A stretch of 46,795 nucleotides of DNA from a virus (lineage: Duplodnaviria > Heunggongvirae > Uroviricota > Caudoviricetes). Positions within the stretch are counted from its first letter, which is position 1, and every line of letters begins with the position of its first letter. The notes beneath the pieces were generated by a model. It was given only the letters and a program-made list of their open reading frames with translations, did no database searches and was not told where the DNA came from. The stretch lies in the IMG/VR virus record IMGVR_UViG_2740892118_000012, positions 1 through 46,795 of that record; one strand, 5' to 3'. Both the position numbers and the translations under genes were made by a program. Below, piece by piece: positions 1 through 46,795 of this stretch.

Positions 1-3000
1 ATGAAAAAAAATTCTTTAAATGTGATTTTGGATACTGTTTTCTCGGCGAAAAGCATCAATGGTGAGAAATCTCATTCTTTTATATCGTATAAATTAGTTA
101 AAGCTGTAGAAAATTTAAGTGGATATGACTTGGATCTTTTCCTCAATCGTGCGATAAACCATCCTAACTTCCCTAGCAATATGGATTTTTCCTTACGAAC
201 AGTTTTTACAATTGAACAATCTAACACTATTGAATTTAAAAATTTCATTTCAGAATTGGTGTGGTACAAGCATATTTTCATACGATATAAAAAACACCTT
301 AATGATATATTATCGGCAAAGGCAAGACTTGAGAAGTTAGTTCTTTTCGCAACAGGTAGTGAATGTATAAAATATTTAGATGAAATAGAAAGCTCTTATG
401 GAGTTAGTTTTTGGAGCATTGATGCTCGTCTCTTAATAAATAAAGTTTTGCTTAACGAAAGCAATGGGTTATATGTTAAATCAATTCTATCTAAAACCCA
501 CTATAAACTTACAGAGTTTATGTTACAGCAGCTATTATTTAAGCATCAAGTACATAACTTTGATGATTTTTCAAAGAACCTTATAAAAATACTAGATGAT
601 ATGCGCACCACTCAAGATAATGGGTATGCTAGAAATTTAGCTGATGGTATTTCATCCTTTTTAATACCTTTAGAGTTTGATAAAAATATAGATCTCAAAA
701 ATAGAACCTTAGCACCATTTACCAACCTTCCTTTAATAGATCAATTTATCATATTCCAGAGAACTATAAGCGATTTACAACTTCATGGAAATGGTTTAAG
801 AAATAGCGAGTTAAGCTTAATTGCAGAAATTAACAGCTTTATTAAAAATAACTATCTCAACAATATTTTAGATGGAAGAGAGCGTAATATAGAGAATATT
901 GATGAACACTATAAAAGTGTTATTCGACGTTATACTATAGGTGATTATACTGGGTGTATTTCAGAAATAAATTCAGTTCGAACGCAGAAGACAATTTTGC
1001 CATTAATTGAAATATATGCAAAATCCCATGTGTATCTTGATAAGAAAATTTCAGACTCATGCATATTCAATAAATTAACAAACTGGCTTATAGCAATTAT
1101 AAAATGCGACAGACGCGCTGGAAAATACATCGATGAATTTGAACTTTTAGCATCTAAGATATATTTCAATTCAAATTCATCCTCTCTATTCTTCACATTA
1201 TATAATTTAATAAGTGATAACCATAATAAATTAAACATATCTCGTATAAATCTAACCAAAAATGGTTCCTTTGTAACATCCCTTCATTTGAATATAACAA
1301 TCAAGGAACTATGGACTGAACTTGGAATAAAAGAGAATGAGATACCAAAATATCGATTATTTAAATTCAAAGACCTAGCAAATCTATCCTTTGATGAAAT
1401 CAAAAAACACTACGAAGTATACAATGATAATGTAATAATTCGCTCTGAATATTTAAAAGATTATACTAACTTTTTATTAGAAAATGAAAAGTATGAATTA
1501 TGCATCCAATTTATAGCTGAAAACTGCATCGGCAACCCCGCAAATTATTACTACTTCCCAATCCGAAAAATAATTGATTTTGTAAAAGACAATATTTTTG
1601 ACTATGCAAGCGTGGCCTTATCTATATTGATAGATATTTTTGTCAAAAGCACATCAAACACTTCAAATGAGCTTCTTCTCGAAAGTTATGAGAGTTTAGT
1701 AGATATTTCAAATATTAATAGGCCATCTACCCATTATTGCTCTAAGCAATTAACTCCATTAGAGCACTATTTCCTTAAGTTTATCTGTATACCTTCCGTG
1801 ATGGATTCAGACCCTTCATTCACAGGCACGGACGACTTGAAGAAGGAAAGAATTGCTATTATAGATCTATTATTAAAAGAACACGATGATGCAGATTTAT
1901 TGAAAGAGAAAGACGAAATTATAGATGAAATATCATTCGAAGAAATAAAAACAAAATATGAGACAGGAAAAATATTTGTTGATATAGAAAATTTAAAACG
2001 GGCAAAGCTTGAAAGATACAGATATTATTTTGATGCACTTAAGGATTCGCTTATTCTCGGACTAGAACCACCTGAAGACTTTGCTTTAATTACAGACGAT
2101 GGGAATATCACAGCCATTCCATCTGGCGATACAAACTCTATAATCCATGAACTTCTAAAAGAACTAATCTCCGATTTTGTTAAAAATGAAAATTACGGTC
2201 TTGATAAATATTTGAGTGCAGATATACGGCATGGTGTTTTTGAAAATCAACTCAGATCAAGTGCTGAAAAATCGCAATTAATAACTGATATGGATGGTAC
2301 TGGACAGTATTCGAAAAGCAATTTAATTATTGAGACATATCCATTAATTAACCCTATTATAAATAACGAAATAGGGACAGCAATAGCTGATTTCTCTTAT
2401 CACTTTGACATTGAATTGGCTAAAGCCAATTCCTGGTTCAATGTCAAGACAATGCTCATAAGTGAATCACAGCAAGGTATGATTGATTTCCTCATTTCTG
2501 TTGATATGTTTAATTCATTTAAAGCAGCAGTTTCAAATCAAGCATCTTTTGAGAAGTTTTTTGACGCTTGTATTAACTTCATGTGGGAAAGAACGTTCAG
2601 ATGTTTGAATGATATTAAAGAGCGATTGCATTACGAATTTAAGAGGAATATTTTAGATTTAATTGCCACTCTTAGGCATCAAATTGATATCTATAGAAGA
2701 CGTAGTTCCATGAGAGAAATCCAGGAGAAAATTGACCTCTTGGCCGAAAGCATTAATAAAGAAATTGCAACAGTCTGCGATTGGTTAAATGTACTTGAGT
2801 ATAACGAGGAGAAAATATATAAAATATCATCCGTGATGCAGGCATGTAGGAAAACTTTTTTTAATATACACCATTGTTCTGATGATGCTATCGTTTTTGA
2901 TTCAATGTATCATGATGATGAACCAAAATTATCTTATAAAGAAGCCAAGCCTCTAATCACATCAATAATAACAGCGTTAAACAATGCTATGGCCTATGGT

Positions 3001-3276
3001 AATAAAAAAATCTTTATCAGTATTAAGCCTGAAGAAAAGTCATGGAAAATAACCATCAGAAATTTGATAATTGAGACAAAGAACAGAACTACCAACCAAA
3101 TTTTACAAGAGATTGATGATAAAATAAAACGAGGGGATAATAGTCTAAATATAAAAGAAGGCGGAGCTGGAATATATAAAATATATGATTTATTATGTTC
3201 ATTACCGCAAAGATTTAATGTGAATCATTGCATCCAAAATAACGAATTCATTTTAAATATTGAGATAAAGAAATGA
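1..3276 (+). CDS. Large sensor-like protein with C-terminal histidine-kinase-type (GHKL) ATPase region; first gene of a Detocs-like three-gene phosphorelay cassette (DtcA-like). ATG at window position 1, so the N-terminus may be truncated by the window edge
   Basis: ORF 1..3276 (1091 aa). C-terminal ~200 aa carry an N-box-like 'ITALNNAMAYGN', a glycine loop 'EGGAGIYKIY' and a candidate H-box 'ATLRHQID'. No Walker A P-loop seen. Stop overlaps next start (ATGA at 3273-3276). Strongly AT-rich. Confidence 0.6.
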   Translation: MKKNSLNVILDTVFSAKSINGEKSHSFISYKLVKAVENLSGYDLDLFLNRAINHPNFPSNMDFSLRTVFTIEQSNTIEFKNFISELVWYKHIFIRYKKHLNDILSAKARLEKLVLFATGSECIKYLDEIESSYGVSFWSIDARLLINKVLLNESNGLYVKSILSKTHYKLTEFMLQQLLFKHQVHNFDDFSKNLIKILDDMRTTQDNGYARNLADGISSFLIPLEFDKNIDLKNRTLAPFTNLPLIDQFIIFQRTISDLQLHGNGLRNSELSLIAEINSFIKNNYLNNILDGRERNIENIDEHYKSVIRRYTIGDYTGCISEINSVRTQKTILPLIEIYAKSHVYLDKKISDSCIFNKLTNWLIAIIKCDRRAGKYIDEFELLASKIYFNSNSSSLFFTLYNLISDNHNKLNISRINLTKNGSFVTSLHLNITIKELWTELGIKENEIPKYRLFKFKDLANLSFDEIKKHYEVYNDNVIIRSEYLKDYTNFLLENEKYELCIQFIAENCIGNPANYYYFPIRKIIDFVKDNIFDYASVALSILIDIFVKSTSNTSNELLLESYESLVDISNINRPSTHYCSKQLTPLEHYFLKFICIPSVMDSDPSFTGTDDLKKERIAIIDLLLKEHDDADLLKEKDEIIDEISFEEIKTKYETGKIFVDIENLKRAKLERYRYYFDALKDSLILGLEPPEDFALITDDGNITAIPSGDTNSIIHELLKELISDFVKNENYGLDKYLSADIRHGVFENQLRSSAEKSQLITDMDGTGQYSKSNLIIETYPLINPIINNEIGTAIADFSYHFDIELAKANSWFNVKTMLISESQQGMIDFLISVDMFNSFKAAVSNQASFEKFFDACINFMWERTFRCLNDIKERLHYEFKRNILDLIATLRHQIDIYRRRSSMREIQEKIDLLAESINKEIATVCDWLNVLEYNEEKIYKISSVMQACRKTFFNIHHCSDDAIVFDSMYHDDEPKLSYKEAKPLITSIITALNNAMAYGNKKIFISIKPEEKSWKITIRNLIIETKNRTTNQILQEIDDKIKRGDNSLNIKEGGAGIYKIYDLLCSLPQRFNVNHCIQNNEFILNIEIKK

Positions 3277-3722
3277 AAATTCTTCTTGTTGAGGATATTG
3301 AATATAAGCGTGATAAGGTGATCGGTTTACTAGAGTCTATTTCTGCCGATGTATCAGTCGATGTAGCTAAATCTTATGTTTCGGCAGTAAATTCCGCAAC
3401 CAGTAAAACTTATGATCTTATAATATTAGATATGAGCCTTCCCACTTACGATAAGGGGCCTAATGAAAATGGAGGTCGCTTCAGAGTGTACGGAGGGAAA
3501 GATATTATTCGCAAGTTAATGAGAGGAAAAGAGCATCCAGTAGTTGTGGTTTTAACACAACATACAACTTTTGGTGAAATTGGTGAGCAAAAAAATACTG
3601 ACACTCTATCACAAGAGTTGAATGCTTTAATGGGATCAAAATTTATAGGTATTGTAAAATATGACTCAACTAAACCTCAATGGAAAGATGAAATAAAAAA
3701 AGTCGTACAGGATTTGTTATGA
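3273..3722 (+). CDS. Stand-alone response-regulator receiver (REC) domain protein (DtcB-like)
   Basis: 149 aa. REC signature: N-terminal 'ILLVEDIE' acidic pocket, 'DLIILDMSLP' with phospho-acceptor Asp, 'VVVLTQ' Thr, downstream Lys. ATGA overlap with both flanking genes. Confidence 0.7.
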   Translation: MKILLVEDIEYKRDKVIGLLESISADVSVDVAKSYVSAVNSATSKTYDLIILDMSLPTYDKGPNENGGRFRVYGGKDIIRKLMRGKEHPVVVVLTQHTTFGEIGEQKNTDTLSQELNALMGSKFIGIVKYDSTKPQWKDEIKKVVQDLL

Positions 3723-4882
3723 TTAAAATATTAATAGTTGATGACAATAAATCTAGAATTGAAAAGCTAAAATCTAGCTTAACTGAACTCATCACAAAAA
3801 ACATGATAAGGATTGATGAGAAATATACAAGTGACGCCGCAAAAATCGCGCTCAAGTTAAATCAATATGATTATTTAATTCTTGATGTCTTTTTACCTAA
3901 AAAAGATAACTATAGCCCAGATGAAAGAAATGGATTAGGTCTTTTAAAACAAATAAATTCAGATTCTAAATTTTACTCTCCAAAAAAAATAGTTGGCATA
4001 ACTGCATATCTGAATGATATATCCAGATATGAATCCGAATTCAGAGAATATGCTTCAATTATATTCGAGGCTCGACGTAATGATACTGGATGGCTTGAAT
4101 CACTCAAAAAAATCATTGAAAAGGATGTTGAATCTCAAGTAAGTTATAATCTCAATGAAAAAGATAGTGTTTTAATAACAGTACACGGTATAAGAACCTA
4201 CGCACCTTGGCAAAATACCATAGAAGAAAAAATAACCAATATATCAAATAAATTTAACTATATAAAATTCAATTATGGTTTTCTAAATATTCTTTGTTTT
4301 TTATTCCCTCCGACTAGACATCTATTTGCAAGAAAAATAATCCAAGACATACGAATTACAGTGGAATCAAATAAGAATAAAAGAATTTATATTATTTGTC
4401 ATAGTTTTGGTACCTACCTTGTATATTGTGCCTTAAGTAAACTGACACATACGGATGCAAAAATTGAATGTTTAATTTTTTCTGGTAGCGTATTAAAACG
4501 TACTACCTCATTGAAAACATTAAAGCAACATTGTAATGCAATAATAAATGACTGTGCTGTAAGTGATTATATTTTATTACTATGTAAAATGTTAGTCATT
4601 GGCTTGGGCGATGCAGGCAGAAAAGGGTTTATTGAGCCAAATGATGGTGTTTTCATTAACCGCTATTTTAAAGGAGGACATTCAACTTACTTCGAAGATA
4701 AAGATTTCATAGAAGTGAACTGGCTTCCTTTAATTTTTGACAATAAAAATATCGCGTCACGAGATGAAAGAAAAAATCATATTTTTTCCGATGTCACCAA
4801 TGCTTTGCAAAATATAATTGAATATTTAAAAATACCAATATGGTTATTTTTTTCTTTTTTATTGATAGCACTGGTATTATAA
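3719..4882 (+). CDS. Receiver (REC) domain fused to alpha/beta-hydrolase-like (serine esterase/lipase-type) domain with C-terminal hydrophobic anchor; putative effector (DtcC-like with non-PNP effector)
   Basis: 387 aa. N-terminal REC ('ILIVDDNK', 'DYLILDVFLP', 'IVGITAY'). C-terminal part has 'LITVHGIRT' (oxyanion-hole HG), 'IICHSFGT' (nucleophile elbow x-H-S-x-G), 'DAG' and 'GGHST' (candidate acid/His), ending in hydrophobic 'IPIWLFFSFLLIALVL'. Confidence 0.65.
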   Translation: MIKILIVDDNKSRIEKLKSSLTELITKNMIRIDEKYTSDAAKIALKLNQYDYLILDVFLPKKDNYSPDERNGLGLLKQINSDSKFYSPKKIVGITAYLNDISRYESEFREYASIIFEARRNDTGWLESLKKIIEKDVESQVSYNLNEKDSVLITVHGIRTYAPWQNTIEEKITNISNKFNYIKFNYGFLNILCFLFPPTRHLFARKIIQDIRITVESNKNKRIYIICHSFGTYLVYCALSKLTHTDAKIECLIFSGSVLKRTTSLKTLKQHCNAIINDCAVSDYILLLCKMLVIGLGDAGRKGFIEPNDGVFINRYFKGGHSTYFEDKDFIEVNWLPLIFDNKNIASRDERKNHIFSDVTNALQNIIEYLKIPIWLFFSFLLIALVL

Positions 4883-4905
4883 TATCACTGCACATTAAAA
4901 ATCAT

Positions 4906-4933
4906 ATTGGAGCTTCCCTCATAAAGCTCCAAT
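4906..4933 (+). terminator. Perfect 10-bp inverted repeat hairpin (ATTGGAGCTT-N8-AAGCTCCAAT) downstream of the cassette; possible terminator or protein-binding site
   Basis: Seen directly; lies 24 nt after the stop at 4882 in a convergent AT-rich intergenic region; no clean U-run follows. Confidence 0.3.
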
Positions 4934-5361
4934 ATAAAACACCATCATTTCAATAGTACCTGCAGCTAATTAAAACTAGTCAACCGAAAACATTAATCAC
5001 TTTAAACTTTAGTATGCACTTATACTTTCTTAATAATAGAAAAACACTTACAAATAAATTAATCATGTCAATCTCCGTAACTACAACCTCGGAAAGTATG
5101 TAAACAGGAATCATTACTGAAAAAAACACGATTTCAGCAGAATTCTAGAAATATCCTGTGCTGCTGCCGATACCAACTTTCGTATATACTACCCTTCACG
5201 TTCCTTCTCGTTTTTATAAAACTATTCATTTATAACTATCAATAGGCATCATAACCAATGTAAGTGTAAGTACTGGTGAACGAGTGTCAATGGAGTTAAA
5301 AGTATCACTTCATCCTGCTAAATATAAGTTATCCTACGTTTTAATATACTAGAACTCAAAA

Positions 5362-6327
5362 TTAGAATGGTTTGTTAATATTAATAGATTTACCATTGAT
5401 ATCTTTTGACACCTTAAAAAAATCTATACCTTTTATCCACTGACATAACTGTTGTAGTGTTTCCATTGCCTGTTCTAACTCATTTTTTTCAATTCTAACG
5501 CCCCCATGATGGCTACAGGAATTTAATAATTCCTGAGCTAGAGTGATGTCATTCTTCAGCTTATTAGGCAGACCGAGAAAATTAATCACCCTCGACAAAC
5601 TCCCAAGCATTAACTTTTGATAGTCTTCTTCAAATTCCTTTTCAGCCCTAATATTTACTAACATCAAAACATACTCAAGATAACGCCGTGCTGTATTTCC
5701 CTTTTCTTGTAACGCATCTCTATCATACTCTTTAATATCACTCAATTCCTGTAGTAGAAAATCAAACTTAGCTATTGCCAAGTTAAGATTGATGTTATGC
5801 ATTAGCAATTCGGATGCATGATTGCTAACAGGTACACGATTTGGTGGACGTATCATTATAGCCGTCGTGTAACAATTTATATTTGGTATCTGTATAAATT
5901 CCTCACCGGAACGCGTAACACGTTGAACTTCTACCATATAGTGGCCAAATTTATCAATCTCATATGACCGACAACGAGCAGAATATAATTTATTTAGCTT
6001 TTTCCTGTCTTGATAATATGATTTTATTAATACAAAAAATGCTCTTTCGTGCTCAATAATTAAAATAGTCTCTATTGAAGCATGGTACAACCATCCGTTA
6101 TTCCATGTTAATTCAAGCTGTCTATTTCCATCTTTAAAATCAATTTTAGTTATACGATCCCAACTTCCTCTATCAATAAAATCGACAATATTGCGCCCAA
6201 ATCCTTGATAGTTATTTTTAACAATGTGCAATAGTACTGCCTTTATTTTATCCCAATCATGAATTTCTTTTTCATATTCACCATTTAATATATTCGTTAA
6301 ATCACTGTGAAAATTTTCATATGTCAT
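5362..6327 (-). CDS. Hypothetical protein (321 aa), AT-rich island cargo adjacent to integrase; no recognised domain
   Basis: ORF with ATG start at 6327; AT-rich codon usage like the cassette; convergent with the cassette and co-directional with the integrase. Confidence 0.55.
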   Translation of the reverse strand: MTYENFHSDLTNILNGEYEKEIHDWDKIKAVLLHIVKNNYQGFGRNIVDFIDRGSWDRITKIDFKDGNRQLELTWNNGWLYHASIETILIIEHERAFFVLIKSYYQDRKKLNKLYSARCRSYEIDKFGHYMVEVQRVTRSGEEFIQIPNINCYTTAIMIRPPNRVPVSNHASELLMHNINLNLAIAKFDFLLQELSDIKEYDRDALQEKGNTARRYLEYVLMLVNIRAEKEFEEDYQKLMLGSLSRVINFLGLPNKLKNDITLAQELLNSCSHHGGVRIEKNELEQAMETLQQLCQWIKGIDFFKVSKDINGKSININKPF

Positions 6328-6428
6328 AAGTATCTCTTTTTAGATAAAATTGGATTTCGACAAGTAGACGTTGATAACAACAAGACTGGTTAGATAATTT
6401 AATCATTGATGCAACGTTTAGCGTTGAA

Positions 6429-7613
6429 TCAATTGACATCATTACCAATTCTTCCAATGCAATCAGCATACCACTGCATCATCTCCCTCCGCCCTTCCAG
6501 ATACAAAGCATGGTTGTACGTCCCACGAATCGCATTCTTATCGACATGCGCAAGCTGGGTTTCAATCCATGCCGTATTGAACCCTTCCTCGTGCAAAATC
6601 GTACTCATCGTGTGACGGAAACCATGCCCCGTTACCTTCCCCGTATACCCAATCCGTTTGAATACCTGATTCATACTCGCTTCACTCATCGTCTTGCGGG
6701 GATCATTTCGCCCTGGGAATACCAGTGGATATTGCCCAGATATCACCTTGAGTTGTTGTACGATTTCCAGCGCTTGGGTAGATAGGGGGACAAGGTGAGG
6801 CCGTTTCATCTTCATACGCTCTGCAGGTATTTCCCACACTGCTTTTTCAAGATCAAACTCACTCCAGAAAGCACCTCGTAGCTCGCCAGTACGAACTCCT
6901 GTAAGGATCAGCAGACGAGCGGCAAGAACAACTAACGGGCTTCCTGTGTAGCCTGCGAGAGCTTTAAAGAAGTCTGGTAACTCCTCAACAGTAAGGAAGG
7001 GATAATGCTTCGATTCATGCCCTGACATTGCGCTGGTTAGATCCGCTGCAGGATTGTATTCCGCACGACCGGTAACGATGGCGTAACGAAAGACTTCACT
7101 GCAACGCTGGCGAACCTTCTTGGCCTTCTCTGTCGCGCCACGGCTTTCCATTCGACGTAGCACATTCAGCAGAACCAAAGGCTTGATGTCATTCACCGGC
7201 AGTTGGCCAATATAAGGGAAAATATCTTTATTGAAGGCTTCGATAATGTCGGAGGCATAACCTTCTGACCACCGGCTCACCTTCGTTCCGTGCCATTCAA
7301 GTGCCACAGCCTGAAACGTATTATTGAGCTGCACATCGCGAACCAACTTTTCTTCTTTCTTGGCAAACGATGGGTCGATACCTTCGGCCAGCTTTTTCTT
7401 GGCTTCATCACGCAGTGCCCTCGCTTGTGCAAGGGACACTGCCGGATAGACACCAAAAGCCATACGTTTCTCTTTTCCATTGAAGCGATATTTCATCCGC
7501 CAGTATCGAGAACCAGAAGGAACAACTTCAAGATACAAGCCTGCACCATCTGCTAGCTTGTAGGCTTTCTCTCTGGGTTTAGCAGCATCTACCTGTCGAG
7601 CATTAAGCTTCAT
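6429..7613 (-). CDS. int: P4-type tyrosine integrase (site-specific recombinase)
   Basis: N-terminal 'GLYLEVVPSGSRYWRMKYRFNGKEKRMAFGVYPAVSLAQAR' (P4-int N-terminal domain); C-terminal catalytic 'HGFRHT' and 'RGTYNHALY'. ORF track starts at a GTG at 7652; ATG at 7613 has RBS AGGGAG ~9 nt upstream (ATG at 7622 also possible). Confidence 0.9.
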   Translation of the reverse strand: MKLNARQVDAAKPREKAYKLADGAGLYLEVVPSGSRYWRMKYRFNGKEKRMAFGVYPAVSLAQARALRDEAKKKLAEGIDPSFAKKEEKLVRDVQLNNTFQAVALEWHGTKVSRWSEGYASDIIEAFNKDIFPYIGQLPVNDIKPLVLLNVLRRMESRGATEKAKKVRQRCSEVFRYAIVTGRAEYNPAADLTSAMSGHESKHYPFLTVEELPDFFKALAGYTGSPLVVLAARLLILTGVRTGELRGAFWSEFDLEKAVWEIPAERMKMKRPHLVPLSTQALEIVQQLKVISGQYPLVFPGRNDPRKTMSEASMNQVFKRIGYTGKVTGHGFRHTMSTILHEEGFNTAWIETQLAHVDKNAIRGTYNHALYLEGRREMMQWYADCIGRIGNDVN

Positions 7614-7776
7614 TGGGGGCATCTCCCTGGACCGAACACAGAATGCCCCCACTTATGCCCCCAACTGCGACTTGATTTCGGTTGAGTCCAGTTGATAACA
7701 GGAGATAAGATACGGGCCAGAAACCGCAGTATACGGGCTTTTAGTTGATTTCGGTAGACTTGGGAAGAGTTTGAAA

Positions 7777-7822
7777 TGGTGCCGATAATAGGAGTCGAAC
7801 CTACGACCTTCGCATTACGAAT
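7777..7822 (-). tRNA. Partial tRNA-Thr (anticodon CGU, thrW-like) 3' fragment of 46 nt, anticodon loop to CCA end; not an intact tRNA gene; attachment-site core repeat
   Basis: Reverse complement reads TTCGTAATGCGAAGGTCGTAGGTTCGACTCCTATTATCGGCACCA (anticodon loop, T-arm GGTTCGACTCC, CCA end). Identity to the recalled tRNA-Thr sequence stops 5' of this; flanked by phage DNA on one side. Confidence 0.75.
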
Positions 7823-8053
7823 CTGTAGCACCAATCATAACTATCTGTTTTAGCAAGCATTAACCGCATTCACCAAGCAATAGTTGATGGCACAAACAGA
7901 AAGTTGATGCATGATGTTGTCATGTGTATGTCACAAATACGGCACAACGATCTTCAAACATGTAGCCACTCAGCATAGAAGAGCACAAAGCCTTGCAATC
8001 CAGTGCAAAGCTTTGTGTGTCTCAGTTTTGTTTCATCGGTAATTATGTGTTCG

Positions 8054-8353
8054 CTACGATGCAAGAATCCATACCAATAAGCATCCGATAATTGGGAAAG
8101 AAAAATCCAACAGACTTCCCACATCCCACACGCGTGGATCAAAACCTCCCCACCACGGCATGTTGATGCGTTTCCCTTTCCCAAACTTTTCTATCCAGCG
8201 ATATTCTGCCTGGGTGTGTTCACGCGCAATGAAGAACGTACAACCGGCTATCGCACCGTAAGCCCAGTTTCCGGTAGAAAGGCCAACCAGTACCTGAGCC
8301 GCAAAAGCGCAAAGCGAGTGAAGAAATGGAGTGACATCAATGCTCTTAATCAT
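8054..8353 (-). CDS. Small hypothetical membrane protein (about 3 hydrophobic segments) immediately downstream of tailspike
   Basis: 99-aa ORF, start overlapping tailspike stop; hydrophobic stretches '[12 protein letters not shown]', '[13 protein letters not shown]', '[14 protein letters not shown]'. Confidence 0.35.
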
Positions 8354-10407
8354 GAAACTTCCCCATTGGTTGAAAATATGGCTCCTCCAACGCCAAGTGT
8401 ATTTCGTGTTGCGCTCAACCTCAGAGGGCTGGAGTCAGAATTAGAATATCCTGTAGCAGAAATAAAAGATCCTCCACTAATAGTCAACTGCGGAACATCG
8501 GCTATATCTGAATAAGTTCTGTCAGCAACAGTATTATTTATAGCCACATGTGATCCAAAAAAACTTCTTATTGTTTGGTTTTTAACTTTACTTCCTTCAA
8601 TGGTTATCCTACTACCACAGTCGGCAATAAATCCTGAATCTGCATCCAGCGTTGCATTCATAAAAGAAGCTTCAGATCTCTCTACATCAATCCATCTAAT
8701 ATCTTTTGTGGGATTTGCACCAAATACATGACAAATATTAGAGTTAAACCTTACACCATCTTGGAGGTGCATTAATTTTTTTATATCTGTACCCCATAGC
8801 CTTGGAAAATTAACAGATGCTCCTGCATGGCAATCAAATCCCAGCTCAACCCCTGAGATATCTACAGCCTTTCCGGAAATAACAGCACCAGTGTCTGCAT
8901 TAACGGCTGTTCCACAATTGCGCATATCATTACCAGCAACATCAACACAACCCGCACCATCAATACGCACACCAAGTGCACATCCATAAAAACCTTTTTC
9001 AATATTTGGTTCAAGGACTTTACCACTTGTTTCTGCATCACTTTCTTCAACGTCATGTCGTCTTGCATCAACATATGCTGTATGAATGCACGTTAATCCA
9101 CGATATGAGCAATGTATAGTTTTATGGTCGCGTATATTAACATTTGAACCATCTCTTACATTCCATCCTATATAACAATAGCTTGCACTTGACCCCTGAA
9201 AATCTGCTTTAACATTATAAATACAATTAACTGACGCAACCGTACTCTCTGTGCACCGTTCAAACTTACTTACAGGCATTGATGCCTTGACATTATTTAC
9301 CAGTTGCAGGGAAGAGTATCTGCTATAAGAAAAATCACATACGTAATACCCTTCTGGCATATATGCAGCAACACTTTCCTCATCAGGAGCACATCCGGTA
9401 TGATATGCACTAATTTTTGCACCAAAACTACCATGAATTCCAACGTAGAACTTTCGAGCACCTGAATACGGATAGAAATTAAGTTCAGCTTTTTGAGTTA
9501 CAATAAATGCACAAACATCGCTATCATCTCTATTTTCTTCAATCTGAATAGCAAATACAGGACTTTTTGCTGCATCGCAAATGTAAAATAAATATTTGTA
9601 TTCGTAATACGTCCTAACAGTTTTAGTAAACAAACTGGTATCAGAGAAAACCACTGAGTCTTCTGATATTATTTTAATCCATGATAAGTCACATCCTGCT
9701 GAAATTTCTATTTGCTCATTGAGCACAAAACCGGAAAGAATTTTAATTATGCAAAAATCAATGCCATTTTTCCATAGTGGACGCAGTGCAACAGCTGAGT
9801 TCAGAGCATCACTAATAGATTTAAAATTACCATATTCCCCAACTGTTATTGTGAATGCATACCTGGAATTAAATACTGCGGCACTCTCTCCAGAGTTAAT
9901 AGCTGCAGATATCATGTCATAATTTGATATAAAATCATTTGGCGTGATTATTTCTGCGTTTTTATTGTGCTGTGTTCTAAGTTTTGAATTTACATGAACA
10001 CTTTTAACTGCAATACGGGAGTCGTCAACAAGTATTTCATTACCCTCTGTTGCTAACTCTTGTCTTAACTGATCCGGATCATACTTCAGCACATTCGGAA
10101 AATAGAACTGCTGCACACCGTACGCATCATAAACAGCCATCGAATGGCCTTGCACGGTAACGAATTTGGCAATCTGTCCGTTATATACCGGATATCCAGC
10201 AGCGTTAATGATGATTGGCTGTGCAACAGGAACGTGAGAACCATCTTCGTTCTCAACATAGACCTGAATCTGGTTTTCTGGATTTACCGGGTCAGTGTCA
10301 ATTTTACCGATATAAATTTTGCCATTGGCTACGGCTTTAAAAGAACGAGCCATAGTGAAGAGTTGCGAAGGCATGCTCACTACAACATTGGCTGTAATGT
10401 CTGTCAT
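8350..10407 (-). CDS. Tailspike protein (P22 gene 9-type N-terminal head-binding domain, divergent receptor-binding domain)
   Basis: N-terminal ~110 aa '[13 protein letters not shown]...[21 protein letters not shown]...NVLKYDPDQ' closely matches recalled P22 tailspike N-terminus; the remaining ~570 aa do not. Confidence 0.85.
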
Positions 10408-10477
10408 TTAATTTGCTCCAGATACAAGGAATCGCCGCAGCATTGCCGCAGTGATGCATTATTAATCAAAAAAATAC

Positions 10478-10490
10478 GACCACCGTGGTC
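10478..10490. promoter_or_regulatory. Perfect palindrome GACCACCGTGGTC; candidate Mnt-type operator between mnt and tailspike
   Basis: Seen in sequence in the 148-bp mnt-tailspike intergenic region; resembles the recalled P22 Omnt GTGG/CCAC-core palindrome. Confidence 0.4.
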
Positions 10491-10554
10491 TTATTGAGGA
10501 TGCAATCAGCAGATAATAAGATGCCGATCCACTCACAAAAGCGAGGCATCAAGA

Positions 10555-10806
10555 ATGGGAAGAGATGACCCGCAATTTAATCTGCGGCTACCTTACGAAT
10601 TAAAGGAAAAACTAAAACAGCGAGCCAAATCCAATGGCCGCTCTCTTAATTCAGAATTAGTTCAGATAGTGACTGATGCTGTATCAAAGCCATCCAAAAT
10701 TTCAGGCTATCGAGACGATGCGGAACGCATCGCTGATGAGCAGTCAGAGCTTGTTAAGAAGATGGTGTTTGATACGCTGAATGATTTGTACAAAAAACCC
10801 ACCTGA
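10555..10806 (+). CDS. mnt: Mnt repressor (ribbon-helix-helix, Arc/MetJ family)
   Basis: 83 aa 'MGRDDPQFNLRLPYELKEKLKQRAKSNGRSLNSELVQIV...DDAERIADEQSELVKKMVFDTLNDLYKK' matches recalled P22 Mnt along its length. Confidence 0.85.
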   Translation: MGRDDPQFNLRLPYELKEKLKQRAKSNGRSLNSELVQIVTDAVSKPSKISGYRDDAERIADEQSELVKKMVFDTLNDLYKKPT

Positions 10807-10905
10807 AGGTGGGTTAATTTTTGCATTTACCTGGGCCATATTGACTACTTATAAAATGAGATCAATATTTAATCGCCCAATAACGGGTGTATGTTGAGGT
10901 ATATC

Positions 10906-11085
10906 ATGGCGAAAAAACCAGGTGAAAACACAGGAAAAAACGGCGGAATATACCAAGAAGTTGGCCCACGCGGCGGTAAGAAAGACAATTTTGCAACCGT
11001 CAAGGACAACGAAAGGCTTCCACCAACAACAAAGCCAGGTCATGGCTGGGTATTGGATAAGCGAACTCCAGACAGCAAAAAGTAA
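10906..11085 (+). CDS. Small hypothetical protein (59 aa), Gly/Lys-rich
   Basis: ATG at 10906 preceded by GAGGT with 5-nt spacing; followed by a terminator hairpin. Confidence 0.4.
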   Translation: MAKKPGENTGKNGGIYQEVGPRGGKKDNFATVKDNERLPPTTKPGHGWVLDKRTPDSKK

Positions 11086-11091
11086 TAATCA

Positions 11092-11113
11092 AGCCGGGTC
11101 ACTCCGGCTTTTT
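11092..11113 (+). terminator. Rho-independent terminator (AGCCGGgtcacTCCGGCT + TTTTT)
   Basis: GC-rich stem-loop followed by T-run, directly after the small ORF stop. Confidence 0.5.
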
Positions 11114-11464
11114 GATATGTCGCTCGCAGAACTCAACAAGCCTGCTCATTAAGTAGCAGTAAGTCTCGTTGGCTCTTCCTGGTTCAACATCAACACCTAC
11201 CCTTGAGCAGATATCGAATGCCATGTGAGCGCACTCATGGGCAATAGTAGATAGTTTGCCATTGAACACGCCTATCACATGCAAAACACCATTCTCGCTA
11301 CTCATTGTATGAGACGCTCCGTTGGCGTCCGAGTCATGCACGTCAACGCCAAGTTTTTGATGCAGGCGTTGCCATTCTGGAAAGTCTCTACAAAACACAA
11401 TTGTACCGCTCTCAAAGAGCGGAACGAGCATCTTTGGTACGTTTCCAATGTTAACTTTTTTCAT
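11099..11464 (-). CDS. Small hypothetical protein with HExxH motif ('IAHECAHMAF'); possible zinc-metallopeptidase-like moron
   Basis: 121-aa ORF; HExxH seen directly; no further homology recognised. Confidence 0.45.
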   Translation of the reverse strand: MKKVNIGNVPKMLVPLFESGTIVFCRDFPEWQRLHQKLGVDVHDSDANGASHTMSSENGVLHVIGVFNGKLSTIAHECAHMAFDICSRVGVDVEPGRANETYCYLMSRLVEFCERHIKKPE

Positions 11465-11498
11465 GGTATCCTGCGCAAAACTAAGGAGAGTTAATTAT

Positions 11499-11984
11499 AT
11501 GAAAAAATCACTGTTAATTATCCCGCTTCTGCTGGCTGGGTGCGCAAAAGTAAGCGACTATCAGGCAAGTTGCGAGCAACGCTATCCAAAGCTTAGCGAT
11601 ATGGCTAATTGCCTTGATGCCAGCTTGAAGAACGACTCTCGCATGGCATCAGCACCAACACCTAAGCTGTATGTCCTTGCTGCGAAGATGCTCGGGCAAG
11701 GTGTCGATGAAGGCAAGATAAGTGACACACAGGCAAGACTTGAACTTCAGAATCTTTATGTTCAATTACAAAGCCAAGAACAAGCACAACAAATAGCACA
11801 AAGCCAAGCATTCCAGCAGGCTTTATTGAATTATCAGGCTGTAAACACAATGCAAGCGATCGAGCAAAAAGCGCGCCAGCCTGTTATAACTCAACCTTAC
11901 CCAACACGCGTTGACACATATACAAACTGCAATTCAGGATTTGGAAACACGGTAACATGCAACAGTAGCAGTAATATCAGATAG
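11499..11984 (+). CDS. Lipoprotein (signal peptide with lipobox LLAGC), Gln-rich; prophage moron in the sieA/immI-equivalent position
   Basis: ATG at 11499 with RBS AAGGAGAG; N-terminus 'MKKSLLIIPLLLAGCAK'; ORF track begins upstream at 11448. Confidence 0.6.
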   Translation: MKKSLLIIPLLLAGCAKVSDYQASCEQRYPKLSDMANCLDASLKNDSRMASAPTPKLYVLAAKMLGQGVDEGKISDTQARLELQNLYVQLQSQEQAQQIAQSQAFQQALLNYQAVNTMQAIEQKARQPVITQPYPTRVDTYTNCNSGFGNTVTCNSSSNIR

Positions 11985-11997
11985 TTATATCTTATTT

Positions 11998-13845
11998 TTA
12001 TTGCTGTTCTGCTGTAATTTGGCTTGAAAGTATAGGGCGTATCGCATTTGCAGCATTATTTAGCGCTCTTTCATAGGCTGGTGTTCCTGCTTTGGTGTTT
12101 GCCAAACGTAAGAGAGCATTCCTTGCTGCTTTTGACTCATACAAGCGCATCATTGCACCGAAACCAGCCTCAAGCCCCATTGATACGCCAAGAGTCGCAG
12201 TTGCGCCAATCGTCCTTATCCTGTTGGCTTGCGATTGCCCCGTCTGAGTTACTACATTTGCGGTGTCTGACCTTGCTGTTTGCTGTAGAACTTCATGAAG
12301 AGAATCAAGCTCTTTCATGTGCTTTCCAGAAAAAATAGTGTTGTAAATTTCACCGCCTGACTGAGATTTCAGCTTATTAACTTCAGTGATGAACTTGGCT
12401 GGAGAGTCACCGGCCTTTTCCGCTATTTTGCTGACATAAGCTGCACGCATAGCATCTTTCCCTTTATTATCCAATGCGCTCCAGATTCGTTTCACGTCAG
12501 ATGGTTTTCTGCTTAATACAACGGTATTTATAAGTTCAGGACTGGCTTCACTGCTTGCCTTGTTGAGCTTGTTAGCAATGTTTTTATTAAGCACCTTATT
12601 ATAAACGTTTGCATAATCGGAATTTGCTTTAAGGTATTTTGCTGCGTCTGATGCACCGAGGTTTTTTGCAACTGCGTTACGAAGATCTTTTGACATTGCA
12701 TTCTCTACCATATTGGTAGCTGCTTTTGCCTGGTTTGGGAAGACCATAGCATCTCCCTGAACATTAGATCTAAATGCTGTTCTGTGCTGACGCAAGAGAT
12801 CAAACGTAACATCCAAATCAGTTGCAGGGTTTGCTAATTCTTCACGTAGGTTACGCAAGGATGTAAGCAGGCTTTGATTGGCAGACGTCCCAAGCCGTTC
12901 CTGTCTTGCGATCGCTGTATTCAGAGCATTCATGGTATTTGTGGTATCAACTGCGGCATTACCCATTTTATTGGTGACGTCATTGATAACAGCGCCAGCG
13001 GCATCCTTCCGCCCCCTTAACGTGGTGGTAAGAGATTTCACCACATCATCAGGGTTGTACTCACCAAAACGGTCAAAATAATTACTTACCAGCTTACTAC
13101 GCGTTGCATATTGCTCCGCTCGCTTTGAGCCTGTCCCGAGCAAAGCCCCCTCGGCATCCTGAGTTAGGCCGCGAGTGAAAGCATTTTTCGGCGGGATAAC
13201 ATCAGATGTCATTGGTGTCACGCCCATCGATTCTGATGTGGCAATTTTCTTCGCCACTTCTGGCGCAATATCACCTTTTATAGCCGTTATTCCACGCCCT
13301 ATTCCCTTTGCTGCTGCGGAAAGAACCCCCTGAGCGGCAAGGTTAACTCCGGCATTTTTAGCTGCATTTTGTGCGAAATCGCCTTTCTGATTTGCGGCCT
13401 CTGCCAGTGATCCAATAGCCATGCTTCCTGCCGTTCCAACTCCTGGAACTAAATACCCGCCAATTGTTTCTCCAGCTTGCGCATAAGGGTCTGTTGGTCG
13501 ATCGACTGGACGATAGACATCGTCCAAAACCTTGGGGCCACCAAGCCCCTGGCTGATTGCATTAATCAGACTTGCGCCGCCCTGCAATACGTCAAATGGT
13601 ATGTTTACCAGACCACGACCAGCCTGTTCCGCAATTTGCCCTGCACTTTGACCACCAGTGAGCCAATCGCCAGCTTGTTGCATCAATGATGGTTCTTCCC
13701 GTGTTGGTGCATTATTGGCCTGATTAACTGTTTGTTGCTGAACAGCCTGACCAGCAAAATACTCATCAATGGCGGTGCCAATATCTTCGGTGCTCGTACC
13801 ATCAGGAAAGGTAAATGTCTTACCGTTTGCAGTTACTTTCATCAT
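11998..13845 (-). CDS. Ejection/DNA-injection protein (P22 gp16-like)
   Basis: 615 aa at the position and size of P22 gene 16, last gene of the 4-10-26-14-7-20-16 block; stop/start overlap with gp20. Confidence 0.7.
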
Positions 13846-15248
13846 TCCACCGTAAATTGAATGCCTGATTTTGAGGTATATGATCCAACCTGATTCCGTG
13901 GTTCTCCTGAAGGTGTCGAATCTTGTGCTGGCGCTGCGTCAGTATTCATTGACATATACCGCTTAACGGCACTCCCCAATGATTCACCTTTTTTAACATC
14001 CAACCCCAATATCTGACCGCCATTACGCGATTGTCCAGGGTTGCCATTCGCGCTCATCCACTCAGCTTTAAACTCATTAAACTGCGCGTTTCGTCGCTCA
14101 AGGTTTGCCATTGCATCAAGCCATCTTGCGACCGTCTCAGGGTTATCCATGTCAGTTGGCGCACCCTGTCGAACGATCTCAACGTCTTTATCCGTTGCTG
14201 GGCCGGGAGGTAGGAATTTAAGAACCTGACTGTTAACAAGGGCATTTTGGCGAATGCGCAAATCACGCAATGTCGTATCGCTTCCGGTAAGTTTTGCGAA
14301 CATGTTCTGTGCGTTACCGAACAAGCCGGTCGTTGGTTTTTCTGCTCTGAACTGTTGAGCAAGCGCACTCATGGAATTGGCTGAGTTTGATGATGCTGTG
14401 GCATTGTTTACAGCCGTCTCGATGCCTTTTTCCATGTTTACTGACAGCTTAGGTGCTTCGCTAATCAACTGCTGAGCCTTTTCCTGCGCTTGCTGCATCT
14501 TAAACCCGAACTCTTGCTGATCCAGAGCCAAGCGTTGTGCTGCGATATTGTGCCCAGTCATTGCTGACTGATAGGAAAGGTTTTGCCCTCTCGCCTGAAG
14601 TGCTTCACCAGCCTGATTGCTGCGGATTGTCTCTGCCAGCCCGCCTCGGTCAATCTCACGACCAGCCATCTTGTCCTGAACATTGAAGTAATCAATCGGA
14701 CCAAGAGCAGCCATTCCAAGGTGATCAACAAACTCACCAAATCCTGAAGGATTCTGCTGATACATCTGAGCAACGCTGTTAGGGTCAACACCGACGCGAG
14801 TCAGTTCCTTGGCGTTGTTTTGCAGCCATGATTGCATTGCTTCTGGAGACGATGACGCAAGGCGTGCGCCAGCCGCTAAGGTGCCGATAGAATTACGCTG
14901 CTCTTCATCAATGAATCCCATGCCTTTACGAACGGATTCAATCTGGTCTGGATATTGAGTAGCCAACTTACGCAAAGCACCGCGATCACCAGACGCATAA
15001 GCATTAGCGTACGCCTGCTGAAATTCTTTCTGCCGCTGAGCCTGCTTTTCCTGCTGAAACACCCCCGCAATACCAGAAAGACCTTGCAAAGCTGTCAGCC
15101 CAACATTGTTAGCGCCTGAACGCTCAATATCATTGTTCTGCCTGATAAGCTGAAGCGTGTTGCCGATGTCATTTACGCTCGGAGCGTTTGAGTTGACACC
15201 ACCGATACCAGCCAACAATCCGCCATTTGTTCCTTGCCAAGTAGCCAT
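13842..15248 (-). CDS. Ejection/DNA-injection protein (P22 gp20-like)
   Basis: 468 aa (P22 gp20 ~471 aa); synteny. Confidence 0.7.
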
Positions 15249-15257
15249 GATTACCCC

Positions 15258-15953
15258 TTAAAACAACGATCCAAGCAGGCCAAGTCCGCCGCCAATTGCC
15301 GCACCTAATCCAGTGCCAAGTCCTGGAACAATAGAGCCAAGAGCAGCGCCAGTCATAGCCCCTGAAGCTCCTCCGCTAATTGCTGTCTGAAGGCCTGATG
15401 GTTTATTGGCATTAGCAGCGGCAAGAGCTGCGCTTTGCTGTGCAATGCTGCTCATGTTGTTGGCGTACGTCTGCCCGGCGTTTGCCTGACCTTGCAGAGC
15501 ACCAAGCCCAACGTTTGCCAGATTGTTGTAATTGCTCATCTGATTTGATAACCAAGACTGACCGAGTGTCGGCGCGATCGTAGCCAGTTGATTGCTTGTG
15601 GCTGTCGAACCAAGTCCACCCGTCGCCTCCGCAGCAGCAAGACTCTGGTAACGAGCCTGCCCTGCAAGGTCTTTATACTGCTGAGAGTTGTAATACTGAT
15701 TAAGTGCCTGCCCCTGACCTTCTAAACTGGAAAGGCTCTGAAGCTGGTTAACATACTGCTCCGCAAGAGGCGTGAACGGAGCAAGGTTTTTCATGATCGT
15801 CTGCCACTGCTGATTTTGCAGGTCTGCAGCATACTTCTGGGCTTCTGCTGCATACTTTGCGCTTTTATCAGAACTGCCACCTTTCCCGCCTTTTTCAGGG
15901 CAATAAGGTTCCTCGCCGCGCAGTTTTCTGCCCAGCTTAAATGCATATAACAT
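15258..15953 (-). CDS. Ejection protein (P22 gp7-like)
   Basis: 231 aa (P22 gp7 ~229 aa); N-terminus 'MLYAFKLGRKLRGEEPYCPEKGGKGG'; Gly/Ala-rich C-terminus; synteny. Confidence 0.7.
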   Translation of the reverse strand: MLYAFKLGRKLRGEEPYCPEKGGKGGSSDKSAKYAAEAQKYAADLQNQQWQTIMKNLAPFTPLAEQYVNQLQSLSSLEGQGQALNQYYNSQQYKDLAGQARYQSLAAAEATGGLGSTATSNQLATIAPTLGQSWLSNQMSNYNNLANVGLGALQGQANAGQTYANNMSSIAQQSAALAAANANKPSGLQTAISGGASGAMTGAALGSIVPGLGTGLGAAIGGGLGLLGSLF

Positions 15954-15955
15954 GG

Positions 15956-16414
15956 CTATCTCCCGTGATTCAGGAAGTCGATTAGTTCTTCGCGTGTGGC
16001 GCTGTAAAACGTCACGTCATCCACGCCTTTAAAGTATTTCTTGATGGTTCCTACACGATTAAGGCCAATCATTGCGCAGTACATCTGCCCGTGGCGGAAT
16101 TTGCGTGCAGCGAACGATGTGACACACTGAACAGTGGTGTTAGTCAGAATGTATCGCCAGAACGCCAGCCCGATTTCCTTGCTGAATCCACGAACCTCTG
16201 GCAGGTACATGGCGTGGCAATCAAAGGTCAAAGGCTGAATCTCCTGATAGTAAACAATGCCGCCGAACTGCCCGTGCACGTTCACCTCGAAGTAACGGCA
16301 TTCAGGCTTGTAGTCGTATCCATCACCGTTGTTGCTCCCGGCAATAATGTCAGGGTGATTTCCGACTGCTTCGATCAGGTCGATGTTTCGCGTTGGGTTG
16401 AACTGAATCATCAC
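15956..16414 (-). CDS. Head-completion/tail accessory protein (P22 gp14-like)
   Basis: 152 aa between needle and gp7, as in P22-like phages. Confidence 0.65.
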
Positions 16415-17364
16415 TGCTCCGCGATTATCTTGATGGTTGTGGCAGTAAACGCCGCCCCATTTGACTGGATGGTTAACGTACTGCCATTTGTGGCAAGAAA
16501 GCCGTCTTTATCCACGCTGAAGAACGTAGCTAACAGGATGTTATCGGTTGTTGTCGCCGAGTTGCGACTGCTTACCAGTGTGTCAGGAACAGATCCGGAA
16601 AAGGTTAGCTGCATTGACCTGTTTGCGGTTCCGCTGGGCCACGTCCCGACAATCGACAGCTTGAAGAACAGGGTTTTGTTCTCGTTGAAAACAACCATCT
16701 TGTTGTTATCAGTATCGAAGAATGGTGCCAACGTCCCGGATGACGGCGTGAGCGTTTTCAGCAGGCTAACAAGGTTGGTCGGCGCTGTTGGAATGGTTAC
16801 CGATACTCCTGAGTAAACAACCTCTGATTTCTTGCGCGTGGTGGCATACTCAAGCGCAGATATTCTTGTTGAGTGATCACCAACTGTGCTTTGTAGCGTC
16901 GAAATACTTCCCTCTGCCGCTGTGAGCCTGGTATCAAGTGCGTTGATATCGGTTGTATTCTGAGTTATTCGCGCATCATGGTTTGCTAACTCAGATTCAT
17001 TGGCAGCAATTCGCGTCTCGTGATCAGCCAGCTCTGTTTCGGCAGCCGTAATCCTTGTTTCATGATCTGCAAGAGTGCTTTCCGCTGCTGCGATTCTATG
17101 TTCATGATTGACGAGAGTTGCTTCAGCAGCAGCAATTCTGGATTCATGGTCTGCAAGGGTGACATCCTGCTCATCATTCTTCACCTGTGCATCATAAGCT
17201 CCCTTCCCTGCTTCGTTGGCCTTGTTAGCCACGTTACCAACATCAGTACCCTGTGCGATAACGTACAGCAGATATGACTGCGAGAAGATATTGCGTGGAA
17301 GGACTGATGTGTCGAGTCGTGTAGCCTGAATGATTACCGGCTCATTGAGATTCGAATCAGCCAT
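16411..17364 (-). CDS. Tail needle (P22 gp26-like) with extended C-terminal knob domain
   Basis: From ATG at 17364: '[43 protein letters not shown]...[13 protein letters not shown]' matches recalled P22 gp26 N-terminus; coiled-coil 14-aa repeats follow. ORF track extends upstream to 17466 in the gp10 overlap. Confidence 0.85.
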
Positions 17365-18782
17365 TACTCGATCCTTATCTGGCAGCCAGACAGAGTGACA
17401 GGTGACTTCGTGATAACGCGCAATTTGAAGCCGACATTTTTCCTGATGCGCCCGACTCGCTTCCACAAAACACGCTTGTCGTAAACGAACGGTTCATTCT
17501 GCTCAATCATCTGCTCACGACCGTAATTGATGCCATCAGTGGTTGCCGAGAGGAACAGGCGGTCGGCGTACTGAGCGACCCCCGTCGATGATTCCACCTC
17601 CAGATCAAAGCATCTGGCGTTATCTGCTTTGAAGAGTGGAGTAAACAGCAGGTGTTCTTGCTGTAGCCCATACTGGCTGCTGATGTCGAACTGCAATTTT
17701 CCGGTCACGGACTCCAGCTTATCGCCGCACGTTATCTGATTGCCTTCGTAAATGAAGTCGATAGCGCGGTACACATCGTCATACAGGCCTGTTTTCAGCA
17801 CACACCATTGCGGACCATTGGCGCTTGAAGATGCGTCGTACACAAGGACGTGACGCGAAAGATGGATAATCAGCAACTCATGAGCATCAAACCGCAACGA
17901 TTCCATCACACCATCAGCCAGTTCATCAGCAGTGTAGGAGCGGAGGATTTTCTCAATGCTCGCGCTGGCGATTGGTGATACCTGACCGGAGCCGATGATG
18001 TATACAGACGGAGCACCTGTTGCCGGATTGCTGATAAACGCATAGGAATCAGCAAACGGCGTTTTGCAGTAAGTTCCGGCAATGCCTTTCTGCACCATCA
18101 GTGATGGCTGTGCGACATACAAAGCGGCACCAACGGTGGTTGCCCCAGTCAGGGAAAAATATTCAATCGTCGATGAACCAAAGCAGACGATGAAGTCTCG
18201 CCATGTTCCGATGCCGAGGATACCGTCCGGCTGCGATTCTGCGCGATATTGTGCGCTGTAACGGTCAGGATGCGATTCGTCTTCAAGGTCAGTGATAAAC
18301 CATGAATCCGTGCCGTCTTTTGACCACGCATAACGCCCACGTAAACGCGTAATGTCGCGAACCGAACCTAACTCATACTGAGTGAATCCGCTGTCTGTAG
18401 GCCAGTTTGAGACTGTTTTAACCGTTCCATCATAGCGATACTCGACCAGTTGACCATTAAAGCCTACCGCCTGAGATGTTCGACCATGCGCCATTGATAC
18501 GCGACCACTTCCGGAAACATCACCGACCTCGCTTTCGCCCTTATACAACTTGCCACCGCAAACGCGATAAACAGCATTCTGCGCCATGTTGTACTCGACA
18601 CCGCGCGATACACCATTCACATCAGAGCGTTTGGCAATGCCAGGGAATGAGCGAAGATATCCACTGCTGTTGAGGATTTCTTTGGGGGTTGCCAGCATAT
18701 TCACTGGCAGATAGTCGATATAGTCGGCGTTTCGAAAGTCTTTGCCGACACCTTTCATAAGCGGAAGTTGCTGAATCGGCAT
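17364..18782 (-). CDS. Head-completion/tail hub protein (P22 gp10-like)
   Basis: 472 aa, same size as P22 gp10; synteny between gp4 and gp26. Confidence 0.75.
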
Positions 18783-19259
18783 TATTCGCTCCCGTTATCG
18801 CAAGGTTCCTTTCGCTGGAAGTAATTCCAACCGTTCCACTTCGCCAACTGGTTACCACTACCAACAGGCATACGGTTTGGATAACCGGACTTACATTTAG
18901 CGGCTTTTGCTCTGTCCATTGCAGACAGTTTGACGAGTCTCTCTTTCCCGTATCTGGCAGTGGTTATAAGTTTTGCATTCGCTTCCAGCGCATAATCCGG
19001 AGCAATGCGGCAGGCAAGGTTGAAAATGACGGCATTAATAGCGTTATTTGATAAACCGTGCTCATCGCCCGGATCTGGAGCGACATCTGCATCAGCGAAA
19101 ATGTAGCCAACGTTGATACCAGGTGACACATCACCGCCAAGCCATTCAGCCATCATCATTTCAAGGTCGTTGACGCCGTCTTCCATAGACTGCGGTTCGA
19201 CATCGGTTAACGTGGCATTTGATGCCACACCGAGCTTACGTAATGCCGCAAGAACTAAA

Positions 19260-19282
<23 letters not shown>
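18782..19282 (-). CDS. Head-completion/tail accessory protein (P22 gp4-like)
   Basis: From ATG at 19282: '[33 protein letters not shown]...HGL...[14 protein letters not shown]' matches recalled P22 gp4. The ORF-track upstream extension (SQ)n is probably not translated. Confidence 0.8.
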
Positions 19283-19526
<244 letters not shown>

Positions 19527-19540
19527 GCTTGTCTCCAGAT

Positions 19541-19562
19541 AAAAAAGGGAGCCGAAGCTCCC
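19541..19562 (-). terminator. Rho-independent terminator immediately downstream of coat gene (GGGAGC-UUCG-GCUCCC + U6)
   Basis: Minus strand reads GGGAGCTTCGGCTCCCTTTTTT: 6-bp GC stem, UUCG tetraloop, T-run. Confidence 0.6.
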
Positions 19563-19570
19563 TCTGGTTA

Positions 19571-20866
19571 TCACGCAGTCTGGTTAGGCAGACCAACACC
19601 AATTGCCTCTGGTCGTACAGCACATGCTGAATACCACACAGCAATACGGCACTTACCAGACAGAGTGTTGATATCACCCTGCGTTGCGAAGATGCCGTTA
19701 ACACCAATACCTGGAATGCTGAAGGAAGAAGTTTTCATGCCAGCAAACAGTTCATGGGTTACCGGAATCGGCTGAGACAGCAGGCGGATTGAGTCATCAG
19801 CCCAGAACACGTTAGCGGTGGTTGTTGCCACGTTCAGAACGTTTACCGGAGTGGTATTAGCAAGAGAGGTGTTTACGTTAGCGTAAGCCTTCTCTTCTTT
19901 TGTCAGTGACGCGTCATCCAGCGCAATCGGCTTCGGCGTGATTTCGATGTGAGTACTATCGATCACTCGGGTGATTGAGAAAGTCGCATCATCAGTCAGC
20001 ACGTTCTTCGCCATCTGAGACAGGAATTTCACACCAGTGAAGCTGATTTTGTCGCCGCGCTTAAATCCGGTGGTGGAGGATACGGTCACCGTTGCAACAC
20101 GGTTGTCGACGTTCTCCTTGTTACCATCGGTATCAAGGGTGTATGCCTGCGGCTTAAACTTCTGCGCTCCAGACACAGTTACACCAGTAGCGGTTGACTT
20201 GGTAACTGCCGGAAGTTTCGGTGAGCGAAGAATTTCATCAAAGCCAGCAATCTGACGCTGAATAGTACCGTTGCGATACGCTTCTTCAGGAACGCGACCG
20301 AAGATGTCACCATCTACCAGGTTGCGGCCTGCTTTGCGGTAATCGTCAGGATTCAGGAAGTAACTGATGCCCATATCGCGGTTTAGCTCACGGGAGAACA
20401 TCAGTCGCTCTGCATCAGACACAAAATCCCATCCAGACAGGCCAGTAGATGGACCAATTGCGCGGGTATCGTGAACAACAAGCGAGCCCATTTCAGTTGC
20501 CTGTTTGGCAATTGCTGACTCAATGTTATTCGCCAGTTTTTTGGCGGATGCCTGGATGCGGCGACGGTAAGAACGCTCATCACGCAGGTCATCTGCACGA
20601 AGCTCGAAGAAATCGTTATCCGGATCGCCCATGTTGCATTTCACGGAGAGTTCCAGAATCCCGGTTGCGTTGTCAGTTAAATCCCAGCCAGTCTGGGTTG
20701 GCGCTTCCTGCTCAACAGGCATCCACACGGTGTTGCTTGAACGCTGCATTGATTCTGCCGGAGGGGTGTATTTTGTCACTTTGGACGCCATTGGCGTCAG
20801 GTTCTGGACGGTTTCGATGATTTCATCCAGAGCATATGTGACCAGTTGACCTTCATTTAATGCCAT
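19571..20866 (-). CDS. Major capsid (coat) protein (P22 gp5-like)
   Basis: 431 aa (P22 coat 430 aa); N-terminus '[17 protein letters not shown]'; directly follows scaffold gene. Confidence 0.85.
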
Positions 20867-21777
20867 TATCGAATTCCTTTATTCAGTTGCGCCTTAAGCT
20901 TGCGGTACGTCTCTACATCCCCTTTGTTTGCTGCCGCTTCCATCTGCTTTTCAATCGCAGAGATATTTGCAGCAACAGCGTGTCCCTGAATGGGTTCATC
21001 AGGTAACGGGGCTTCTGAAACAGGCTTTGCTCGAGGCTTGAGAGTTAAACGTTCTGACAGTCGAGTGAGTTCAATCAGCGCGGATTGCCCGTCCATCGCC
21101 AGCAACTGGCGTGTTTTCTCAGGATTAGCACCAAGGTGATACATGAGAGCAGCGGATTTCTCCGGGAAGAGGCGCATGATGTCGGCACCGACTGCTGGCG
21201 GCACCAGTTGCATGAATGCATCCTCTTTCTCCTGATAGTCAGGGATATTGAGCTTTTCCGCTGCGTCGTAGTGCTTACGGGCTGCCTCGACGTATTGCGC
21301 TGATTGCTGGGTGAACTCCTGAGTTTTGCGACCCTGCTCGGCGACAGCCTGGCTTCGTGCGTCCATAGCCTTGATCTGCCATTCACTGTTTGCCTGCTGG
21401 AAGGCAGCCAGTGCGCGGCTCTGGTCATAGTCGTACTTAGCCAGTGCATCTTCGGAAAGATAATCGTTAGGGTCTGGTTGTTTTGGTAACTCAGGGTTCA
21501 CCCGCAGGTGCTCCGGCAACTCTCCACGCTTAACCGCTTCCATCTGCTGCTCAAGCTCACGCTGGCGTTTGCGTTCGATGCGGCGACGGGCAAATTCAGC
21601 ATTAGTTGCCGGGTCTTGTTTTGGTTTCTCATCGTCTTTCAGGACAATCTCAAAGCCTTCTTCCTGACCTGCACTGTCGTTGGCATTATCGACAACTAAG
21701 CCATCAGCAGATGCCGCTGCATGATTGCCGGGCAGGGTTAATTCTTCAGAAGCCTGAATGTCGGTGGTTTGGTCCAT
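20866..21777 (-). CDS. Scaffolding protein (P22 gp8-like)
   Basis: 303 aa (same as P22 gp8); acidic/helical composition; synteny portal-scaffold-coat. Confidence 0.8.
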
Positions 21778-21790
21778 GGTTAACTCTCTC

Positions 21791-23956
21791 TTATTGAGGT
21801 GTCTCGGCTACTCCGCCGGAGGGGATTTGAACTTGACGCATAAGATTCGCGAAATCCATGCGTTGTGAATGAGTCTGGTCTGCATCTTTAAGAAGCAGCT
21901 CAGCGTTAGCACGAGCATCTTTGCTGCGCTGTTGCTGGAATTGACCTACGAGCTTGAGGTACTCACGCAGTTCTGCCTGCTTGTCGAGGTCCATATTGTT
22001 GAAGATTTCTGCAATCTTCGCGGCGTTGAGTTGGTTTTGGGCTTCAACCTTGGCGGCTTCAACCTGAATCTGCGCCTGTTGGTTCTCTGCCTTGAGCAAT
22101 TCAGCCTGACCTTGCAGAAGGATACCCTGCGCCTGAATTTGCTCTGCTGATGGCTGCTGCGGCTGCTGTTGAGCCTGCTGTACCATCTCCATCTCTTCAG
22201 GTGTTTCTGGTTTCTTCAGCCCCATCATCACCAGTTGCTTGTTCGCGTACTCTCGCATCATCTCGACGCCTTTACCGTCAAGCAGCGTGAAGTATTGCAG
22301 CATCAGCATCTGGAACTCTGGAGTACCTTGCGGAACCTTGGTGAGCAACTCCTGAATCTCTGCGCGGTTCTGTTCCTTCATACTCTGGAAGGATGGTCCA
22401 ACGTCTGTATAGCACTCATAGCGACCGCGAATGTCGTTGAGTGTGACCACATTGCCGGACTGGTAATCGACAACTTGCGCGTAGAGTTGAACGTCTTTCT
22501 CGCTACCATCTTCAAGTGTCAGCGTTACATGGCGAGGAACGTCATAAATATCGTTGACCATTGAGGCATAAATCTCGCCATCACGTCGCATTGCGGTAGC
22601 TAGGTTATCCTGAAACACGTATGTCTCAAGGTCTGCCCGCATGTTCAGTTGATTGACGGTATCGAAAGCGACCTGAGAGTTTGCTGCCTGCGCATCCACA
22701 CCAAGACTAGCCACCTCTTTCACTGCGTTGGTGGCAGCCTCAAGCATGTAAGCGTTGGCTTGCGGCACTTCAGGGTTTTCCATGTAGGAGATTGGGCCAA
22801 TCGGCAGGTCGTTACCGTTTTCATCGGTCTTGTTCTGCAGATAGTACGGATAGTCATCATTTCCACCGTACATGTATTCGTAGCCTTCGATTTGCTCAGG
22901 GAAGAAGGTCGGTTTCTTCTTCGGTGAACGAGCAACAATATCGGCGTTGAATGACATGATCATGTTACGAAGGCGCTGACCGTCTTTCGTCAGCCTTACC
23001 ACTCCTTCGTAGCACTCCTTGTCACCAGCGAATGACCATTCGCCATACACTGGAACGATTGGAATATGCTCTCCGGCTATCTTCTCGCGGTCTTTCAGTA
23101 TCTGCGTGCAGGTGATGATCGACTTATACACACGCCGACGCTTCACCTTGCGCTCTGCTACCTTAATGAATCCACGATTAGCCAGGTCGTCGATGACGTC
23201 TTTGATATCTTGCTGGTAATAGCTGACCGGCTCACCTGTCAGCGGGTCGCGGTAGATGAAGACCTTCTCTTTCTTCTCTTCGACCTCGTAATACTCAGCG
23301 ACGTAGACGACATCATTCGATACCCACGGAAACAGCCATGTATCGTTCGGATTCTGGAAAGATGGCAGCGTGTCAGGATCAATACCGTAATCCTCTGCGA
23401 ACTCTTTCCAGCCATTGCGTGACAAAGCGTTAATCACCGTGCAGTGCTTAGCGTCGCTCTTATCCATCTGCTTGCTGTTTGCGTCCCATATGACGTGTGA
23501 GCAGGCCTCATGGATTGGCAGGCGTCGGATTACCTGATTGTTGCTTGTTGGATCGTTGTCTTCGTACTGCGTGACCAGACGCCATGCACCAACGCCGGAC
23601 TCTATCTGCTCACGAACGCCAACGTTAACGGCAATTTTTGCCGTGTTATGGCGCATATCAGTACGATACATCCCCATCAGCACATCGGCAGCATCAGGAT
23701 TAGCACCGTCTTTTGGTCGGAAGAGAACGTCGATAGGGTTCCGGCGCATCTCTGCGACCAACTTCCTGACAACCGGGCGGACAACATCGAATTGTCCGCG
23801 ATACTGCAGGGTGGTGTAGTTTGATAGCCAGTCATCCCATTGCGACACTCGGCTAAAATACAGGTCATTTGTCGCCTCGGTTCTGGCTTCATCGCTCGCC
23901 ATCCAGTCTGCGTCAAACTTACACAGAATGGAATTGAGTCTGTTTTCGTCGGCCAT
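21791..23956 (-). CDS. Portal protein (P22 gp1-like)
   Basis: 721 aa; '[45 protein letters not shown]...' near-collinear with recalled P22 portal, including the Gln-rich C-terminal barrel region. Confidence 0.9.
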
Positions 23957-25456
23957 TTAAGTTCTCCGTGCGATGGGCCTGATTGGGGCTGGTATCTTTT
24001 TCTCTTTTGGTTTTTTGATGTCGCGCATCATTTTTGCGAAGCGGCGCATCATGTATGCATAGCGAACGGCGGATAGCACGTCGTCGTTAAGCTTGACGAT
24101 CTTCCCGTTTTCATCACGGTGATAGAGGCGGAACTCCTCAAAGAATGGCTCACAGGTGTTGAATACTTTGAAGCGACCATCGAGCATCATGTCTCGCAAT
24201 TCAGTGATGCCAGGCTCAACAGCATTACCGCCATCAGGCCATGTCGCATGCTCCTGCAACATCATAAATCCAGCGTCTGCATACTGCCCTTTGAGCTGCT
24301 CACCACCGCCCTTCTCATGCTGGTTTCCGTCATGAGGCCATGCGGTTGGCACTTTATGCGCCCATGATTTAACAGCTCCCCACGCCTGAACGGCTGTCTT
24401 TTCTTTCGCCTTCCACACGCGTGAAACGTAGATTGTGTCTGCGTCCTTATCCCACCAAAGCTGAACCTGCGCCTGCGGGTGATCCCATCCGAAATCCATC
24501 CCGCCAATTACGTAGAAGTGATCAGGGCACTCAAACGGCTGACACTTAATCGTCTCTTCCGGTATCTGGAAGATTCGCCCGCTACCCATCGTAGGAATAC
24601 CGCGAGCACGCGCCTCTCTCTCATGCTCAGGATAGGATGCGATGATTTGCTCTTTCTGCTCGTCGGTGTAGTGCTCAGCGTCATAGATGGTCATGTTGAC
24701 CACTTTCTGCGACTTGCTTGGATTCTTCAGGAACTTGGTAACAACGTCAGACATCCCCATCAGCGGGGTAAACGTCAGAATTGAGAATTGCCCGTATTTG
24801 TTGGTACGGGTAAGACCTTCGCCATAAATGCTGTATGGTGGCTCTTCGTCAAACCACACGCCGTGGATTGTGTCACCCTGCCAGCGAGCACGGCCTTGCG
24901 AGTATGGCTTGAAGTAGCAGATTGAAATGCCATCTTCAACGCCATCAGCCGTGTGATGCTTAACCAGAAGATGATCAACAAGGTTCGGAAAGAAAGGAGA
25001 CTTCTTCCAGCTAATGATGTCCTCTTTCGGTATTGAACCGTAGCCCGGTTCATCATTCTCTTCAATACGACCGCACAGGATGCGTTGAGTCGTTTTGGTT
25101 ACCGTCTCGTTTGTCTCGCCGCCAATCCAGAAGACAACAGGCTCATAGAAACGCTTACCTTTCCACTCACCGCCATATTTACCATCAGCAGGATAGCCTT
25201 TTGTGCCCGGATAACGCCCTGTAAGGTGAAACGCGACTTCAGCAGCACCAGTAAATGACTTACCAAGCTGGTTACCAGCCATAAAACATCGCTCTGGATA
25301 GTCATGCCCGGCGTCGATGAACTCACGCTGTTTGCTGTATGGCGTAAATTCATATAGCAGGTGTGTGTTACGGTAGTTCTCTTCTTCTTCGAGTAGCTCG
25401 AGCAATTCGATTTGCTCTTCGTCGCTCAGGTTATCAAGAATCGCGTCCAGTTCCAC
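23957..25456 (-). CDS. Terminase large subunit (P22 gp2-like)
   Basis: 499 aa; '[37 protein letters not shown]...' matches recalled P22 gp2 N-terminus. Confidence 0.9.
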
Positions 25457-25928
25457 GGTTGAATAGCTCCTTGATACGAGAGCGTCGCTTATCGCGATCT
25501 CCCTTATCAGGTGTCACGTCTTCAACTTGCGACTGCTCTTTGAGGCCCAAATCACGGGCGATGATGTTAGCGTTGAGAAGGTCAGCGGCTGCGCCAGAGA
25601 ATTTCTGGTCGTAGATGATGTCTTCCGCTCGTGATGTGACGTCAGAAAAACCTTCCATTGACCGGAAGGTCCCCCATGTTTGCCTGGTGATATCAAGGAA
25701 GGTACACAATCCTGAAATAGTCATGGCTCGCATCTTAGGGACATTAGCCTTAATTATTTCTCCCTGATATGAAAATACCTTACCCTCCCATAGCGGGTTA
25801 TCATCAGCCCACTCGAAGTATTCACAACAAGCAGCCCACAGCGCCTCAGGCGATTCGAATTTAGGGTTTCGCCCATGACTACTGCGGGCCTCCCAAAATC
25901 GGTTGCCCTTTGGTGCTGCCATATTCAT
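25434..25928 (-). CDS. Terminase small subunit (P22 gp3-like)
   Basis: '[38 protein letters not shown]...[24 protein letters not shown]' matches recalled P22 gp3; true start probably ATG at 25922. Confidence 0.9.
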
Positions 25929-25957
25929 CTCACTTAGTTGTTATTTCAGGTTGAGCA

Positions 25958-26200
25958 TCATGCTCCGGTAGTGAACAGGTCTAACGCTTCCTTAGATTTA
26001 CGCACCGCTTCGAATGTGCGGATCGTGATATCCGAATTAGCGCCGCCTGACTGGAAGTGAATTTTGAATAGCTCAAGCTTCAGTTCGTCAGTGCCAATGA
26101 ACTGAAATGCTTCCTCTGCGGCTGCGTTCTGGTTCATGACCAGTTTGTAAATCTCTAACTGGAATTTCTGTTCTTCAGTCATGGGAATAATCTCTGCCAT
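25958..26200 (-). CDS. Hypothetical phage protein (80 aa) upstream of terminase
   Basis: ORF in late operon orientation; no recognised motifs. Confidence 0.45.
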   Translation of the reverse strand: MAEIIPMTEEQKFQLEIYKLVMNQNAAAEEAFQFIGTDELKLELFKIHFQSGGANSDITIRTFEAVRKSKEALDLFTTGA

Positions 26201-26303
26201 TGTTGGCTCCGTTTATCCGTTAAAAGGGATATCAGTTAAGTTATCCCGTGTAGGGTATAAGCCATTATCAAAGCCACTCTGTAGGGAATGGCTTTTGTAA
26301 TAA

Positions 26304-26684
26304 CTACTGTTCGCTTAGCTTCTGCTTCAGCAAGTAACCTTCGAGCATCCAGATTTTGTTTACAGCATTTTGCCGGGCAATCTTCCGACCAATTTCTGCA
26401 TCAAAGTTTTCCGTGCTTGCACAGGCACTCTCTCCGGTGACGGTGAAGCCATTCTTCAGCACCAGTACGCAGAAAGTGAGCAACTTCAATGGTGATAAAT
26501 CACGATCGCCTTCTTCTGGTTTTTCCCTGCCACAATATTCGTTGCTGGAAATGGCACCATTACGTCCATCATAAGCAGTAAAGTAATGCTCGCTTTTAAT
26601 CACGTCTTCGATGTGCTGCGGAGTGATTCGCGGTGCCGTTTTGCCTTTCTCAACGATTTCTTTTTCGATTTGCTGGTCGTTCAT
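26304..26684 (-). CDS. Hypothetical phage protein (126 aa)
   Basis: ORF co-oriented between lysis and packaging genes; no recognised motifs. Confidence 0.5.
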   Translation of the reverse strand: MNDQQIEKEIVEKGKTAPRITPQHIEDVIKSEHYFTAYDGRNGAISSNEYCGREKPEEGDRDLSPLKLLTFCVLVLKNGFTVTGESACASTENFDAEIGRKIARQNAVNKIWMLEGYLLKQKLSEQ

Positions 26685-27062
26685 AATTATGACCCTGTGG
26701 AGTGGTTGCTTGATTAGGATGTCTTTCCATCAGTCCGCCACCACAAAGAATCTTTTTTGCCATCAGGCAGGAGGTTCATCTTTCAGTGGCTGCCAGTGTT
26801 ATTTCCCCACTTACTGGCTTGGGTTGTTTCGCGGTACTGCCGTAACTGGTTGCCCAGAATAAATTCCGGTTTCATTATCAAGCCCACCCGTAGATAGGCT
26901 TTGTAATGAACCGGCTCTTATCTCAACGCCGCCCCTTACCGCGCGCCATATGCTTAACTTCAAGCATCAGCAATGAGATGTTTAATCTGGATTCACTCCA
27001 GAAGTGATCACCACCCTGTCTACAGAGCCAGATGTGAAGGATGATGAGTAAAATTATCGCTA

Positions 27063-27500
27063 TCATCGAAGGCATTGCGTCCTGATGTACTCCTGCAAGT
27101 AGTTAACCTGCGCGGTTATCCTGTCGATTCCACTTCGGAGACGGTAATAATTGAGTTCAGCATCTGCTGTAAGTCTTGGGATTTCTCCATCGCCCATGCT
27201 GCTGGCTCCGGTCGTTGACTTTGCACAGGTGGCGGAGACTTGCAGGCGCTTACGACCAGCAGAAACATCAGCACGGAGACTTTCGATAGTCGCGTTAGCA
27301 TCAGCAAGCTCCTTTGTGTATCTGGCGTCGAGTTCTGCTACATCACGTTGACGCTTCTGCATGTCAGCGATTGTGGATGTGGCTTTATCTCGCTGCTCTT
27401 TGTAGGCGATGGCGTTATCACGGTAATGATTAACAGACCATAACAGGCAGACGATGATGCAGATAACCAGAGCGGAGATAATCGCGGTGACTCTGCTCAT
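27063..27500 (-). CDS. Rz: Spanin inner-membrane subunit Rz (i-spanin)
   Basis: 145 aa '[31 protein letters not shown]...' matches lambda Rz; overlaps endolysin stop. Confidence 0.9.
27116..27307 (-). CDS. Rz1: Spanin outer-membrane lipoprotein Rz1 (o-spanin), embedded in Rz in another frame
   Basis: 63-aa ORF within Rz; signal peptide plus lipobox '...LLVVSAC', proline-rich '[16 protein letters not shown]'. Confidence 0.8.
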
Positions 27501-27973
27501 ACCTCAATCTCTCTGACCGTTCCGCCCGCTTCTTTGAATTTTGCAATCAGGCTATCAGCCTTATGCTCGAACTGACCATAACCAGCGCCCGGAAGTGAAG
27601 CCCAGATATTGCTGCAACGGTCAATTGCCTGACGAATATCACCGCGATCAATCATCGGTAAAGCGCCACGTTCTTTAATCTGTTGCAGTGCCACAGCGTC
27701 CTGGCTTTTCGGAGAGAAGTCTTTCAGGCCAAGCTGCTTACAATAGGCATCCCACCAACGGGAAAGAAGCTGGTAACGCCCGGCGGCTGTTGATTTGAGT
27801 TTTGGGTTTAGCGTGACAAGTTTGCGAGGGTGATCGGAGTAATCAGTGAATAGCTCTCCGCCTACAATGACGTCATAACCATGATTTCTGGTTTTCTGTC
27901 GTCCGTTATCAGTTCCCTCTGACCACGCCAGCATATCGAGGAACGCCTTACGTTGATTATTGATTTCCACCAT
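27497..27973 (-). CDS. R: Endolysin R (lambda-type lytic transglycosylase)
   Basis: 158 aa '[51 protein letters not shown]...' essentially identical to recalled lambda R. Confidence 0.95.
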
Positions 27974-28280
27974 CTTCTACTCCGGCTTTTTTAGCAGCGA
28001 AGCGTTTGATAAGCGAACCAATCGAGTCAGTACCGATGTAGCCGATGAACACGCTCGTTATATAAGCGAGATTGCTACTTAGTCCGGCGAAGTCGAGAAG
28101 GTCACGAATGAACCAGGCGATAATGGCGCACATCGTTGCGTCGATTACTGTTTTTGTAAACGCACCGCCATTATATCTGCCGCGAAGGTACGCCATTGCA
28201 AACGCAAGGATTGCCCCGATGCCTTGTTCCTTTGCCGCGAGAATGGCGGCTAACAGGTCATGTTTTTCTGGCATCTTCAT
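27957..28280 (-). CDS. S: Holin S (lambda class I holin with dual-start MKMPEK)
   Basis: 107 aa '[67 protein letters not shown]...' matches lambda S. Confidence 0.95.
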
Positions 28281-28676
28281 GTCTTACCCCCAATAAGGGG
28301 ATTTGCTCTATTTAATTAGGAATAAGGTCGATTACTGATAGAACAAATCCAGGCTACTGTGTTTAGTAATCAGATTTGTTCGTGACCGATATGCACGGGC
28401 AAAGCGGCATGAGGTTGTTAGCGCAGCCTCTTGCCACCCGCTTTCACGAAGGTCATGTGTAGAAGGCCGCAGCGTAACTATCACTGATGAATTCAGGATA
28501 GCCAGTGGCTACGGCTCAGTTTGGGTTGTGCTGTTGCTGGGCGGCGATGACGCCTGTACGCATTTGGTGATCCGGTTCTGCTTCCGGCATTCGCTTAATT
28601 CAGCACAACGGAAAGAGCACTCGGTGCATTTAAGACAAGCTCCATAAGGGAGAATGCTCTTACCTGTTACACAGAT

Positions 28677-28735
28677 ATAAAAAATCCCGAAACCGTTATG
28701 CAGGCTCTAACTATTGCCTGCGAACTGTTTCGGGA
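28677..28735 (-). terminator. tR'-like rho-independent terminator (end of 6S late leader RNA)
   Basis: Minus strand reads ...ATCCCGAAAC-N30-GTTTCGGGATTTTTTATAT; matches recalled lambda tR' region. Confidence 0.7.
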
Positions 28736-28870
28736 TTGCATTTTACAGACCTCTCAGCCTGCGATGGTTGGAGTTCCAGACGATACGTCGAAGTGACCAA
28801 CTAGGCGGAATCGGTAGTAAGCGCCGCCTCTTTTCATCTCACTACCACAACGAGCGAATTAACCCATCGT
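28679..28870 (-). ncRNA. 6S-type late leader transcript from pR' to tR' (contains qut region)
   Basis: Bounded by the pR'-like promoter and tR' terminator; ends approximate (TSS inferred about 7 nt downstream of the -10). Confidence 0.5.
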
Positions 28871-28876
28871 TGGGTC

Positions 28877-28905
28877 AAATTTACCCAAGTTTATTCAAAA
28901 AGTCA
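28877..28905 (-). promoter_or_regulatory. Late promoter pR' (-35 TTGACT, 17-bp spacer, -10 TAAATT), Q-dependent antitermination region
   Basis: Minus strand reads ATATTGACTTTTTGAATAAACTTGGGTAAATTTGACC, nearly identical to recalled lambda pR'; lies between Q and S. Confidence 0.7.
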
Positions 28906-28948
28906 ATATCATGCCGTTAATATGTTGCCATCCGTGGCAATCATGCTG

Positions 28949-29572
28949 CTAACGTGTGACCGCATTCAAAATGTTGTCTGCGATTGACTCTTCCTTGTGG
29001 CATTGCACCACCAGAGCGTCATACAGCGGCTTAACAGTGCGTGACCAGGTGGGTTGGGTAAGGTTTGGGATTAGCATCGTTACAGCGCGATATGCGGCGC
29101 TTGCTGGCATCCTGGAATAGCCGACGCCTTTGCATCTTCCGCACTCTTTCTCAACAACTCTCCCCCACTGCTCTGTTTTTGCTATATCAACCGCACGACC
29201 TGTACCGTGGCAATCTCTGCATCTTGCGCCCGGCGTCGCGGCACTACGGCAATAATCCGCATAAGCGAATGTTGCGAGCACTTGCAGTACCTTTGCCTTA
29301 GTATTTCCTTCAAGCTTTGCCACACCACGGTATTTCCCCGATACCTTGTGTGCAAATTGCATCAGATAGTTGATAGCCTTTTGTTTGTCGTTCTGGCTGA
29401 GTTCGTGCTTACCGCAGAATGCAGCCATACCGAATCCGGCTTGTGATTGCGCCATCCCCATAGCAGCCATCACATCAGTACCGGAAAGAGAGTCAGAAGC
29501 CGTAGCCCGTGGTGAGTCGCTCATCATTGGGCTTTTTGGCGAATGAAATTTAGCTACGCTTTCGAGTCTCAT
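28949..29572 (-). CDS. Q: Late antiterminator Q (lambda type)
   Basis: 207 aa 'MRLESVAKFHSPKSPMMSDSPRATASDSLSGTDVMAAMGMAQSQAGFGMAAF...' matches recalled lambda Q. Confidence 0.95.
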   Translation of the reverse strand: MRLESVAKFHSPKSPMMSDSPRATASDSLSGTDVMAAMGMAQSQAGFGMAAFCGKHELSQNDKQKAINYLMQFAHKVSGKYRGVAKLEGNTKAKVLQVLATFAYADYCRSAATPGARCRDCHGTGRAVDIAKTEQWGRVVEKECGRCKGVGYSRMPASAAYRAVTMLIPNLTQPTWSRTVKPLYDALVVQCHKEESIADNILNAVTR

Positions 29573-29757
29573 CGTCTTCCCCTCTTGCCCTGTTTGACCA
29601 TCAGGACGCCGTTAACTATTGCGTGACGCTCGCCTTTGCTGTCTCGGTTGTACTTGAGCACTGTTCCTCTTGCGCAGGAAAGCATCCTTGCCACTTCGGT
29701 CTGATTGCCTCGTGTCTGGATAAGAAGCTCTGGTATCGTTTGAATTGTGGCGTTCAT
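29569..29757 (-). CDS. ninH: NinH-like protein
   Basis: 62 aa '...IPELLIQTRGNQTEVARMLSCARGTVLKY...HAIVNGVLMV' resembles lambda NinH; directly upstream of Q. Confidence 0.7.
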   Translation of the reverse strand: MNATIQTIPELLIQTRGNQTEVARMLSCARGTVLKYNRDSKGERHAIVNGVLMVKQGKRGRR

Positions 29758-30116
29758 GCGTTCTCCAGTTCGGTGATTTTTATTTCAAGCCGTCCGCCTG
29801 GTACTTTCACACCACGAATTACGCGAATGTCATCGAATTGCTCGTCGTCTTCCGCAAATCCGGCGTGGATAAGGGAATCGAGTAAACCTTTCAGGATGTT
29901 GTCGAGGTCGCGGCGGCGGGAGTCTGGAACGTCTGCGATGACTTTGATGCGGAGTCGTGATTTGGTGAAAATGTCTAACTTGAGTTGGCGGATGATTTGC
30001 TGAACGTCTTTTCGGTATTTCTGGCCTTTATCGCTGATGTAGTATTGGCTTCCCCGTCTTCGCCAGTAGGTGTTCACCGACGGCGGGTATGGAAGCACAA
30101 ACTGATATTCGTTCAT
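29754..30116 (-). CDS. rusA: RusA-family Holliday-junction resolvase
   Basis: 120 aa 'LPYPPSVNTYWRRRG...DVPDSRRRDLDNILKGLLDSL...GGRLEIKITELENA' matches the RusA family. Confidence 0.85.
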   Translation of the reverse strand: MNEYQFVLPYPPSVNTYWRRRGSQYYISDKGQKYRKDVQQIIRQLKLDIFTKSRLRIKVIADVPDSRRRDLDNILKGLLDSLIHAGFAEDDEQFDDIRVIRGVKVPGGRLEIKITELENA

Positions 30117-30403
30117 GACTTAATCTTCCCCTCCTTCAGCAGTATCGCCTGCGTCCTGATCACGCCTTCGAGGTGGTAAAGTCTGGCGTCTTTGTTGTCG
30201 AGATTATGGGTGCGTCGGTCGATTTCATCGTGACACGCGCTACAAGCCCATGCGCCGATCAGGTCGTCAGGCTTCATTCCCGTTCCGCAAATTCCAGCCA
30301 TCCGATAATGTGCCAGAACTGTAGTTTCAGGGTTGCCATTGCATACGCCGTAAATACGTACCTGGCATTCTCTGCCGCGTGCTTCTTTGCGTAGATTAGC
30401 CAT
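30113..30403 (-). CDS. ybcO: YbcO-like DUF1364 protein (putative nuclease) of lambdoid nin region
   Basis: 96 aa 'MANLRKEARGRECQVRIYGVCNGNPETTVLAHYRMAGICGTG...ACSACHDEIDRRTH' resembles DLP12 YbcO. Confidence 0.7.
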   Translation of the reverse strand: MANLRKEARGRECQVRIYGVCNGNPETTVLAHYRMAGICGTGMKPDDLIGAWACSACHDEIDRRTHNLDNKDARLYHLEGVIRTQAILLKEGKIKS

Positions 30404-31125
30404 TAAGCAGCCTCACCTGTTACTTTCAGCATTCCGTTATCGAGCAGCTTTCTGGTCAGCCACTGTTGACCACGCCCGGTGATTTTTGTGGTGAACGATA
30501 TCTGTATTCCGTGATTTGTGTTGACCGCTGTTTCTTTCACTGTGAAATAGCCGCGATCCATATATTCCTGCATTGGCACATTGCGCCGGGAACCTGAAGC
30601 AATAAGGATTTTGTGATCGCGCATCCACGCAAACAGTTTGTTTGGACCAATACCGACAACCTTTGCAAAGTTTCCAATCAAAATTCCGCTGGCCTCGCCA
30701 ACGCGATCGGCAAACTCAACTTTAGGTGCGGCAATTGCGAGCTGGTTTTCCAGTTGCATTTTCTGCTCAGCAAGATCAGCAGCAAGGCGCAACGCTTCTG
30801 GTAGCGTTTTGGGGATATTAACCGCAGCTTCTTCAAGCTCTCGCCAGCGGTCAACAAGGCGAGCGGTGAATTCCGGCGACAACTGGGCAACAACGACAAT
30901 ACTGTCTCGCTTACCTTGTTCGCCTTCGAAAACGTAATGCTCGTACTGAACATTGAACCCTAAGTTATTGATTCTTTCGGAAACCTCAATTTGAGGAAGC
31001 CGGATAACACCATTTTTAGCCAGCGTTTCGATGGTACGTTTCACATTGTCATGACGCTTACCAACCAACTCAGCGATTTCAATGCTTGTCATTTTGATGG
31101 CATTGCCATTTATTAACTCATTCAT
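30403..31125 (-). CDS. Rha/antirepressor-like phage regulatory protein (KilA-C/Ant-type)
   Basis: 240 aa; N-terminal 'MTSIEIAELVGKRHDNVKRTIETL' HTH plus C-terminal antirepressor-like region; ATG overlaps upstream stop. Confidence 0.55.
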   Translation of the reverse strand: MNELINGNAIKMTSIEIAELVGKRHDNVKRTIETLAKNGVIRLPQIEVSERINNLGFNVQYEHYVFEGEQGKRDSIVVVAQLSPEFTARLVDRWRELEEAAVNIPKTLPEALRLAADLAEQKMQLENQLAIAAPKVEFADRVGEASGILIGNFAKVVGIGPNKLFAWMRDHKILIASGSRRNVPMQEYMDRGYFTVKETAVNTNHGIQISFTTKITGRGQQWLTRKLLDNGMLKVTGEAA

Positions 31126-31294
31126 CGTCTTCTTCCTCGTGCATTGAGCTATTCGGATCGCTCATCAGTTCTGCGCAGCAGTGCTCACACATGTGAACTT
31201 CCAGCACATGCAGCTTCTGACCGCAGTTAGCGCACGTTAAAGCCCGCTCGACGCTTTCTTTCTGGTATTGAAGGGATTGGGATGGGCTAAGCAT
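31118..31294 (-). CDS. Small zinc-ribbon protein (NinF-like), 58 aa
   Basis: '[58 protein letters not shown]' with CxxC...CxxCC; below the ORF-track size cutoff. Confidence 0.45.
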
Positions 31295-31634
31295 TATTGG
31301 CCTCCTGCATCAGGAGAAAGACAATCATGGCGGCGCGGAGAGGTCTGGTATCAAATATTGGGCTTACGCCTTTTGCATCCACACACCATTCAGTTAACTG
31401 GTCTAAGATAGAAATCCTGTATTTCTCAATAATCGGCCATGAAGCGCTCGGATCATTGCAGTAGTCAGGCAAATGATTTAATGGCTCAAAAGTTGTATCA
31501 GCATTTCCGTAATACCATTTGTTGGTGTTATTCCCTGACGTTTCCGGTTTACATGCCCAAAGTCCTTTAAAAATTATGTCTCCTACCATTCTGTTAATTT
31601 CAAAATCACTTAACTGTGAATAATCCATTGTCAT
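31287..31634 (-). CDS. Hypothetical nin-region protein (116 aa)
   Basis: ATG at 31634 overlaps NinE stop (ATGA); ORF track extends upstream to 31670. Confidence 0.5.
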
Positions 31635-31807
31635 TTCCTCGCACGATGTCTTAGCCACCGGATATCCCACAGGTGAGCCGTGTAGTTGAAGGTTTTTACG
31701 TCAGATTCTTTTGGGATTGGCTTGCGTTTATTTCTGGAGCGTTTCGTTGGAAGGTATTTGCAGTTTTCACAGATGATGTCGGTGAAACTTCGTCGCTGTC
31801 TCGCCAC
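31631..31807 (-). CDS. ninE: NinE-like protein (GTG start)
   Basis: Alternate frame gives '[58 protein letters not shown]', resembling recalled lambda NinE; RBS AAGGAGGA upstream. Confidence 0.6.
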
Positions 31808-31947
31808 ACGTCCTCCTTTTCCTGCGGTAGTGGTAACACCCCTGTTGGTGTTCTTTCACACCGGAGACACCATCGATTCCAGTAAGGTTGATTTGGTCGG
31901 AAGCGGTTATCTTCTTTGCATTCACCGCACCGATAACATCGCATCAT
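31696..31947 (-). CDS. NinD-like zinc-ribbon protein; 3' portion overlaps NinE in another frame, so the true C-terminus is uncertain
   Basis: '[34 protein letters not shown]...' (CxxC...CxxC); open frame runs 83 aa. Confidence 0.4.
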
Positions 31948-32816
31948 GCAGCTTCCCTCCCGAAGTCGAAATCAAGCTGCCCTCCAAATATTTCGCATGA
32001 CTCAGAACAAGAGCCGGTATCGAATCTTTTAGCTCGTACCATGTCCTGATACAGGGCTTGATAATCATTTTCTGAATACATTTTCGCGATACCGTCCAGC
32101 GACATTCTTCCTCGGTACATAATCTCCTTTGGCGTTTCCCGATGTCCGTCACGCACATGGGATCCCGTGATGACCTCATTAAAAACACGCTGCAATCCCT
32201 CCTCATCTTTGCAGGCAAGTCCGATTTTTTGCGTTGATTTTTTAATGCAGAATATGCAGTTACCGAGATGTTCCGGTATTTGCAAATCGAATGGTTGTTG
32301 CTTCCACCATGCGAGGATATCTTCCTTCTCAAAGTCTGACAGTTCAGCAAGATATCTGATTCCAGGCTTTGGCTTTAGCCGCTTCGGTTCATCAGCTCTG
32401 ATGCCAATCCACGTGGTGTAATTCCCTCGCCCGAAATGGTCATCACAGTATTTGGTGAAGGGAACGAGTTTTAATCTGTCAGTGCAGAACGCGCCGCCGA
32501 CGTATGGAGTGCCATATTTCTTTACCATATCGATAAATGGCTTCAGAACAGGCATTCGCGTCTGAATATCCTTTGGTTCCCATACCGTATAACCATTTGG
32601 CTGTCCAAGCTCCGGGTTGATATCAACCTGCAATACGGTGAGCGGTATATCCCAGAACTTCACAACTTCCCTGACAAACCGATATGTCATTGGATGTTCA
32701 CAACCTGTATCCATGAAAACGTAATGCACGTCTTTACCTGCCCGACGCTTTTGCTCCATTAGCCAGAGCAAATATGCTGACGTCCTGCCACCGGAGAAAC
32801 TAACGACATTTATCAT
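31944..32816 (-). CDS. ninC: NinC (PAPS-reductase/phosphoadenosine phosphosulfate reductase-like family)
   Basis: From ATG at 32816 '[42 protein letters not shown]...' matches recalled lambda NinC. Confidence 0.9.
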
Positions 32817-33253
32817 GCAGCCCTGTCTCCCCATCTCGCTTTCCACTCCAGAGCCAGTCGCGCTTCGTCTGACCACTTAACGCCACGCTCTGTACCGAAT
32901 GCCTGTATAAGCTCTAATAGCTCCGCAAATTCGCTTACACGCATCCTGCTGGTTGACTGGCCTATTACCACAAAGCCATTCCCGGCAAGGTTAGGAACAA
33001 CGTCCTGCTGCTTTAATGCTGCGGTAAACACACACTTCCAGCTTTCTGCATCCAGCCAGCGACCATGCCATTCAACCTGACGAGAGACGTCACCAAGGCA
33101 AGCCCAAAGCTTTCGGTTTTGGTCTAAGCTGCGGTTGCGTTCCTGAATGGTTACTACGATTGGTTTGGTTGGGTCTGGAAGAATTTGCTGTACTGCGTGA
33201 ATAGCGTTTTGCTGATGTGCTGGAGATCGAATTTCAAAGGTTAGTTTTTTCAT
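32813..33253 (-). CDS. ninB: NinB (Orf family recombination mediator)
   Basis: From ATG at 33253 'MKKLTFEIRSPAHQQNAIHAVQQILPDPTKPIVVTIQERNRSLDQNRKLWACLGD...' matches recalled lambda NinB. Confidence 0.9.
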   Translation of the reverse strand: MKKLTFEIRSPAHQQNAIHAVQQILPDPTKPIVVTIQERNRSLDQNRKLWACLGDVSRQVEWHGRWLDAESWKCVFTAALKQQDVVPNLAGNGFVVIGQSTSRMRVSEFAELLELIQAFGTERGVKWSDEARLALEWKARWGDRAA

Positions 33254-33326
33254 GACTTCCCTCTCCCCCAAATAAAAAGGCCTGCGATTACCAGCAGGCC
33301 TGTTATTAGCTCAGTGATGTAGATGG

Positions 33327-34703
33327 TCATACGTCAGCCCCTTGTGCATATCGTCTGCCACGCGCAGCAGGTGCATTTGATGCTGTGCAAATCTGTCTGG
33401 CTTCATCCTGGTCACATGCAACAAAGTGTCCGTTGCAGAACCGCTGGTAAACTGTACCAAGCGAGCCAAAACGGTTTTTCGTCACGATGATTTCAGCAAA
33501 TGGCGCGGCGCTACTGTTCTCATCATATACCGCTTCCCGATAGAGCATGATGATTGAGTCTGCGTCCTGTTCAATGCTTCCTGAATCACGCAAATCTGCG
33601 TTTGTCGGGCGTTTGTTTGGTCGCTTCTCAACATCGCGCGAAAGCTGACTCAGGGAGATAACCGGTGTTTTCAGGTCTTTCGCCATCGCCTTCAGGCTTC
33701 CGGAGATGTGAGCAATTGCGAGGTCGTTGCGGTCTGCTTTCGGCTTCTCAATCAGGCCAAGATAATCCGCCATGATGAGTGACAGGTTTGGATTTTCCTG
33801 CTTATGCCGTTCTGCGATTGAGCGTATTTCTTCGACCGATAACCGCGAAGCATCGACTACCCATACATCCAAATCTGCAAGCTGACTCATGCCGTTAGCA
33901 ACACGTGCCCAGCCCTCGTCATCCATCGATGCAGGATTTCGCAGTACGCTAACCGACATCCTCCCGGCGTTGGCAATGCTTCGCTCTGCAATCTGCAATG
34001 CGCTCATTTCCATTGAGAAAATCAATACCCCGCGCCGGACGTCAGAACCAGGAATAACGCGGCTTGCCACACCTTCGGCAATCTTCAGCGCCAGTTCGGT
34101 TTTCCCCATACCAGGACGAGCGGCGATAATCACCAGGTCTTCTGCGTTCATCCCTCCGGTGATAGCGTCAAGCTCTTCGATTCCGGTCTTCAGGGTATCT
34201 GACTCTTCTCCGTTCCTCAGACGCCTGTCAAGCGTGTCAGTGTAGTCAGTGATGATTTCCCCTAACCGTACAGGTTTAACCTCGTCACGGGGCTTTCTGA
34301 TGGCTGAAAGACGCTTTACAAGTTCATCCATCGCCTGACTCGATGCGTCGATGGTTCCGCTTTGGATTGGTTCACGCATTTCATCCATGATTTCCAGCAC
34401 CAGACGGCGGTGATAGTTATCCGCGACCATTCCGGCATATCCCTTCAGGTTTGCGGCACTCGGGCAGTTTTTGCTGGTCATCAGGATTGACGTGAAATGC
34501 TCCTCTCCGCACGCCTCGGCAACCATCAGCGCATCGATTAGGTTTCTGTTTCGCGCCTGCTTGCGGATAACCTCGAAGGCTTTCCTGTAGAGCGGAATTG
34601 AAAACGCTTCCGGCTCCAGCGTTGCCAGAACGTCGCTGGCGGTTGGTGTTAATCCACCAATCAGCAGTCCACCGATAACGCTCGCTTCGATATCCTGTTT
34701 CAT
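33327..34703 (-). CDS. Replicative DNA helicase (DnaB family; P22 gene 12-type)
   Basis: 458 aa; Walker A '[16 protein letters not shown]', DnaB-like motifs 'FSMEMS', '[10 protein letters not shown]'. Confidence 0.85.
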
Positions 34704-35521
34704 GCAATCCCCCTGTCTGCAAACTTCCCTTCCCGTACTCCCGTTAACGAATCTTCCCTCAGCAGGTAATCAAAATCTGCCGTCCAGCCCGTGTCGTTGT
34801 CTCCGAAGTAAAACGGCTTGGCCTGATGCACAAACGCCCTGACATACGCTCTGAAACCGTCCACGTTTGGCGTTTTCAGTTGCGGGATGATTTTCTTCAG
34901 GCGGCGTTTGCGTTTCTCGTTGACCGCAACAGCATGTGGAAGTCTGTCACCGACTTCGGTGTTGTAAGCGTTCAGGAAGGATTCGTAGTCGATTCGTTCT
35001 GCCTTGCGACGTTCAGGTTTAACCTGCCCATCGCCGCCCCCGTTAGGGGGTAAGGGGGTATTTGTATTTATTGTCTTTTGTATATTGTCTTTTGTGTTTA
35101 GCTGACTTGGCTTATACCCATTAGCCGACTTGGCTAATGTTTTATTAGCTGTTTTAGCTAATGTTAAGCTGTCCTGGCTAATCCACTGCGAAACCACCTT
35201 GTTCACTCCGATTTTCACGCCATCAGCAATGAGGAATTTACGCTCAATAAGCTGGCGCTTGGCAGCGCAAACATGAGTGTGATGAATACCTGTCATGGCT
35301 GCTATCTGCGTGTTTGTGAGTCGATCCATCGGCTTATTGAATCCGTATGTCTTGCGCATGATAGCGAGCATCACCTTCAACTGCCGGACGGTTAAATCAG
35401 CCATCAGCAGACTGTCGGTAATCTCGTTAGCAACGCGCATGAAACCATCTTCGGTATCTGCCACGCGATGCTCCACGACCTCCAGTTGAGGCCTGTAATC
35501 AGCTAACTTAACGACGCCCAT
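34700..35521 (-). CDS. Replication initiation protein (lambda O / P22 gene 18-type)
   Basis: 273 aa directly upstream of the helicase with ATGA overlap; N-terminal DNA-binding-like region; position between cII and helicase. Confidence 0.7.
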
Positions 35522-35669
35522 GTTTCACTCCTGCTTTGGCTAGTCTGTAAACACCAACAAGGCGCTCTGCGAACGCCCTGTTATTTGCTGCGGCTACCAC
35601 TAATCCCTCAGGTGAATCAGGGTGTCGAATCTCTTCTTTTTCCTGGTATTTCTTACGACGTTTTGTCAT
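35510..35669 (-). CDS. Small basic ORF (53 aa) between cII and replication gene
   Basis: ATG at 35669 with RBS AGGAG 6 nt upstream; 'MTKRRKKYQEKEEIRHPDSPEGL...'; overlaps replication gene start. Confidence 0.3.
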
Positions 35670-35703
35670 AATTACTCCTGTGGATTGATCCAGTCTTTCT
35701 ACA

Positions 35704-35982
35704 TCAGGCCTCGAAGAATTCGCCGTTCTTCGGGGCTTTTTCTTTTGTCAGCATTCTGGCTACTTGCTTAGCCAGTTCCGCCAACTCCTCGTCTTCAACA
35801 CCCCATTCCAGCACAGCCAGAAGCATGGCCATCTTTGGGATAAAGCTGTCTTTCCATCGCGAAATTTGCGATTCATTGATCCCTAATGCATCAGCAACCT
35901 TTCGCTGACCACGTACAGCAATTCGATTTAGGATGTTGCTTGTAATTGCATTCGCTTTCTTGCGAGTACTTGTAAGTTGCAT
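35704..35982 (-). CDS. cII: CII-like lysogeny activator
   Basis: From ATG at 35982: '...INESQISRWKDSFIPKMAMLLAVLEWGVEDEELAELAKQVARMLT...' matches the lambda CII core (SQISRWK...LLAVLEWGV). Confidence 0.85.
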   Translation of the reverse strand: MQLTSTRKKANAITSNILNRIAVRGQRKVADALGINESQISRWKDSFIPKMAMLLAVLEWGVEDEELAELAKQVARMLTKEKAPKNGEFFEA

Positions 35983-36090
35983 ATGTAAGTATTTCCTTAA
36001 CAAATAAGAAGTTATGCGCACCAACTGATGCGCGTTGTATTCCCGCATTTCGGCGGGAATGAGGACCATGACTGTTAAAGAGCGGTGTTA

Positions 36091-36285
36091 CTATTTGTTT
36101 TTCTTGTTGCTTGGGAAAGGACGAACTTCCTCTCCAATCACACTGCCATCAGGCTTTACCGTAACCATAATGTTACGGCCTGCCAGAATGGCCTTGCTGA
36201 TAGCGCACTGGATTACACCAAAGTCACTGGCTGCTTTAGCCTGTCCATGGATTTTGGCGTAATCGGCAAGTGTCATTCGAATCAT
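36091..36285 (-). CDS. cro: Cro repressor
   Basis: '[64 protein letters not shown]' matches lambda Cro; ATG at 36285 with RBS GGAG (ORF track starts at GTG 36291). Confidence 0.85.
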
Positions 36286-36315
36286 ATGCACTCTCCGTTA
36301 TTAACCATGAACAAA

Positions 36316-36357
36316 GAATACTACAGGTATTCAAAGCAATCAATACTCAGGGTATTT
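36316..36357. promoter_or_regulatory. OR operator region: at least two 17-bp palindromic sites (GAATACTACAGGTATTC; CAATACTCAGGGTATTT) between cro and cI
   Basis: Inverted-repeat half-sites AATAC/GTATT seen directly; same family as the sites overlapping pL. Confidence 0.5.
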
Positions 36358-36391
36358 TTAGTTTAAGTACCTTAGCTATTAGAATTAAGCT

Positions 36392-37108
36392 ATGGAAAAT
36401 AAAAAATCACTGACGACAGAACAGCTCGAAGACGCTAAGCGGCTTAAGGCTTTGTATGAGTCAAAAAAGAAAGAATTGGGAATAACCCAATACTCAATCG
36501 CTGATGAACTGGGTATCACCCAAGGAGCGGTAGGGCATTATCTTAATGGCAGAAACGCGCTAAACGTTGAGGTTGCATCTGGTTTTGCACGACTGTTGCA
36601 AGTCTCAATTGCTGATTTTAGCCAGTCAATTGCTGCCAAGGTTGCAGAACAGGCAGAAAGCCTTAAGAGCGATGCCAACGTAAGGTATGCAGGGGAATAC
36701 AGAGCAGGAAAGAGGTATCCGGTGTTAAGCAGTATCCAGGCTGGCTCGTGGTGTGAAGCATGCGAACCATACACCATTAAAGACATAGATGTTTGGCTTG
36801 AGTCTGACGCGCATATTCAAGGTAATGCGTTTTGGCTTAAAGTGGAAGGTGATTCAATGACGGCACCGGTTGGGTTAAGCATTCCAGAGGGAACATTCGT
36901 TCTTTTCGATACCGGAAGGGAGGCGATCAACGGCAGCTTGGTCATAGCAAAACTTTCTGACTCTAACGAAGCAACATTCAAGAAGCTGATAATCGACGGC
37001 GGAAATAAATACCTCAAGGGACTTAATCCTGCATGGCCTCTCGTGCCAATCAATGGAAACTGCAAGATTATAGGCGTTGCAATTGAGACAAAACTAAGGC
37101 TGGTTTGA
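36392..37108 (+). CDS. cI: CI prophage repressor (HTH + LexA/S24-like autocleavage domain)
   Basis: 238 aa; N-terminal HTH 'ITQYSIADELGITQGAVGHYLNG', Ala-Gly cleavage site in 'IQAGSW', C-terminal 'GDSM...' Ser and Lys dyad region. Confidence 0.9.
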   Translation: MENKKSLTTEQLEDAKRLKALYESKKKELGITQYSIADELGITQGAVGHYLNGRNALNVEVASGFARLLQVSIADFSQSIAAKVAEQAESLKSDANVRYAGEYRAGKRYPVLSSIQAGSWCEACEPYTIKDIDVWLESDAHIQGNAFWLKVEGDSMTAPVGLSIPEGTFVLFDTGREAINGSLVIAKLSDSNEATFKKLIIDGGNKYLKGLNPAWPLVPINGNCKIIGVAIETKLRLV

Positions 37109-37125
37109 TCACGCAAGGGGCGATT

Positions 37126-37494
37126 ATGGTTGGAACCGCTATAGCAAGCTTTTTTGGGATGTTGGCAATCTCGACAATTTACGGCTTAGCGCATGCTTTT
37201 ATTGCGAAATCTCTATCAGAAAAAATAAGCCAGGCTTGGGCGCATAGATCAGCTCGTTTCATGATTCTTGTGATCATAGCAATACAAGGGATATCTGCAT
37301 TTATCCTCTATGGATCAAGCTTATACCTATTGTATCAAGGCGCGACATTTACGCCTTACACCAGTGATTACGGAACTCTATACGATGGTAGTGAAGACAT
37401 CACTGTGGCTTGGATCGTCTTTGGTTTATCTATGGCCGTGTCTGTTGTAGCAGACATCATTAAGGTAATTCTCGTCTTAACCTTCGCTGACTAA
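37126..37494 (+). CDS. Small polytopic membrane protein immediately downstream of cI (rex-equivalent position)
   Basis: ATG at 37126 with RBS AAGGGG (ORF track begins at TTG 37105 overlapping cI stop); about 4 hydrophobic segments. Confidence 0.55.
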   Translation: MVGTAIASFFGMLAISTIYGLAHAFIAKSLSEKISQAWAHRSARFMILVIIAIQGISAFILYGSSLYLLYQGATFTPYTSDYGTLYDGSEDITVAWIVFGLSMAVSVVADIIKVILVLTFAD

Positions 37495-37624
37495 CCCATA
37501 ATCCCGGCAGCAATAGCTATCGGGATCCACTTCACATATCCCGCATAAAAATCACTGAACAAGCAGACAGCGAAAAAATAAATATCCTTTGTATTCATTT
37601 GTTTATCATTATTTCATCAAAAAT

Positions 37625-37667
37625 AAATACCTTGGGTATTTACACAATAAAATACCTACAGTATTCT
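37625..37667 (+). promoter_or_regulatory. pL promoter (-35 TTTACA 37639-37644, 17-bp spacer, -10 TATTCT 37662-37667) overlapped by OL operators (AAATACCTTGGGTATTT 37625-37641; AAATACCTACAGTATTC 37650-37666)
   Basis: Promoter hexamers and palindromic operators seen directly upstream of nutL and N. Confidence 0.55.
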
Positions 37668-37713
37668 TTAGCCATCAGCAGGACGCTGGAAGCCAAACGG
37701 AACAGATTGGCAG

Positions 37714-37753
37714 GCTCTTTAACATTGATGGGATTGTCCCGCCGAAATGCGGG
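37714..37753 (+). promoter_or_regulatory. nutL-like site: boxA (GCTCTTTAA) plus boxB hairpin (CCCGC-cgaaat-GCGGG)
   Basis: boxA-like element followed about 15 nt later by a short hairpin, between pL and N. Confidence 0.45.
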
Positions 37754-37896
37754 AACCAAAGAGTAGTTGGCTTTGGGATTGGGTGAATGCGCAGGCTGAT
37801 GCGCGCAGGAGAGCTTCGGGAGAACAAGGTGCCTGTAAATAAGCCGGAGTTCAGCACCGGCCATCCAATCGCCAAAGTCAATCATCGGAGGTCAAC

Positions 37897-38196
37897 ATGA
37901 CAGTAGTCATTACATATCTGGCTGACGATAACGCCAGAAATCGCCGCAGAGCACGCAGACAGGATCAACGTGAACAGGCAATGCAAGAACAGCGACTGGC
38001 GCGAAAAATTGCGCTAAAGCTCTCTGGTTGCGTCAGAGCAGACAAAGCAGCATCACTCGGAAGCCTTCTCTGCAAGAAGACAGAAGAAGTCGAGAGTAAA
38101 CAGAATCGTATTTACTACCGCAAGCCACGCAGTGAAATGGGTGTGACTTGTGTTGGTCGCCAGAAAATGAAATTAGGCAGCAAACCACTTATTTGA
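37897..38196 (+). CDS. N: N antiterminator
   Basis: 99 aa; arginine-rich motif 'NARNRRRARRQDQREQ'; C-terminus 'YRKPRSEMGVTCVGRQKMKLGSKPLI' parallels lambda N 'YSKPGERGITCSGRQKIKGKSIPLI'; RBS GGAGG. Confidence 0.85.
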   Translation: MTVVITYLADDNARNRRRARRQDQREQAMQEQRLARKIALKLSGCVRADKAASLGSLLCKKTEEVESKQNRIYYRKPRSEMGVTCVGRQKMKLGSKPLI

Positions 38197-38204
38197 GGTG
38201 AGAT

Positions 38205-38456
38205 ATGGAGTTTCATGAAAGTGCGATTTGTGATTTTCGCGCTAACGCAAATTCAGTAAAACCACAGCCAATTGCAGTTCTTTTTAAAACAATGGGGGCG
38301 TGGGCTGTTTTATGCTTCGCCTCTGATGACACTGACGCAAGAATGGCAATAGGCCAAGAGATGGAGATGGACCCGACAAACGATGAATTCATAATTTATG
38401 GCGCTCCATCTAATTACTTACTTGATACCTGCAACATTTACAACAAGGCTGCCTGA
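38205..38456 (+). CDS. Hypothetical early-left operon protein
   Basis: 83-aa ORF co-oriented with N. Confidence 0.45.
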   Translation: MEFHESAICDFRANANSVKPQPIAVLFKTMGAWAVLCFASDDTDARMAIGQEMEMDPTNDEFIIYGAPSNYLLDTCNIYNKAA

Positions 38457-38471
38457 TGGTGGCCTTTATTT

Positions 38472-38786
38472 TTGGCACAAACAACAGAGGCTAACATGGA
38501 ATTTAAAGGTACTGAAGGTAAGTGGGAAATAATGATGGATGGCGATGAGATTAAAATCATCCAGGCAGACTCACTTGAAAATGGCGCAGGCTGGCGTTCG
38601 TATATTGCAATCTGTGAGGAAGTTCAATGCATTGAAGATGCCAATCTAATAGCGGCAGCACCAGACCTTTTAAATGCCCTGCAAGCGATGCTAAACAAGG
38701 CATACAAGCAAAACTGGAATGACCATTATCCTGATGAAGTATCGAAAGCACAGTCAGCAATCAGCAAAGCTCTTGGGGACGAATGA
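38472..38786 (+). CDS. Hypothetical early-left operon protein
   Basis: 104-aa ORF. Confidence 0.5.
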   Translation: MAQTTEANMEFKGTEGKWEIMMDGDEIKIIQADSLENGAGWRSYIAICEEVQCIEDANLIAAAPDLLNALQAMLNKAYKQNWNDHYPDEVSKAQSAISKALGDE

Positions 38787-38944
38787 TGAATAAGAAATAC
38801 ATCGTTGAAGTTATAGAGCGAGAAACGAAAGAAGTAATTAAACATTTCGAATTTGATAATTATAGAAAAGCTGACTGCGTCGAAGAAGGATTGTTGCGAC
38901 AAAGTAATCTCGAAAAATTTGATGTTGTCATGCGATGCGAATAA
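38786..38944 (+). CDS. Small hypothetical protein (52 aa)
   Basis: 'MMNKKYIVEVIERETKEVIKHFEFDNYRKADCVEEGLLRQSNLEKFDVVMRCE'; start overlaps upstream stop. Confidence 0.35.
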   Translation: MNKKYIVEVIERETKEVIKHFEFDNYRKADCVEEGLLRQSNLEKFDVVMRCE

Positions 38945-38981
38945 GCGCCTATAGCAGATTTACGAGTCTGCTATGTGAGCA

Positions 38982-39215
38982 ATGTCGCTCGTAACTAAAC
39001 AGGAGCCGACTTGTTCTGATTATTGGAAATCATTCCTTGATAGTCTTGCCGCTCTATATGGGCGGCATTCTTTTGGTCTGGAGAAAAATATGGAATACGA
39101 ATTAATGAGAGTAATTGATTTTATCAGCGCGAAATGGGCTGAATTCGAAGCATTTTGTGAAGACAACGGAGACAACCCGGACGACATCATTGATGTTCTT
39201 GAAAAGAATCAATAG
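38982..39215 (+). CDS. Hypothetical protein (77 aa)
   Basis: ORF followed by a hairpin. Confidence 0.45.
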   Translation: MSLVTKQEPTCSDYWKSFLDSLAALYGRHSFGLEKNMEYELMRVIDFISAKWAEFEAFCEDNGDNPDDIIDVLEKNQ

Positions 39216-39220
39216 CAAAT

Positions 39221-39240
39221 AGCCGCCTGTTGGCGGCTTT
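39221..39240 (+). terminator. Candidate terminator hairpin (AGCCGCC-tgtt-GGCGGCT + TTT)
   Basis: 7-bp GC-rich stem and short T-run just after the stop at 39215; weak U-tract. Confidence 0.35.
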
Positions 39241-39305
39241 ACCGCATACCAATAACGCTTCACTCGAGGCGTTTTCGTTATGCAATCAAACAGAAGGAGC
39301 ATCCT

Positions 39306-39476
39306 ATGCAACAGTTCGCTATTGCAGGGGCGGCATCGGTTCGCCCTTTCAACCCGATTTTATCGGTACAGCATTCACGAAAAAATATTTTAACCGGAGC
39401 AGACTTTAAACAACCAAGAATGAAAAGCTTGCTCGAAAAGCTTTGGGATATTTTGAAACAACAAGGCCGTCCATGA
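39306..39476 (+). CDS. Small hypothetical protein (56 aa)
   Basis: ATG with RBS GAAGGAG 6 nt upstream; below ORF-track cutoff. Confidence 0.35.
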   Translation: MQQFAIAGAASVRPFNPILSVQHSRKNILTGADFKQPRMKSLLEKLWDILKQQGRP

Positions 39477-39631
39477 GTTTTACAGATAACTGGTCAGACG
39501 AAGAATTCATTCGTCAGATGAAAGATTTAATCGGTAACGAAGGAGATATTCATGTCACTTGCAACCACAGTAAAGGAGAGCAAGTTACAGAGACGCATGT
39601 ACACGCAGAAAGCTCTCTGGTATCGCCATAA
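39473..39631 (+). CDS. Small hypothetical protein (52 aa)
   Basis: ATGA overlap with preceding ORF; 'MSFTDNWSDEEFIRQMKDLIGNEGDIHVT...'. Confidence 0.35.
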   Translation: MSFTDNWSDEEFIRQMKDLIGNEGDIHVTCNHSKGEQVTETHVHAESSLVSP

Positions 39632-39730
39632 TGGTGACCGCGAAGGAATGCGGGTATGCCTTAATTTGTCCAGAGTCGAAGTATTAAATCAGCGTTATTT
39701 CCTTGGGCTGTGTCCATTCTGAGGTGAATT

Positions 39731-40438
39731 ATGGATTTGAACAAATTCGATGAGCCATTCAGCCCTGAAGATATCGAATGGCGAATACAGCAAAGCGGTA
39801 AAACACGCGATGGCAAAGTGTGGGCTATGGTGCTGGCTTATGTCACGAACCGGGCAATCATGAAACGCCTGGACGATGTTTGCGGCAAAGCAGGATGGCG
39901 CAATGAATACCGCGATATTCCCAACAACGGCGGAGTTGAATGCGGCATATCAATCAAGATTGATTCCGAATGGGTAACCAAATGGGATGCTGCTGAAAAC
40001 ACGCAGGTAGAAGCCGTCAAAGGTGGTCGTTCAGGTGCAATGAAGCGTGCTGCCGTTCAGTGGGGAATCGGTCGGTATCTGTATAACCTTGAGGAAGGTT
40101 TCGCACAAACATCTCTCGATAAAAAGCATGGGTGGCACAGGGCAAAACTGAAGGATGGAACAGGATTTTACTGGCTCCCTCCATCACTGCCGGGATGGGC
40201 AATCCCAGCATCAGATAACAAACCATCACCAGAAAATACCAACCAGAAATCTCCATCGGTTGACTGCGAACAAATCCTGAAAGACTTCAGCGATTATGCG
40301 TCAACAGAAACTGACAAGAAAAAACTCATCGAGCGTTATCAGCGTGACTGGCAATTAATGGCTGGAAACGAGGAGGCGCAGGCTAAATGCGTTCAGGTAA
40401 TGAACATCAGAGTTAACGAGCTAAAACAGGCGGCATAA
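39731..40438 (+). CDS. Rad52/Rad22-family single-strand annealing protein (phage recombinase)
   Basis: 235 aa with '...RLDDVCGKAGWRNEY...GGRSGAMKRAAVQWGIGRYLYNLEEGFA...', reminiscent of Rad52-like SSAPs; immediately upstream of ssb. Confidence 0.55.
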   Translation: MDLNKFDEPFSPEDIEWRIQQSGKTRDGKVWAMVLAYVTNRAIMKRLDDVCGKAGWRNEYRDIPNNGGVECGISIKIDSEWVTKWDAAENTQVEAVKGGRSGAMKRAAVQWGIGRYLYNLEEGFAQTSLDKKHGWHRAKLKDGTGFYWLPPSLPGWAIPASDNKPSPENTNQKSPSVDCEQILKDFSDYASTETDKKKLIERYQRDWQLMAGNEEAQAKCVQVMNIRVNELKQAA

Positions 40439-40912
40439 ATGGCAAGCAGAGGCGTAAATAAGGTGATCATTATTGGTCGCCTTGGGCATGATCCAGAAAT
40501 CAGATATTCACCATCAGGAACGGCATTTGCAAACCTTACAGTTGCTACGTCAGAACAATGGCGTGATAAGCAAACTGGAGAGCAAAAGGAGCAGACGGAG
40601 TGGCACCGCGTGGTAATGAGCGGGAAACTGGCAGAAATTGCCAGCGAATATCTGCGAAAAGGCTCTGAGGTTTATCTTGAAGGAAAATTGCGGACAAGAA
40701 AATGGCAGGATCAAAGCGGACAGGATCGGTTCACTACCGAAGTCATCGTGGGCGTTGGTGGAACCATGCAAATGCTTGGTGGCAAGCAAGGAGGCAATGA
40801 ACAGTCTTCACCTCAGCGAAATAACGGTCAGCAACAAAGACAGCAACCTCAGCAGCAGGGAAATCACAGCGAACCACCTATGAACTTCGACGATTCGGAT
40901 ATTCCGTTCTAG
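40439..40912 (+). CDS. ssb: Single-stranded DNA-binding protein
   Basis: 157 aa; OB-fold N-terminus '[54 protein letters not shown]', Gly/Gln-rich linker, acidic tail 'DDSDIPF'. Confidence 0.9.
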
Positions 40913-40921
40913 GAGCTGAAT

Positions 40922-41401
40922 ATGAAAATCTGCTCAAGATGCCATCAACCGAAGGAAGAAAGGGACTTTCAAATCAGAAGAGCATCCAGAGATGGATTAA
41001 CTGCCGCTTGTCGGGCTTGCCTGGCTGAATATGACAAAGAGCGCGCGGGATTGCCACATCGAGTATCAGCAAGGAGAGAATATCAATCATCGGAACGCGG
41101 CAGAGAACGGTGTAACGCAGCCAAAAAGCGGTTCATTCAGAGCAACCCATGGAAAAGAAAAGCCCACATCATCGTGGGTAATTTTTTGCGCGACGGTAAG
41201 CTAATCCGACCACCACAATGTGAGTGCTGCGGATCAGAATGTAAACCACAGGCGCACCAATGCGACTACAGCAAACCAACCGATGTGATGTGGCTCTGCA
41301 AGTCATGTCATGTCGAGTGGCACAAACATAACAAACCTATCTACCCAGACGAGGAGCCAGTAACTCTCCCCTTCCCTCGTCACGCTATTCACGCAATTTA
41401 A
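40922..41401 (+). CDS. Cys/His-rich protein, possible HNH-endonuclease-like zinc-binding protein
   Basis: 159 aa with CxxC pairs and 'LCKSCHVEWHKH'. Confidence 0.45.
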   Translation: MKICSRCHQPKEERDFQIRRASRDGLTAACRACLAEYDKERAGLPHRVSARREYQSSERGRERCNAAKKRFIQSNPWKRKAHIIVGNFLRDGKLIRPPQCECCGSECKPQAHQCDYSKPTDVMWLCKSCHVEWHKHNKPIYPDEEPVTLPFPRHAIHAI

Positions 41402-41414
41402 TCAGGAGAAAATC

Positions 41415-41708
41415 ATGCCAGCGCCTCAGTATGGTGCGGATGACCCGCGCCGCTGTTCCGGCAATTCCGTATCGGAGGTGCTGGATAAATTCAGAAAAAA
41501 CTACGACCTGATAATGTCGCTACCGCAGGAAACGAAAGAGGAAAAGGAATTTCGCCATTGTATATGGCTTGCAGAGAAAGAAGAACGAGAGCGAATTTAC
41601 CAGACATCAATCCGACCATTCCGCAAAGCCACATACACCCACTTCCCTGAAATTGACCCGCGCCTGCGTAATTACCGCTCACGCTATGGCGCTATCAGTA
41701 ATGACTGA
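41415..41708 (+). CDS. Hypothetical protein (97 aa)
   Basis: ORF in early-left operon. Confidence 0.45.
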
Positions 41709-41883
41709 GGAATTTACCATGAGAGGACTTGCATACAATCCCGGCATTCTTCCGGCAGAAATGATTATTCGCCAACGCGTAAAGCCAATGCCATCGAGAG
41801 AGGAATTGCTTAAGAGAAATTCTTTTCCATCAGTGAATCAAAACAAATATCTGAATGCGATGTGGCGGAGTGGGAAAAAATGA
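41702..41883 (+). CDS. Small hypothetical protein (~60 aa)
   Basis: ATGA-type overlap with upstream gene; an alternative ATG at 41720 has RBS GAGGAA. Confidence 0.35.
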
Positions 41884-42461
41884 AACAAATGACACTAATT
41901 GAGATGGATGGATTTCTGAAAGGTAAATGCATCCCATGTGATTTAAAGGTTAACGAAACAAACGCTGAATATCTTGTGCGTAAGTTCGGTGAACTTGAAT
42001 CAAAACTAGAAACGGCGTTGCGGGAGTGTAGTTCTGCTGGAATCACGATTGACAACATTGAAGCCAAGTGCGAGGCGCTGGCTGTGGAGAATGAGGAGAT
42101 GAAGTCTCTGCTGGCGATAAATTTATCAAATATCGCAAAACTGAAGCGATACGAGCTTGATATGGGTGGTTGCGACTCGTGCGGTCAGGATTGTGGTGCA
42201 GATATGAGCGAAGACCCTGATGGTGAATTTGTCATGTTAGACGATGTTGCTAGGCTGTTTCAGTTTGATACAACCACCAAGAAGTTAGAAACCCCAGCCA
42301 CCGACGCATTCCTGGCTGAAGTGAGGGCGCAGGCGCGTACTGACTTCATCGGTCGCATAGAGTGGATTATCCGTAACGAATGCAACCCAGATAAGACAGA
42401 AACAATTCTCAATGAGTTGCAATCGTTCGCCGACCAGCTTCGCAAAGGAGGCAACCAGTGA
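41880..42461 (+). CDS. Hypothetical protein (~193 aa), coiled-coil-like
   Basis: Start ATG overlapping upstream stop (ORF track begins at 41862). Confidence 0.45.
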
Positions 42462-42982
42462 GCAAGATTGATTATCAAGCACTGCGTGAGGCGGCGGAAA
42501 AGGCGACTCCTGGCCGCTGGGAATACTGCCAGGGAAACACGAGCATTGAATATAACGTTGACTCAATGGATGAAGATCAGGGTTCAATCGTTTATGTCGA
42601 CAGCGGTGATTTCACGCAAAAGCAGACTGACCTGAATGGAGCTTTCATAGCCTCCGCTAACCCTGCCACCGTGCTGGCACTGCTGGATGAACGGGAAAGA
42701 AACCAGCAATACATCAAAAACCGTGATCAGGAGAACGAGGATATTGCGCTAACGGTAGGGAAGCTGCGTGTTGAGCTGGAAGCAGAAAAACAGCGGGCAA
42801 AAGTTCTATTTATGGAAAATGCTCGGCTTAAGTCAGGTATAGCCGGTCTGATACACCTCGGTATTCGATATGCAGATGTTGATGTCATGAAAATTGCTGG
42901 AGATGCCCAGCTTTCTACCCCATGCACTGACAGCATCATAAACAGCATTGCAACAGGCATTCGCATCAACGGAGGTGAGTAG
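42458..42982 (+). CDS. Ead/Ea22-like protein
   Basis: 174 aa with 'TPGRWEYCQGNTSIEYN...GSIVYVDSGDF...NGAFIASANPATVLALLDE', as in lambdoid Ea22/Ead-family proteins. Confidence 0.5.
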   Translation: MSKIDYQALREAAEKATPGRWEYCQGNTSIEYNVDSMDEDQGSIVYVDSGDFTQKQTDLNGAFIASANPATVLALLDERERNQQYIKNRDQENEDIALTVGKLRVELEAEKQRAKVLFMENARLKSGIAGLIHLGIRYADVDVMKIAGDAQLSTPCTDSIINSIATGIRINGGE

Positions 42983-43155
42983 TGCGTGTGGCATGTATTG
43001 GCTTGTTACCGTACCCGACTCGTTTTTGGGCTTCTGCGCTAATTGCAAAGCCACAGGTCCTGATGGCTGACAACATCACCCCAGCACCAAAGCGCCGCCA
43101 TACCGGTATTGCAGCGGCACGACGAGCAGCAAAGAGACGCAGGAGAGCAAAGCGA

Positions 43156-43332
43156 TGAAAAACCGTAAGGCAAAACGACTTTTTTTACAGCGACCTGTGC
43201 GTGTGGTGGAGCTGGTTATTAGCAACCATAAGATAGCGGTACTCCATCCATTTGGTCAGGTGGCTTTTGCCGCAAAGCGTAAGCCTACTGCGTCACAGAA
43301 CAGGCGGAAGAAAGGGTACGCAGTAAGATGAA
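43156..43332 (+). CDS. Small basic protein (58 aa), paralog 1 of a tandem pair (MKNRKAK...)
   Basis: 'MKNRKAKRLFLQRPVRVVELVISNHKIAVLHPFGQVAFAAKRKPTASQNRRKKGYAVR'; start shares a near-identical ~20-nt initiation region with the next gene. Confidence 0.35.
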
Positions 43333-43516
43333 AAACCGTAAAGCAAAGATTCTGTTAGTTCGTAGAAACGCTCCTGGCGTCTGGCAGTGGGTGAGACTCA
43401 GCAACCGACGGATGGGGTTGATGAAATATTACGGGATGATGGATTGTGGTTTTTGCAAAAAGCCCAGCGCGGCGCAAAACCGCTGGAAAAACCATTTGCG
43501 CACTAAAGGAGAGTGA
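43328..43516 (+). CDS. Small basic protein (62 aa), paralog 2 (MKNRKAK...)
   Basis: ORF-track ORF 'MKNRKAKILLVRRNAPGVWQWVRLSNRRMGLMKYYGMMDCGFCKK...'. Confidence 0.45.
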   Translation: MKNRKAKILLVRRNAPGVWQWVRLSNRRMGLMKYYGMMDCGFCKKPSAAQNRWKNHLRTKGE

Positions 43517-43517
43517 T

Positions 43518-44033
43518 ATGGCGTTAACACACCGCGAACTCTGTCAGATTGCGTACAAGTTCCTTAAGCGCAACGGGTTCAAGGTTTGTTTTCATGACCG
43601 CTTTATAGCTGTAACCAGTACCGGAGAACAGCCAGATGCTATGGGGTTCAGAAATTCAGCATCATGCCTGATAGAGGCGAAGTGTTCTCGTGCTGATTTG
43701 TTGGCAGATAGAAAAAAGCGTTTTCGTAAAAATCCGTCTCTTGGAATGGGCGACTGGCGATTCTTTATTAGTGAGCCGGGAATTATTTCAATTGAGGATT
43801 TACCACCTGGCTGGGGATTACTTCACGTTGTTAACGGAAGAGTACGGAAAGTACATGGGTGGCCCAAGGGTAATTGCTGTTGGGGTAACCCTGAAGATAA
43901 ACCTTTTATTGGGAATAAGCAGGTTGAATGCGATTACATGTTATCTGCATTAAGGCGCATGGAGTTGAGAGGGCACCTTAATGAAATATATGACGGTGTA
44001 ATTGTTAATAAGAAAGAAGGAAACGCGGCATGA
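43518..44033 (+). CDS. Hypothetical protein (171 aa)
   Basis: ATG at 43518 with RBS GGAG (ORF track begins upstream at 43446). Confidence 0.5.
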   Translation: MALTHRELCQIAYKFLKRNGFKVCFHDRFIAVTSTGEQPDAMGFRNSASCLIEAKCSRADLLADRKKRFRKNPSLGMGDWRFFISEPGIISIEDLPPGWGLLHVVNGRVRKVHGWPKGNCCWGNPEDKPFIGNKQVECDYMLSALRRMELRGHLNEIYDGVIVNKKEGNAA

Positions 44034-44875
44034 TCACTATTACCAATAAGAAACAGTATCCCAGCGAGCAATATCTTAATGAGCTGATCACCAACATAGA
44101 GTTTGCTGCAAGGGCACCAGTTGAAGTCGTGAGAGCAATGGCAGCAGAGCTACAGAAGCGGCGCGAAGCTGATAGCGCAGAACCAGTTGCTTATATTTTC
44201 AAACATCCGGCCGGGAAATTATTCTGGGCTTTAACGGATGAAAGTAATAAAGAGCAAGCGGACGTTATTCCTGTTTATGCCGCCCCTCCAGTGCCAGTAG
44301 TACCTGCTGCATTACCTGAGAACGACGATGAGGACGGTCATGACATTGATTATCTTGAGCCATCTGAAGTTTACTCGCTTGGGCGAACAGCTGGCTGGAA
44401 CGCCTGCCGTGCTGCCATGCTTCATGGTGCCGAACCTGTAAGCCAAACTTACAACTTGCCACAAACGCACTTTGAACAGGTTGCTGACCTTTACGAAATG
44501 CAATTTGATGACGGACGCACTTGTGCCTTTCATACTGATGCGCAAAAGGCTGCGCAATGGCTTCGGGCATGCGACGGAAACAGGGTTCAGGAATACGTGA
44601 AACTGGAGCGACTGCAGAACGCGATATCGGGCAACTCTCCGGTAATTCCGGATGGTTGGATAAGCTGTAGTGAGCGAATGCCAGAAAAGAACCAGAACGT
44701 ACTTATTTCGGTGAATTTCGATAGTGATCTGGTTGAGCCGCTAATATGCTCCGCACGCTATACAGGAAGCACATTCCGGCGAGGAGAAGCAACGATTAAG
44801 CCGGGTAATGGTATTGAGCAGGCAACTCACTGGATGCCTCTACCAGAACCGCCTCAGGAGGTTAACCGTGGCTAA
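44030..44875 (+). CDS. Hypothetical protein with C-terminal DUF551-like region
   Basis: 281 aa; C-terminal 'DGWISCSERMPE...ATHWMPLPEPP' typical of DUF551 proteins of lambdoid early regions. Confidence 0.5.
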   Translation: MITITNKKQYPSEQYLNELITNIEFAARAPVEVVRAMAAELQKRREADSAEPVAYIFKHPAGKLFWALTDESNKEQADVIPVYAAPPVPVVPAALPENDDEDGHDIDYLEPSEVYSLGRTAGWNACRAAMLHGAEPVSQTYNLPQTHFEQVADLYEMQFDDGRTCAFHTDAQKAAQWLRACDGNRVQEYVKLERLQNAISGNSPVIPDGWISCSERMPEKNQNVLISVNFDSDLVEPLICSARYTGSTFRRGEATIKPGNGIEQATHWMPLPEPPQEVNRG

Positions 44876-44975
44876 CCTGCAACTTGCCGTCAAAGGTGAA
44901 TAACAATCCTCGCACTCGCGGGGATTTCTTTTATCTGAACTCGCTACGGCTGGTTTTGTTTTATGGAGACAAGAA

Positions 44976-45320
44976 ATGTCAGATTTGGCTATGAAGGTTT
45001 TGAAATGGCAATCGACTGGCGATGTCGGCATCAGTAGCGCAACTCTTGCCTCAATCGCGTGTGGACTGAAAAAGAATATCTATGGTCATCACTTCGGCGC
45101 TCCCCATGACGCAGCCGATTTCCGACGATGCGTTGCACTGGTTGAGCAGATCCCAGAAATCAGAGATTCATTCGACAAGGTTGCAAAGCGCGTTCCGACA
45201 TTCAAAGGCATCCTCAACGAATGGGATTCCCTCGTTGCTCTGTTGAAGTCTGAAATGAAGATACACGGAAACAAAGCACCAGAGACTTACAGAAGAATCA
45301 GCGAGTTACGCAAGGACTAA
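44976..45320 (+). CDS. Hypothetical protein (114 aa)
   Basis: ORF upstream of xis. Confidence 0.45.
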   Translation: MSDLAMKVLKWQSTGDVGISSATLASIACGLKKNIYGHHFGAPHDAADFRRCVALVEQIPEIRDSFDKVAKRVPTFKGILNEWDSLVALLKSEMKIHGNKAPETYRRISELRKD

Positions 45321-45410
45321 CCACAGCCTCACACTCGATGAGTCCTGTTCATTGCTCAATGATATCCAGACCTACCGCAATAATACCAATTCAATAAATG
45401 GAGATTCCAG

Positions 45411-45758
45411 GTGGAAGAAGAAATCTTCACTCGTGAAGAGGCGGCGTCGTATCTGAAGGTAGACAAAGGCACTATCACGCAGTGGATACGAAGTGGACGA
45501 CTTCAGGCCGCAAAGATAAATCCAGATAAACCTAAAAGCCCATATCGCATTTGCAAGTCAGACTGCATTGCGGCGCTTAAGTCTGTGAGACACAATAGCG
45601 CGGTGAATGCGGTTGATGTGCAGGAGGTTAAAGCATGTCAATCAAACTACGCGGTGGCACGTGGCACTGCGATTTCGTCGCGCCAGATGGATCAAGAGTT
45701 AGACGCTCTCTTGAAACATCGGACAAAAGGCAAGCGCAAGAACTTCACGATCGTCTGA
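45411..45758 (+). CDS. xis: Excisionase (HTH DNA-binding, Xis)
   Basis: 'TREEAASYLKVDKGTITQWIRSGRLQAAK' HTH; immediately upstream of and overlapping int, as in lambda/P22. The 3' end in the overlap is uncertain. Confidence 0.6.
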   Translation: MEEEIFTREEAASYLKVDKGTITQWIRSGRLQAAKINPDKPKSPYRICKSDCIAALKSVRHNSAVNAVDVQEVKACQSNYAVARGTAISSRQMDQELDALLKHRTKGKRKNFTIV

Positions 45759-46795
45759 AAGCAGAAGCGTGGAGAGTAAAAAATCTCGGGGAATCACCGA
45801 AAAAGCTATTCAAGGAAGCCTGCATACGGTGGCTTCGTGAGAAATCGGATAAGAAGTCCATTGATGATGACAAGAGCATTATATCGTTCTGGATGTTGCA
45901 CTTCAGAGAAACCATTCTCTCAGACATAACAACAGAAAAAATAATGGAGGCGGTAGACGGGATGGGAAACCGCCGCCATCGCCTGAACTGGGAAATGAGC
46001 CGGGACAGGTGTTTGCGACTTGGTAAGCCAGTGCCGGAGTATAAACCAAAGCTGGCAAGCAAAGGAACGAAGACGCGGCATCTGGCAATACTTCGCGCTA
46101 TTCTCAATATGGCTGTTGAATGGGGATGGCTTGACAGGGCGCCCAAAATATCAACACCACGCGTTAAGAATGGACGAATCAGATGGCTTACAGAGGAGGA
46201 ATCGAAGCGCCTGTTTGCAGAAATTGCTCCTCATTTCTTCCCTGTGGTCATGTTTGCAATCACGACAGGCCTTCGCCGTTCCAACGTTACAGACCTTGAG
46301 TGGTCACAGGTAGATCTGGATAAGAAAATGGCATGGATGCACCCTGATGAAACAAAAGCTGGCAATGCGATCGGAGTTCCTCTTAACGAAACCGCATGCC
46401 AGATATTAAGAAAACAGCAGGGTCTCCATAAGAGATGGGTGTTTGTCCACACCAAACCTGCCTACCGAAGCGACGGAACAAAAACAGCAGCGGTAAGGAA
46501 GATGAGAACCGACAGCAACAAGGCATGGAAGGGAGCGTTAAAGCGGGCAGGCATTAGCAACTTCCGCTTCCATGACCTGAGGCATACCTGGGCAAGCTGG
46601 CTGGTTCAGTCCGGTGTCTCTCTTCTTGCACTTAAAGAGATGGGAGGATGGGAAACTCTCGAAATGGTTCAAAGATACGCCCACCTTTCAGCCGGGCATC
46701 TCACCGAGCACGCGAGCAAAATCGATGCGATTATAAGTCGCAATGGCACAAATACGGCACAAGAGGAGAACGTAGTTTACTTAAATGTGAGGTAA
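45635..46795 (+). CDS. int: Tyrosine integrase (P22 Int-like, lambda integrase family)
   Basis: 386 aa; '...KRQAQELHDRLKAEAWRV...KSIDDDKSII...RRHRLNW...FRFHDLRHTWASWLVQSGVSLLALKEMGGWETLEMVQRYAHLSAGHLTEHA' matches recalled P22 Int with catalytic R, H-x-x-R and Y; stop at window end. Confidence 0.9.
   Translation: MSIKLRGGTWHCDFVAPDGSRVRRSLETSDKRQAQELHDRLKAEAWRVKNLGESPKKLFKEACIRWLREKSDKKSIDDDKSIISFWMLHFRETILSDITTEKIMEAVDGMGNRRHRLNWEMSRDRCLRLGKPVPEYKPKLASKGTKTRHLAILRAILNMAVEWGWLDRAPKISTPRVKNGRIRWLTEEESKRLFAEIAPHFFPVVMFAITTGLRRSNVTDLEWSQVDLDKKMAWMHPDETKAGNAIGVPLNETACQILRKQQGLHKRWVFVHTKPAYRSDGTKTAAVRKMRTDSNKAWKGALKRAGISNFRFHDLRHTWASWLVQSGVSLLALKEMGGWETLEMVQRYAHLSAGHLTEHASKIDAIISRNGTNTAQEENVVYLNVR

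Follow-up and report, generated by a model that had tools for sequence, protein, structure and literature searches.

A probable Detocs operon with a predicted membrane-anchored hydrolase effector in a mobile island at the thrW locus of Escherichia coli

The first three genes of the window, the whole stretch of 46,795 nucleotides analysed here, very probably form a Detocs operon, dtcA-dtcB-dtcC, of the 'Hydrolase + TM' effector subtype, carried as cargo of an E. coli island at the thrW locus. The cassette is a rare further member of the known hydrolase-type Detocs. The original prediction of a Detocs-family layout, with a sensor kinase, a 'buffer' receiver and a receiver-effector, is supported by HMM matches, by pairwise and profile-profile alignments, and by fold. 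The three genes are contiguous and co-directional, and all three ORFs are intact. The ATGA start/stop overlaps of 4 nt at 3273-3276 (dtcA/dtcB) and 3719-3722 (dtcB/dtcC) are borne out by the ORF coordinates and the sequence. GC content is 0.29-0.34 across positions 1-5000 and about 0.50 further along the window, and the dtcABC ORF lengths in such AT-rich DNA are beyond chance. The features of the cassette are listed in the table.

Table. Coordinates of the cassette genes, protein domains, predicted functional residues and adjoining hairpin (positions in the window).
Feature	Position	Strand	Description or basis
dtcA	1..3276	+	1091 aa; cytoplasmic sensor histidine kinase; PADLOC PDC-M60A; Pfam PF27260 'Y4jQ'
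DtcA N-terminal all-helical repeat region (TPR-like solenoid), aa 1-655	1..1965	+	AF2 model, profile comparison
DtcA H744 codon ('SADIRHG')	2230..2232	+	Predicted phospho-accepting His; conservation in homologues
DtcA kinase core	2548..3270	+	Helical hairpin aa 850-928 and Bergerat-fold ATP-binding domain aa 939-1090; AF2 model, Foldseek
dtcB	3273..3722	+	149 aa; stand-alone receiver
DtcB D53 codon	3429-3431	+	Predicted phospho-acceptor; aligned with both validated DtcBs
dtcC	3719..4882	+	387 aa; receiver, alpha/beta hydrolase and C-terminal hydrophobic helix
DtcC receiver, aa 1-147	3719..4159	+	
DtcC D56 codon	3884-3886	+	Phospho-acceptor of the receiver
DtcC alpha/beta-hydrolase effector domain, aa ~148-340	4160..4738	+	
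DtcC H156-G157			Oxyanion
DtcC S229 codon	4403-4405	+	Predicted nucleophile in HSFG
DtcC D283 codon	4565-4567	+	Triad
DtcC H321 codon	4679-4681	+	Triad
DtcC C-terminal hydrophobic helix 'IPIWLFFSFLLIALVL', aa 369-387	4823..4879	+	Predicted membrane tail anchor
Hairpin, 15-bp stem	4902..4937	unassigned	Terminator scan; 20 nt past the dtcC stop codon

All three proteins are homologous to those of validated Detocs systems by BLASTP, hhalign and PADLOC. DtcA has a TPR-like N-terminus, a histidine-kinase core and a conserved His, DtcB is a stand-alone receiver with its Asp, and DtcC has a receiver fused to an effector domain, which by sequence, fold and hydropathy is a triad hydrolase with a C-terminal TM segment. 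The PADLOC check gives matches to PDC-M60A (4.5e-55), PDC-M60B (2e-35) and PDC-M60C (1e-22), and the proteins of the two validated systems, from V. alginolyticus and E. cloacae, match the same models as a control. For the V. alginolyticus DtcC, the match to PDC-M60C extends along the whole protein (model 1-404, 1.4e-64), whereas that of the window DtcC is confined to the receiver (aa 2-149; model positions 1-147 of 407). This coverage, together with the lack of a Pfam PNP_UDP_1 match in the window DtcC, rejects the PNP (ATP nucleosidase) subtype. A CheB-type receiver-methylesterase is also rejected, as no CheB_methylest domain follows the receiver.

The hydrolase-TM Detocs of E. cloacae JD6301 gives broad protection against diverse phages (Rousset et al. 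2023, bioRxiv 10.1101/2023.01.24.525353, Table S1, Fig. S8C). Its gene order is that of the window, and its DtcB and DtcC have 150 and 386 aa, compared with 149 and 387 aa in the window. The JD6301 DtcC, annotated 'TM', has the same architecture, from the receiver through the alpha/beta hydrolase to a TM helix at the C-terminus, and aligns end to end with the window DtcC (1-373/1-371, E 4e-55). Common to both are the HSFG nucleophile elbow, the GLG(D/N)AGR(K/N)GF motif and the GGHS motif. The two DtcB proteins align over their full length with 32% identity (BLASTP, E 2e-18). The window DtcA family profile recovers the N-terminus of the JD6301 DtcA (hhalign, 98.5%, E 1.7e-15), whereas pairwise BLAST barely detects the similarity between the two sensors (E 1e-3). 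The JD6301 system differs in sequence, with about 32% identity for DtcC and DtcB, and lies at a genomic location other than the thrW island. Some 35 systems make up the 'Hydrolase + TM' class, among them those of three E. coli strains and of K. quasipneumoniae FI_HV_2014 (bioRxiv 10.1101/2023.01.24.525353, Table S5). The effector had at first been taken for an uncharacterised variant; this claim of novelty fails because an already annotated Detocs class, tested and catalogued by Rousset et al. 2023, has the same hydrolase effector.

The PNP-type Detocs of V. alginolyticus UCD-32C shares with the window the three-component logic and the PDC-M60A/B/C matches. Its DtcA conserves the 'RxIRHG' His motif, the N-box and the G-box, its DtcB is homologous to that of the window (E 1e-7), and the C-terminal half (His+CA) of a PNP-type DtcA matches the window DtcA family profile (hhalign, 97.5%, E 7e-12). 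In contrast, V. alginolyticus has as its effector an ATP nucleosidase of the PNP kind, which drains the cell of ATP and dATP. The window has no PNP domain and a predicted membrane-anchored serine hydrolase in its place, and thus the killing chemistry must differ. In the PNP-type Detocs, defence is lost when the DtcA His or the DtcC Asp is mutated, and mutation of the DtcB Asp causes toxicity (bioRxiv 10.1101/2023.01.24.525353). Another Detocs of E. coli, located in the yjcB-ssb defence island (ISME J 2024, PMC11728103; loci L003-L005), has the same architecture as the window, with a Y4jQ-family DtcA of 1102 aa, a receiver of 152 aa and a receiver-hydrolase of 390 aa. Its DtcA is 23% identical to the window DtcA (89-1087/100-1098, E 1e-46) and its DtcC 34% identical, and the chromosomal sites differ. 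The same study mentions that one isolate has a further, divergent Detocs at another place (PMC11728103).

DtcA has 1498 homologues at E<=1e-3 among 50% representatives; PF27260 (Y4jQ) is a precomputed Pfam assignment seen on homologues. Its AF2 model (mean pLDDT 86.6) contains only helices through residues 1-655 and has an alpha/beta C-terminus. The N-terminal region is a weak profile match to the TPR repeat 2kck (E 0.043), and hhalign aligns it co-linearly with the part of the validated E. cloacae protein labelled 'TPRs'; these helical repeats are presumed to be the phage sensor. Hydropathy gives no 17-residue window over threshold except for one borderline case at 532. In Foldseek searches of the PDB, nearly all of the top 50 matches to the model are histidine-kinase DHp+CA cores (prob 1.00, 220-260 aligned columns), including AdeS, an EnvZ chimera, CpxA, YycG, ZraS, CusS and HK853. 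Profile comparison with solved kinase domains gives E 0.013 for the ThkA catalytic domain and 0.14 for YycG. Across 62 homologues, the two motifs recognised in the original prediction, 'NNAMAYG' as N-box (N995) and 'EGGAGIYK' as glycine loop (E1053, G1054, G1055, G1057, K1060), are invariant or nearly so. The reading of this protein as histidine-kinase-like holds by fold and by its N- and G-boxes, but not by the Pfam HisKA and HATPase_c models, which give no match even at E<=1.

The phospho-accepting His of DtcA is predicted, from sequence conservation, to be H744. It is the sole conserved His of the protein, present in 62/62 sequences, and R743 is likewise invariant. H744 aligns with 'RRIRHG' of a V. 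alginolyticus-type DtcA; the His of this motif, at about position 644 once the protein is re-joined, adjoins the experimentally mutated H645. H893 in 'LRHQ', the earlier candidate, is conserved in 0/61 homologues and is rejected. In textbook kinases the His lies roughly 105-115 residues before the N-box, as in EnvZ (H243/N347). In DtcA this distance is 251 residues, which weighs against textbook kinase geometry, and the helical hairpin beside the ATP-binding domain has no conserved His; the geometry of phosphotransfer is therefore uncertain. With kinases of the EnvZ/CpxA/HK853 type, DtcA shares the DHp-like hairpin and Bergerat fold as well as the Asn of the N-box and the glycines of the G2-box. 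Unlike these, DtcA lacks a transmembrane sensor, has a helical-repeat N-terminus of about 650 aa, and is associated with no DNA-binding output.

DtcB consists of a REC domain alone, as first proposed, and matches Pfam Response_reg over the cut-off (3.1e-8). Residues D8, K12, D53, T95 and W137 are invariant among seven DtcB sequences, including both validated ones. The receivers of DtcB and DtcC are without the canonical beta5 lysine. By analogy with validated systems, DtcB is proposed to be a phosphate sink.

The structure model of DtcC comprises a receiver and a lid-less alpha/beta hydrolase, in line with the earlier reading of a REC domain, an alpha/beta hydrolase and a hydrophobic C-terminus. 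The triad S229/D283/H321 is invariant in homologues. Its closest structural matches, at 11-13% identity, are small esterases, lipases and carboxylesterases of a generic kind. At the sequence level, lipase-like hints come from Lipase_3, DUF676, LIDHydrolase, Tle3 and the putative lipase 7x2p. The C-terminal segment reaches Kyte-Doolittle values of 2.0-2.3 in 17-residue windows at 369-371, and the model has a helix at 355-386. The hydrophobic tail is short, at about 16-19 residues, and a hydrophobic C-terminal segment is present in 35/42 homologues.

Gene structure, family membership, folds and the conserved catalytic and phospho-acceptor residues are shown for the window, and homology to validated Detocs systems suggests how they may act together. 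The N-terminal helical repeats of the cytoplasmic DtcA would detect a phage-derived cue, and the C-terminal GHKL ATP-binding domain would phosphorylate H744. The phosphoryl group would pass to D56 of the DtcC receiver and switch on the fused serine hydrolase, which the tail-anchor helix is expected to hold on the inner membrane, facing the cytoplasm. Membrane lipids are the most likely substrates of the hydrolase, which would cut their ester bonds, and the resulting membrane damage would stop the infected cell from supporting phage growth, as in abortive infection. D53 of DtcB would compete for the phosphoryl group and absorb leaky kinase activity, so that self-killing is avoided. The window allele is presumed to be active as well. 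Points that count against this reading are the low identities, of 32% between the window DtcC and the tested JD6301 DtcC and of 23% between the window DtcA and that of the other E. coli Detocs, the lack of Pfam HisKA and HATPase_c matches, the distance of H744 from the N-box, the missing beta5 lysine, the generic nature of the nearest hydrolase folds, the short hydrophobic tail and the IS3 element upstream of dtcA.

A Detocs-family system whose hydrolase attacks no membrane lipids is a possible but less likely alternative. Once phosphorylated, the enzyme could instead act on another ester, thioester or amide substrate; examples are an acyl carrier, a component of the phage and a cell-wall precursor linked to lipid. 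Alternatively, the domain could work mainly by perturbing the membrane through oligomerisation. The conservation of the membrane tail anchor across the DtcC family and the lipase-like character of the best sequence-level hints count against this alternative, and the invariant triad argues for catalysis over a purely structural role.

The cassette is cargo of a small mobile island of E. coli, located at the tRNA locus thrW, which also contains a P4-type integrase, TA genes, antirestriction genes and a DUF905 pseudogene. The defence-island setting given in the original prediction stands as to AT-rich DNA, integrase and prophage, but not as to an intact tRNA in the window. No intact tRNA occurs within the window, and the sole tRNA trace is a 46-nt 3' remnant of thrW at 7777-7822, because a P22-like prophage occupies thrW. 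The native promoter lies outside positions 1-4882 because the window begins at the dtcA ATG. The hairpin downstream of dtcC is possibly the end of the operon transcript; its T-run is on the - strand only, and its role for the + strand operon is therefore uncertain.

An IS3 element (transposase) lies 465 bp upstream of dtcA and might affect the expression of dtcABC. The gap between them contains only two promoter-like sites (9/12 matches), with no excess over shuffles. These observations, and the pseudogene in the same island, would suit an inactive or silenced remnant, for example one with a promoter broken by the IS3 element and retained by hitch-hiking on the island. Such a remnant is improbable, given the preservation of the cassette. 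It is carried by 17/5426 complete E. coli genomes, and these keep the three reading frames intact with identities of 99.9% or more; SMS-3-5 is one carrier strain. Every catalytic and phospho-acceptor residue is kept, and the exact window proteins occur on about 570-800 public contigs and also in Klebsiella. A K. quasipneumoniae protein is 98% identical to the window DtcC. The rarity of the cassette, its mobile setting and the return of the three-gene architecture in other islands speak for the Detocs reading.

A non-immune two-component pathway with enzymatic output, serving membrane remodelling or the island on an environmental signal, is very improbable, even though receiver-enzyme fusions occur in housekeeping signalling (the CheB-like layout of receiver and esterase) and the RefSeq labels go no further than hypothetical protein, response regulator and alpha/beta hydrolase. 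The earlier exclusion of housekeeping signalling from the absence of a DNA-binding output is weak by itself.

Within the Detocs family, the cassette could tentatively represent a functionally distinct branch, in which a sensor for a different phage cue and an unconventional kinase are joined to a phosphorylation-gated, tail-anchored inner-membrane phospholipase. The N-terminal sensor of the window DtcA is strongly diverged, with 23-30% identity to other DtcAs. The kinase may be unconventional in that a helical module of its own, some 250 residues ahead of the N-box, carries the phospho-His, a CheA-like separation of functions. If this is true, a phosphorylation-gated phospholipase would be a mode of activation new to the biochemistry of lipid-degrading immune effectors.

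The cassette opening the window is a Detocs system (sensor kinase DtcA, stand-alone receiver DtcB, receiver-effector DtcC) of the hydrolase-TM subtype. Its genes join by ATGA start/stop overlaps at both junctions, and the GC content is 0.29-0.34 across the first 5 kb of the window versus ~0.50 further along; ORFs this long at 30% GC are not due to chance. The original prediction describes the ORFs, overlaps, GC and integrase accurately, and its Detocs reading is right, as matches to PADLOC models and homology to validated systems show. The models are PDC-M60A (gene 1, 4.5e-55), PDC-M60B (gene 2, 2e-35) and PDC-M60C (gene 3, 1e-22, receiver part only). As a PADLOC control, the proteins of two experimentally validated Detocs systems, from Vibrio alginolyticus and Enterobacter cloacae (Table S1 of Rousset et al. 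2023), were compared with the library. They match the PDC-M60 models too, and no Detocs-named model appeared in this control; PDC-M60 is therefore the Detocs family of the PADLOC library. With PDC-M60C, the V. alginolyticus DtcC match is full-length (1.4e-64), and the E. cloacae DtcC match is confined to the receiver, like that of gene 3. A literature search for 'PDC-M60' gave one survey paper only.

Direct comparisons agree with this assignment. Against E. cloacae JD6301, gene 3 shows 32% identity to DtcC (1-373/1-371, E 4e-55) and gene 2 likewise 32% to DtcB, in a full-length alignment (E 2e-18). The validated DtcAs were compared through their first 400 residues, as deposited in the supplement; a search for the full-length proteins with a two-sequence profile of these residues returned fragments only. 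The gene 1 family profile (62 sequences) is co-linear with the E. cloacae DtcA N-terminus (98.5%, E 1.7e-15), and a second match, to a V. alginolyticus-type DtcA on a metagenome contig, covers that protein's C-terminal half (97.5%, E 7e-12). The DtcA of the Detocs in the E. coli yjcB island aligns with gene 1 end to end (E 1e-46), and that locus shares the three-gene architecture (PMC11728103). In Pfam, gene 2 matches Response_reg (3.1e-8), as does gene 3 (2.7e-5), with the alpha/beta-hydrolase families DUF900, Lipase_3 and DUF676 sub-threshold. Gene 1 has nothing useful in Pfam, NCBIfam or PHROGs, and no match among PDB sequences (phmmer). RefSeq labels the three products 'hypothetical protein', 'response regulator' and 'alpha/beta hydrolase'.

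Features in the window, with the parts of the AlphaFold model of DtcA
Feature	Position	Strand	Description
Gene 1 (dtcA)	1-3276	+	1091-codon ORF; its ATG is the first nucleotide of the window
DtcA model part 1	aa 1-655		all-helical
DtcA model part 2	aa 660-845		mixed module, holds H744
DtcA model part 3	aa 850-928 (2548-2784)		long helical hairpin
DtcA model part 4	aa 939-1090		alpha/beta domain
Gene 2 (dtcB)	3273-3722	+	149-codon ORF
Gene 3 (dtcC)	3719-4882	+	387-codon ORF
321-aa ORF	5362-6327	-	between dtcC and integrase; AT-rich
P4-type tyrosine integrase	6429-7652	-	Arm-DNA-bind_3, Phage_int_M and Phage_integrase domains (Pfam)
thrW remnant, 3' 46 nt	7777-7822	-	inferred from SMS-3-5 annotation; adjoins island integrase
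P22-like prophage	7823-46795		IME10-like, ~96% identity; inserted in thrW
386-aa ORF	45635-46795		last ORF of the P22-like prophage, at the end of the window

DtcA belongs to a large family, with 1498 homologues at E<=1e-3 in an exhaustive search of representatives; a word-indexed search with gene 1 returned 2 proteins only. The precomputed Pfam family PF27260 'Y4jQ' lies on homologues. Across 62 aligned sequences D247, Y311, R617, R743, H744, W928, N995, N1021, G1057 and K1060 are invariant, and E1053, G1054 and G1055 nearly so. AlphaFold models DtcA in four parts (mean pLDDT 86.6), and the top 50 Foldseek matches in the PDB are nearly all histidine-kinase DHp+CA cores (prob 1.00, 220-260 aligned columns), including AdeS, an EnvZ chimera, CpxA, YycG, ZraS, CusS, HK853 and KinB. 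The family profile gives weak matches to the ThkA and YycG catalytic domains and to a TPR repeat. The Pfam profiles HisKA and HATPase_c, proposed as a check on gene 1, both fail to match, but the predicted fold and the motifs support the assignment of DtcA as a histidine kinase.

The candidate phospho-acceptor had been H893 ('LRHQ'), where every other homologue has S, E, N, D, L or T. The sole conserved histidine is H744 ('SADIRHG', window 2230-2232), present in 62/62 sequences, which displaces that candidate. H744 lies 251 residues before the N-box N995 (window 2983-2985), in a separate module (aa ~660-845), and this spacing is about twice the textbook histidine-kinase distance. No histidine is conserved in the hairpin adjoining the ATP-binding domain, the usual DHp site, in the DtcA family. 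The separation of the H744 module from the hairpin may be CheA-like, with distinct phospho-acceptor and dimerisation modules. In a frameshift-split V. alginolyticus-type DtcA, the histidine of 'RRIRHG' is residue ~644 once the two pieces are joined again. By position it appears to match H645, and mutating H645 in the published Detocs system removed its defence (10.1101/2023.01.24.525353).

In an alignment of DtcB with six further DtcBs, both validated ones among them, D8, K12, D53, T95 and W137 are retained. For DtcC, the alignment took in 41 full-length homologues (31-63% identity) from Vibrio, Pseudomonas, Yersinia, Pantoea and Serratia, among others. The DtcC receiver conserves D8, D9, D56 and T95, and the effector H156-G157, H228-S229-x-G231, D283 and H321. 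Judged from the alignment, the effector residues constitute the oxyanion-hole motif, nucleophile elbow and acid-base pair of a serine hydrolase. Detocs receivers are also without the beta5 lysine canonical for CheY-like receivers. Position 117 of DtcC (window 4067-4069) is Glu in 27/42 homologues, the DtcB counterpart site is an [FY]-D motif ('VKYD', around window 3645-3660), and in place of the beta5 lysine a Lys or Arg occurs at position 61, just after the phospho-Asp, in 40/42.

In the proposed mechanism, the DtcA repeat region would sense infection, DtcA would autophosphorylate on H744, and the phosphoryl group would pass to D56 of DtcC, with D53 of DtcB as a sink for leaky signalling. These phosphorelay steps are carried over by homology from mutational data on PNP-type Detocs, and the defence phenotype from the E. 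cloacae hydrolase system. Phospho-DtcC would then switch on the serine hydrolase, which is predicted to be tail-anchored in the inner membrane, on the cytoplasmic side because DtcA and the receivers are cytoplasmic. With this anchoring, inner-leaflet phospholipid would be the most economical substrate, and its cleavage would lead to membrane failure and abortive infection. Trigger, topology and lipid substrate are what we infer; a Detocs hydrolase with a substrate other than membrane lipid is a real possibility, though the less favoured one.

The window is E. coli chromosomal DNA. The 4.9-kb cassette occurs with at least 99.9% identity in 17 of 5426 complete E. coli genomes, each time chromosomal, and was not found in the plasmid collection. 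The exact proteins are present in roughly 570-800 public contigs, mainly from E. coli but also from Klebsiella. This conservation and rarity, the island location and the homology to validated systems all stand against a silenced remnant, which is improbable, and against a housekeeping role, which is more improbable still. A CheB-like reading was considered and rejected along with the housekeeping readings.

The island of SMS-3-5 (NC_010498.1, with the cassette at 309610-314491) is located between yagU and tRNA-Thr (thrW, adjoining proA), and we take this to be where CP4-6 sits in K-12. Its content runs from a CbtA/YeeU toxin-antitoxin pair through DUF987, JAB and antirestriction genes to a DUF905 pseudogene and an IS3 element; the Detocs cassette comes next, then the 321-aa hypothetical gene on the opposite strand and the integrase. 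The IS3-family transposase (10359-11536 of comparison locus L001) lies 465 bp 5' of dtcA in every carrier inspected and separates the cassette from the CP4-6-like genes (antirestriction, JAB, DUF987, CbtA/YeeU). The upstream IS could influence the dtcA promoter, which falls outside the window; the native promoter expected within 1-4882 is absent, as the window opens on the dtcA ATG. The claimed tRNA site is reduced to the thrW 3' remnant; ARAGORN found no tRNA in the window, and no remnant reaches Rfam thresholds there. The prophage in thrW and the island integrase beside the thrW remnant indicate two mobile elements at one tRNA site.

The 321-aa ORF is without Pfam, NCBIfam or PADLOC matches and has a weak match to phrog_622 only (E 0.002). 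It was rejected as a fourth Detocs component, being missing beside the homologous loci L002-L005 (a metagenome contig and the E. coli yjcB-ssb islands), and is probably independent island cargo. A near-perfect 15-bp-stem hairpin (4902-4937) begins 20 nt 3' of the dtcC stop codon. The T-run is confined to the minus strand, giving a terminator score for the opposite strand, and the closest minus-strand gene ends 425 nt away. The metagenome contig L002 (Ga0308165_1001377) carries a whole, 63% identical copy (8001-12885) in another mobile setting, where its neighbours are a relaxase, an Mrr-type restriction endonuclease and a different integrase. Such a copy would fit horizontal movement of the cassette from one defence island to another.

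The effector is a PNP ATP-nucleosidase in about 80% of Detocs operons and of another type in a minority (Rousset et al., bioRxiv 10.1101/2023.01.24.525353). In Table S5 of that work, roughly 35 systems are classed as 'Hydrolase + TM', among them E. coli WCE035, O76 and G177 and Klebsiella quasipneumoniae FI_HV_2014; K. quasipneumoniae also has a protein with 98% identity to gene 3. The effector, thought uncharacterised in the original prediction, had thus been catalogued and shown to defend in 2023 (10.1101/2023.01.24.525353). Later mechanistic work on Detocs-hydrolase or DtcA/B/C was not found in the literature search. The cassette is a divergent member of a published subtype and its novelty is low; the discovery is incremental because the 2023 work had already described and experimentally validated both the family and the hydrolase effector subtype.

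The analysis gives the correct label to RefSeq genes in E. coli SMS-3-5 and hundreds of enterobacterial contigs. Useful corrections are the phospho-His H744, the lack of an intact tRNA, the promoter outside the window and the catalytic triad. The residues to mutate become H744 of DtcA in place of H893, D53 of DtcB, and D56, S229, D283 and H321 of DtcC. The remaining interest lies in the biochemistry of the hydrolase substrate and the unusual layout of the DtcA kinase, and the E. coli-native allele would be a convenient model for the substrate and for the placement of the DtcA histidine.

Follow-up and report, generated by a model that had tools for sequence, protein, structure and literature searches.

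The stretch of DNA analysed here (46,795 bp, hereafter the window) contains one end of an integrative island followed by a P22-like prophage, which meet at a fragment of the tRNA gene thrW. The features on which the analysis relies are as follows (a strand is given where one applies).

1..3276, + strand: cargo gene A, a 1091-aa DtcA-like sensor and histidine-kinase-like protein (PADLOC PDC-M60A, E 4.5e-55)
3273..3722, + strand: cargo gene B, a stand-alone receiver domain, DtcB-like (Pfam Response_reg; PDC-M60B, E 2e-35)
3719..4882, + strand: cargo gene C, a receiver, alpha/beta hydrolase and C-terminal hydrophobic tail, DtcC-like putative effector (PDC-M60C)
5362..6327, - strand: conserved hypothetical gene (321 aa), flanked by the island integrase and the Detocs-like operon (ORF with homologues)
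6429..7613, - strand: P4-type tyrosine integrase of the island (domain architecture; comparison with P4 Int)
7615..7666: three GGGGGCA/TGCCCCC repeats, putative P4-like arm-type integrase-binding sites, P arm (motif and layout)
7774..7793: proximal copy of the island att repeat, AAATGGTGCCGATAATAGGA (distal copy in SMS-3-5; three-way junction alignment)
7777..7822, - strand: displaced 46-nt thrW 3' fragment, the prophage attR core (match to thrW, to the P22 genome and to the published core)
7823..46795: P22-like prophage of the Lederbergvirus type, 39,033 bp when counted from one repeat to the other; its attL, which is the regenerated thrW, follows 14 bp after the window end
8054..8353, - strand: 99-aa predicted membrane protein adjoining attR (phrog_1443, E 2.4e-53)
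8350..10407, - strand: tailspike with the P22 Head_binding domain (Pfam Head_binding, E 1.6e-66)
25434..25928, - strand: small terminase (82% identity to P22 gp3)
36392..37108, + strand: C2/CI-type prophage repressor (phrog_4 transcriptional repressor; HTH_3 and Peptidase_S24 on an identical contig)
45411..45758, + strand: excisionase (phrog_2907, E 1.5e-52; 42% identity to P22 Xis, E 3e-31)
45635..46795, + strand: P22-type integrase of the prophage (54% identity to P22 Int, E 1e-157)

The island integrase is encoded by an intact ORF with the Pfam domains Arm-DNA-bind_3, Phage_int_M and Phage_integrase. Along the whole protein, it shares 45% identity with Int of phage P4 (E 5e-118), and the expected catalytic motifs (VRTGE, HGFRHT, LAH and GTYNH) were all found by eye in its translation. 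Its ATG lies 163 bp from the thrW fragment, and transcription is directed away from the fragment. The GGGGGCA heptamer has three copies in the whole window, all of which are located between this gene and the fragment, and their layout (i.e., one copy beside the int ATG plus a tandem pair) is that of the annotated P4 attP. In Escherichia coli SMS-3-5, a tandem GGGGGCA pair is also found inside the distal end of the island, and P4-type repeats are conserved on both arms. In the same genome, the far end of the island, 12,051 bp from AAATGGTGCCGATAATAGGA, has a second copy of this sequence that differs from it at one position.

This far-end repeat corresponds to 17-20 nt of the tRNA 3' end, and is seen only in relatives, about 4.3 kb beyond the window. 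It is present in SMS-3-5 and 23CRST013, both of which carry an identical island. A 25-nt probe with three mismatches allowed returned the proximal copy only, because the repeat is only 17-20 nt long, and the far copy was located by a repeat search. An earlier reading of the window, made from the sequence only, had suggested searching to its left for a second direct repeat of the 46-bp core: a repeat of the tRNA 3' end does exist there, yet it is restricted to these 17-20 nt, carries one mismatch and was seen in relatives. The limits of identity at the junctions of both elements were read from three-way alignments that include an empty site.

The integration module of phage P4 consists of int, a 20-bp core and GGGGGCA arm repeats. 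In comparison with it, the island presents the same arm-repeat layout on both arms and the same kind of target, a tRNA 3' end, with the core lying about 160 bp upstream of int in the island and 152 bp upstream in P4. Unlike P4, which targets leuX, the island targets thrW. When all P4 proteins were searched with tblastn against the 12-kb SMS-3-5 island, only int was found, and none of alpha, sid, delta, psu, epsilon, cI and vis; a P4-like phage satellite was rejected, given int is all that the island and P4 have in common. The CP4-6 element of E. coli K-12 lies at the same place in the chromosome, with thrW on one side and the yagU flank on the other, and has a gene module (toxin-antitoxin, DUF987, RadC and antirestriction) in common with the island. 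Unlike the island, CP4-6 has 34 kb and other cargo, and bears the shared module in the opposite orientation and position. Its IntF is unrelated to the island integrase (22% identity along part of the sequence, E 2e-5), and membership in CP4-6 was rejected for this reason.

Cargo genes A, B and C overlap in the order sensor, receiver and receiver-effector, and PADLOC PDC-M60 A, B and C were all matched. The Pfam matches of gene C (Response_reg, DUF900 and Lipase_3) are weak. The same three-gene order is found in the Detocs-hydrolase system of Enterobacter cloacae JD6301 (Rousset et al., bioRxiv 10.1101/2023.01.24.525353), whose length is nearly equal (4,923 bp, against 4,882 bp in the island). 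In comparison with this validated system, gene B presents 32% identity to DtcB (E 1e-19) and gene C 32% identity to the hydrolase-TM protein DtcC (E 9e-56), both over the full length. The two operons are alike in their receiver aspartates, in the HSFG hydrolase motif and in the hydrophobic C-terminal tail of C. They differ in the sensor part: the N-terminus of JD6301 DtcA, of which the first ~400 residues were compared, is barely similar to that of island protein A (E 2e-4), and it matches members of the protein A family with E 1.6e-17.

Protein A itself matched nothing in Pfam (kinase domains included), in NCBIfam or in single-sequence PDB searches. A word-indexed homologue search yielded two matches only, and an exhaustive one a family of 1,498 representatives, in whose alignment R743, H744, N995 and the G1054/G1055/G1057 box show no or almost no variation. 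In PDB, the family profile matches only histidine kinases, the best of them of the HK853 type, and weakly so (E about 1e-3). By these comparisons, the island cargo resembles the validated Detocs-hydrolase defence system. The 321-aa gene had no match in Pfam, PHROG, NCBIfam or PADLOC; its homologues, which occur unannotated across Enterobacterales, are solitary genes in unrelated contexts, and their genomic context was uninformative. In relatives, the part of the island outside the window also contains an IS3 element, together with a gene module for antirestriction, RadC, YeeU and CbtA.

On the other side of the fragment, phage DNA starts at 7823. It is 96% identical to phage IME10 over 60% of the query and 83% identical to P22 over 52%, and for the virion genes the best resemblance is with P22-like phages of E. 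coli, IME10 among them. The prophage is complete-looking in its gene content, with small and large terminase, portal, coat, an ejection protein homologous to gp16, tailspike, repressor, excisionase and integrase present. This exact prophage was not found among 5,426 complete E. coli genomes. In P22 and in the prophages SfI, SfII, SfV and SfX, which occupy thrW beside proA (PMC3636060), the 46-nt core, a homologous int-xis pair and an attP located 14 bp past int are all shared with the prophage studied here, as is the orientation, in which int adjoins the regenerated thrW and attR is found at the tail end. Unlike P22, the prophage has no gtrABC O-antigen conversion module beside attR, and the 99-aa membrane ORF stands at that position of the P22 gene layout.

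The fragment at the junction is an exact 46-nt match, in reverse complement, to the 3' end of E. coli thrW (tRNA-Thr CGU), from the base before the anticodon loop to the CCA. It occurs once in the window, with zero occurrences expected in shuffles, and its identity with the intact thrW of SMS-3-5 ends exactly at 7822. No intact tRNA was detected by ARAGORN or Rfam in the window, which is what a fragment of 46 nt would lead one to expect. The fragment is identical to the published att core of SfI, SfII, SfV, SfX and P22 (PMC3636060), and in the P22 genome the same core lies 14 bp past the int stop. The core, ATTCGTAATGCGAAGGTCGTAGGTTCGACTCCTATTATCGGCACCA, is found at both ends of the prophage: exactly at the junction and within the regenerated thrW.

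The latter was observed on contig LSEW01000185.1 (GCA_001638135.1), which matches positions 35635-46795 of the window with 0 mismatches in 11,161 bases. On this contig, an intact tRNA-Thr(CGT) lies 15-90 bp beyond the end of the window, and proA, proB and phoE come next. The order is therefore int, 14 bp and thrW, which is the P22 attP layout. All that the sequence-only reading had described at the locus is confirmed by these results: the 46-nt tRNA-Thr fragment, the P4-type integrase about 160 bp from it and transcribed away, the tailspike end of a prophage on its other side, and a P22-type int/xis pair at the far end reading toward the edge. The intact tRNA-Thr it proposed to look for beyond 46795 is the one found on the contig.

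The contig from which the window derives breaks 464 bp to its left, where the relatives have the IS3 element, thus the far end of the island and what lies behind it were read from relatives only. In these, the far end abuts a ~260-bp scar of an older P22-like prophage, formed by the last 170 nt of int fused to a piece of the attR-proximal gene, and homologous to window positions 46595-46795 and 8099-8179. The description of the locus as a tandem of two elements hence stands as far as the island and the prophage are concerned, and falls short by a third layer, the scar behind the far repeat. For the genome studied here, the three-layer structure is one we infer from the relatives.

The genomes available present the site in several states. 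In KN13-4 it is empty of both elements, with the order yagU, int scar, thrW and proA; this is the empty site sought by the earlier reading, found by sequence comparison. In fifteen complete E. coli genomes, the 7,822-bp island segment is 99.9-100% identical to that of the window and abuts an intact thrW without a prophage. One of them is SMS-3-5, whose chromosomal backbone is 99.99% identical to that of the window. The island plus a P22-like prophage at thrW are found in two genomes, XH992 and 23CRST013; XH992 was compared directly, and its backbone is the same, with a P22-like prophage at this junction that is another mosaic than that of the window.

Given these states, we consider that the island and the prophage were inserted successively into the same E. 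coli thrW, in a three-layer history with the island first and the phage second, with a probability of about 90%. This agrees with the earlier proposal that the phage integrated into a tRNA already occupied by the island. The order of integration rests on the comparison among genomes, because the architecture alone cannot give it. The junction sequences, the empty and half-filled sites elsewhere, and the intact integrases and excisionase were observed directly.

In the mechanism proposed, each newcomer would recombine with the intact thrW beside proA, supply a replacement 3' end, and push the older elements and the displaced tRNA fragment farther from proA. The oldest layer would be the P22-like prophage now reduced to the ~260-bp scar left of the window. 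The second would be the ~12-kb island, brought in by its P4-type integrase through a crossover within the last 17-20 nt of the tRNA, with the Detocs-hydrolase-like operon and the 321-aa gene as cargo and, outside the window, the IS3 element and the antirestriction/RadC/YeeU/CbtA module. The youngest would be the 39-kb prophage, whose P22-type integrase would use the 46-nt core starting at the anticodon loop, and whose insertion would have left the fragment at 7777-7822 between the tailspike end and the island integrase.

Arrays of this type are known from the Islander/TIGER work on tandem tDNA arrays (PMC4383910), in which an intact tDNA stands at one end with the newer elements nearest to it, and every element is associated with a separate integrase and a separate displaced tDNA fragment, the fragments all being oriented alike. 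Here, the intact tRNA-Thr(CGT) is at the end, the integrases are of the P4 and P22 types, and the displaced fragments have 46 nt and 17-20 nt (the latter in relatives), and no difference in kind was found. The two integrases use different sublocations of thrW: the P22 type an anticodon-centered 46-nt repeat, and the P4 type the 3'-terminal 17-20 nt.

It had also been suggested that both elements may still be mobilizable, and that either is still active is what we infer from their sequences. This is reasonable for the prophage, which is probably inducible; attL x attR excision should restore the island-only state. For the island it holds in part: its int, core repeats and arm sites are intact, yet no recognizable excisionase, replication, packaging or transfer genes were found in it. 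Excision of the island would be possible because core repeats and P4-like arm sites are kept on both arms. The alternative is that the island is a fixed, decaying and immobile remnant, which would leave the prophage as the sole live element, and we consider this a serious contender, somewhat short of even odds. The lack of excisionase, replication, packaging and transfer genes, with int alone shared with P4, is consistent with it, as are the IS3 insertion and a DUF905 pseudogene in the relatives and the mismatch in the distal core repeat; moreover, comparison of the thrW flank in three island genomes showed almost the same backbone in all of them, and vertical inheritance would explain the distribution of the island. 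The intact integrase ORF with its catalytic motifs and the arm repeats conserved on both arms argue for an island that can still move, and so does CP4-6 of K-12, another thrW element, whose integrase is different and whose excision still occurs in 1-27 of 100,000 cells (PMC3105296).

A reverse order, with the P22-like phage first and the island later entering the displaced 46-nt fragment, would produce an identical final gene order, and the fragment does contain the 17-20-nt P4-type core of the island. It is nonetheless very improbable, given the identical island lies beside an intact thrW without the phage in the fifteen genomes, including SMS-3-5 with its nearly identical backbone. In addition, the differing mosaic of XH992 on the same backbone points to separate recent lysogenizations, and the older scar distal to the island agrees with the entry of every new element at the intact tRNA. 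A single composite element, in which the integrase and defence genes would be accessory (moron) genes of the prophage, is close to untenable: although the two are contiguous and P22-like phages do carry accessory genes beside attP (gtrABC in P22), the island has its own integrase, att repeats and arm sites, the att core stands between it and the phage DNA, its GC content is 30-34% where most of the prophage has about 50%, and its occurrence without any prophage in fifteen genomes already refutes this reading.

With the successive insertion of island and phage as the preferred history, one consequence can be considered, which we regard as doubtful: the prophage may mobilize the neighboring island by in situ packaging before excision, as P22 does in lateral transduction. 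The P22-type small terminase of the prophage points to the island side, and by analogy with P22, whose packaging direction is described in PMC8575938, packaging would run toward lower coordinates, i.e., toward the island. If such in situ packaging takes place, the first headful would comprise some 18 kb of the late genes of the phage, the whole 12-kb island and adjacent yagU-ecp DNA, and an island without transfer genes would be exported at high frequency by a phage that landed beside it.

The pattern itself is a textbook one and not new, as tandem tRNA arrays, the thrW hotspot and the 46-nt att core are all already known, and the array opens no new question; this particular array is, as far as could be found, undescribed in the literature. 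Its empty, half-filled and filled sites make it a clean worked example of the layered build-up at a tRNA hotspot, with the newest element nearest to the gene, and show that two integrase families can share one tRNA through different parts of it. The exact element boundaries are now fixed for the annotation of this E. coli lineage. Finally, a probable Detocs-hydrolase operon on a small island beside a probably inducible prophage would provide a usable test of prophage-mobilized defence genes.

The island, a roughly 12-kb element with a P4-type integrase, reaches thrW, the E. coli tRNA-Thr(CGU) gene beside proA, through a segment at window positions 1-7822, from which the following features were obtained.

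within 1-4882, gene A: 1091-aa protein
within 1-4882, gene B: 149-aa stand-alone receiver domain
within 1-4882, gene C: 387-aa protein combining receiver domain, alpha/beta hydrolase and hydrophobic tail
5362-6327, minus strand: 321-aa conserved hypothetical protein
6429-7613, minus strand: P4-type integrase with the three domains of P4-family integrases

The sequence-only reading had placed the integrase gene about 160 bp from a 46-nt tRNA-Thr 3' fragment and transcribed away from it, and both elements of that description hold. Against the complete thrW gene of E. coli SMS-3-5, identity spans 7777 (the CCA end) to 7822 and stops there, so that the 46-nt fragment covers tRNA-Thr(CGU) from the base before the anticodon loop to CCA. 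A 45-nt probe taken from it has a single match in the window (7777-7821; chance expectation, none), and neither ARAGORN nor Rfam reports an intact tRNA in the window. The integrase start codon lies 163 bp from the fragment, with transcription directed away from it. Its product shares 45% identity with phage P4 Int along the whole length (E 5e-118), and the translation presents the motifs expected for a catalytically active tyrosine recombinase.

The P22-like prophage starts at 7823, on the other side of the fragment, and the features discussed below are as follows.

8054-8353, minus strand: 99-aa predicted membrane protein (phrog_1443, function unassigned by family)
11099-11464, strand opposite to the next: ORF of unassigned function (phrog_1365)
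11448-11984, strand opposite to the previous: ORF of unassigned function (phrog_6067)
25434-25928, minus strand: small terminase terS, 82% identical to P22 gp3

As had been proposed, the tailspike end adjoins the fragment, with both the 99-aa ORF and a tailspike with a P22 head-binding domain on that side, while a P22-type int/xis pair reads toward the right window edge (Int 54% and Xis 42% identical to the P22 counterparts). The prophage DNA presents 96% identity to phage IME10 and 83% to P22, and also encodes terL, portal, coat and ejection proteins and a CI/C2-type repressor. The accessory-gene slot near attR, the junction whose core is the fragment, holds the 99-aa ORF here versus gtrABC in P22. 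Between the ejection-protein gene and the tailspike (10408-11997), where the P22 counterpart region is sieA, mnt, arc and ant, relatives have annotated Arc-family genes; the two ORFs found here (phrog_1365 and phrog_6067) may serve superinfection exclusion or be accessory genes.

The intact tRNA-Thr anticipated beyond position 46795 was found on contig LSEW01000185.1 (GCA_001638135.1), which was retrieved by an exact protein match of the phage integrase. Given its 0 mismatches to window 35635-46795, this contig is very probably the source of the window. It carries an intact tRNA-Thr(CGT) 14 bases past the int stop codon, followed by proA, proB, phoE and crl. Measured between its repeats, the prophage is 39,033 bp long. 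The same layout is observed in P22, where the int stop is followed by 14 bp and an identical 46-nt core. The core has been published as that of the SfI, SfII, SfV, SfX and P22 att sites (PMC3636060); P22 and the Shigella serotype-converting phages share with this prophage both the 46-nt core and the int-xis-attP layout.

On the left, LSEW01000185.1 begins just 464 bp outside the window, at a point occupied by IS3 in relatives, and the far end of the island is therefore unreadable in the window's source genome; the contig end, and with it the missing island end, probably reflects an assembly break at a repeat. In SMS-3-5, the island measures 12,051 bp from the tRNA to the direct repeat TTTAAATGGTGCCGATAAGAGGA, which has one mismatch versus the tRNA end. 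E. coli KN13-4 provides the empty site, in the order yagU, integrase pseudogene fragment, 14 bp, intact thrW and proA. A three-way alignment of this empty site with the distal and proximal junctions presents the classic attB/attL/attR pattern, with a common core of the island att sites of AAATGGTGCCGATAA[G/T]AGGA. The second direct repeat predicted to the left of the window thus exists, but its size is 17-20 nt rather than 46. The shorter repeat fits a P4-type enzyme using a different tRNA sublocation; Islander recognises both anticodon-centred and T-stem crossover-site classes (PMC4383910).

The architecture by itself cannot separate an island-first from a phage-first order. Population evidence, however, favours the former. 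Segment 1-7822 is found at 99.9-100% identity in 15 complete E. coli genomes that represent the island-only state, in all of which the match ends exactly at 7822, within an annotated intact tRNA-Thr, followed by proA. In E. coli 23CRST013 and XH992, the same island adjoins the same 46-nt fragment, beyond which lies a P22-like prophage whose far end in XH992 reads xis, int, 14 bp, intact thrW and proA. Among 5,426 complete genomes, only 7 have exactly this type of junction between island flank, fragment and phage flank. In its chromosomal flank, the window's source shares 99.99% identity with SMS-3-5 and 99.98% with XH992, yet the XH992 prophage matches that of the window in patches only (87-99% identity) and has tRNA-Thr and tRNA-Asn genes of its own downstream of Q (L003, 24604-24759), whereas the window's prophage has no tRNA genes. 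Given these near-identical flanks and differing prophages, one island-bearing lineage has acquired different P22-like prophages on more than one occasion, with some members still unlysogenised. The proposal that the phage entered a tRNA already holding the island is thereby borne out.

A scar of about 260 bp lies directly outside the distal island repeat (about 15454-15725 in the SMS-3-5 locus L001; 2728-2882 in the KN13-4 locus L007), between yagU and thrW or the island. One part corresponds to the 3'-terminal 170 nt of a P22-type int, with 74% identity to window 46595-46795 and an identically placed stop and 14-bp spacer; joined to it is a decayed stretch of 81 nt homologous to window 8099-8179, within the 99-aa gene near attR. 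In KN13-4, PGAP labels it an integrase pseudogene. Across 5,426 complete E. coli genomes, 175 cover at least 80% of a 461-bp probe comprising the scar and the island junction. By this homology, the scar is the remnant of an older P22-like prophage that had occupied this site. Three layers thus make up the array, as read from the window together with relatives, which alone supply the island's far end and the scar. The oldest layer is farthest from proA, as expected if every newcomer recombines with the intact tRNA gene.

The island cargo at 1-4882 is a three-gene block of about 30% GC, each gene of which matches the PADLOC candidate system PDC-M60. B and C each present 32% full-length identity to DtcB and DtcC of the Enterobacter cloacae JD6301 Detocs-hydrolase, which experimentally protects E. 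coli against diverse phages (bioRxiv 10.1101/2023.01.24.525353), and the operon lengths are nearly equal (4,923 bp in JD6301 versus 4,882 bp here). In the gene A family, with about 1,500 representatives, an Arg-His pair is invariant and the N and G boxes are kinase-like; the family profile matches only histidine kinases in the PDB, weakly, and the known N-terminal part of JD6301 DtcA matches family members. Given the identity of B and C, the operon length and these family features, the cargo is a probable anti-phage Detocs-hydrolase system, with gene A as its putative kinase. In such a system, A would sense infection and phosphorylate C, phosphorylation would switch C on as a membrane-damaging hydrolase, and B would serve as a phosphate sink. 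This probable anti-phage operon adjoins a prophage. The 321-aa protein has no family match in any library searched. Its homologues, with 42-76% identity across Enterobacterales and Aeromonas, occur singly, with large gaps on either side, at chromosomal locations unrelated to one another (Serratia, Proteus), and the gene may be a self-contained unit with an accessory or defence role.

The prophage retains its two att cores, its int and xis are intact, and it has a repressor and what looks like a complete virion gene set, so that excision and phage production are plausible. Regarding the island, the annotated attP arm repeats of P4 have the common motif GGGGGCA, of which the 46.8-kb window has only three occurrences on either strand, all within 7615-7666: one adjoining the int ATG and a tandem pair, the same arrangement as in P4. 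SMS-3-5 has a further tandem pair 61-85 bp inside the distal island end. Core repeats, putative arm sites on both arms and integrase are thus all intact. A search with all P4 proteins matched the island at int only, with no alpha, sid, delta or psu and no vis/alpA-type excisionase, and the copies in relatives contain a pseudogene and an inserted IS3. The island may excise infrequently and would be unable to transfer on its own. K-12 CP4-6, another thrW element, excises in 1-27 per 100,000 cells (PMC3105296), although its integrase is unrelated and this is a loose precedent only.

Given that the P22-type small terminase (25434-25928, minus) is oriented toward the island, the first capsid-full of an in-situ headful packaging run could possibly hold the island in full; PMC8575938 describes lateral transduction and the direction of packaging in P22. 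Uptake by a recipient would be awkward, since that capsid-full would lack the thrW-proA flank. Mobilisation of defence islands by such packaging was recently demonstrated in principle (PMC12829572). Each component has a precedent: E. coli thrW is known as an integration hotspot (PMC7545054), and Islander lists 125 tandem arrays among 3,919 islands (PMC4383910). This array is another instance of a known pattern, now bounded to the base pair.

Follow-up and report, generated by a model that had tools for sequence, protein, structure and literature searches.

A mobile single gene beside a Detocs-type system encodes a probable HEPN-fold protein with a PrrC/RloC-like catalytic constellation

The window, by which we mean the whole 46,795-nt stretch of viral DNA analyzed here, carries a gene for a 321-aa protein at 5362..6327 on the minus strand. 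The gene starts with ATG, its stop codon lies within this span, and its placement is supported by the list of open reading frames, the RefSeq protein WP_000220589.1 (strain SMS-3-5), the homologues and dN/dS. On the same strand lies the P4-type tyrosine integrase of a thrW island (6429..7652), identified by the Pfam domains Arm-DNA-bind_3, Phage_int_M and Phage_integrase; the RefSeq start of the integrase is an internal ATG, giving a protein of 394 aa. A spacer of 101 bp (6328..6428, minus strand) runs from the integrase stop to the start of the 321-aa gene and is unconserved at other loci. On its coding strand no sigma-70-like match was found at the threshold of the promoter scan, so read-through from int is possible. 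The GC content of the 321-aa gene is 0.326 (GC3 0.273), that of the neighboring cassette genes is 0.29-0.35, that of the integrase is 0.494 and that of the rest of the window is 0.479. The preliminary description of this DNA had placed a 321-aa gene here, co-directional with and downstream of a P4-type integrase, convergent with the cassette and similarly AT-rich, and on all of these points it was correct.

The plus-strand cassette (1..4882) is a Detocs-type three-gene system, as determined from the PADLOC models PDC-M60 A/B/C, Pfam and the published description of Detocs. The product of dtcA is a kinase-like protein of 1091 aa, dtcB encodes a receiver of 149 aa, and the 387-aa dtcC product joins a receiver to an alpha/beta-hydrolase that has a hydrophobic tail. 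A three-gene Detocs operon taken from Enterobacter cloacae, with an effector of the alpha/beta-hydrolase type, is reported to protect E. coli (Rousset preprint, 10.1101/2023.01.24.525353). The cassette and the 321-aa gene lie on opposite strands and converge on a non-coding gap of 479 bp (4883..5361), which contains no open reading frame longer than 49 aa and no Rfam match. A terminator-like hairpin on the minus strand, with a 15-bp stem and a T-run, is located at 4902-4937, about 20 bp past the dtcC stop codon.

The island ends at an att remnant formed by the 3' 46 nt of thrW (tRNA-Thr; 7777..7822, minus strand), which was placed by aligning the window to locus L025 of SMS-3-5; no intact tRNA was detected by ARAGORN. 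A P22-like prophage follows from 7823, with tailspike, injectosome, portal, coat and terminase genes and its own integrase at the far end. Positions 1-7822 of the window are identical to the thrW island that lies beside proA in 17 complete E. coli genomes, SMS-3-5 among them. Islands of the SMS-3-5 type have a CP4-6-like layout, with the order thrW, integrase, 321-aa gene, cassette, IS3 element, antirestriction gene, RadC, DUF987 and CbeA/CbtA.

The 321-aa open reading frame is a real gene under purifying selection. The identical protein WP_000220589.1, labeled "hypothetical protein" in RefSeq, is present on 783 contigs, and its homologues fall into 36 clusters at 90% identity from Escherichia, Salmonella, Klebsiella, Serratia, Pectobacterium, Enterobacter, Proteus, Providencia, Pantoea, Buttiauxella and Aeromonas. 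When 1.8 billion representatives were searched with a profile, 125 representatives at 50% identity were recovered. Between pairs of sequences, dN/dS ranges from 0.08 to 0.13 at dS values of 0.7-2.0. With so many contigs and clusters, and with dN/dS near 0.1, the frame is not a chance one. The version found in the window is rare and patchy: it occurs in 17 of 5426 complete E. coli genomes, every time at thrW. A scan of species-representative genomes returned a single locus.

The neighbors of the 321-aa gene differ at every locus. At the nucleotide level, loci resemble one another no further than about 20 bp beyond the coding sequence (in Serratia, 77 bp downstream), and because homology stops at the ends of the coding sequence there is no conserved partner gene or RNA. 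Locus comparison, Rfam and a small-ORF scan likewise found no conserved adjacent antitoxin, partner gene, small open reading frame or RNA, and promoter and terminator scans gave nothing conserved either. The 321-aa gene moves alone and is best explained as mobile single-gene cargo of defense hotspots on mobile elements. In Salmonella it is located on a plasmid-like contig, convergent with a gene for a 448-aa RelA_SpoT protein and near the toxin-antitoxin modules ParDE and TacAT, and an RloC-like gene matching PDC-S06 is found 7 kb from it. In integrative and conjugative elements (ICEs) of Citrobacter and Serratia, the gene is flanked by an orphan DNA methyltransferase and ArdC, with Septu PtuA/PtuB and a type I restriction-modification (R-M) system 3-9 kb away. 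The Enterobacter homologue lies between tonB and a P2-prophage remnant, with an NsnA-like GmrSD_N gene at 2.4 kb. In Providencia the gene directly follows an Ogr/Delta gene, in a region that also encodes a Toprim-domain (primase-like) protein and a dCTP-deaminase-family protein, and in Buttiauxella it belongs to a serine-recombinase island. The remaining loci from Serratia, Aeromonas and Proteus are solitary AT-rich islets between core genes with no defense gene near (3 of 9 distinct contexts). Overall, the family recurs on satellites, islands, ICEs and plasmids, and in 4 of 10 distinct contexts defense genes are nearby.

The clade of WP_000205213.1 (318 aa, about 46% identity) is paralogous to the gene; of 5426 complete E. 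coli genomes, 306 carry it, and most of these are O157:H7. Its members terminate a P4-like satellite at thrW, with the primase gene on one side and core genes on the other, and IMG/VR contains the same P4-like element with the paralogue. A 2026 survey describes the slot between primase and att site as a minor defense hotspot of P4-like satellites (PMC13586616). The new systems that this survey tested, namely Bandua, Aernus, Toga, Reve, Crouga and Hailong, all differ in architecture from the 321-aa protein.

We next consider the protein itself. An AlphaFold2 model based on a 30-sequence alignment was confident (pLDDT 87, pTM 0.82) and comprises two domains. The N-terminal domain (residues 1-165; 5833..6327, minus strand) is predicted to contain two helices followed by a beta-rich core, and it has no confident fold match and no ATPase match. 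The C-terminal domain (residues 166-321; 5365..5832, minus strand) is modeled as an up-down alpha-helical bundle, which is the HEPN fold. Pfam, PADLOC 2.0 and PHROGs gave no meaningful match for the 321-aa protein or for 85 distant relatives, and the Pfam HEPN models, the Pfam AAA_13 model and the PADLOC PrrC model all miss the family. By sequence, neither profile matched the PDB, and a BFVD viral fold search with the protein returned nothing at E <= 0.001. By Pfam, P-loop, ABC, receiver and kinase domains are all absent from the protein. In the longer family members, which are extended at the N- or C-terminus, Pfam gave only weak matches, to DUF3775.

Conservation was counted over an alignment of 85 representatives with about 20% mean identity to the query. 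R214, E218 and H273 are the sole invariant residues. Near-invariant positions in the C-terminal domain are N211, K222 (83/85), Y236, G242, L244, N269 (81/85), S272 (79/85), D274 and G276, and together these residues give the signature N-T-x-R-[RK]-x2-E-x3-K ... [A/L]-N-x2-S-H-[DE]-[ST]-G. In the window, the first half of this signature is NTARRYLEYVLM (N211-M222; 5662..5697, minus strand), which includes R214 and E218, and the second half is NSCSHHGG (N269-G276; 5500..5523, minus strand), in which H273 follows S272. P162 and K163 are near-invariant at the domain boundary. In the N-terminal domain D49 and D57 are near-invariant and lie within G-x3-V-D-F-x-D-x2-N-W-D, represented in the window by GRNIVDFIDRGSWD (G44-D57; 6157..6198, minus strand). 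The preliminary description recognized no family motifs; three strongly conserved ones are in fact present, namely GxxIVDFxDxxNWD (44-57), NTxRRxxE (211-218) and NxxSH (269-273). The window protein departs from its family at two of the conserved positions, with M222 in place of Lys222 and His in place of Asp274.

The HEPN superfamily is defined by an Rx4-6H motif in which a polar residue follows the Arg, together with an upstream acidic residue, typically in the form E-x3-[KR] (Anantharaman et al. 2013, PMC3710099). In the 321-aa family H273 corresponds to the His of Rx4-6H, and the polar residue at +1, N269, is kept. The Arg position, 268, is occupied by Ala or Leu family-wide; the Arg is never conserved, and the canonical motif is therefore absent. 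The upstream E-x3-[KR] is found in nearly all representatives, as E218 and K222, with M222 in the window protein. There are HEPN families in which the His is retained without the Arg and a different basic residue is conserved at another position (PMC3710099), so the missing Arg weakens, but does not exclude, membership or activity.

A closer counterpart is the nuclease signature of PrrC and RloC, two tRNA anticodon nucleases that exclude phages. This signature is Arg-X3-Glu-X36-52-His, in which Ser often precedes the His (Davidov and Kaufmann 2008, PMC2610378). RloC residues R692, E696 and H737 are each essential and correspond to PrrC R320, E324 and H356 (PMC2610378). The arrangement R214-x3-E218 ... 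S272-H273 reproduces this triad save for a longer spacer: the distance between Glu and His in the family has a mode of 53-54 and a range of 50-83, versus the published 36-52. The motif containing R214 and E218 aligns with the Arg-X3-Glu of the triad and with "NTMRNILEY" of RloC-like proteins. The RloC-like neighbor of the Salmonella homologue, an AAA_13 protein that matches PADLOC PDC-S06 and PrrC, has relatives that some sources name "wobble nucleotide-excising tRNase", and in a profile comparison its "NTMRNILEY ... NRHSHSDG" was aligned with "NTARRYLEY ... NSCSHHGG" of the family. A further comparison used hhalign, with a 114-sequence alignment of the family C-terminal domain against a 23-sequence RloC-like C-terminal domain alignment built from full-length matches. 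It gave a probability of 68%, P 4.7e-5 and a score of 36.3 across 76 columns, and the two motifs were in register; the link to RloC is to be read as one profile-profile match of moderate probability from a comparison picked after the motif resemblance had been seen. None of the controls, a reversed template and 20 column-shuffled ones, scored above 16.9 or exceeded a probability of 0.7%.

Taken together, the modeled fold and the invariant triad make it very likely that the 321-aa gene encodes a HEPN-fold protein with a PrrC/RloC-like catalytic constellation, and the C-terminal domain is probably a nuclease domain of the anticodon-nuclease type, with predicted RNase activity. Like RloC and PrrC, the protein has the N-T-x-R-x3-E and N-x2-S-H contexts, belongs with the HEPN superfamily and is encoded by accessory, mobile, defense-linked genes. 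Unlike them, it has no Rad50-like coiled coil, no zinc hook and no ABC-ATPase, which in PrrC/RloC is N-terminal and regulates the nuclease; instead it contains the beta-rich domain of 165 aa. It is also smaller, at 321 aa versus about 400-800 aa for RloC/PrrC, and its gene has no obligatory linkage to type I R-M systems. Since the defining ATPase is absent, we do not file the protein as a PrrC/RloC member, but only as a carrier of a related nuclease domain. It is neither a PrrC/RloC member nor a canonical Rx4-6H HEPN protein, and it appears to combine a known nuclease module with the rest of the protein in a way not described before.

Other HEPN proteins are more distant. AF0298 (2hsb), the HEPN-MNT toxins (7ae2, 5yep, 8xdj) and Csm6 have only 3-14% identity with the 321-aa protein, and in contrast to generic HEPN toxins the 321-aa gene has no adjacent MNT antitoxin, no CARF domain and no motif Arg. 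The best functional precedent is HepS from Salmonella prophage Gifsy-1, a HEPN protein without a partner. HepS is constitutively silent; a phage tail protein activates it, and it is by itself a complete anticodon nuclease of the abortive-infection kind (PMC13043305). Like HepS, the 321-aa protein is a single HEPN protein without a conserved partner, encoded on a mobile element. However, HepS is shorter than 250 aa, with no domain besides HEPN, and has the canonical R100-x4-H105, whereas the 321-aa protein has two domains and a non-canonical motif, and no sequence similarity was detected between the two.

A literature search by accession found no characterization of WP_000220589.1. The protein is included in Table S10 of DefensePredictor among the uncharacterized predicted defense clusters of the E. 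coli pangenome, with cluster_id WP_000205214.1 (PMC13092281). Its mean log-odds is 8.5 (range 7.7-9.0) versus a strict cutoff of 4 (PMC13092281), a score that is not independent of genomic context, since DefensePredictor uses neighboring genes. The sole remote match given there is PD-Lambda-5_A, with an HHblits probability of 61.7 over 38% of the protein (PMC13092281). The entry consists of a score, with no domain assignment or mechanism, WP_000220589.1 is absent from the tables of tested units, and the family motifs are absent from the supplementary sequences.

We predict, by a narrow preference, that the 321-aa gene is an anti-phage defense gene. In the more specific form of this prediction, for which the chances appear about even, its product would act as a stand-alone, ATPase-less, RloC-like abortive-infection RNase. 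The preliminary description had suggested an Abi-like or toxin cargo, or else a partner of the cassette. The former agrees with the fold, the triad, the rarity, the mobility, the genomic contexts and the DefensePredictor score, as a predicted function; the latter did not survive the comparisons given below. The N-terminal domain is a candidate sensor or autoinhibitory domain. It may silence the nuclease, e.g., by occlusion or by blocking productive HEPN dimerization, and may sense a signal that derives from the phage. The activated HEPN site would then cut RNA without a metal cofactor. The likeliest target would be tRNA anticodon loops, as with PrrC, RloC and HepS, and cleavage would halt translation and phage production; that the protein is specifically a tRNA anticodon nuclease is a tentative prediction. 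An equally speculative proposal is that the protein is a minimal, ATPase-independent relative of RloC/PrrC in which the beta-rich domain of about 165 aa, with its VDFxDxxNWD motif, replaces the Rad50-like ATPase as the infection sensor. In the thrW island, the protein would act parallel to Detocs rather than through it.

Other explanations of the gene rank, in descending order, as a selfish toxin or weapon, a non-catalytic binder, an anti-defense cargo and a Detocs accessory. An RNase that favors its carrier element could serve as a toxin in an addiction module or as a weapon between elements, such as a satellite against its helper or a plasmid in exclusion. Such a role is unlikely given that no conserved antitoxin gene or RNA adjoins the gene, that homology ends at the borders of the coding sequence, and that neither a small conserved open reading frame nor an Rfam match was found; in addition, the gene would have nothing to stabilize in the solitary chromosomal islets of three genera. 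Somewhat less probable still is a catalytically inactive HEPN-like domain that binds RNA, nucleotide or protein, as in MtlR or the HEPN domains of nucleotidyltransferases. HEPN domains without the motif are probably non-catalytic binders (Anantharaman et al., PMC3710099), and here the Arg of Rx4-6H is missing family-wide while the window protein also lacks Lys222 and Asp274. However, strict conservation such as that of R214, E218 and H273, in sequences of about 20% overall identity, is what a catalytic site typically shows, the three residues correspond to the essential triad of PrrC/RloC (PMC2610378), and there are HEPN families without the motif Arg that keep the His and use another basic residue (PMC3710099).

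The position of the gene in the Citrobacter ICE, between an orphan N6/N4 DNA methyltransferase and ArdC, could also signify an anti-defense or counter-defense cargo of mobile elements, and antirestriction genes are found further along the thrW island. This is improbable, as a HEPN nuclease triad is not a known anti-defense mechanism, the gene sits in the defense-system slots of P4-like elements, and DefensePredictor scores WP_000220589.1 as defensive. The least probable reading, which we regard as very improbable, is a fourth Detocs component, whether accessory, regulator or anti-autoimmunity factor; the preliminary description had offered an accessory or regulatory partner of the cassette as its second option. 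The gene adjoins dtcC, converges on it and is similarly AT-rich, and the cassette is present in 17 of 17 complete E. coli genomes with the gene. Against this, tblastn of all retrieved loci found no DtcA, DtcB or DtcC within 10 kb of the homologues at nine independent loci (Salmonella, Aeromonas, Proteus, Citrobacter, Serratia, Enterobacter, Providencia, Buttiauxella and the second E. coli clade); the three Dtc proteins and the integrase were found only in the E. coli thrW island. The gene is also intact where Detocs is truncated or interrupted, with the cassette cut to the last 203 residues of DtcC at one E. coli locus (L006) and dtcC split by an IS at another (L003). The 321-aa protein has no receiver or kinase domain, and defense by Detocs without any further component has been reported for a system of three genes whose effector is an alpha/beta-hydrolase. 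The convergent orientation means that the gene and the cassette are not one operon. The two occupy the same integrase-proximal hotspot and have the same AT-rich composition, but the 321-aa gene has no homology to Detocs, does not co-occur with it beyond the thrW island and has no PADLOC match. We therefore rejected the partner reading; the 321-aa gene is a system separate from Detocs.

If the prediction of a stand-alone RloC-like RNase is correct, the gene would define a new single-gene family in the HEPN/anticodon-nuclease branch of bacterial immunity. It would also indicate that the nuclease module of PrrC/RloC can work with a regulator wholly different from an ABC ATPase, and the N-terminal domain would be a new sensor domain. 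The result would be a complete one-protein immune sensor and effector riding on P4-like satellites and integrase islands. For a protein that a machine-learning screen had flagged but that is uncharacterized, these comparisons provide a domain-level and mechanistic hypothesis, and since the three invariant residues are obvious targets for mutagenesis, the small family is easy to test. On this reading, the paralogue on the P4-like satellite, which would be fixed across much of the E. coli O157:H7 lineage, could also influence how sensitive these strains are to phages, among them therapeutic phages.

Two other E. coli assemblies carry the 321-aa gene beside a Detocs cassette that has decayed. An IS insertion splits dtcC in one of them (L003, 11446-13681), and the other (L006, 11446-12057) has lost dtcA and dtcB to deletion, along with the 5' portion of dtcC, about half of that gene. 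The 321-aa gene and its neighboring integrase are 100% identical in both L003 and L006.

Within the window itself, dtcC and the 321-aa gene converge on an unusually long gap of 479 bp (4883-5361), in which there is no ORF longer than 49 aa and no Rfam match. A hairpin with a 15-bp stem and a T-run is located approximately 20 bp past the dtcC stop codon (4902-4937). The remaining ~420 bp of the gap may be a long 3' UTR or a remnant.

The window protein belongs to an enterobacterial clade whose sequence differs from that of the rest of the family at two almost invariant positions, both beside catalytic residues. Position 222 is Met (5662-5664), where 83 of the 85 family representatives have Lys, and position 274 is His (5506-5508), where the family has Asp in 71/85 and Glu in 9 more. 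Some distant members, all of them from short metagenomic contigs, are also considerably longer, with either an N-terminal extension of ~190 aa or a C-terminal extension of ~270 aa; these are P0068, P0070, P0080, P0082, and P0087 (~470-510 aa) and P0047, P0089, P0116, P0125, and P0143 (~570-612 aa). The N-terminal extensions showed a weak match to DUF3775 in four cases, and no recognisable domain was found in the C-terminal extensions.

A paralogue of 318 aa, WP_000205213.1, is present in E. coli O157:H7 PV15-279 (L029, 11992-12948) and in 306 of 5426 complete E. coli genomes. In the O157:H7 lineage, thrW carries a P4-like satellite, and the paralogue occupies the primase-proximal end of this element. 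The main hotspot of the satellite, located between integrase and psu, has a frameshifted gene and an IS1203 insertion in addition to ABC-three-component-system genes. A further 318-aa (957-bp) E. coli hypothetical protein, WP_001469928.1, ranks fifth among the uncharacterised predicted defence clusters of DefensePredictor Table S10 (log-odds 14.8), where it has no remote hit. Its length equals that of the family's second clade, and it may belong to the family.

Other neighbors were seen outside E. coli. In the plasmid-like Salmonella locus L008, a 448-aa RelA_SpoT-domain protein (11220-12566) is encoded convergently with the homologue across a 278-bp gap. This protein had no PADLOC match and may be of the toxSAS or CapRel-like type. 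In the same locus, 7 kb away, lies an RloC-like PDC-S06 gene with the same NT-x-R-x3-E and N-x2-S-H motifs. The Enterobacter locus L007 contains several distinct AT-rich islets (1801-3600 and 13201-15000; GC 0.33-0.42 vs. a background of ~0.55-0.60) that adjoin a truncated P2-like baseplate cluster. One islet encodes an NsnA-like GmrSD_N protein together with a 201-aa protein that matched nothing in Pfam.

In the window, the island integrase adjoins a remnant of tRNA-Thr (thrW) comprising only the 3' 46 nt (7777-7822). A P22-like prophage follows from 7823 to the window end at 46795, encoding a tailspike with a head-binding domain, an injectosome translocase, portal, coat, large terminase, a DnaB-like helicase, and its own integrase (45635-46795); the window therefore contains two elements in tandem at thrW. 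The N-terminus of the prophage tailspike (8350-10407) is the conserved P22 head-binding region, and the sequence beyond it is markedly AT-rich. The GC content is 0.35-0.38 across ~8500-10000, compared with ~0.48 for the prophage, and this AT-rich stretch suggests that the receptor-binding module was recently swapped.

Follow-up and report, generated by a model that had tools for sequence, protein, structure and literature searches.

A candidate recombination junction between a sieA-slot lipoprotein gene and a predicted zincin cassette in the "ant moron" of a P22-like prophage

Do two small, divergent genes lying side by side next to the ejection genes of a P22-like prophage form one superinfection exclusion system, or are they neighbors from separate modules? 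The question is raised by positions 11099-11984 of the window, by which we mean the whole stretch of DNA that was analysed (46,795 nucleotides). The window is a P22-like prophage, and these positions fall within its variable "ant moron", which extends from ejection gene 16 to tailspike gene 9. An initial annotation had read the two genes as a lysogen-expressed accessory pair, composed of a HExxH protein and a Gln-rich lipoprotein, that could block superinfecting phages. The reading we favor, with moderate confidence, is that 11099-11984 is a recombination junction of two independent accessory modules in this hypervariable region: a lipoprotein gene that occupies the sieA slot, and a convergent cassette of hkcC and orf59a which encodes a predicted zincin. 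All three are already known genes of unknown function, and hkcC and 59a were listed as such when the gene 16-9 region was described as the variable "ant moron" (PMC2629481). The features of the locus are as follows.

8350-10407, minus strand: homologue of tailspike gene 9, which closes the "ant moron" on this side
10555-10806, plus strand: mnt (Arc/Mnt ribbon-helix-helix repressor)
10841-10869, plus strand: sigma-70-like promoter TTGACT-17-AATATT, upstream of orf59a
10903-11085, plus strand: orf59a (HK620 hkcD), 59/60 aa, Gly/Lys/Pro-rich, PHROG 3202, sub-threshold YjzC-like
11091-11110, T-run on the plus strand: G+C-rich hairpin followed by a T-run, corresponding to the annotated t-mnt of P22
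11099-11464, minus strand: hkcC, 121 aa, predicted cytoplasmic minimal zincin, PHROG 1365; HECAH at residues 76-80 (nt 11225-11239) and putative third zinc ligand E100 (nt 11165-11167)
11464-11498, plus strand: leader/promoter-proximal segment common to P22 sieA, with an extended -10-like TGGTATCCT (11464-11472) and the Shine-Dalgarno sequence AAGGAG (11483-11488)
11499-11984, plus strand: lipoprotein gene, 161 aa, PHROG 6067, with signal peptide and lipobox LAGC
11998-13845, minus strand: homologue of gene 16, for an ejection protein; convergent with the lipoprotein gene

The gene map confirms that the two genes lie between gene 16 and mnt, and that they are divergent, with start codons 34 nt apart; arc and ant are absent at this locus, and the lipoprotein gene and gene 16 end with 13 nt between their stop codons. 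Both ORFs are real genes, each under purifying selection (dN/dS 0.04-0.13), and neither is homologous to a virion protein. Terminator-like hairpins had been said to flank both genes. Only one adjoins the pair (11091-11110), and no terminator-like site was found on the plus strand after the lipoprotein gene. In HK620 the hairpin is annotated as tORF59A, a bidirectional terminator. It overlaps the stop codon of hkcC and sits between the convergent orf59a and hkcC; because its T-run lies on the plus strand, as P22 t-mnt, it serves mnt/orf59a rather than hkcC. An Rfam scan of 10300-12100 found no family.

The sequence changes its relatives between the two genes. Identity to P22 (97%) spans 10708-11492 and ends directly after the sieA Shine-Dalgarno sequence, which places a cassette junction there and makes the lipoprotein gene an exact replacement of sieA, in the same orientation and behind the same promoter-proximal sequence; the lipoprotein half is instead ~96% identical to phages Gally and vB_EcoP-720R6. 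The proposal that both genes sit at the position of P22 sieA thus stands for the lipoprotein gene and fails for the HExxH ORF, which is present in P22 itself, beside sieA. Indeed, the window's hkcC is 99% identical both to hkcC of HK620 and to an intact, unannotated ORF at 13861-14226 of NC_002371, the sequence of P22, the reference phage, whose RefSeq record is nonetheless without hkcC. Across P22-like phages the slot holds sieA, hkcB, the lipoprotein gene, or nothing (PMC2629481 and gene maps), and this presence or absence between conserved flanks in related phages agrees with the assignment of accessory (moron) genes.

Genome counts bear directly on whether the neighbors form a unit. Among 5426 complete E. 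coli genomes the lipoprotein gene occurs in 186 (~3%) and hkcC in 131, and the two are adjacent in only 18. That they form one divergently transcribed, lysogen-expressed two-gene exclusion system might be argued from the 34 nt between their divergent start codons, from the recurrence of the exact arrangement at 98-100% identity in those 18 genomes, and from the retention, in phages without hkcC, of the 35 nt before the lipoprotein gene (the complement of the hkcC start codon among them), which hints at an older shared junction. Yet homologues of the lipoprotein lack an adjoining hkcC in Serratia, Morganella, Proteus, Providencia and Tatumella, as they do in phages Gally and VSe13 and in E. coli FORC_028, and hkcC in turn is found with sieA (P22), with hkcB (HK620), with an empty sieA slot (SE1) and in siphovirus tail modules. 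The co-occurrence counts already largely refute such a system, which we find barely credible. As hkcC is mostly accompanied by orf59a and rarely by the lipoprotein gene, the "divergent pair" is a mosaic junction and not a functional unit, which corrects a natural but wrong reading of adjacent divergent moron-region genes as one system.

The conserved convergent partner of hkcC is orf59a. The two are contiguous in 113 of the ~131 E. coli genomes that carry hkcC, and their linkage extends to siphovirus-type prophages; one homologue of hkcC (L031) is without a 59-aa neighbor. Both hexamers of the orf59a promoter are invariant in six loci, including siphovirus-type prophages with otherwise unrelated flanks, and orf59a also has a terminator hairpin. 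Together, hkcC and orf59a would constitute a convergent two-gene cassette and one independent module, in which orf59a, with its own sigma-70 promoter and terminator, would be the classical moron-type gene. This convergent cassette may move between podovirus and siphovirus late operons.

The description of a small HExxH protein is upheld by the HECAH of the 121-aa hkcC product, and the motif is conserved. A profile search returned 514 cluster representatives, such that hkcC stands for a widespread phage family of predicted minimal zinc peptidases; HExxH is present in 141 of 145 representatives, and the four exceptions look truncated or frameshifted. Among 109 homologues of 22-78% identity the invariant columns are G49, H76, E77, H80 and E100, the last of which lies 20 residues past H80 at the start of a helix (100-116). 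The AF2 model (pLDDT 89) comprises a beta-sheet, a backing helix, the HExxH helix and the helix that starts at E100. In PDB searches a 19-sequence profile gave no match; with the 109-sequence profile every match was a zinc protease, all sub-threshold, and thermolysin aligned over both the HExxH and its Glu166 (E = 1.2, likewise sub-threshold). Pfam, NCBIfam and PADLOC scans assigned hkcC to no family, and weak lantibiotic matches (E 0.03-0.14) proved to be merely the HECAH stretch. These features fit a predicted minimal, gluzincin-like zinc peptidase: HkcC would be a cytoplasmic protein of ~120 aa with a minimal zincin fold, and its site would be formed by H76-E77-x-x-H80 and E100. BFVD neighbors include proteins annotated as SprT-like and as metalloprotease, and the SprT-like Pfam family (PF10263) weakly matches 28 of the 109 members (best E = 1e-4) and does not match the window's own protein. 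Membership of that family was rejected, the scores being below the curated threshold and no third invariant His occurring among the 109 homologues; a remote relationship within the zincin clan is possible. Literature searches on SprT-like phage anti-defence proteins and on the protein accession yielded nothing informative.

A different role for the same site would make HkcC an ImmA/IrrE-type anti-repressor protease that cleaves Mnt, Arc or C2 as part of the immI circuit. The gene does lie in the immI region, two genes from mnt. IrrE-type enzymes also combine HExxH with a downstream Glu, as does hkcC, and very weak BFVD matches to IrrE-annotated proteins were obtained (E 0.03-0.05, TM 0.3-0.4). 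Peptidase_M78, however, is not matched by the window's protein, nor does it figure among the families listed for the 109 members at E <= 1. No HTH repressor adjoins hkcC, whose neighbors are orf59a together with the lipoprotein gene, sieA or tail genes; the cassette also occurs in siphovirus tail operons, and related genes follow the lysis genes in phage L and mEp044, in each case far from any repressor. Further, HK620 keeps hkcC even though only remnants of mnt and ant persist there. We consider the anti-repressor role exceedingly improbable, and retain the independent hkcC/orf59a module as the preferred reading.

When hkcC might be expressed bears on what such a module could do. No promoter-like site was found for the gene. 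P22-like phages, phage L (where orf129 lies between Rz and dec), mEp044 and siphovirus tail modules all have it in the orientation of the late operon, and since it reads this way in every context seen, it should, judging by orientation only, be made late in lytic growth. In the Gally prophage a different gene in the position and orientation of hkcC is strongly expressed in the lysogen (PMC9928086), and the position is therefore also compatible with lysogenic expression of hkcC.

The lipoprotein was described from its lipobox (LLAGC) and Gln-rich region, and both descriptions withstand comparison. The N-terminus, MKKSLLIIPLLLAGC, can be parsed as a MKK-SLLIIPLL-LAGC signal peptide that fits the lipobox [LVI][ASTVI][GAS]C, with the lipidation residue, Cys15, at nt 11541-11543; among 24 homologues, G14 and C15 never vary and L12 is kept in at least 90%. 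The Gln-rich helix (nt 11748-11867) contains 14 Gln in the 40 residues 84-123. Four further cysteines are conserved (Cys25/38/144/154): C25, C38 and C154 are also invariant, and the second Cys of the C-terminal Cys-x9-Cys (C144 in the window) occurs in every homologue, in aligned columns that differ between two C-terminal variants. Lipobox and cysteines are kept down to 49% identity. The structure model is of moderate quality (pLDDT 66) and depicts a soluble helical domain, with a helical bundle leading to the long Gln-rich helix, a Pro-rich linker and a Cys-x9-Cys hairpin; it had no informative structural neighbors. Residue +2 is Ala, or Val in Morganella and Providencia variants. The E. coli +2 rule sends lipoproteins with any residue but Asp at +2 to the outer membrane, so the predicted product should be anchored there.

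Beyond this architecture, the family has few relatives. Pfam (no match at E <= 1), NCBIfam and PADLOC scans found no family, the sole PHROG match was 6067 (unknown function), a PDB sequence search with the family profile returned noise only, and profile searches found no distant relatives outside Enterobacterales. The homologues that do exist, from nine enterobacterial genera, are confined to the gene 16-9 slot of P22-like prophages. Eleven loci from these genera have the gene between the tailspike N-domain and gene 16; the adjoining gp16 proteins, where alignable, are 33-100% identical to that of the window. The gene often follows mnt in tandem. A species-level genome scan returned only four loci.

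Expression of the lipoprotein gene in a lysogen, as anticipated for both genes, is supported for this gene alone, through an orthologue. E. coli LF82 carries a 97.5% identical orthologue, GALLYPH_13, in its Gally prophage. This gene is transcribed in the repressed state, reading 70 in LB against a prophage median of 15.6 (4.5-fold); after 1 h in macrophages it reaches log2 10.3, compared with 3.96 for gene 16, or ~80-fold (PMC9928086 S1 Table). The authors scored Gally as without morons, GALLYPH_13 falling just below their 5-fold LB cut-off (PMC9928086). Within the window a consensus promoter for the lipoprotein gene was not found, and the segment 11464-11498 may act as its promoter, to judge from its sequence; PsieA of P22 is itself only "putative" (PMC10883804).

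Given its slot, leader and expression, an exclusion role for the lipoprotein is plausible, and we infer that it most likely stands in for SieA functionally without being homologous to it. The gene would be transcribed in the repressed prophage, away from hkcC, from a sieA-type promoter/leader. Its product would leave the cytoplasm, receive its lipid at Cys15 and end up in the outer membrane, and two disulfides would be expected to stabilize it in the periplasm. From this outer-membrane/periplasmic side it could hinder superinfecting P22-like phages in delivering their DNA through the gp7/gp20/gp16 conduit, which has to pass across the periplasmic compartment. The macrophage data could also be taken to mean something else. 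The whole 16-9 region is up-regulated in macrophages in LF82 (PMC9928086), which could mean host adaptation rather than exclusion, and the lipoprotein might then be a lysogenic-conversion factor for host fitness, acting on envelope robustness or on serum/macrophage survival in the manner of lambda Bor. The LF82 orthologue stands at log2 ~6.1 in LB and climbs to 10.3 within macrophages by 1 h; at 6 h the log2FC against LB is 2.55 (q = 4.7e-27; PMC9928086). The product, like Bor, is a predicted outer-membrane lipoprotein, and the 186 of 5426 complete E. coli genomes that carry its gene include that of pathogenic LF82. General fitness morons, however, are usually spread over phage types, whereas this family occurs in one slot of one phage type, beside ejection genes, and there takes the place, with the leader retained, of a gene proven to act in exclusion. 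Neither Pfam nor PHROGs showed any similarity to Bor or TraT, and deletion of the neighboring mnt had no effect on macrophage survival of LF82 (PMC9928086). A role in host fitness instead of exclusion hence appears unlikely, albeit far from unreasonable.

The slot might also act through RNA. The active agent would then be the sieA-slot transcript: reading on past the lipoprotein gene, it would be antisense to the 3' end of gene 16 and would silence homologous phages as they enter, with no part played by the protein. With only 13 nt from one stop codon to the other and no terminator-like site following on the plus strand, such a transcript is conceivable, and there is a precedent in phage BTP1, whose STnc6030, an RNA antisense to the genes for injection and the tailspike, is plentiful in lysogens and gives immunity to BTP1 (PMC7067206). 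Constraint at the protein level is strong, however, as judged from the dN/dS range given above and from the retention of lipobox and cysteines to 49% identity. Moreover, the gp16 genes that neighbor it can share as little as 33% identity among themselves, and so the coding part of the lipoprotein gene is bound to no antisense target. A purely RNA-based mechanism is highly unlikely in our estimation; an antisense side-effect of the transcript is possible alongside a SieA-like function of the protein.

A more ambitious reading assigns a function to each module. The hkcC/orf59a cassette would be a mobile switch that reads the lysogeny/lysis state and, independently, the lipoprotein would be a new periplasmic/outer-membrane block of the P22-type ejection conduit, distinct from the inner-membrane SieA. 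Orf59a would be made in the lysogen from its own conserved promoter, as an effector, for instance against incoming phages or on a host process. During late transcription of the resident phage hkcC would be expressed, and the HkcC protease would clear away Orf59a or whatever Orf59a acts on; orf59a would in addition be silenced by convergent transcription, and the outcome would be self-immunity. Taken as a whole this is quite improbable, and we offer it as a speculative extension of the two-module reading. The lipoprotein, as a proposed outer-membrane alternative to SieA, would show whether the ejection-protein conduit is open to attack in the periplasm. At the least, three "hypotheticals", the lipoprotein, hkcC and orf59a, are turned into testable proposals.

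Comparison with characterized systems places these proposals in context. Like P22 sieA, the lipoprotein gene lies between genes 16 and 9, convergent with gene 16 and preceded by the same leader and Shine-Dalgarno sequence, and it encodes a protein of similar size (161 versus 164 aa). The lipoprotein orthologue shows the low-to-moderate prophage expression that sieA is reported to have (PMC10883804). The proteins themselves differ: SieA passes through the inner membrane several times and has a cytoplasmic FxRYPxEAxxFNK motif, whereas the lipoprotein has no more than a cleavable lipoprotein signal peptide, its predicted place being the outer membrane. BLASTP between the two gave no alignment at E <= 100, and the motif is absent from the lipoprotein. 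Homology to SieA, to HK620 hkcB or to a 139-aa lipoprotein of Gally was considered and rejected, as only signal peptides align, and so was a multi-pass inner-membrane protein of the SieA type, the sole hydrophobic segment being the signal peptide (residues 4-18).

As a small phage or prophage lipoprotein located outside the cytoplasm, the product resembles Llp of T5, Cor of phi80/N15, Bor of lambda and Ltp of Streptococcus TP-J34. A kinship with the Cor/Llp/Bor types had been suggested as worth a search; Pfam, PHROGs, NCBIfam and PADLOC gave no such membership. Nor was there a family match to Ltp, and the architecture of helical bundle, long Gln-rich helix and Cys hairpin sets the window's protein apart from all four. 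P22-like phages use O-antigen and not FhuA, and a receptor block of the Cor/Llp type is therefore not directly transferable. Ltp offers a precedent in which a lipoprotein blocks DNA injection through binding of a phage ejection/tape-measure protein (cited in PMC10883804).

The window's hkcC belongs with HK620 hkcC, the P22 ORF and orf129 of ST64T and phage L (PHROG 1365), without a distinguishing feature of its own; the orf129 products are 38% identical to it. With thermolysin-type gluzincins it shares the invariant HExxH and a Glu 20 residues past the second His, which is the H146-E166 spacing of thermolysin, and with gluzincins and minimal zincins in general the predicted beta-sheet, active-site helix and Glu-bearing helix. 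It differs from them in its size of ~120 aa, and its sequence and fold scores against characterized zincins are all below significance. SprT, Spartan and Wss1 use a third His; hkcC is unlike them in having no third invariant His, zinc ribbon or DNA-binding domain. Finally, STnc6030 of BTP1 occupies the same slot between gene 16 and the tailspike gene, is likewise antisense to the late operon and lysogen-expressed, and gives immunity; yet it contains no ORF longer than 60 aa, whereas the lipoprotein gene is a conserved 161-codon ORF under purifying selection.

The prophage in the window is P22-like (Lederbergvirus-type), and its stretch between ejection gene 16 and tailspike gene 9, which Villafane et al. 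named the "ant moron" after showing that no other part of the late operon varies as much (PMC2629481), is laid out as follows.

Features of the region between the tailspike gene and gene 16
8350-10407, minus strand, tailspike
10555-10806, plus strand, mnt
10891/10903-11085, plus strand, 59/64-codon ORF (orf59a)
11099-11464, minus strand, HExxH ORF of 121 aa (hkcC, after the HK620 gene)
11499-11984, plus strand, lipoprotein ORF of 161 aa, with its ATG at 11499 after an AAGGAG Shine-Dalgarno
11998 onward, minus strand, homologues of genes 16, 20 and 7

The genes arc, ant and sar are absent from this ant moron, the gap from mnt to the tailspike gene being only 148 nt (10407-10555), and Mnt therefore has no local antirepressor gene as a target. 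The prophage does carry a Rha/ANT-type antirepressor-like gene, but at another place (30403-31125). The two ORFs exist as the initial annotation described them; the minus-strand product has 121 aa with HECAH and the plus-strand lipoprotein 161 aa, and their low dN/dS against close relatives (0.05-0.09 for hkcC, 0.04-0.13 for the lipoprotein) marks both as genuine genes. The terminator hairpins said to flank them are half right: the hairpin at 11091-11110, with its T-run on the plus strand, is the annotated t-mnt of P22, and its HK620 equivalent is annotated "tORF59A, bidirectional", but a search 3' of the lipoprotein gene found no terminator-like site.

The lipoprotein begins MKKSLLIIPLLLAGC and packs 14 Gln into one 40-residue stretch. 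In an alignment of 24 homologues that are 51-87% identical to the window protein, lipobox residues G14 and C15 are invariant and residue +2 is Ala or Val, never Asp. Also conserved are C25, C38 and a Cys-x9-Cys pair near the C terminus, which would fit an exported protein with two disulfides. Lipoproteins of E. coli with a +2 residue other than Asp are sorted to the outer membrane, and this rule predicts anchoring there. Members of the family come from Enterobacterales alone (Escherichia, Salmonella, Citrobacter, Klebsiella, Serratia, Yersinia, Pectobacterium, Morganella, Providencia, Proteus, Xenorhabdus, Tatumella and Cronobacter). In 11 of 11 loci examined, from nine genera, the lipoprotein gene is bordered by the tailspike head-binding domain on one side and by gene 16 on the other. 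It is convergent with gene 16 wherever the latter is annotated, and adjoins gp16 proteins 33% to 100% identical to that of the window.

Nucleotide identity to P22, at 97%, extends across hkcC and the intergenic leader of 34 nt and stops at the AAGGAG of sieA, the superinfection-exclusion gene of P22; the lipoprotein ORF therefore replaces sieA behind the same leader. Phages that have the lipoprotein but no hkcC retain this leader and its TGnTATCCT extended -10-like motif, and many E. coli prophages, as well as Proteus phage Brookers, carry the lipoprotein gene in tandem after mnt. Thus, of the proposal that both ORFs sit where P22 carries sieA, the part concerning the lipoprotein stands but that concerning hkcC does not, since P22 itself has hkcC beside sieA.

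Expression evidence comes from Gally, a phage of E. coli LF82, whose orthologue (GALLYPH_13, LF82_138) is 97.5% identical to the window lipoprotein. In LB stationary phase, its normalised reads reach 70, against a prophage median of 15.6 and 13.7 for gene 16, so that it is outranked by the c2 repressor alone; in culture medium it stands at about log2 8, and after 1 h in macrophages at log2 10.3, while gene 16 is steady at about log2 4 across conditions, macrophages included (PMC9928086, S1 Table, Misson et al. 2023). GALLYPH_13 is therefore transcribed while the prophage is repressed, and its transcription does not follow that of the late operon. Its LB value falls just below the authors' 5-fold moron cut-off of 78 (PMC9928086); Leavitt et al. 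note that sieA, too, shows no high transcription in lysogens (PMC10883804). Induction in macrophages may point to a host-fitness factor. Alternatively, the unterminated lipoprotein-gene transcript might act as an antisense RNA, as the precedent of BTP1 STnc6030 in the same slot would suggest (PMC7067206), although the strong protein-level constraint on the lipoprotein argues against this. We favor an outer-membrane-anchored periplasmic protein that would substitute for SieA, and would obstruct DNA delivery by P22-like phages, whose gp7/gp20/gp16 conduit passes through the periplasm and has been identified genetically as what SieA targets (PMC10883804).

The minus-strand ORF is 99% identical (tblastn) both to HK620 hkcC and to an intact P22 ORF. 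This 121-codon ORF is unannotated in P22 RefSeq (NC_002371.2 13861-14226) and P22-pbi (2892-3257); the annotated PsieA of P22 falls within the first 30 nt of this ORF, on the opposite strand, and the ORF also overlaps t-mnt. A profile search of 1.84 billion cluster representatives returned 514 family members at E <= 0.001, nearly all of 100-140 aa. The HECAH of the window protein occupies residues 76-80 (nt 11225-11239), and HExxH, whose conservation the initial annotation had made a check, is kept in 141 of the 145 best members, the other four appearing truncated or frameshifted. G49, H76, E77, H80 and E100 are the sole invariant columns in an alignment of 109 members (22-78% identity to the window protein), and E100 follows the second His by 20 residues, the spacing of thermolysin H146/E166. 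Sub-threshold PDB matches are exclusively zinc proteases and include thermolysin, in an alignment spanning both motifs. In the AF2 model (pLDDT 89, pTM 0.83), a sheet of four strands is backed by one helix, and two more helices carry the HExxH (71-88) and, at its start, E100; Foldseek against viral models finds many similar small proteins in N4-like, Ralstonia, Erwinia jumbo, crAss-like and other phages, a few of them annotated as SprT-like or metalloprotease. No curated family in Pfam, NCBIfam or PADLOC scans covers hkcC, and 28 of the 109 members give weak SprT-like matches. Its sequence holds neither a signal peptide nor a hydrophobic segment. We conclude that the product of hkcC is a predicted minimal zinc peptidase of gluzincin-like type, located in the cytoplasm; conservation of the site is shown, and catalysis is inferred.

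Because the late transcript must cross the region to reach gene 9, and hkcC reads in the gene 16/gene 9 direction, that transcript carries it in sense. Its homologues are similarly placed: orf129 of phages L and ST64T (38% identity) lies between Rz/Rz1 and dec in the late direction, as does the mEp044 homologue after the lysis genes, and those of siphovirus-type prophages (Klebsiella, Rosenbergiella and metagenomic; 57-63% identity) sit between the genes for the tail chaperone and the tape measure, on the late strand in every case. An ImmA-like anti-repressor is disfavored by this genomic context, and a kinship with ImmA/IrrE was not supported, the Pfam scans giving no M78 match. HkcC would rather be a protease produced late, which may act on Orf59a or on a protein of the host or of a competitor. 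An unrelated 139-aa lipoprotein gene on the late-operon strand (GALLYPH_14, 2923-3342) takes the place of hkcC/orf59a in Gally, and is among the most transcribed LF82 prophage genes (log2 9.8-11.0 in culture medium and macrophages); orientation alone is therefore no proof of late-only expression.

Directly 3' of hkcC, on the opposite strand and 13-30 nt away, a 59-aa gene is found in these siphovirus loci and in all P22-like loci, and also beside a 43%-identical metagenomic homologue; one homologue locus is an exception. In the subset of loci run by tblastn this neighbor is orf59a at 72-100% identity, and in the remainder it was recognized by size, position and orientation only. Of the roughly 131 complete E. 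coli genomes that have hkcC, 113 cover at least 80% of an orf59a + hkcC query. A promoter-like site (TTGACT-17-AATATT, 10841-10869) precedes orf59a, both hexamers being invariant in six loci with otherwise unrelated flanks, and the 3' end of orf59a lies at the hairpin shared with hkcC. What is conserved as a unit is thus [P-orf59a > orf59a > hairpin < hkcC], a mobile cassette that late operons of more than one phage type contain. Orf59a has a weak, sub-threshold resemblance to YjzC, and no solved relative was found. Between its promoter and Shine-Dalgarno, a short inverted repeat (CGCCC-AATAA-CGGGTG, 10870-10890, plus strand) may form a 5'-UTR hairpin or an operator; siphovirus-type loci differ in sequence here, with pairing still possible (GCC...GGC, GCTCA...TGAGC). 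On the metagenomic contig (1330-1968), a PhageMetallopep (PF18894) gene follows the 43%-identical homologue and its convergent 59-aa gene, placing two predicted metallopeptidases side by side.

The two ORFs do not behave as the divergent pair first proposed: among 5426 complete E. coli genomes, 186 carry the lipoprotein gene and 131 hkcC, and only 18 have them contiguous. Most genera with the lipoprotein have it without hkcC, and hkcC for its part accompanies sieA, hkcB or an empty slot, or lies among the tail genes of siphovirus operons. In the window, a lipoprotein cassette like that of Gally is joined to an mnt-orf59a-hkcC block like that of P22.

Beyond the tailspike gene, three co-oriented genes (1091, 149 and 387 aa; 1-4882, plus strand) match the PADLOC candidate defense system PDC-M60 A/B/C (E values 4.5e-55, 2e-35 and 1e-22), the middle one with a response-regulator receiver domain. 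Together with a neighboring P4-type integrase (6429-7652, minus strand; Arm-DNA-bind_3/Phage_int_M/Phage_integrase), they look like an integrative island in their own right, next to the prophage on its tailspike side. Between them, a 321-aa ORF (5362-6327, minus strand) had no Pfam match at E <= 1e-5 and no PADLOC match. The second tyrosine integrase of the window, at its right end (45635-46795), is presumably the prophage's own; ARAGORN found no tRNA genes in the whole window.

The region was already known as a hypervariable moron, in which the lipoprotein gene and hkcC are catalogued with no function assigned, and it holds no new kind of system. To this we add the assignment of hkcC as a predicted zinc peptidase, its cassette with orf59a, which moves between phage types, and recognition of a lipoprotein family in the sieA slot, with expression evidence. 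An exclusion role for the lipoprotein, or the idea of a lysogeny/lysis switch, would be of greater interest if confirmed.

Follow-up and report, generated by a model that had tools for sequence, protein, structure and literature searches.

Lambda RexB is a polytopic inner-membrane protein that is transcribed together with cI in lysogens, and HK022 Nun and 933W Stk are likewise encoded by lysogen-expressed accessory genes located behind the repressor. T4 Imm and HK97 gp15 are tiny inner-membrane proteins without an enzymatic domain, which act at genome entry. Class I holins, such as lambda S105, are proteins of about 105-120 aa displaying three transmembrane (TM) helices in an N-out/C-in arrangement, and the immunity proteins for pore-forming colicins are typically small and cross the inner membrane with three or four helices. 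P22 SieA is a small polytopic inner-membrane prophage protein that keeps superinfecting P22-like phages from delivering their DNA (PMC10883804). The interval between cI and N of lambdoid phages has been described as a mosaic hot spot hosting rexAB and bstA (PMC8585504, citing Degnan 2007).

The gene analysed here, hkaS, occupies this interval in the IMG/VR virus record IMGVR_UViG_2740892118_000012, whose 46,795 nucleotides are called the window in what follows. The immunity region of the window comprises these features:

36091-36291 (-): cro, divergent from PR, a 66-aa ORF (HK620 annotation; Pfam Cro in homologues from related loci)
36317-36380: OR region, with operator-like sites at 36317-36331, 36342-36356 and 36366-36380 (pattern search)
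36392-37108 (+): cI repressor, HK620 immunity type (Pfam HTH_3 8e-10, Peptidase_S24 5e-24)
37115-37120 (+): Shine-Dalgarno sequence AAGGGG of hkaS, 5 nt before the ATG (read off the sequence)
37126-37494 (+): hkaS, encoding a 122-aa inner-membrane protein with three predicted TM helices, PHROG 6534 (PHROG, HK620 HkaS, AlphaFold)
37501-37526 (+): stable hairpin without a U-tract, 7 nt after the hkaS stop (-13.7 kcal/mol, z=-3.0)
37581-37665: OL region, with operator-like sites at 37581-37595, 37626-37640 and 37651-37665 (pattern search)
37639-37667 (+): PL promoter-like site TTTACA-17-TATTCT, directed away from hkaS towards N (promoter scan; HK620 pL annotation)
37897-38196 (+): N antiterminator with an arginine-rich N-terminus (PHROG 271 at 2.5e-35)

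The hkaS gene has 122 codons, from the ATG at 37126 to the TAA at 37492-37494. The cI stop codon (TGA, 37106-37108) leaves a spacer of 17 nt, which together with the AAGGGG motif confirms the first-pass annotation, where a ribosome-binding site of its own and a start 18 nt after cI were noted for the gene. Divergent homologues, although embedded in different surrounding DNA, retain an equivalent site (AAGGA or AGAGGG). That the gene ends before OL was also correct, the stop lying 87 nt before the first OL-like operator. A longer, 129-aa reading from a TTG at 37105, which overlaps the cI stop, was discarded: the intact divergent homologues all have 122 aa and begin with M-[VIM]-G, and in locus L003 an in-frame TAA immediately precedes the ATG. 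On the opposite strand, a hydrophobic 35-aa ORF (37491-37598, -) faces hkaS and extends over the hkaS stop codon. It has no family match in Pfam, PHROGs, PADLOC or NCBIfam, is reduced to 3-12 codons in L003, L007 and L009, and the part of its 5' end that is conserved falls on an OL-like operator; this ORF is probably not a gene.

hkaS is not new but an already catalogued, uncharacterised gene. The HK620 immunity region is the region present here, with a cI gene that differs from that of the window by 4 nt and 1 aa, and HK620 HkaS (AAK28867.1) is 99.2% identical to the window protein at the amino acid level, the single difference being G20V. In HK620 the ORF, at the same position between cI and OL, is annotated as hkaS with the product "unknown", and PHROG 6534, which HkaS matches over residues 1-122 of a 122-position profile (E=2.4e-79), has unknown as its function entry. 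A total of 16 phage records cover the region at 98-99.7% identity (Megablast), including HK620, HK630, mEpX2, HK140, HF4s, HZ41, 611R6, phi296, phi367 and two Stx2c phages. No functional study of HkaS was found in the literature; the paper on the sRNA svsR concerns a different prophage element, inside cI.

Lambda RexB and HkaS are alike in lying between cI and OL on the cI strand and in being polytopic inner-membrane proteins, as predicted for HkaS. They differ in that RexB has 144 aa and four TM helices against 122 aa and three, and that RexB is paired with RexA, whereas hkaS directly follows cI without a RexA-like partner. Homology to RexB, which the first-pass annotation had suggested looking for, is not borne out: hhalign returned a probability of 0.6% and there was no Pfam or PADLOC RexB match, while as a positive control the PADLOC RexB model matches the protein from locus L017 at about 1e-60. 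The same holds for the other exclusion proteins that it wanted compared: neither T4 Imm, SieB nor any other annotated exclusion family of Pfam and PHROGs matched at E<=1, PHROG 6534 being the only match. HkaS also has no match among 5027 PADLOC 2.0 models at E<=10 and no family match in Pfam (E<=1) or NCBIfam (E<=10). SieA and HkaS have no similarity (hhalign probability 0.3%); P22 SieA has 164 aa and its own promoter and adjoins gene 16 far from the immunity region, whereas HkaS is encoded behind cI. T4 Imm and HK97 gp15 differ from HkaS in having one or two TM helices and other genomic locations and regulation, and have no family match to it.

HkaS resembles class I holins in size, in the number of helices and in its predicted N-out/C-in topology. 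Unlike them, it lacks a charged C-terminal tail (it ends in VLTFAD), a dual start and a match to a holin family, and it is encoded in the immunity region instead of the lysis cassette (about 27063-28280 of the window). With Nun, Stk and BstA (found in locus L020; PMC8585504) hkaS shares the logic of an accessory gene behind the repressor, although these three are soluble cytoplasmic proteins with known mechanisms and HkaS is predicted to be purely membrane-embedded. By analogy, SieA, T4 Imm and HK97 gp15 would be the closest systems in proposed function, and class I holins the closest in topology.

Operators were located with the pattern AATACCNNNGGTATT, allowing up to 2 mismatches, over the whole 46.8-kb window. 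The OR sites at 36317, 36342 and 36366 have 1, 1 and 2 mismatches and the OL sites at 37581, 37626 and 37651 have 2, 0 and 1; only one operator-like site falls outside the two clusters. HK620 annotates OR1-OR3 and OL1 and OL2 at equivalent positions. The gene order is thus lambda-like (OR/PRM, cI, hkaS, OL/PL, N), and PRM must lie in the OR region (36317-36380), directed rightward into cI. The scan revealed no promoter-like or terminator-like site on the + strand between cI and hkaS, and each of the contexts compared (E. coli, Salmonella, Hafnia, metagenomes and the 16 phage records) has cI followed by the homologue. The common strand, the 17-nt gap, the site-free interval and the conserved arrangement suggest that cI and hkaS are co-transcribed. 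Since PL and PR both read away from it, hkaS would be transcribed only by PRM and PRE, as the second gene of a repressor operon consisting of PRM or PRE, cI and hkaS. HkaS would then be made in lysogens and during the establishment of lysogeny, and not from the lytic promoters PL and PR.

No canonical + strand intrinsic terminator was detected by the scan between hkaS and PL in the window, and the tIMM annotated in HK620, equivalent to window positions 37576-37606, folds weakly (-6.3 kcal/mol, z=-0.4). The hairpin at 37501-37526 may mark the 3' end of the cI-hkaS transcript or stabilise it; a hairpin is also present just past the hkaS stop in L003, L007 and L009, with a sequence that differs between some of them. 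An Rfam search over 35500-38400 gave no match. Further downstream, the segment from nutL to the start of N (37700-37896) is indel-rich and variable when compared to HK620 and 611R6, and in strain RM12581 (O145:H28) an IS3 element is found a few hundred bases downstream of hkaS.

The first-pass annotation had described a polytopic protein with about four hydrophobic segments. HkaS is indeed predicted to be polytopic, but the Kyte-Doolittle profile has 3 peaks and AlphaFold, run with the family alignment (pLDDT 89.3, pTM 0.76), places 3 long helices at residues 2-29, 41-74 and 89-121, with a short amphipathic helix at 31-38 and a small beta-hairpin in the second loop. The protein can be divided as follows:

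37129-37212 (+): TM helix 1, residues 2-29, N-terminus predicted periplasmic (Kyte-Doolittle, AlphaFold, charge distribution)
37213-37245 (+): cytoplasmic loop with the short amphipathic helix, residues 30-40 (AlphaFold, alignment)
37246-37347 (+): TM helix 2, residues 41-74, with an invariant Q54 and a YxLY motif at the periplasmic end (alignment, AlphaFold)
37348-37389 (+): acidic periplasmic loop with the small beta-hairpin, residues 75-88 (AlphaFold, charges)
37390-37488 (+): TM helix 3, residues 89-121 (alignment, AlphaFold)

In all six divergent sequences compared, loop 1 carries 4-6 Lys/Arg residues and loop 2 carries 0-1 and is net negative, from which the positive-inside rule predicts an N-out/C-in topology. 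In the inner membrane the N-terminus would therefore face the periplasm, the basic loop the cytoplasm, the acidic loop the periplasm and the C-terminus the cytoplasm. Conserved positions in or near the cytoplasmic loop are K33, Q36, W38 and H40, followed by A43-R44-F45 at the start of TM2, and TM3 carries a polar stripe formed by S102, S106, D110 and K113. The invariant residues include K33, W38, H40, A43-R44-F45, D110, K113 and the C-terminal VLTFAD. Conservation is best in the cytoplasmic loop and in the cytoplasmic half of TM3 with the tail (75-76% mean pairwise identity), and lowest in the periplasmic loop and the outer half of TM3 (47-49%). Only about 15 residues on the cytoplasmic and about 20 on the periplasmic side are predicted to lie outside the membrane. 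With almost nothing outside the membrane, HkaS would have no cytoplasmic sensor, and any anti-phage action would be expected at the membrane level. Fold searches returned generic helical bundles only, and a PDB sequence search gave no match.

Only Enterobacterales prophages carry this very small family, which has 12 clusters among 5.8 billion non-redundant proteins. Its intact members all have 122 aa, down to 52% identity; those with a named source come from E. coli, Hafnia and Salmonella, the remainder being metagenome or read-assembly sequences. An exhaustive profile search over 1.84 billion cluster representatives recovered the family itself and one fragment only, so there are no distant relatives that could lend it a function. 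Among 5426 complete E. coli genomes, 146 (about 2.7%) carry hkaS, always on the chromosome, and the window cI is equally frequent (146 genomes, 147 places in the same set). The carriers are P22-like podoviruses, lambda-like siphoviruses and Stx phages, the E. coli prophages among them including Stx2c and O145:H28 ones. As these span virion types, hkaS travels with the immunity module and not with the virion type.

Sequence comparison shows hkaS to be a real gene under purifying selection, with a constraint about 9-fold weaker than that on cI. The protein is conserved at 52-83% identity where synonymous sites are saturated, and these lineages also share the reading frame, the protein length, the presence of a ribosome-binding site and the topology. 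Between divergent lineages dN is 0.34-0.44 for hkaS versus 0.07-0.09 for the adjacent cI, and the comparisons with a measurable dS give a dN/dS of 0.14-0.22 for hkaS and 0.03 for cI. In a population sample of 79 IMG/VR prophages, we counted 19 synonymous and 23 non-synonymous polymorphisms in hkaS (pS 0.221, pN/pS 0.37), compared to 37 and 5 in cI (pS 0.228, pN/pS 0.04), and the excess of amino acid polymorphism in hkaS is significant (Fisher p=5.5e-5). None of the 79 population alleles contains a premature stop. The replacements are mostly conservative and within the TM helices. T93S/V94M (codons 93-94, window 37402-37407) define two common haplotypes at the periplasmic end of TM3, S93/M94 being found in 35-36 of the 79 alleles, and the other replacements are mostly singletons. 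Positive (diversifying) selection is not claimed, as pN/pS is well below 1 and the changes are mostly conservative; the elevated variation is equally compatible with relaxed constraint and with an arms race. The database alleles P0006, P0007, P0009, P0004 and P0008 carry either a frameshift across TM1 or deletions of 8-11 aa in the cytoplasmic loop, which could stem from faulty assembly or from a genuine loss of function in certain lineages. The GC content of hkaS (42.0%) is too close to that of cI (45.5%) for a recent import to be argued from base composition.

In order to compare what occupies the slot between cI and OL, we surveyed 80 loci from other species whose cI is related to that of the window (40-76% identity). 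Only one, L041, has hkaS; the others are empty or hold varied cargo. The cargo scan covered 19 proteins from 18 loci, and the cI C-terminal domain in the loci named here is 49-87% identical to that of the window cI:

L017: RexA and RexB (1.7e-109 and 1.2e-60)
L020: BstA (1.2e-115)
L024: PDC-S42 (PADLOC candidate)
L028: PDC-M53A (PADLOC candidate)
L029 and L057: PDC-M63A (PADLOC candidate)
L043: mad2-like protein
L073: CapP-like peptidase
L022: weak match to an NYN-like nuclease
L039: MscS-like channel
L019: DUF1275 membrane protein
L036: DUF6414 protein

Known or candidate defence genes are thus found in at least 8 of the 18 scanned slots, which accords with the hot-spot description in PMC8585504. 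In agreement with this, the positional argument of the first-pass annotation, which called the gene a strong candidate for an exclusion or abortive-infection factor, holds, but "strong" overstates the case because the slot may also hold an MscS-like channel, a DUF1275 protein or nothing.

L041 belongs to a Buttiauxella genome. Its cI (L041:3007-3654) has an N-terminal DNA-binding domain unrelated to that of the window cI (20% identity) and a C-terminal S24 domain that is 86% identical, and its operators differ from those of the window. hkaS follows 20 nt after cI, is 56% identical, and is itself followed, 20 nt past its stop and upstream of PL, by a canonical intrinsic terminator (4063-4084). 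This layout supports a cI-hkaS-terminator unit. L041 is a clear case of a domain swap inside cI with hkaS left attached, and hkaS can accordingly accompany more than one immunity specificity. Differing N-terminal and similar C-terminal cI domains, with other cargo in the slot, are also found in L036, L038, L042, L046, L049 and L057.

We tentatively propose that HkaS is a lysogen-expressed inner-membrane superinfection-exclusion protein, which probably would act at genome delivery. It would work in the inner membrane against incoming phages, with functional parallels in P22 SieA, T4 Imm and HK97 gp15. This reading is favoured over abortive infection, lysogenic conversion, control of lysogeny and a decaying ORF. 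Action at the membrane level, for example on genome entry, is favoured because HkaS has no room for a cytoplasmic sensor domain; we also count towards it the variable periplasmic and conserved cytoplasmic sides and the association with the immunity module across phage types. The proposal as a whole draws on the arrangement behind cI, the predicted three-helix membrane architecture and the defence-rich slot in the related cI family. We count against the proposal that HkaS has neither sequence nor specific fold similarity to known exclusion or defence proteins, that the slot cargo is not restricted to defence, that the variation is mostly conservative, lies in the TM helices and, at a pN/pS of 0.37, suits relaxed constraint no less than an arms race, that no canonical terminator follows hkaS in the window and that a few database alleles carry frameshifts or loop deletions. 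More guardedly still, HkaS could found a new family of exclusion factors, each a lone membrane protein with three helices and no sensor. Should hkaS exclude phages, it would add an orphan family of membrane-embedded 122-aa proteins to the short list of SieA, Imm and gp15, the mechanisms of which are still poorly understood, and would extend the rule that the position behind a prophage repressor is a good place for defence genes; the presence of hkaS in HK620 offers a tractable model phage. Without an exclusion phenotype, hkaS would be one more conserved hypothetical gene of the immunity module.

The membrane location can also be read in other ways. HkaS might serve lysogenic conversion or housekeeping unrelated to exclusion, such as bacteriocin immunity, tolerance to envelope stress or modulation of a host membrane protein. 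We consider this doubtful: size and helix count resemble those of the pore-forming-colicin immunity proteins, the channel of L039 and the DUF1275 protein of L019 would suit such a role, and the conserved cytoplasmic face suggests a host partner, but no colicin-immunity or other match appears in Pfam at E<=1 or NCBIfam at E<=10, and defence genes, known or candidate, fill at least 8 of the 18 neighbouring slots. It is unlikely that HkaS is an abortive-infection effector, that is, an oligomeric pore that depolarises the inner membrane upon phage perturbation, like a RexB without RexA. The presence of RexAB in the same slot of lambda and L017 speaks for it, as do the holin-like size, three helices and predicted N-out/C-in topology reminiscent of S105, and the TM3 stripe (S106, D110, K113) together with Q54 of TM2 could line a pore or an interface. 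Yet HkaS is similar neither to RexB nor to any holin family, it has neither a partner sensor gene nor a soluble domain with which to sense infection, and a constitutive pore-former would need tight control, for which no element is visible.

We regard as very improbable that HkaS regulates the choice between lysis and lysogeny, by influencing repressor stability, induction or the FtsH-dependent turnover of CII/CIII. Its transcription with cI from PRE and PRM, as suggested by the layout, would suit such a role, and so would the persistence of hkaS beside a cI C-terminal domain that is 86% identical despite the swap of the DNA-binding domain. CIII uses an amphipathic helix to act on FtsH, and the cytoplasmic loop of HkaS has a conserved amphipathic helix as well. 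However, the repressor can do without HkaS, given that cI genes sharing this C-terminal-domain family function with an unrelated gene or no gene at all in the slot, and hkaS is about 9-fold less constrained than cI. The tight linkage needs no functional reason either, because hkaS is trapped between cI and the matching OL operators. Slightly fainter again is the prospect that HkaS is not a defence protein but a membrane partner of the repressor operon, coupling the state of the envelope or membrane to the maintenance or induction of lysogeny, although this coupling would explain why hkaS stayed joined to the cI C-terminal domain across the swap. Finally, it is scarcely credible that hkaS lacks a function or is decaying and rides with the immunity module as a passenger: its pN/pS of 0.37 versus 0.04 for cI and the few frameshifted or deleted database alleles could be taken that way, but lineages whose synonymous sites are saturated still agree in frame, in the 122-aa length of intact homologues, in having a ribosome-binding site and in topology, dN/dS is 0.14-0.22 and none of the 79 alleles has a premature stop.

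The prophage with this immunity region is P22-like, with a tailspike gene at 8350-10407 (-) whose product matches the P22 head-binding domain at 1.6e-66. The first 7652 nt of the window (1-7652) form a separate low-GC island (33.9% GC versus 47.9% for the prophage), which has its own tyrosine integrase gene (6429-7652, -) and three genes that together match PDC-M60, a candidate defence system of PADLOC:

1-3276: PDC-M60A, 1091 aa, starting at the first base of the window, no Pfam match (PADLOC 4.5e-55)
3273-3722: PDC-M60B, receiver-domain protein (PADLOC 2e-35)
3719-4882: PDC-M60C, receiver-domain protein (PADLOC 1e-22)

A second integrase gene is located at the right end of the window (45635-46795, +).
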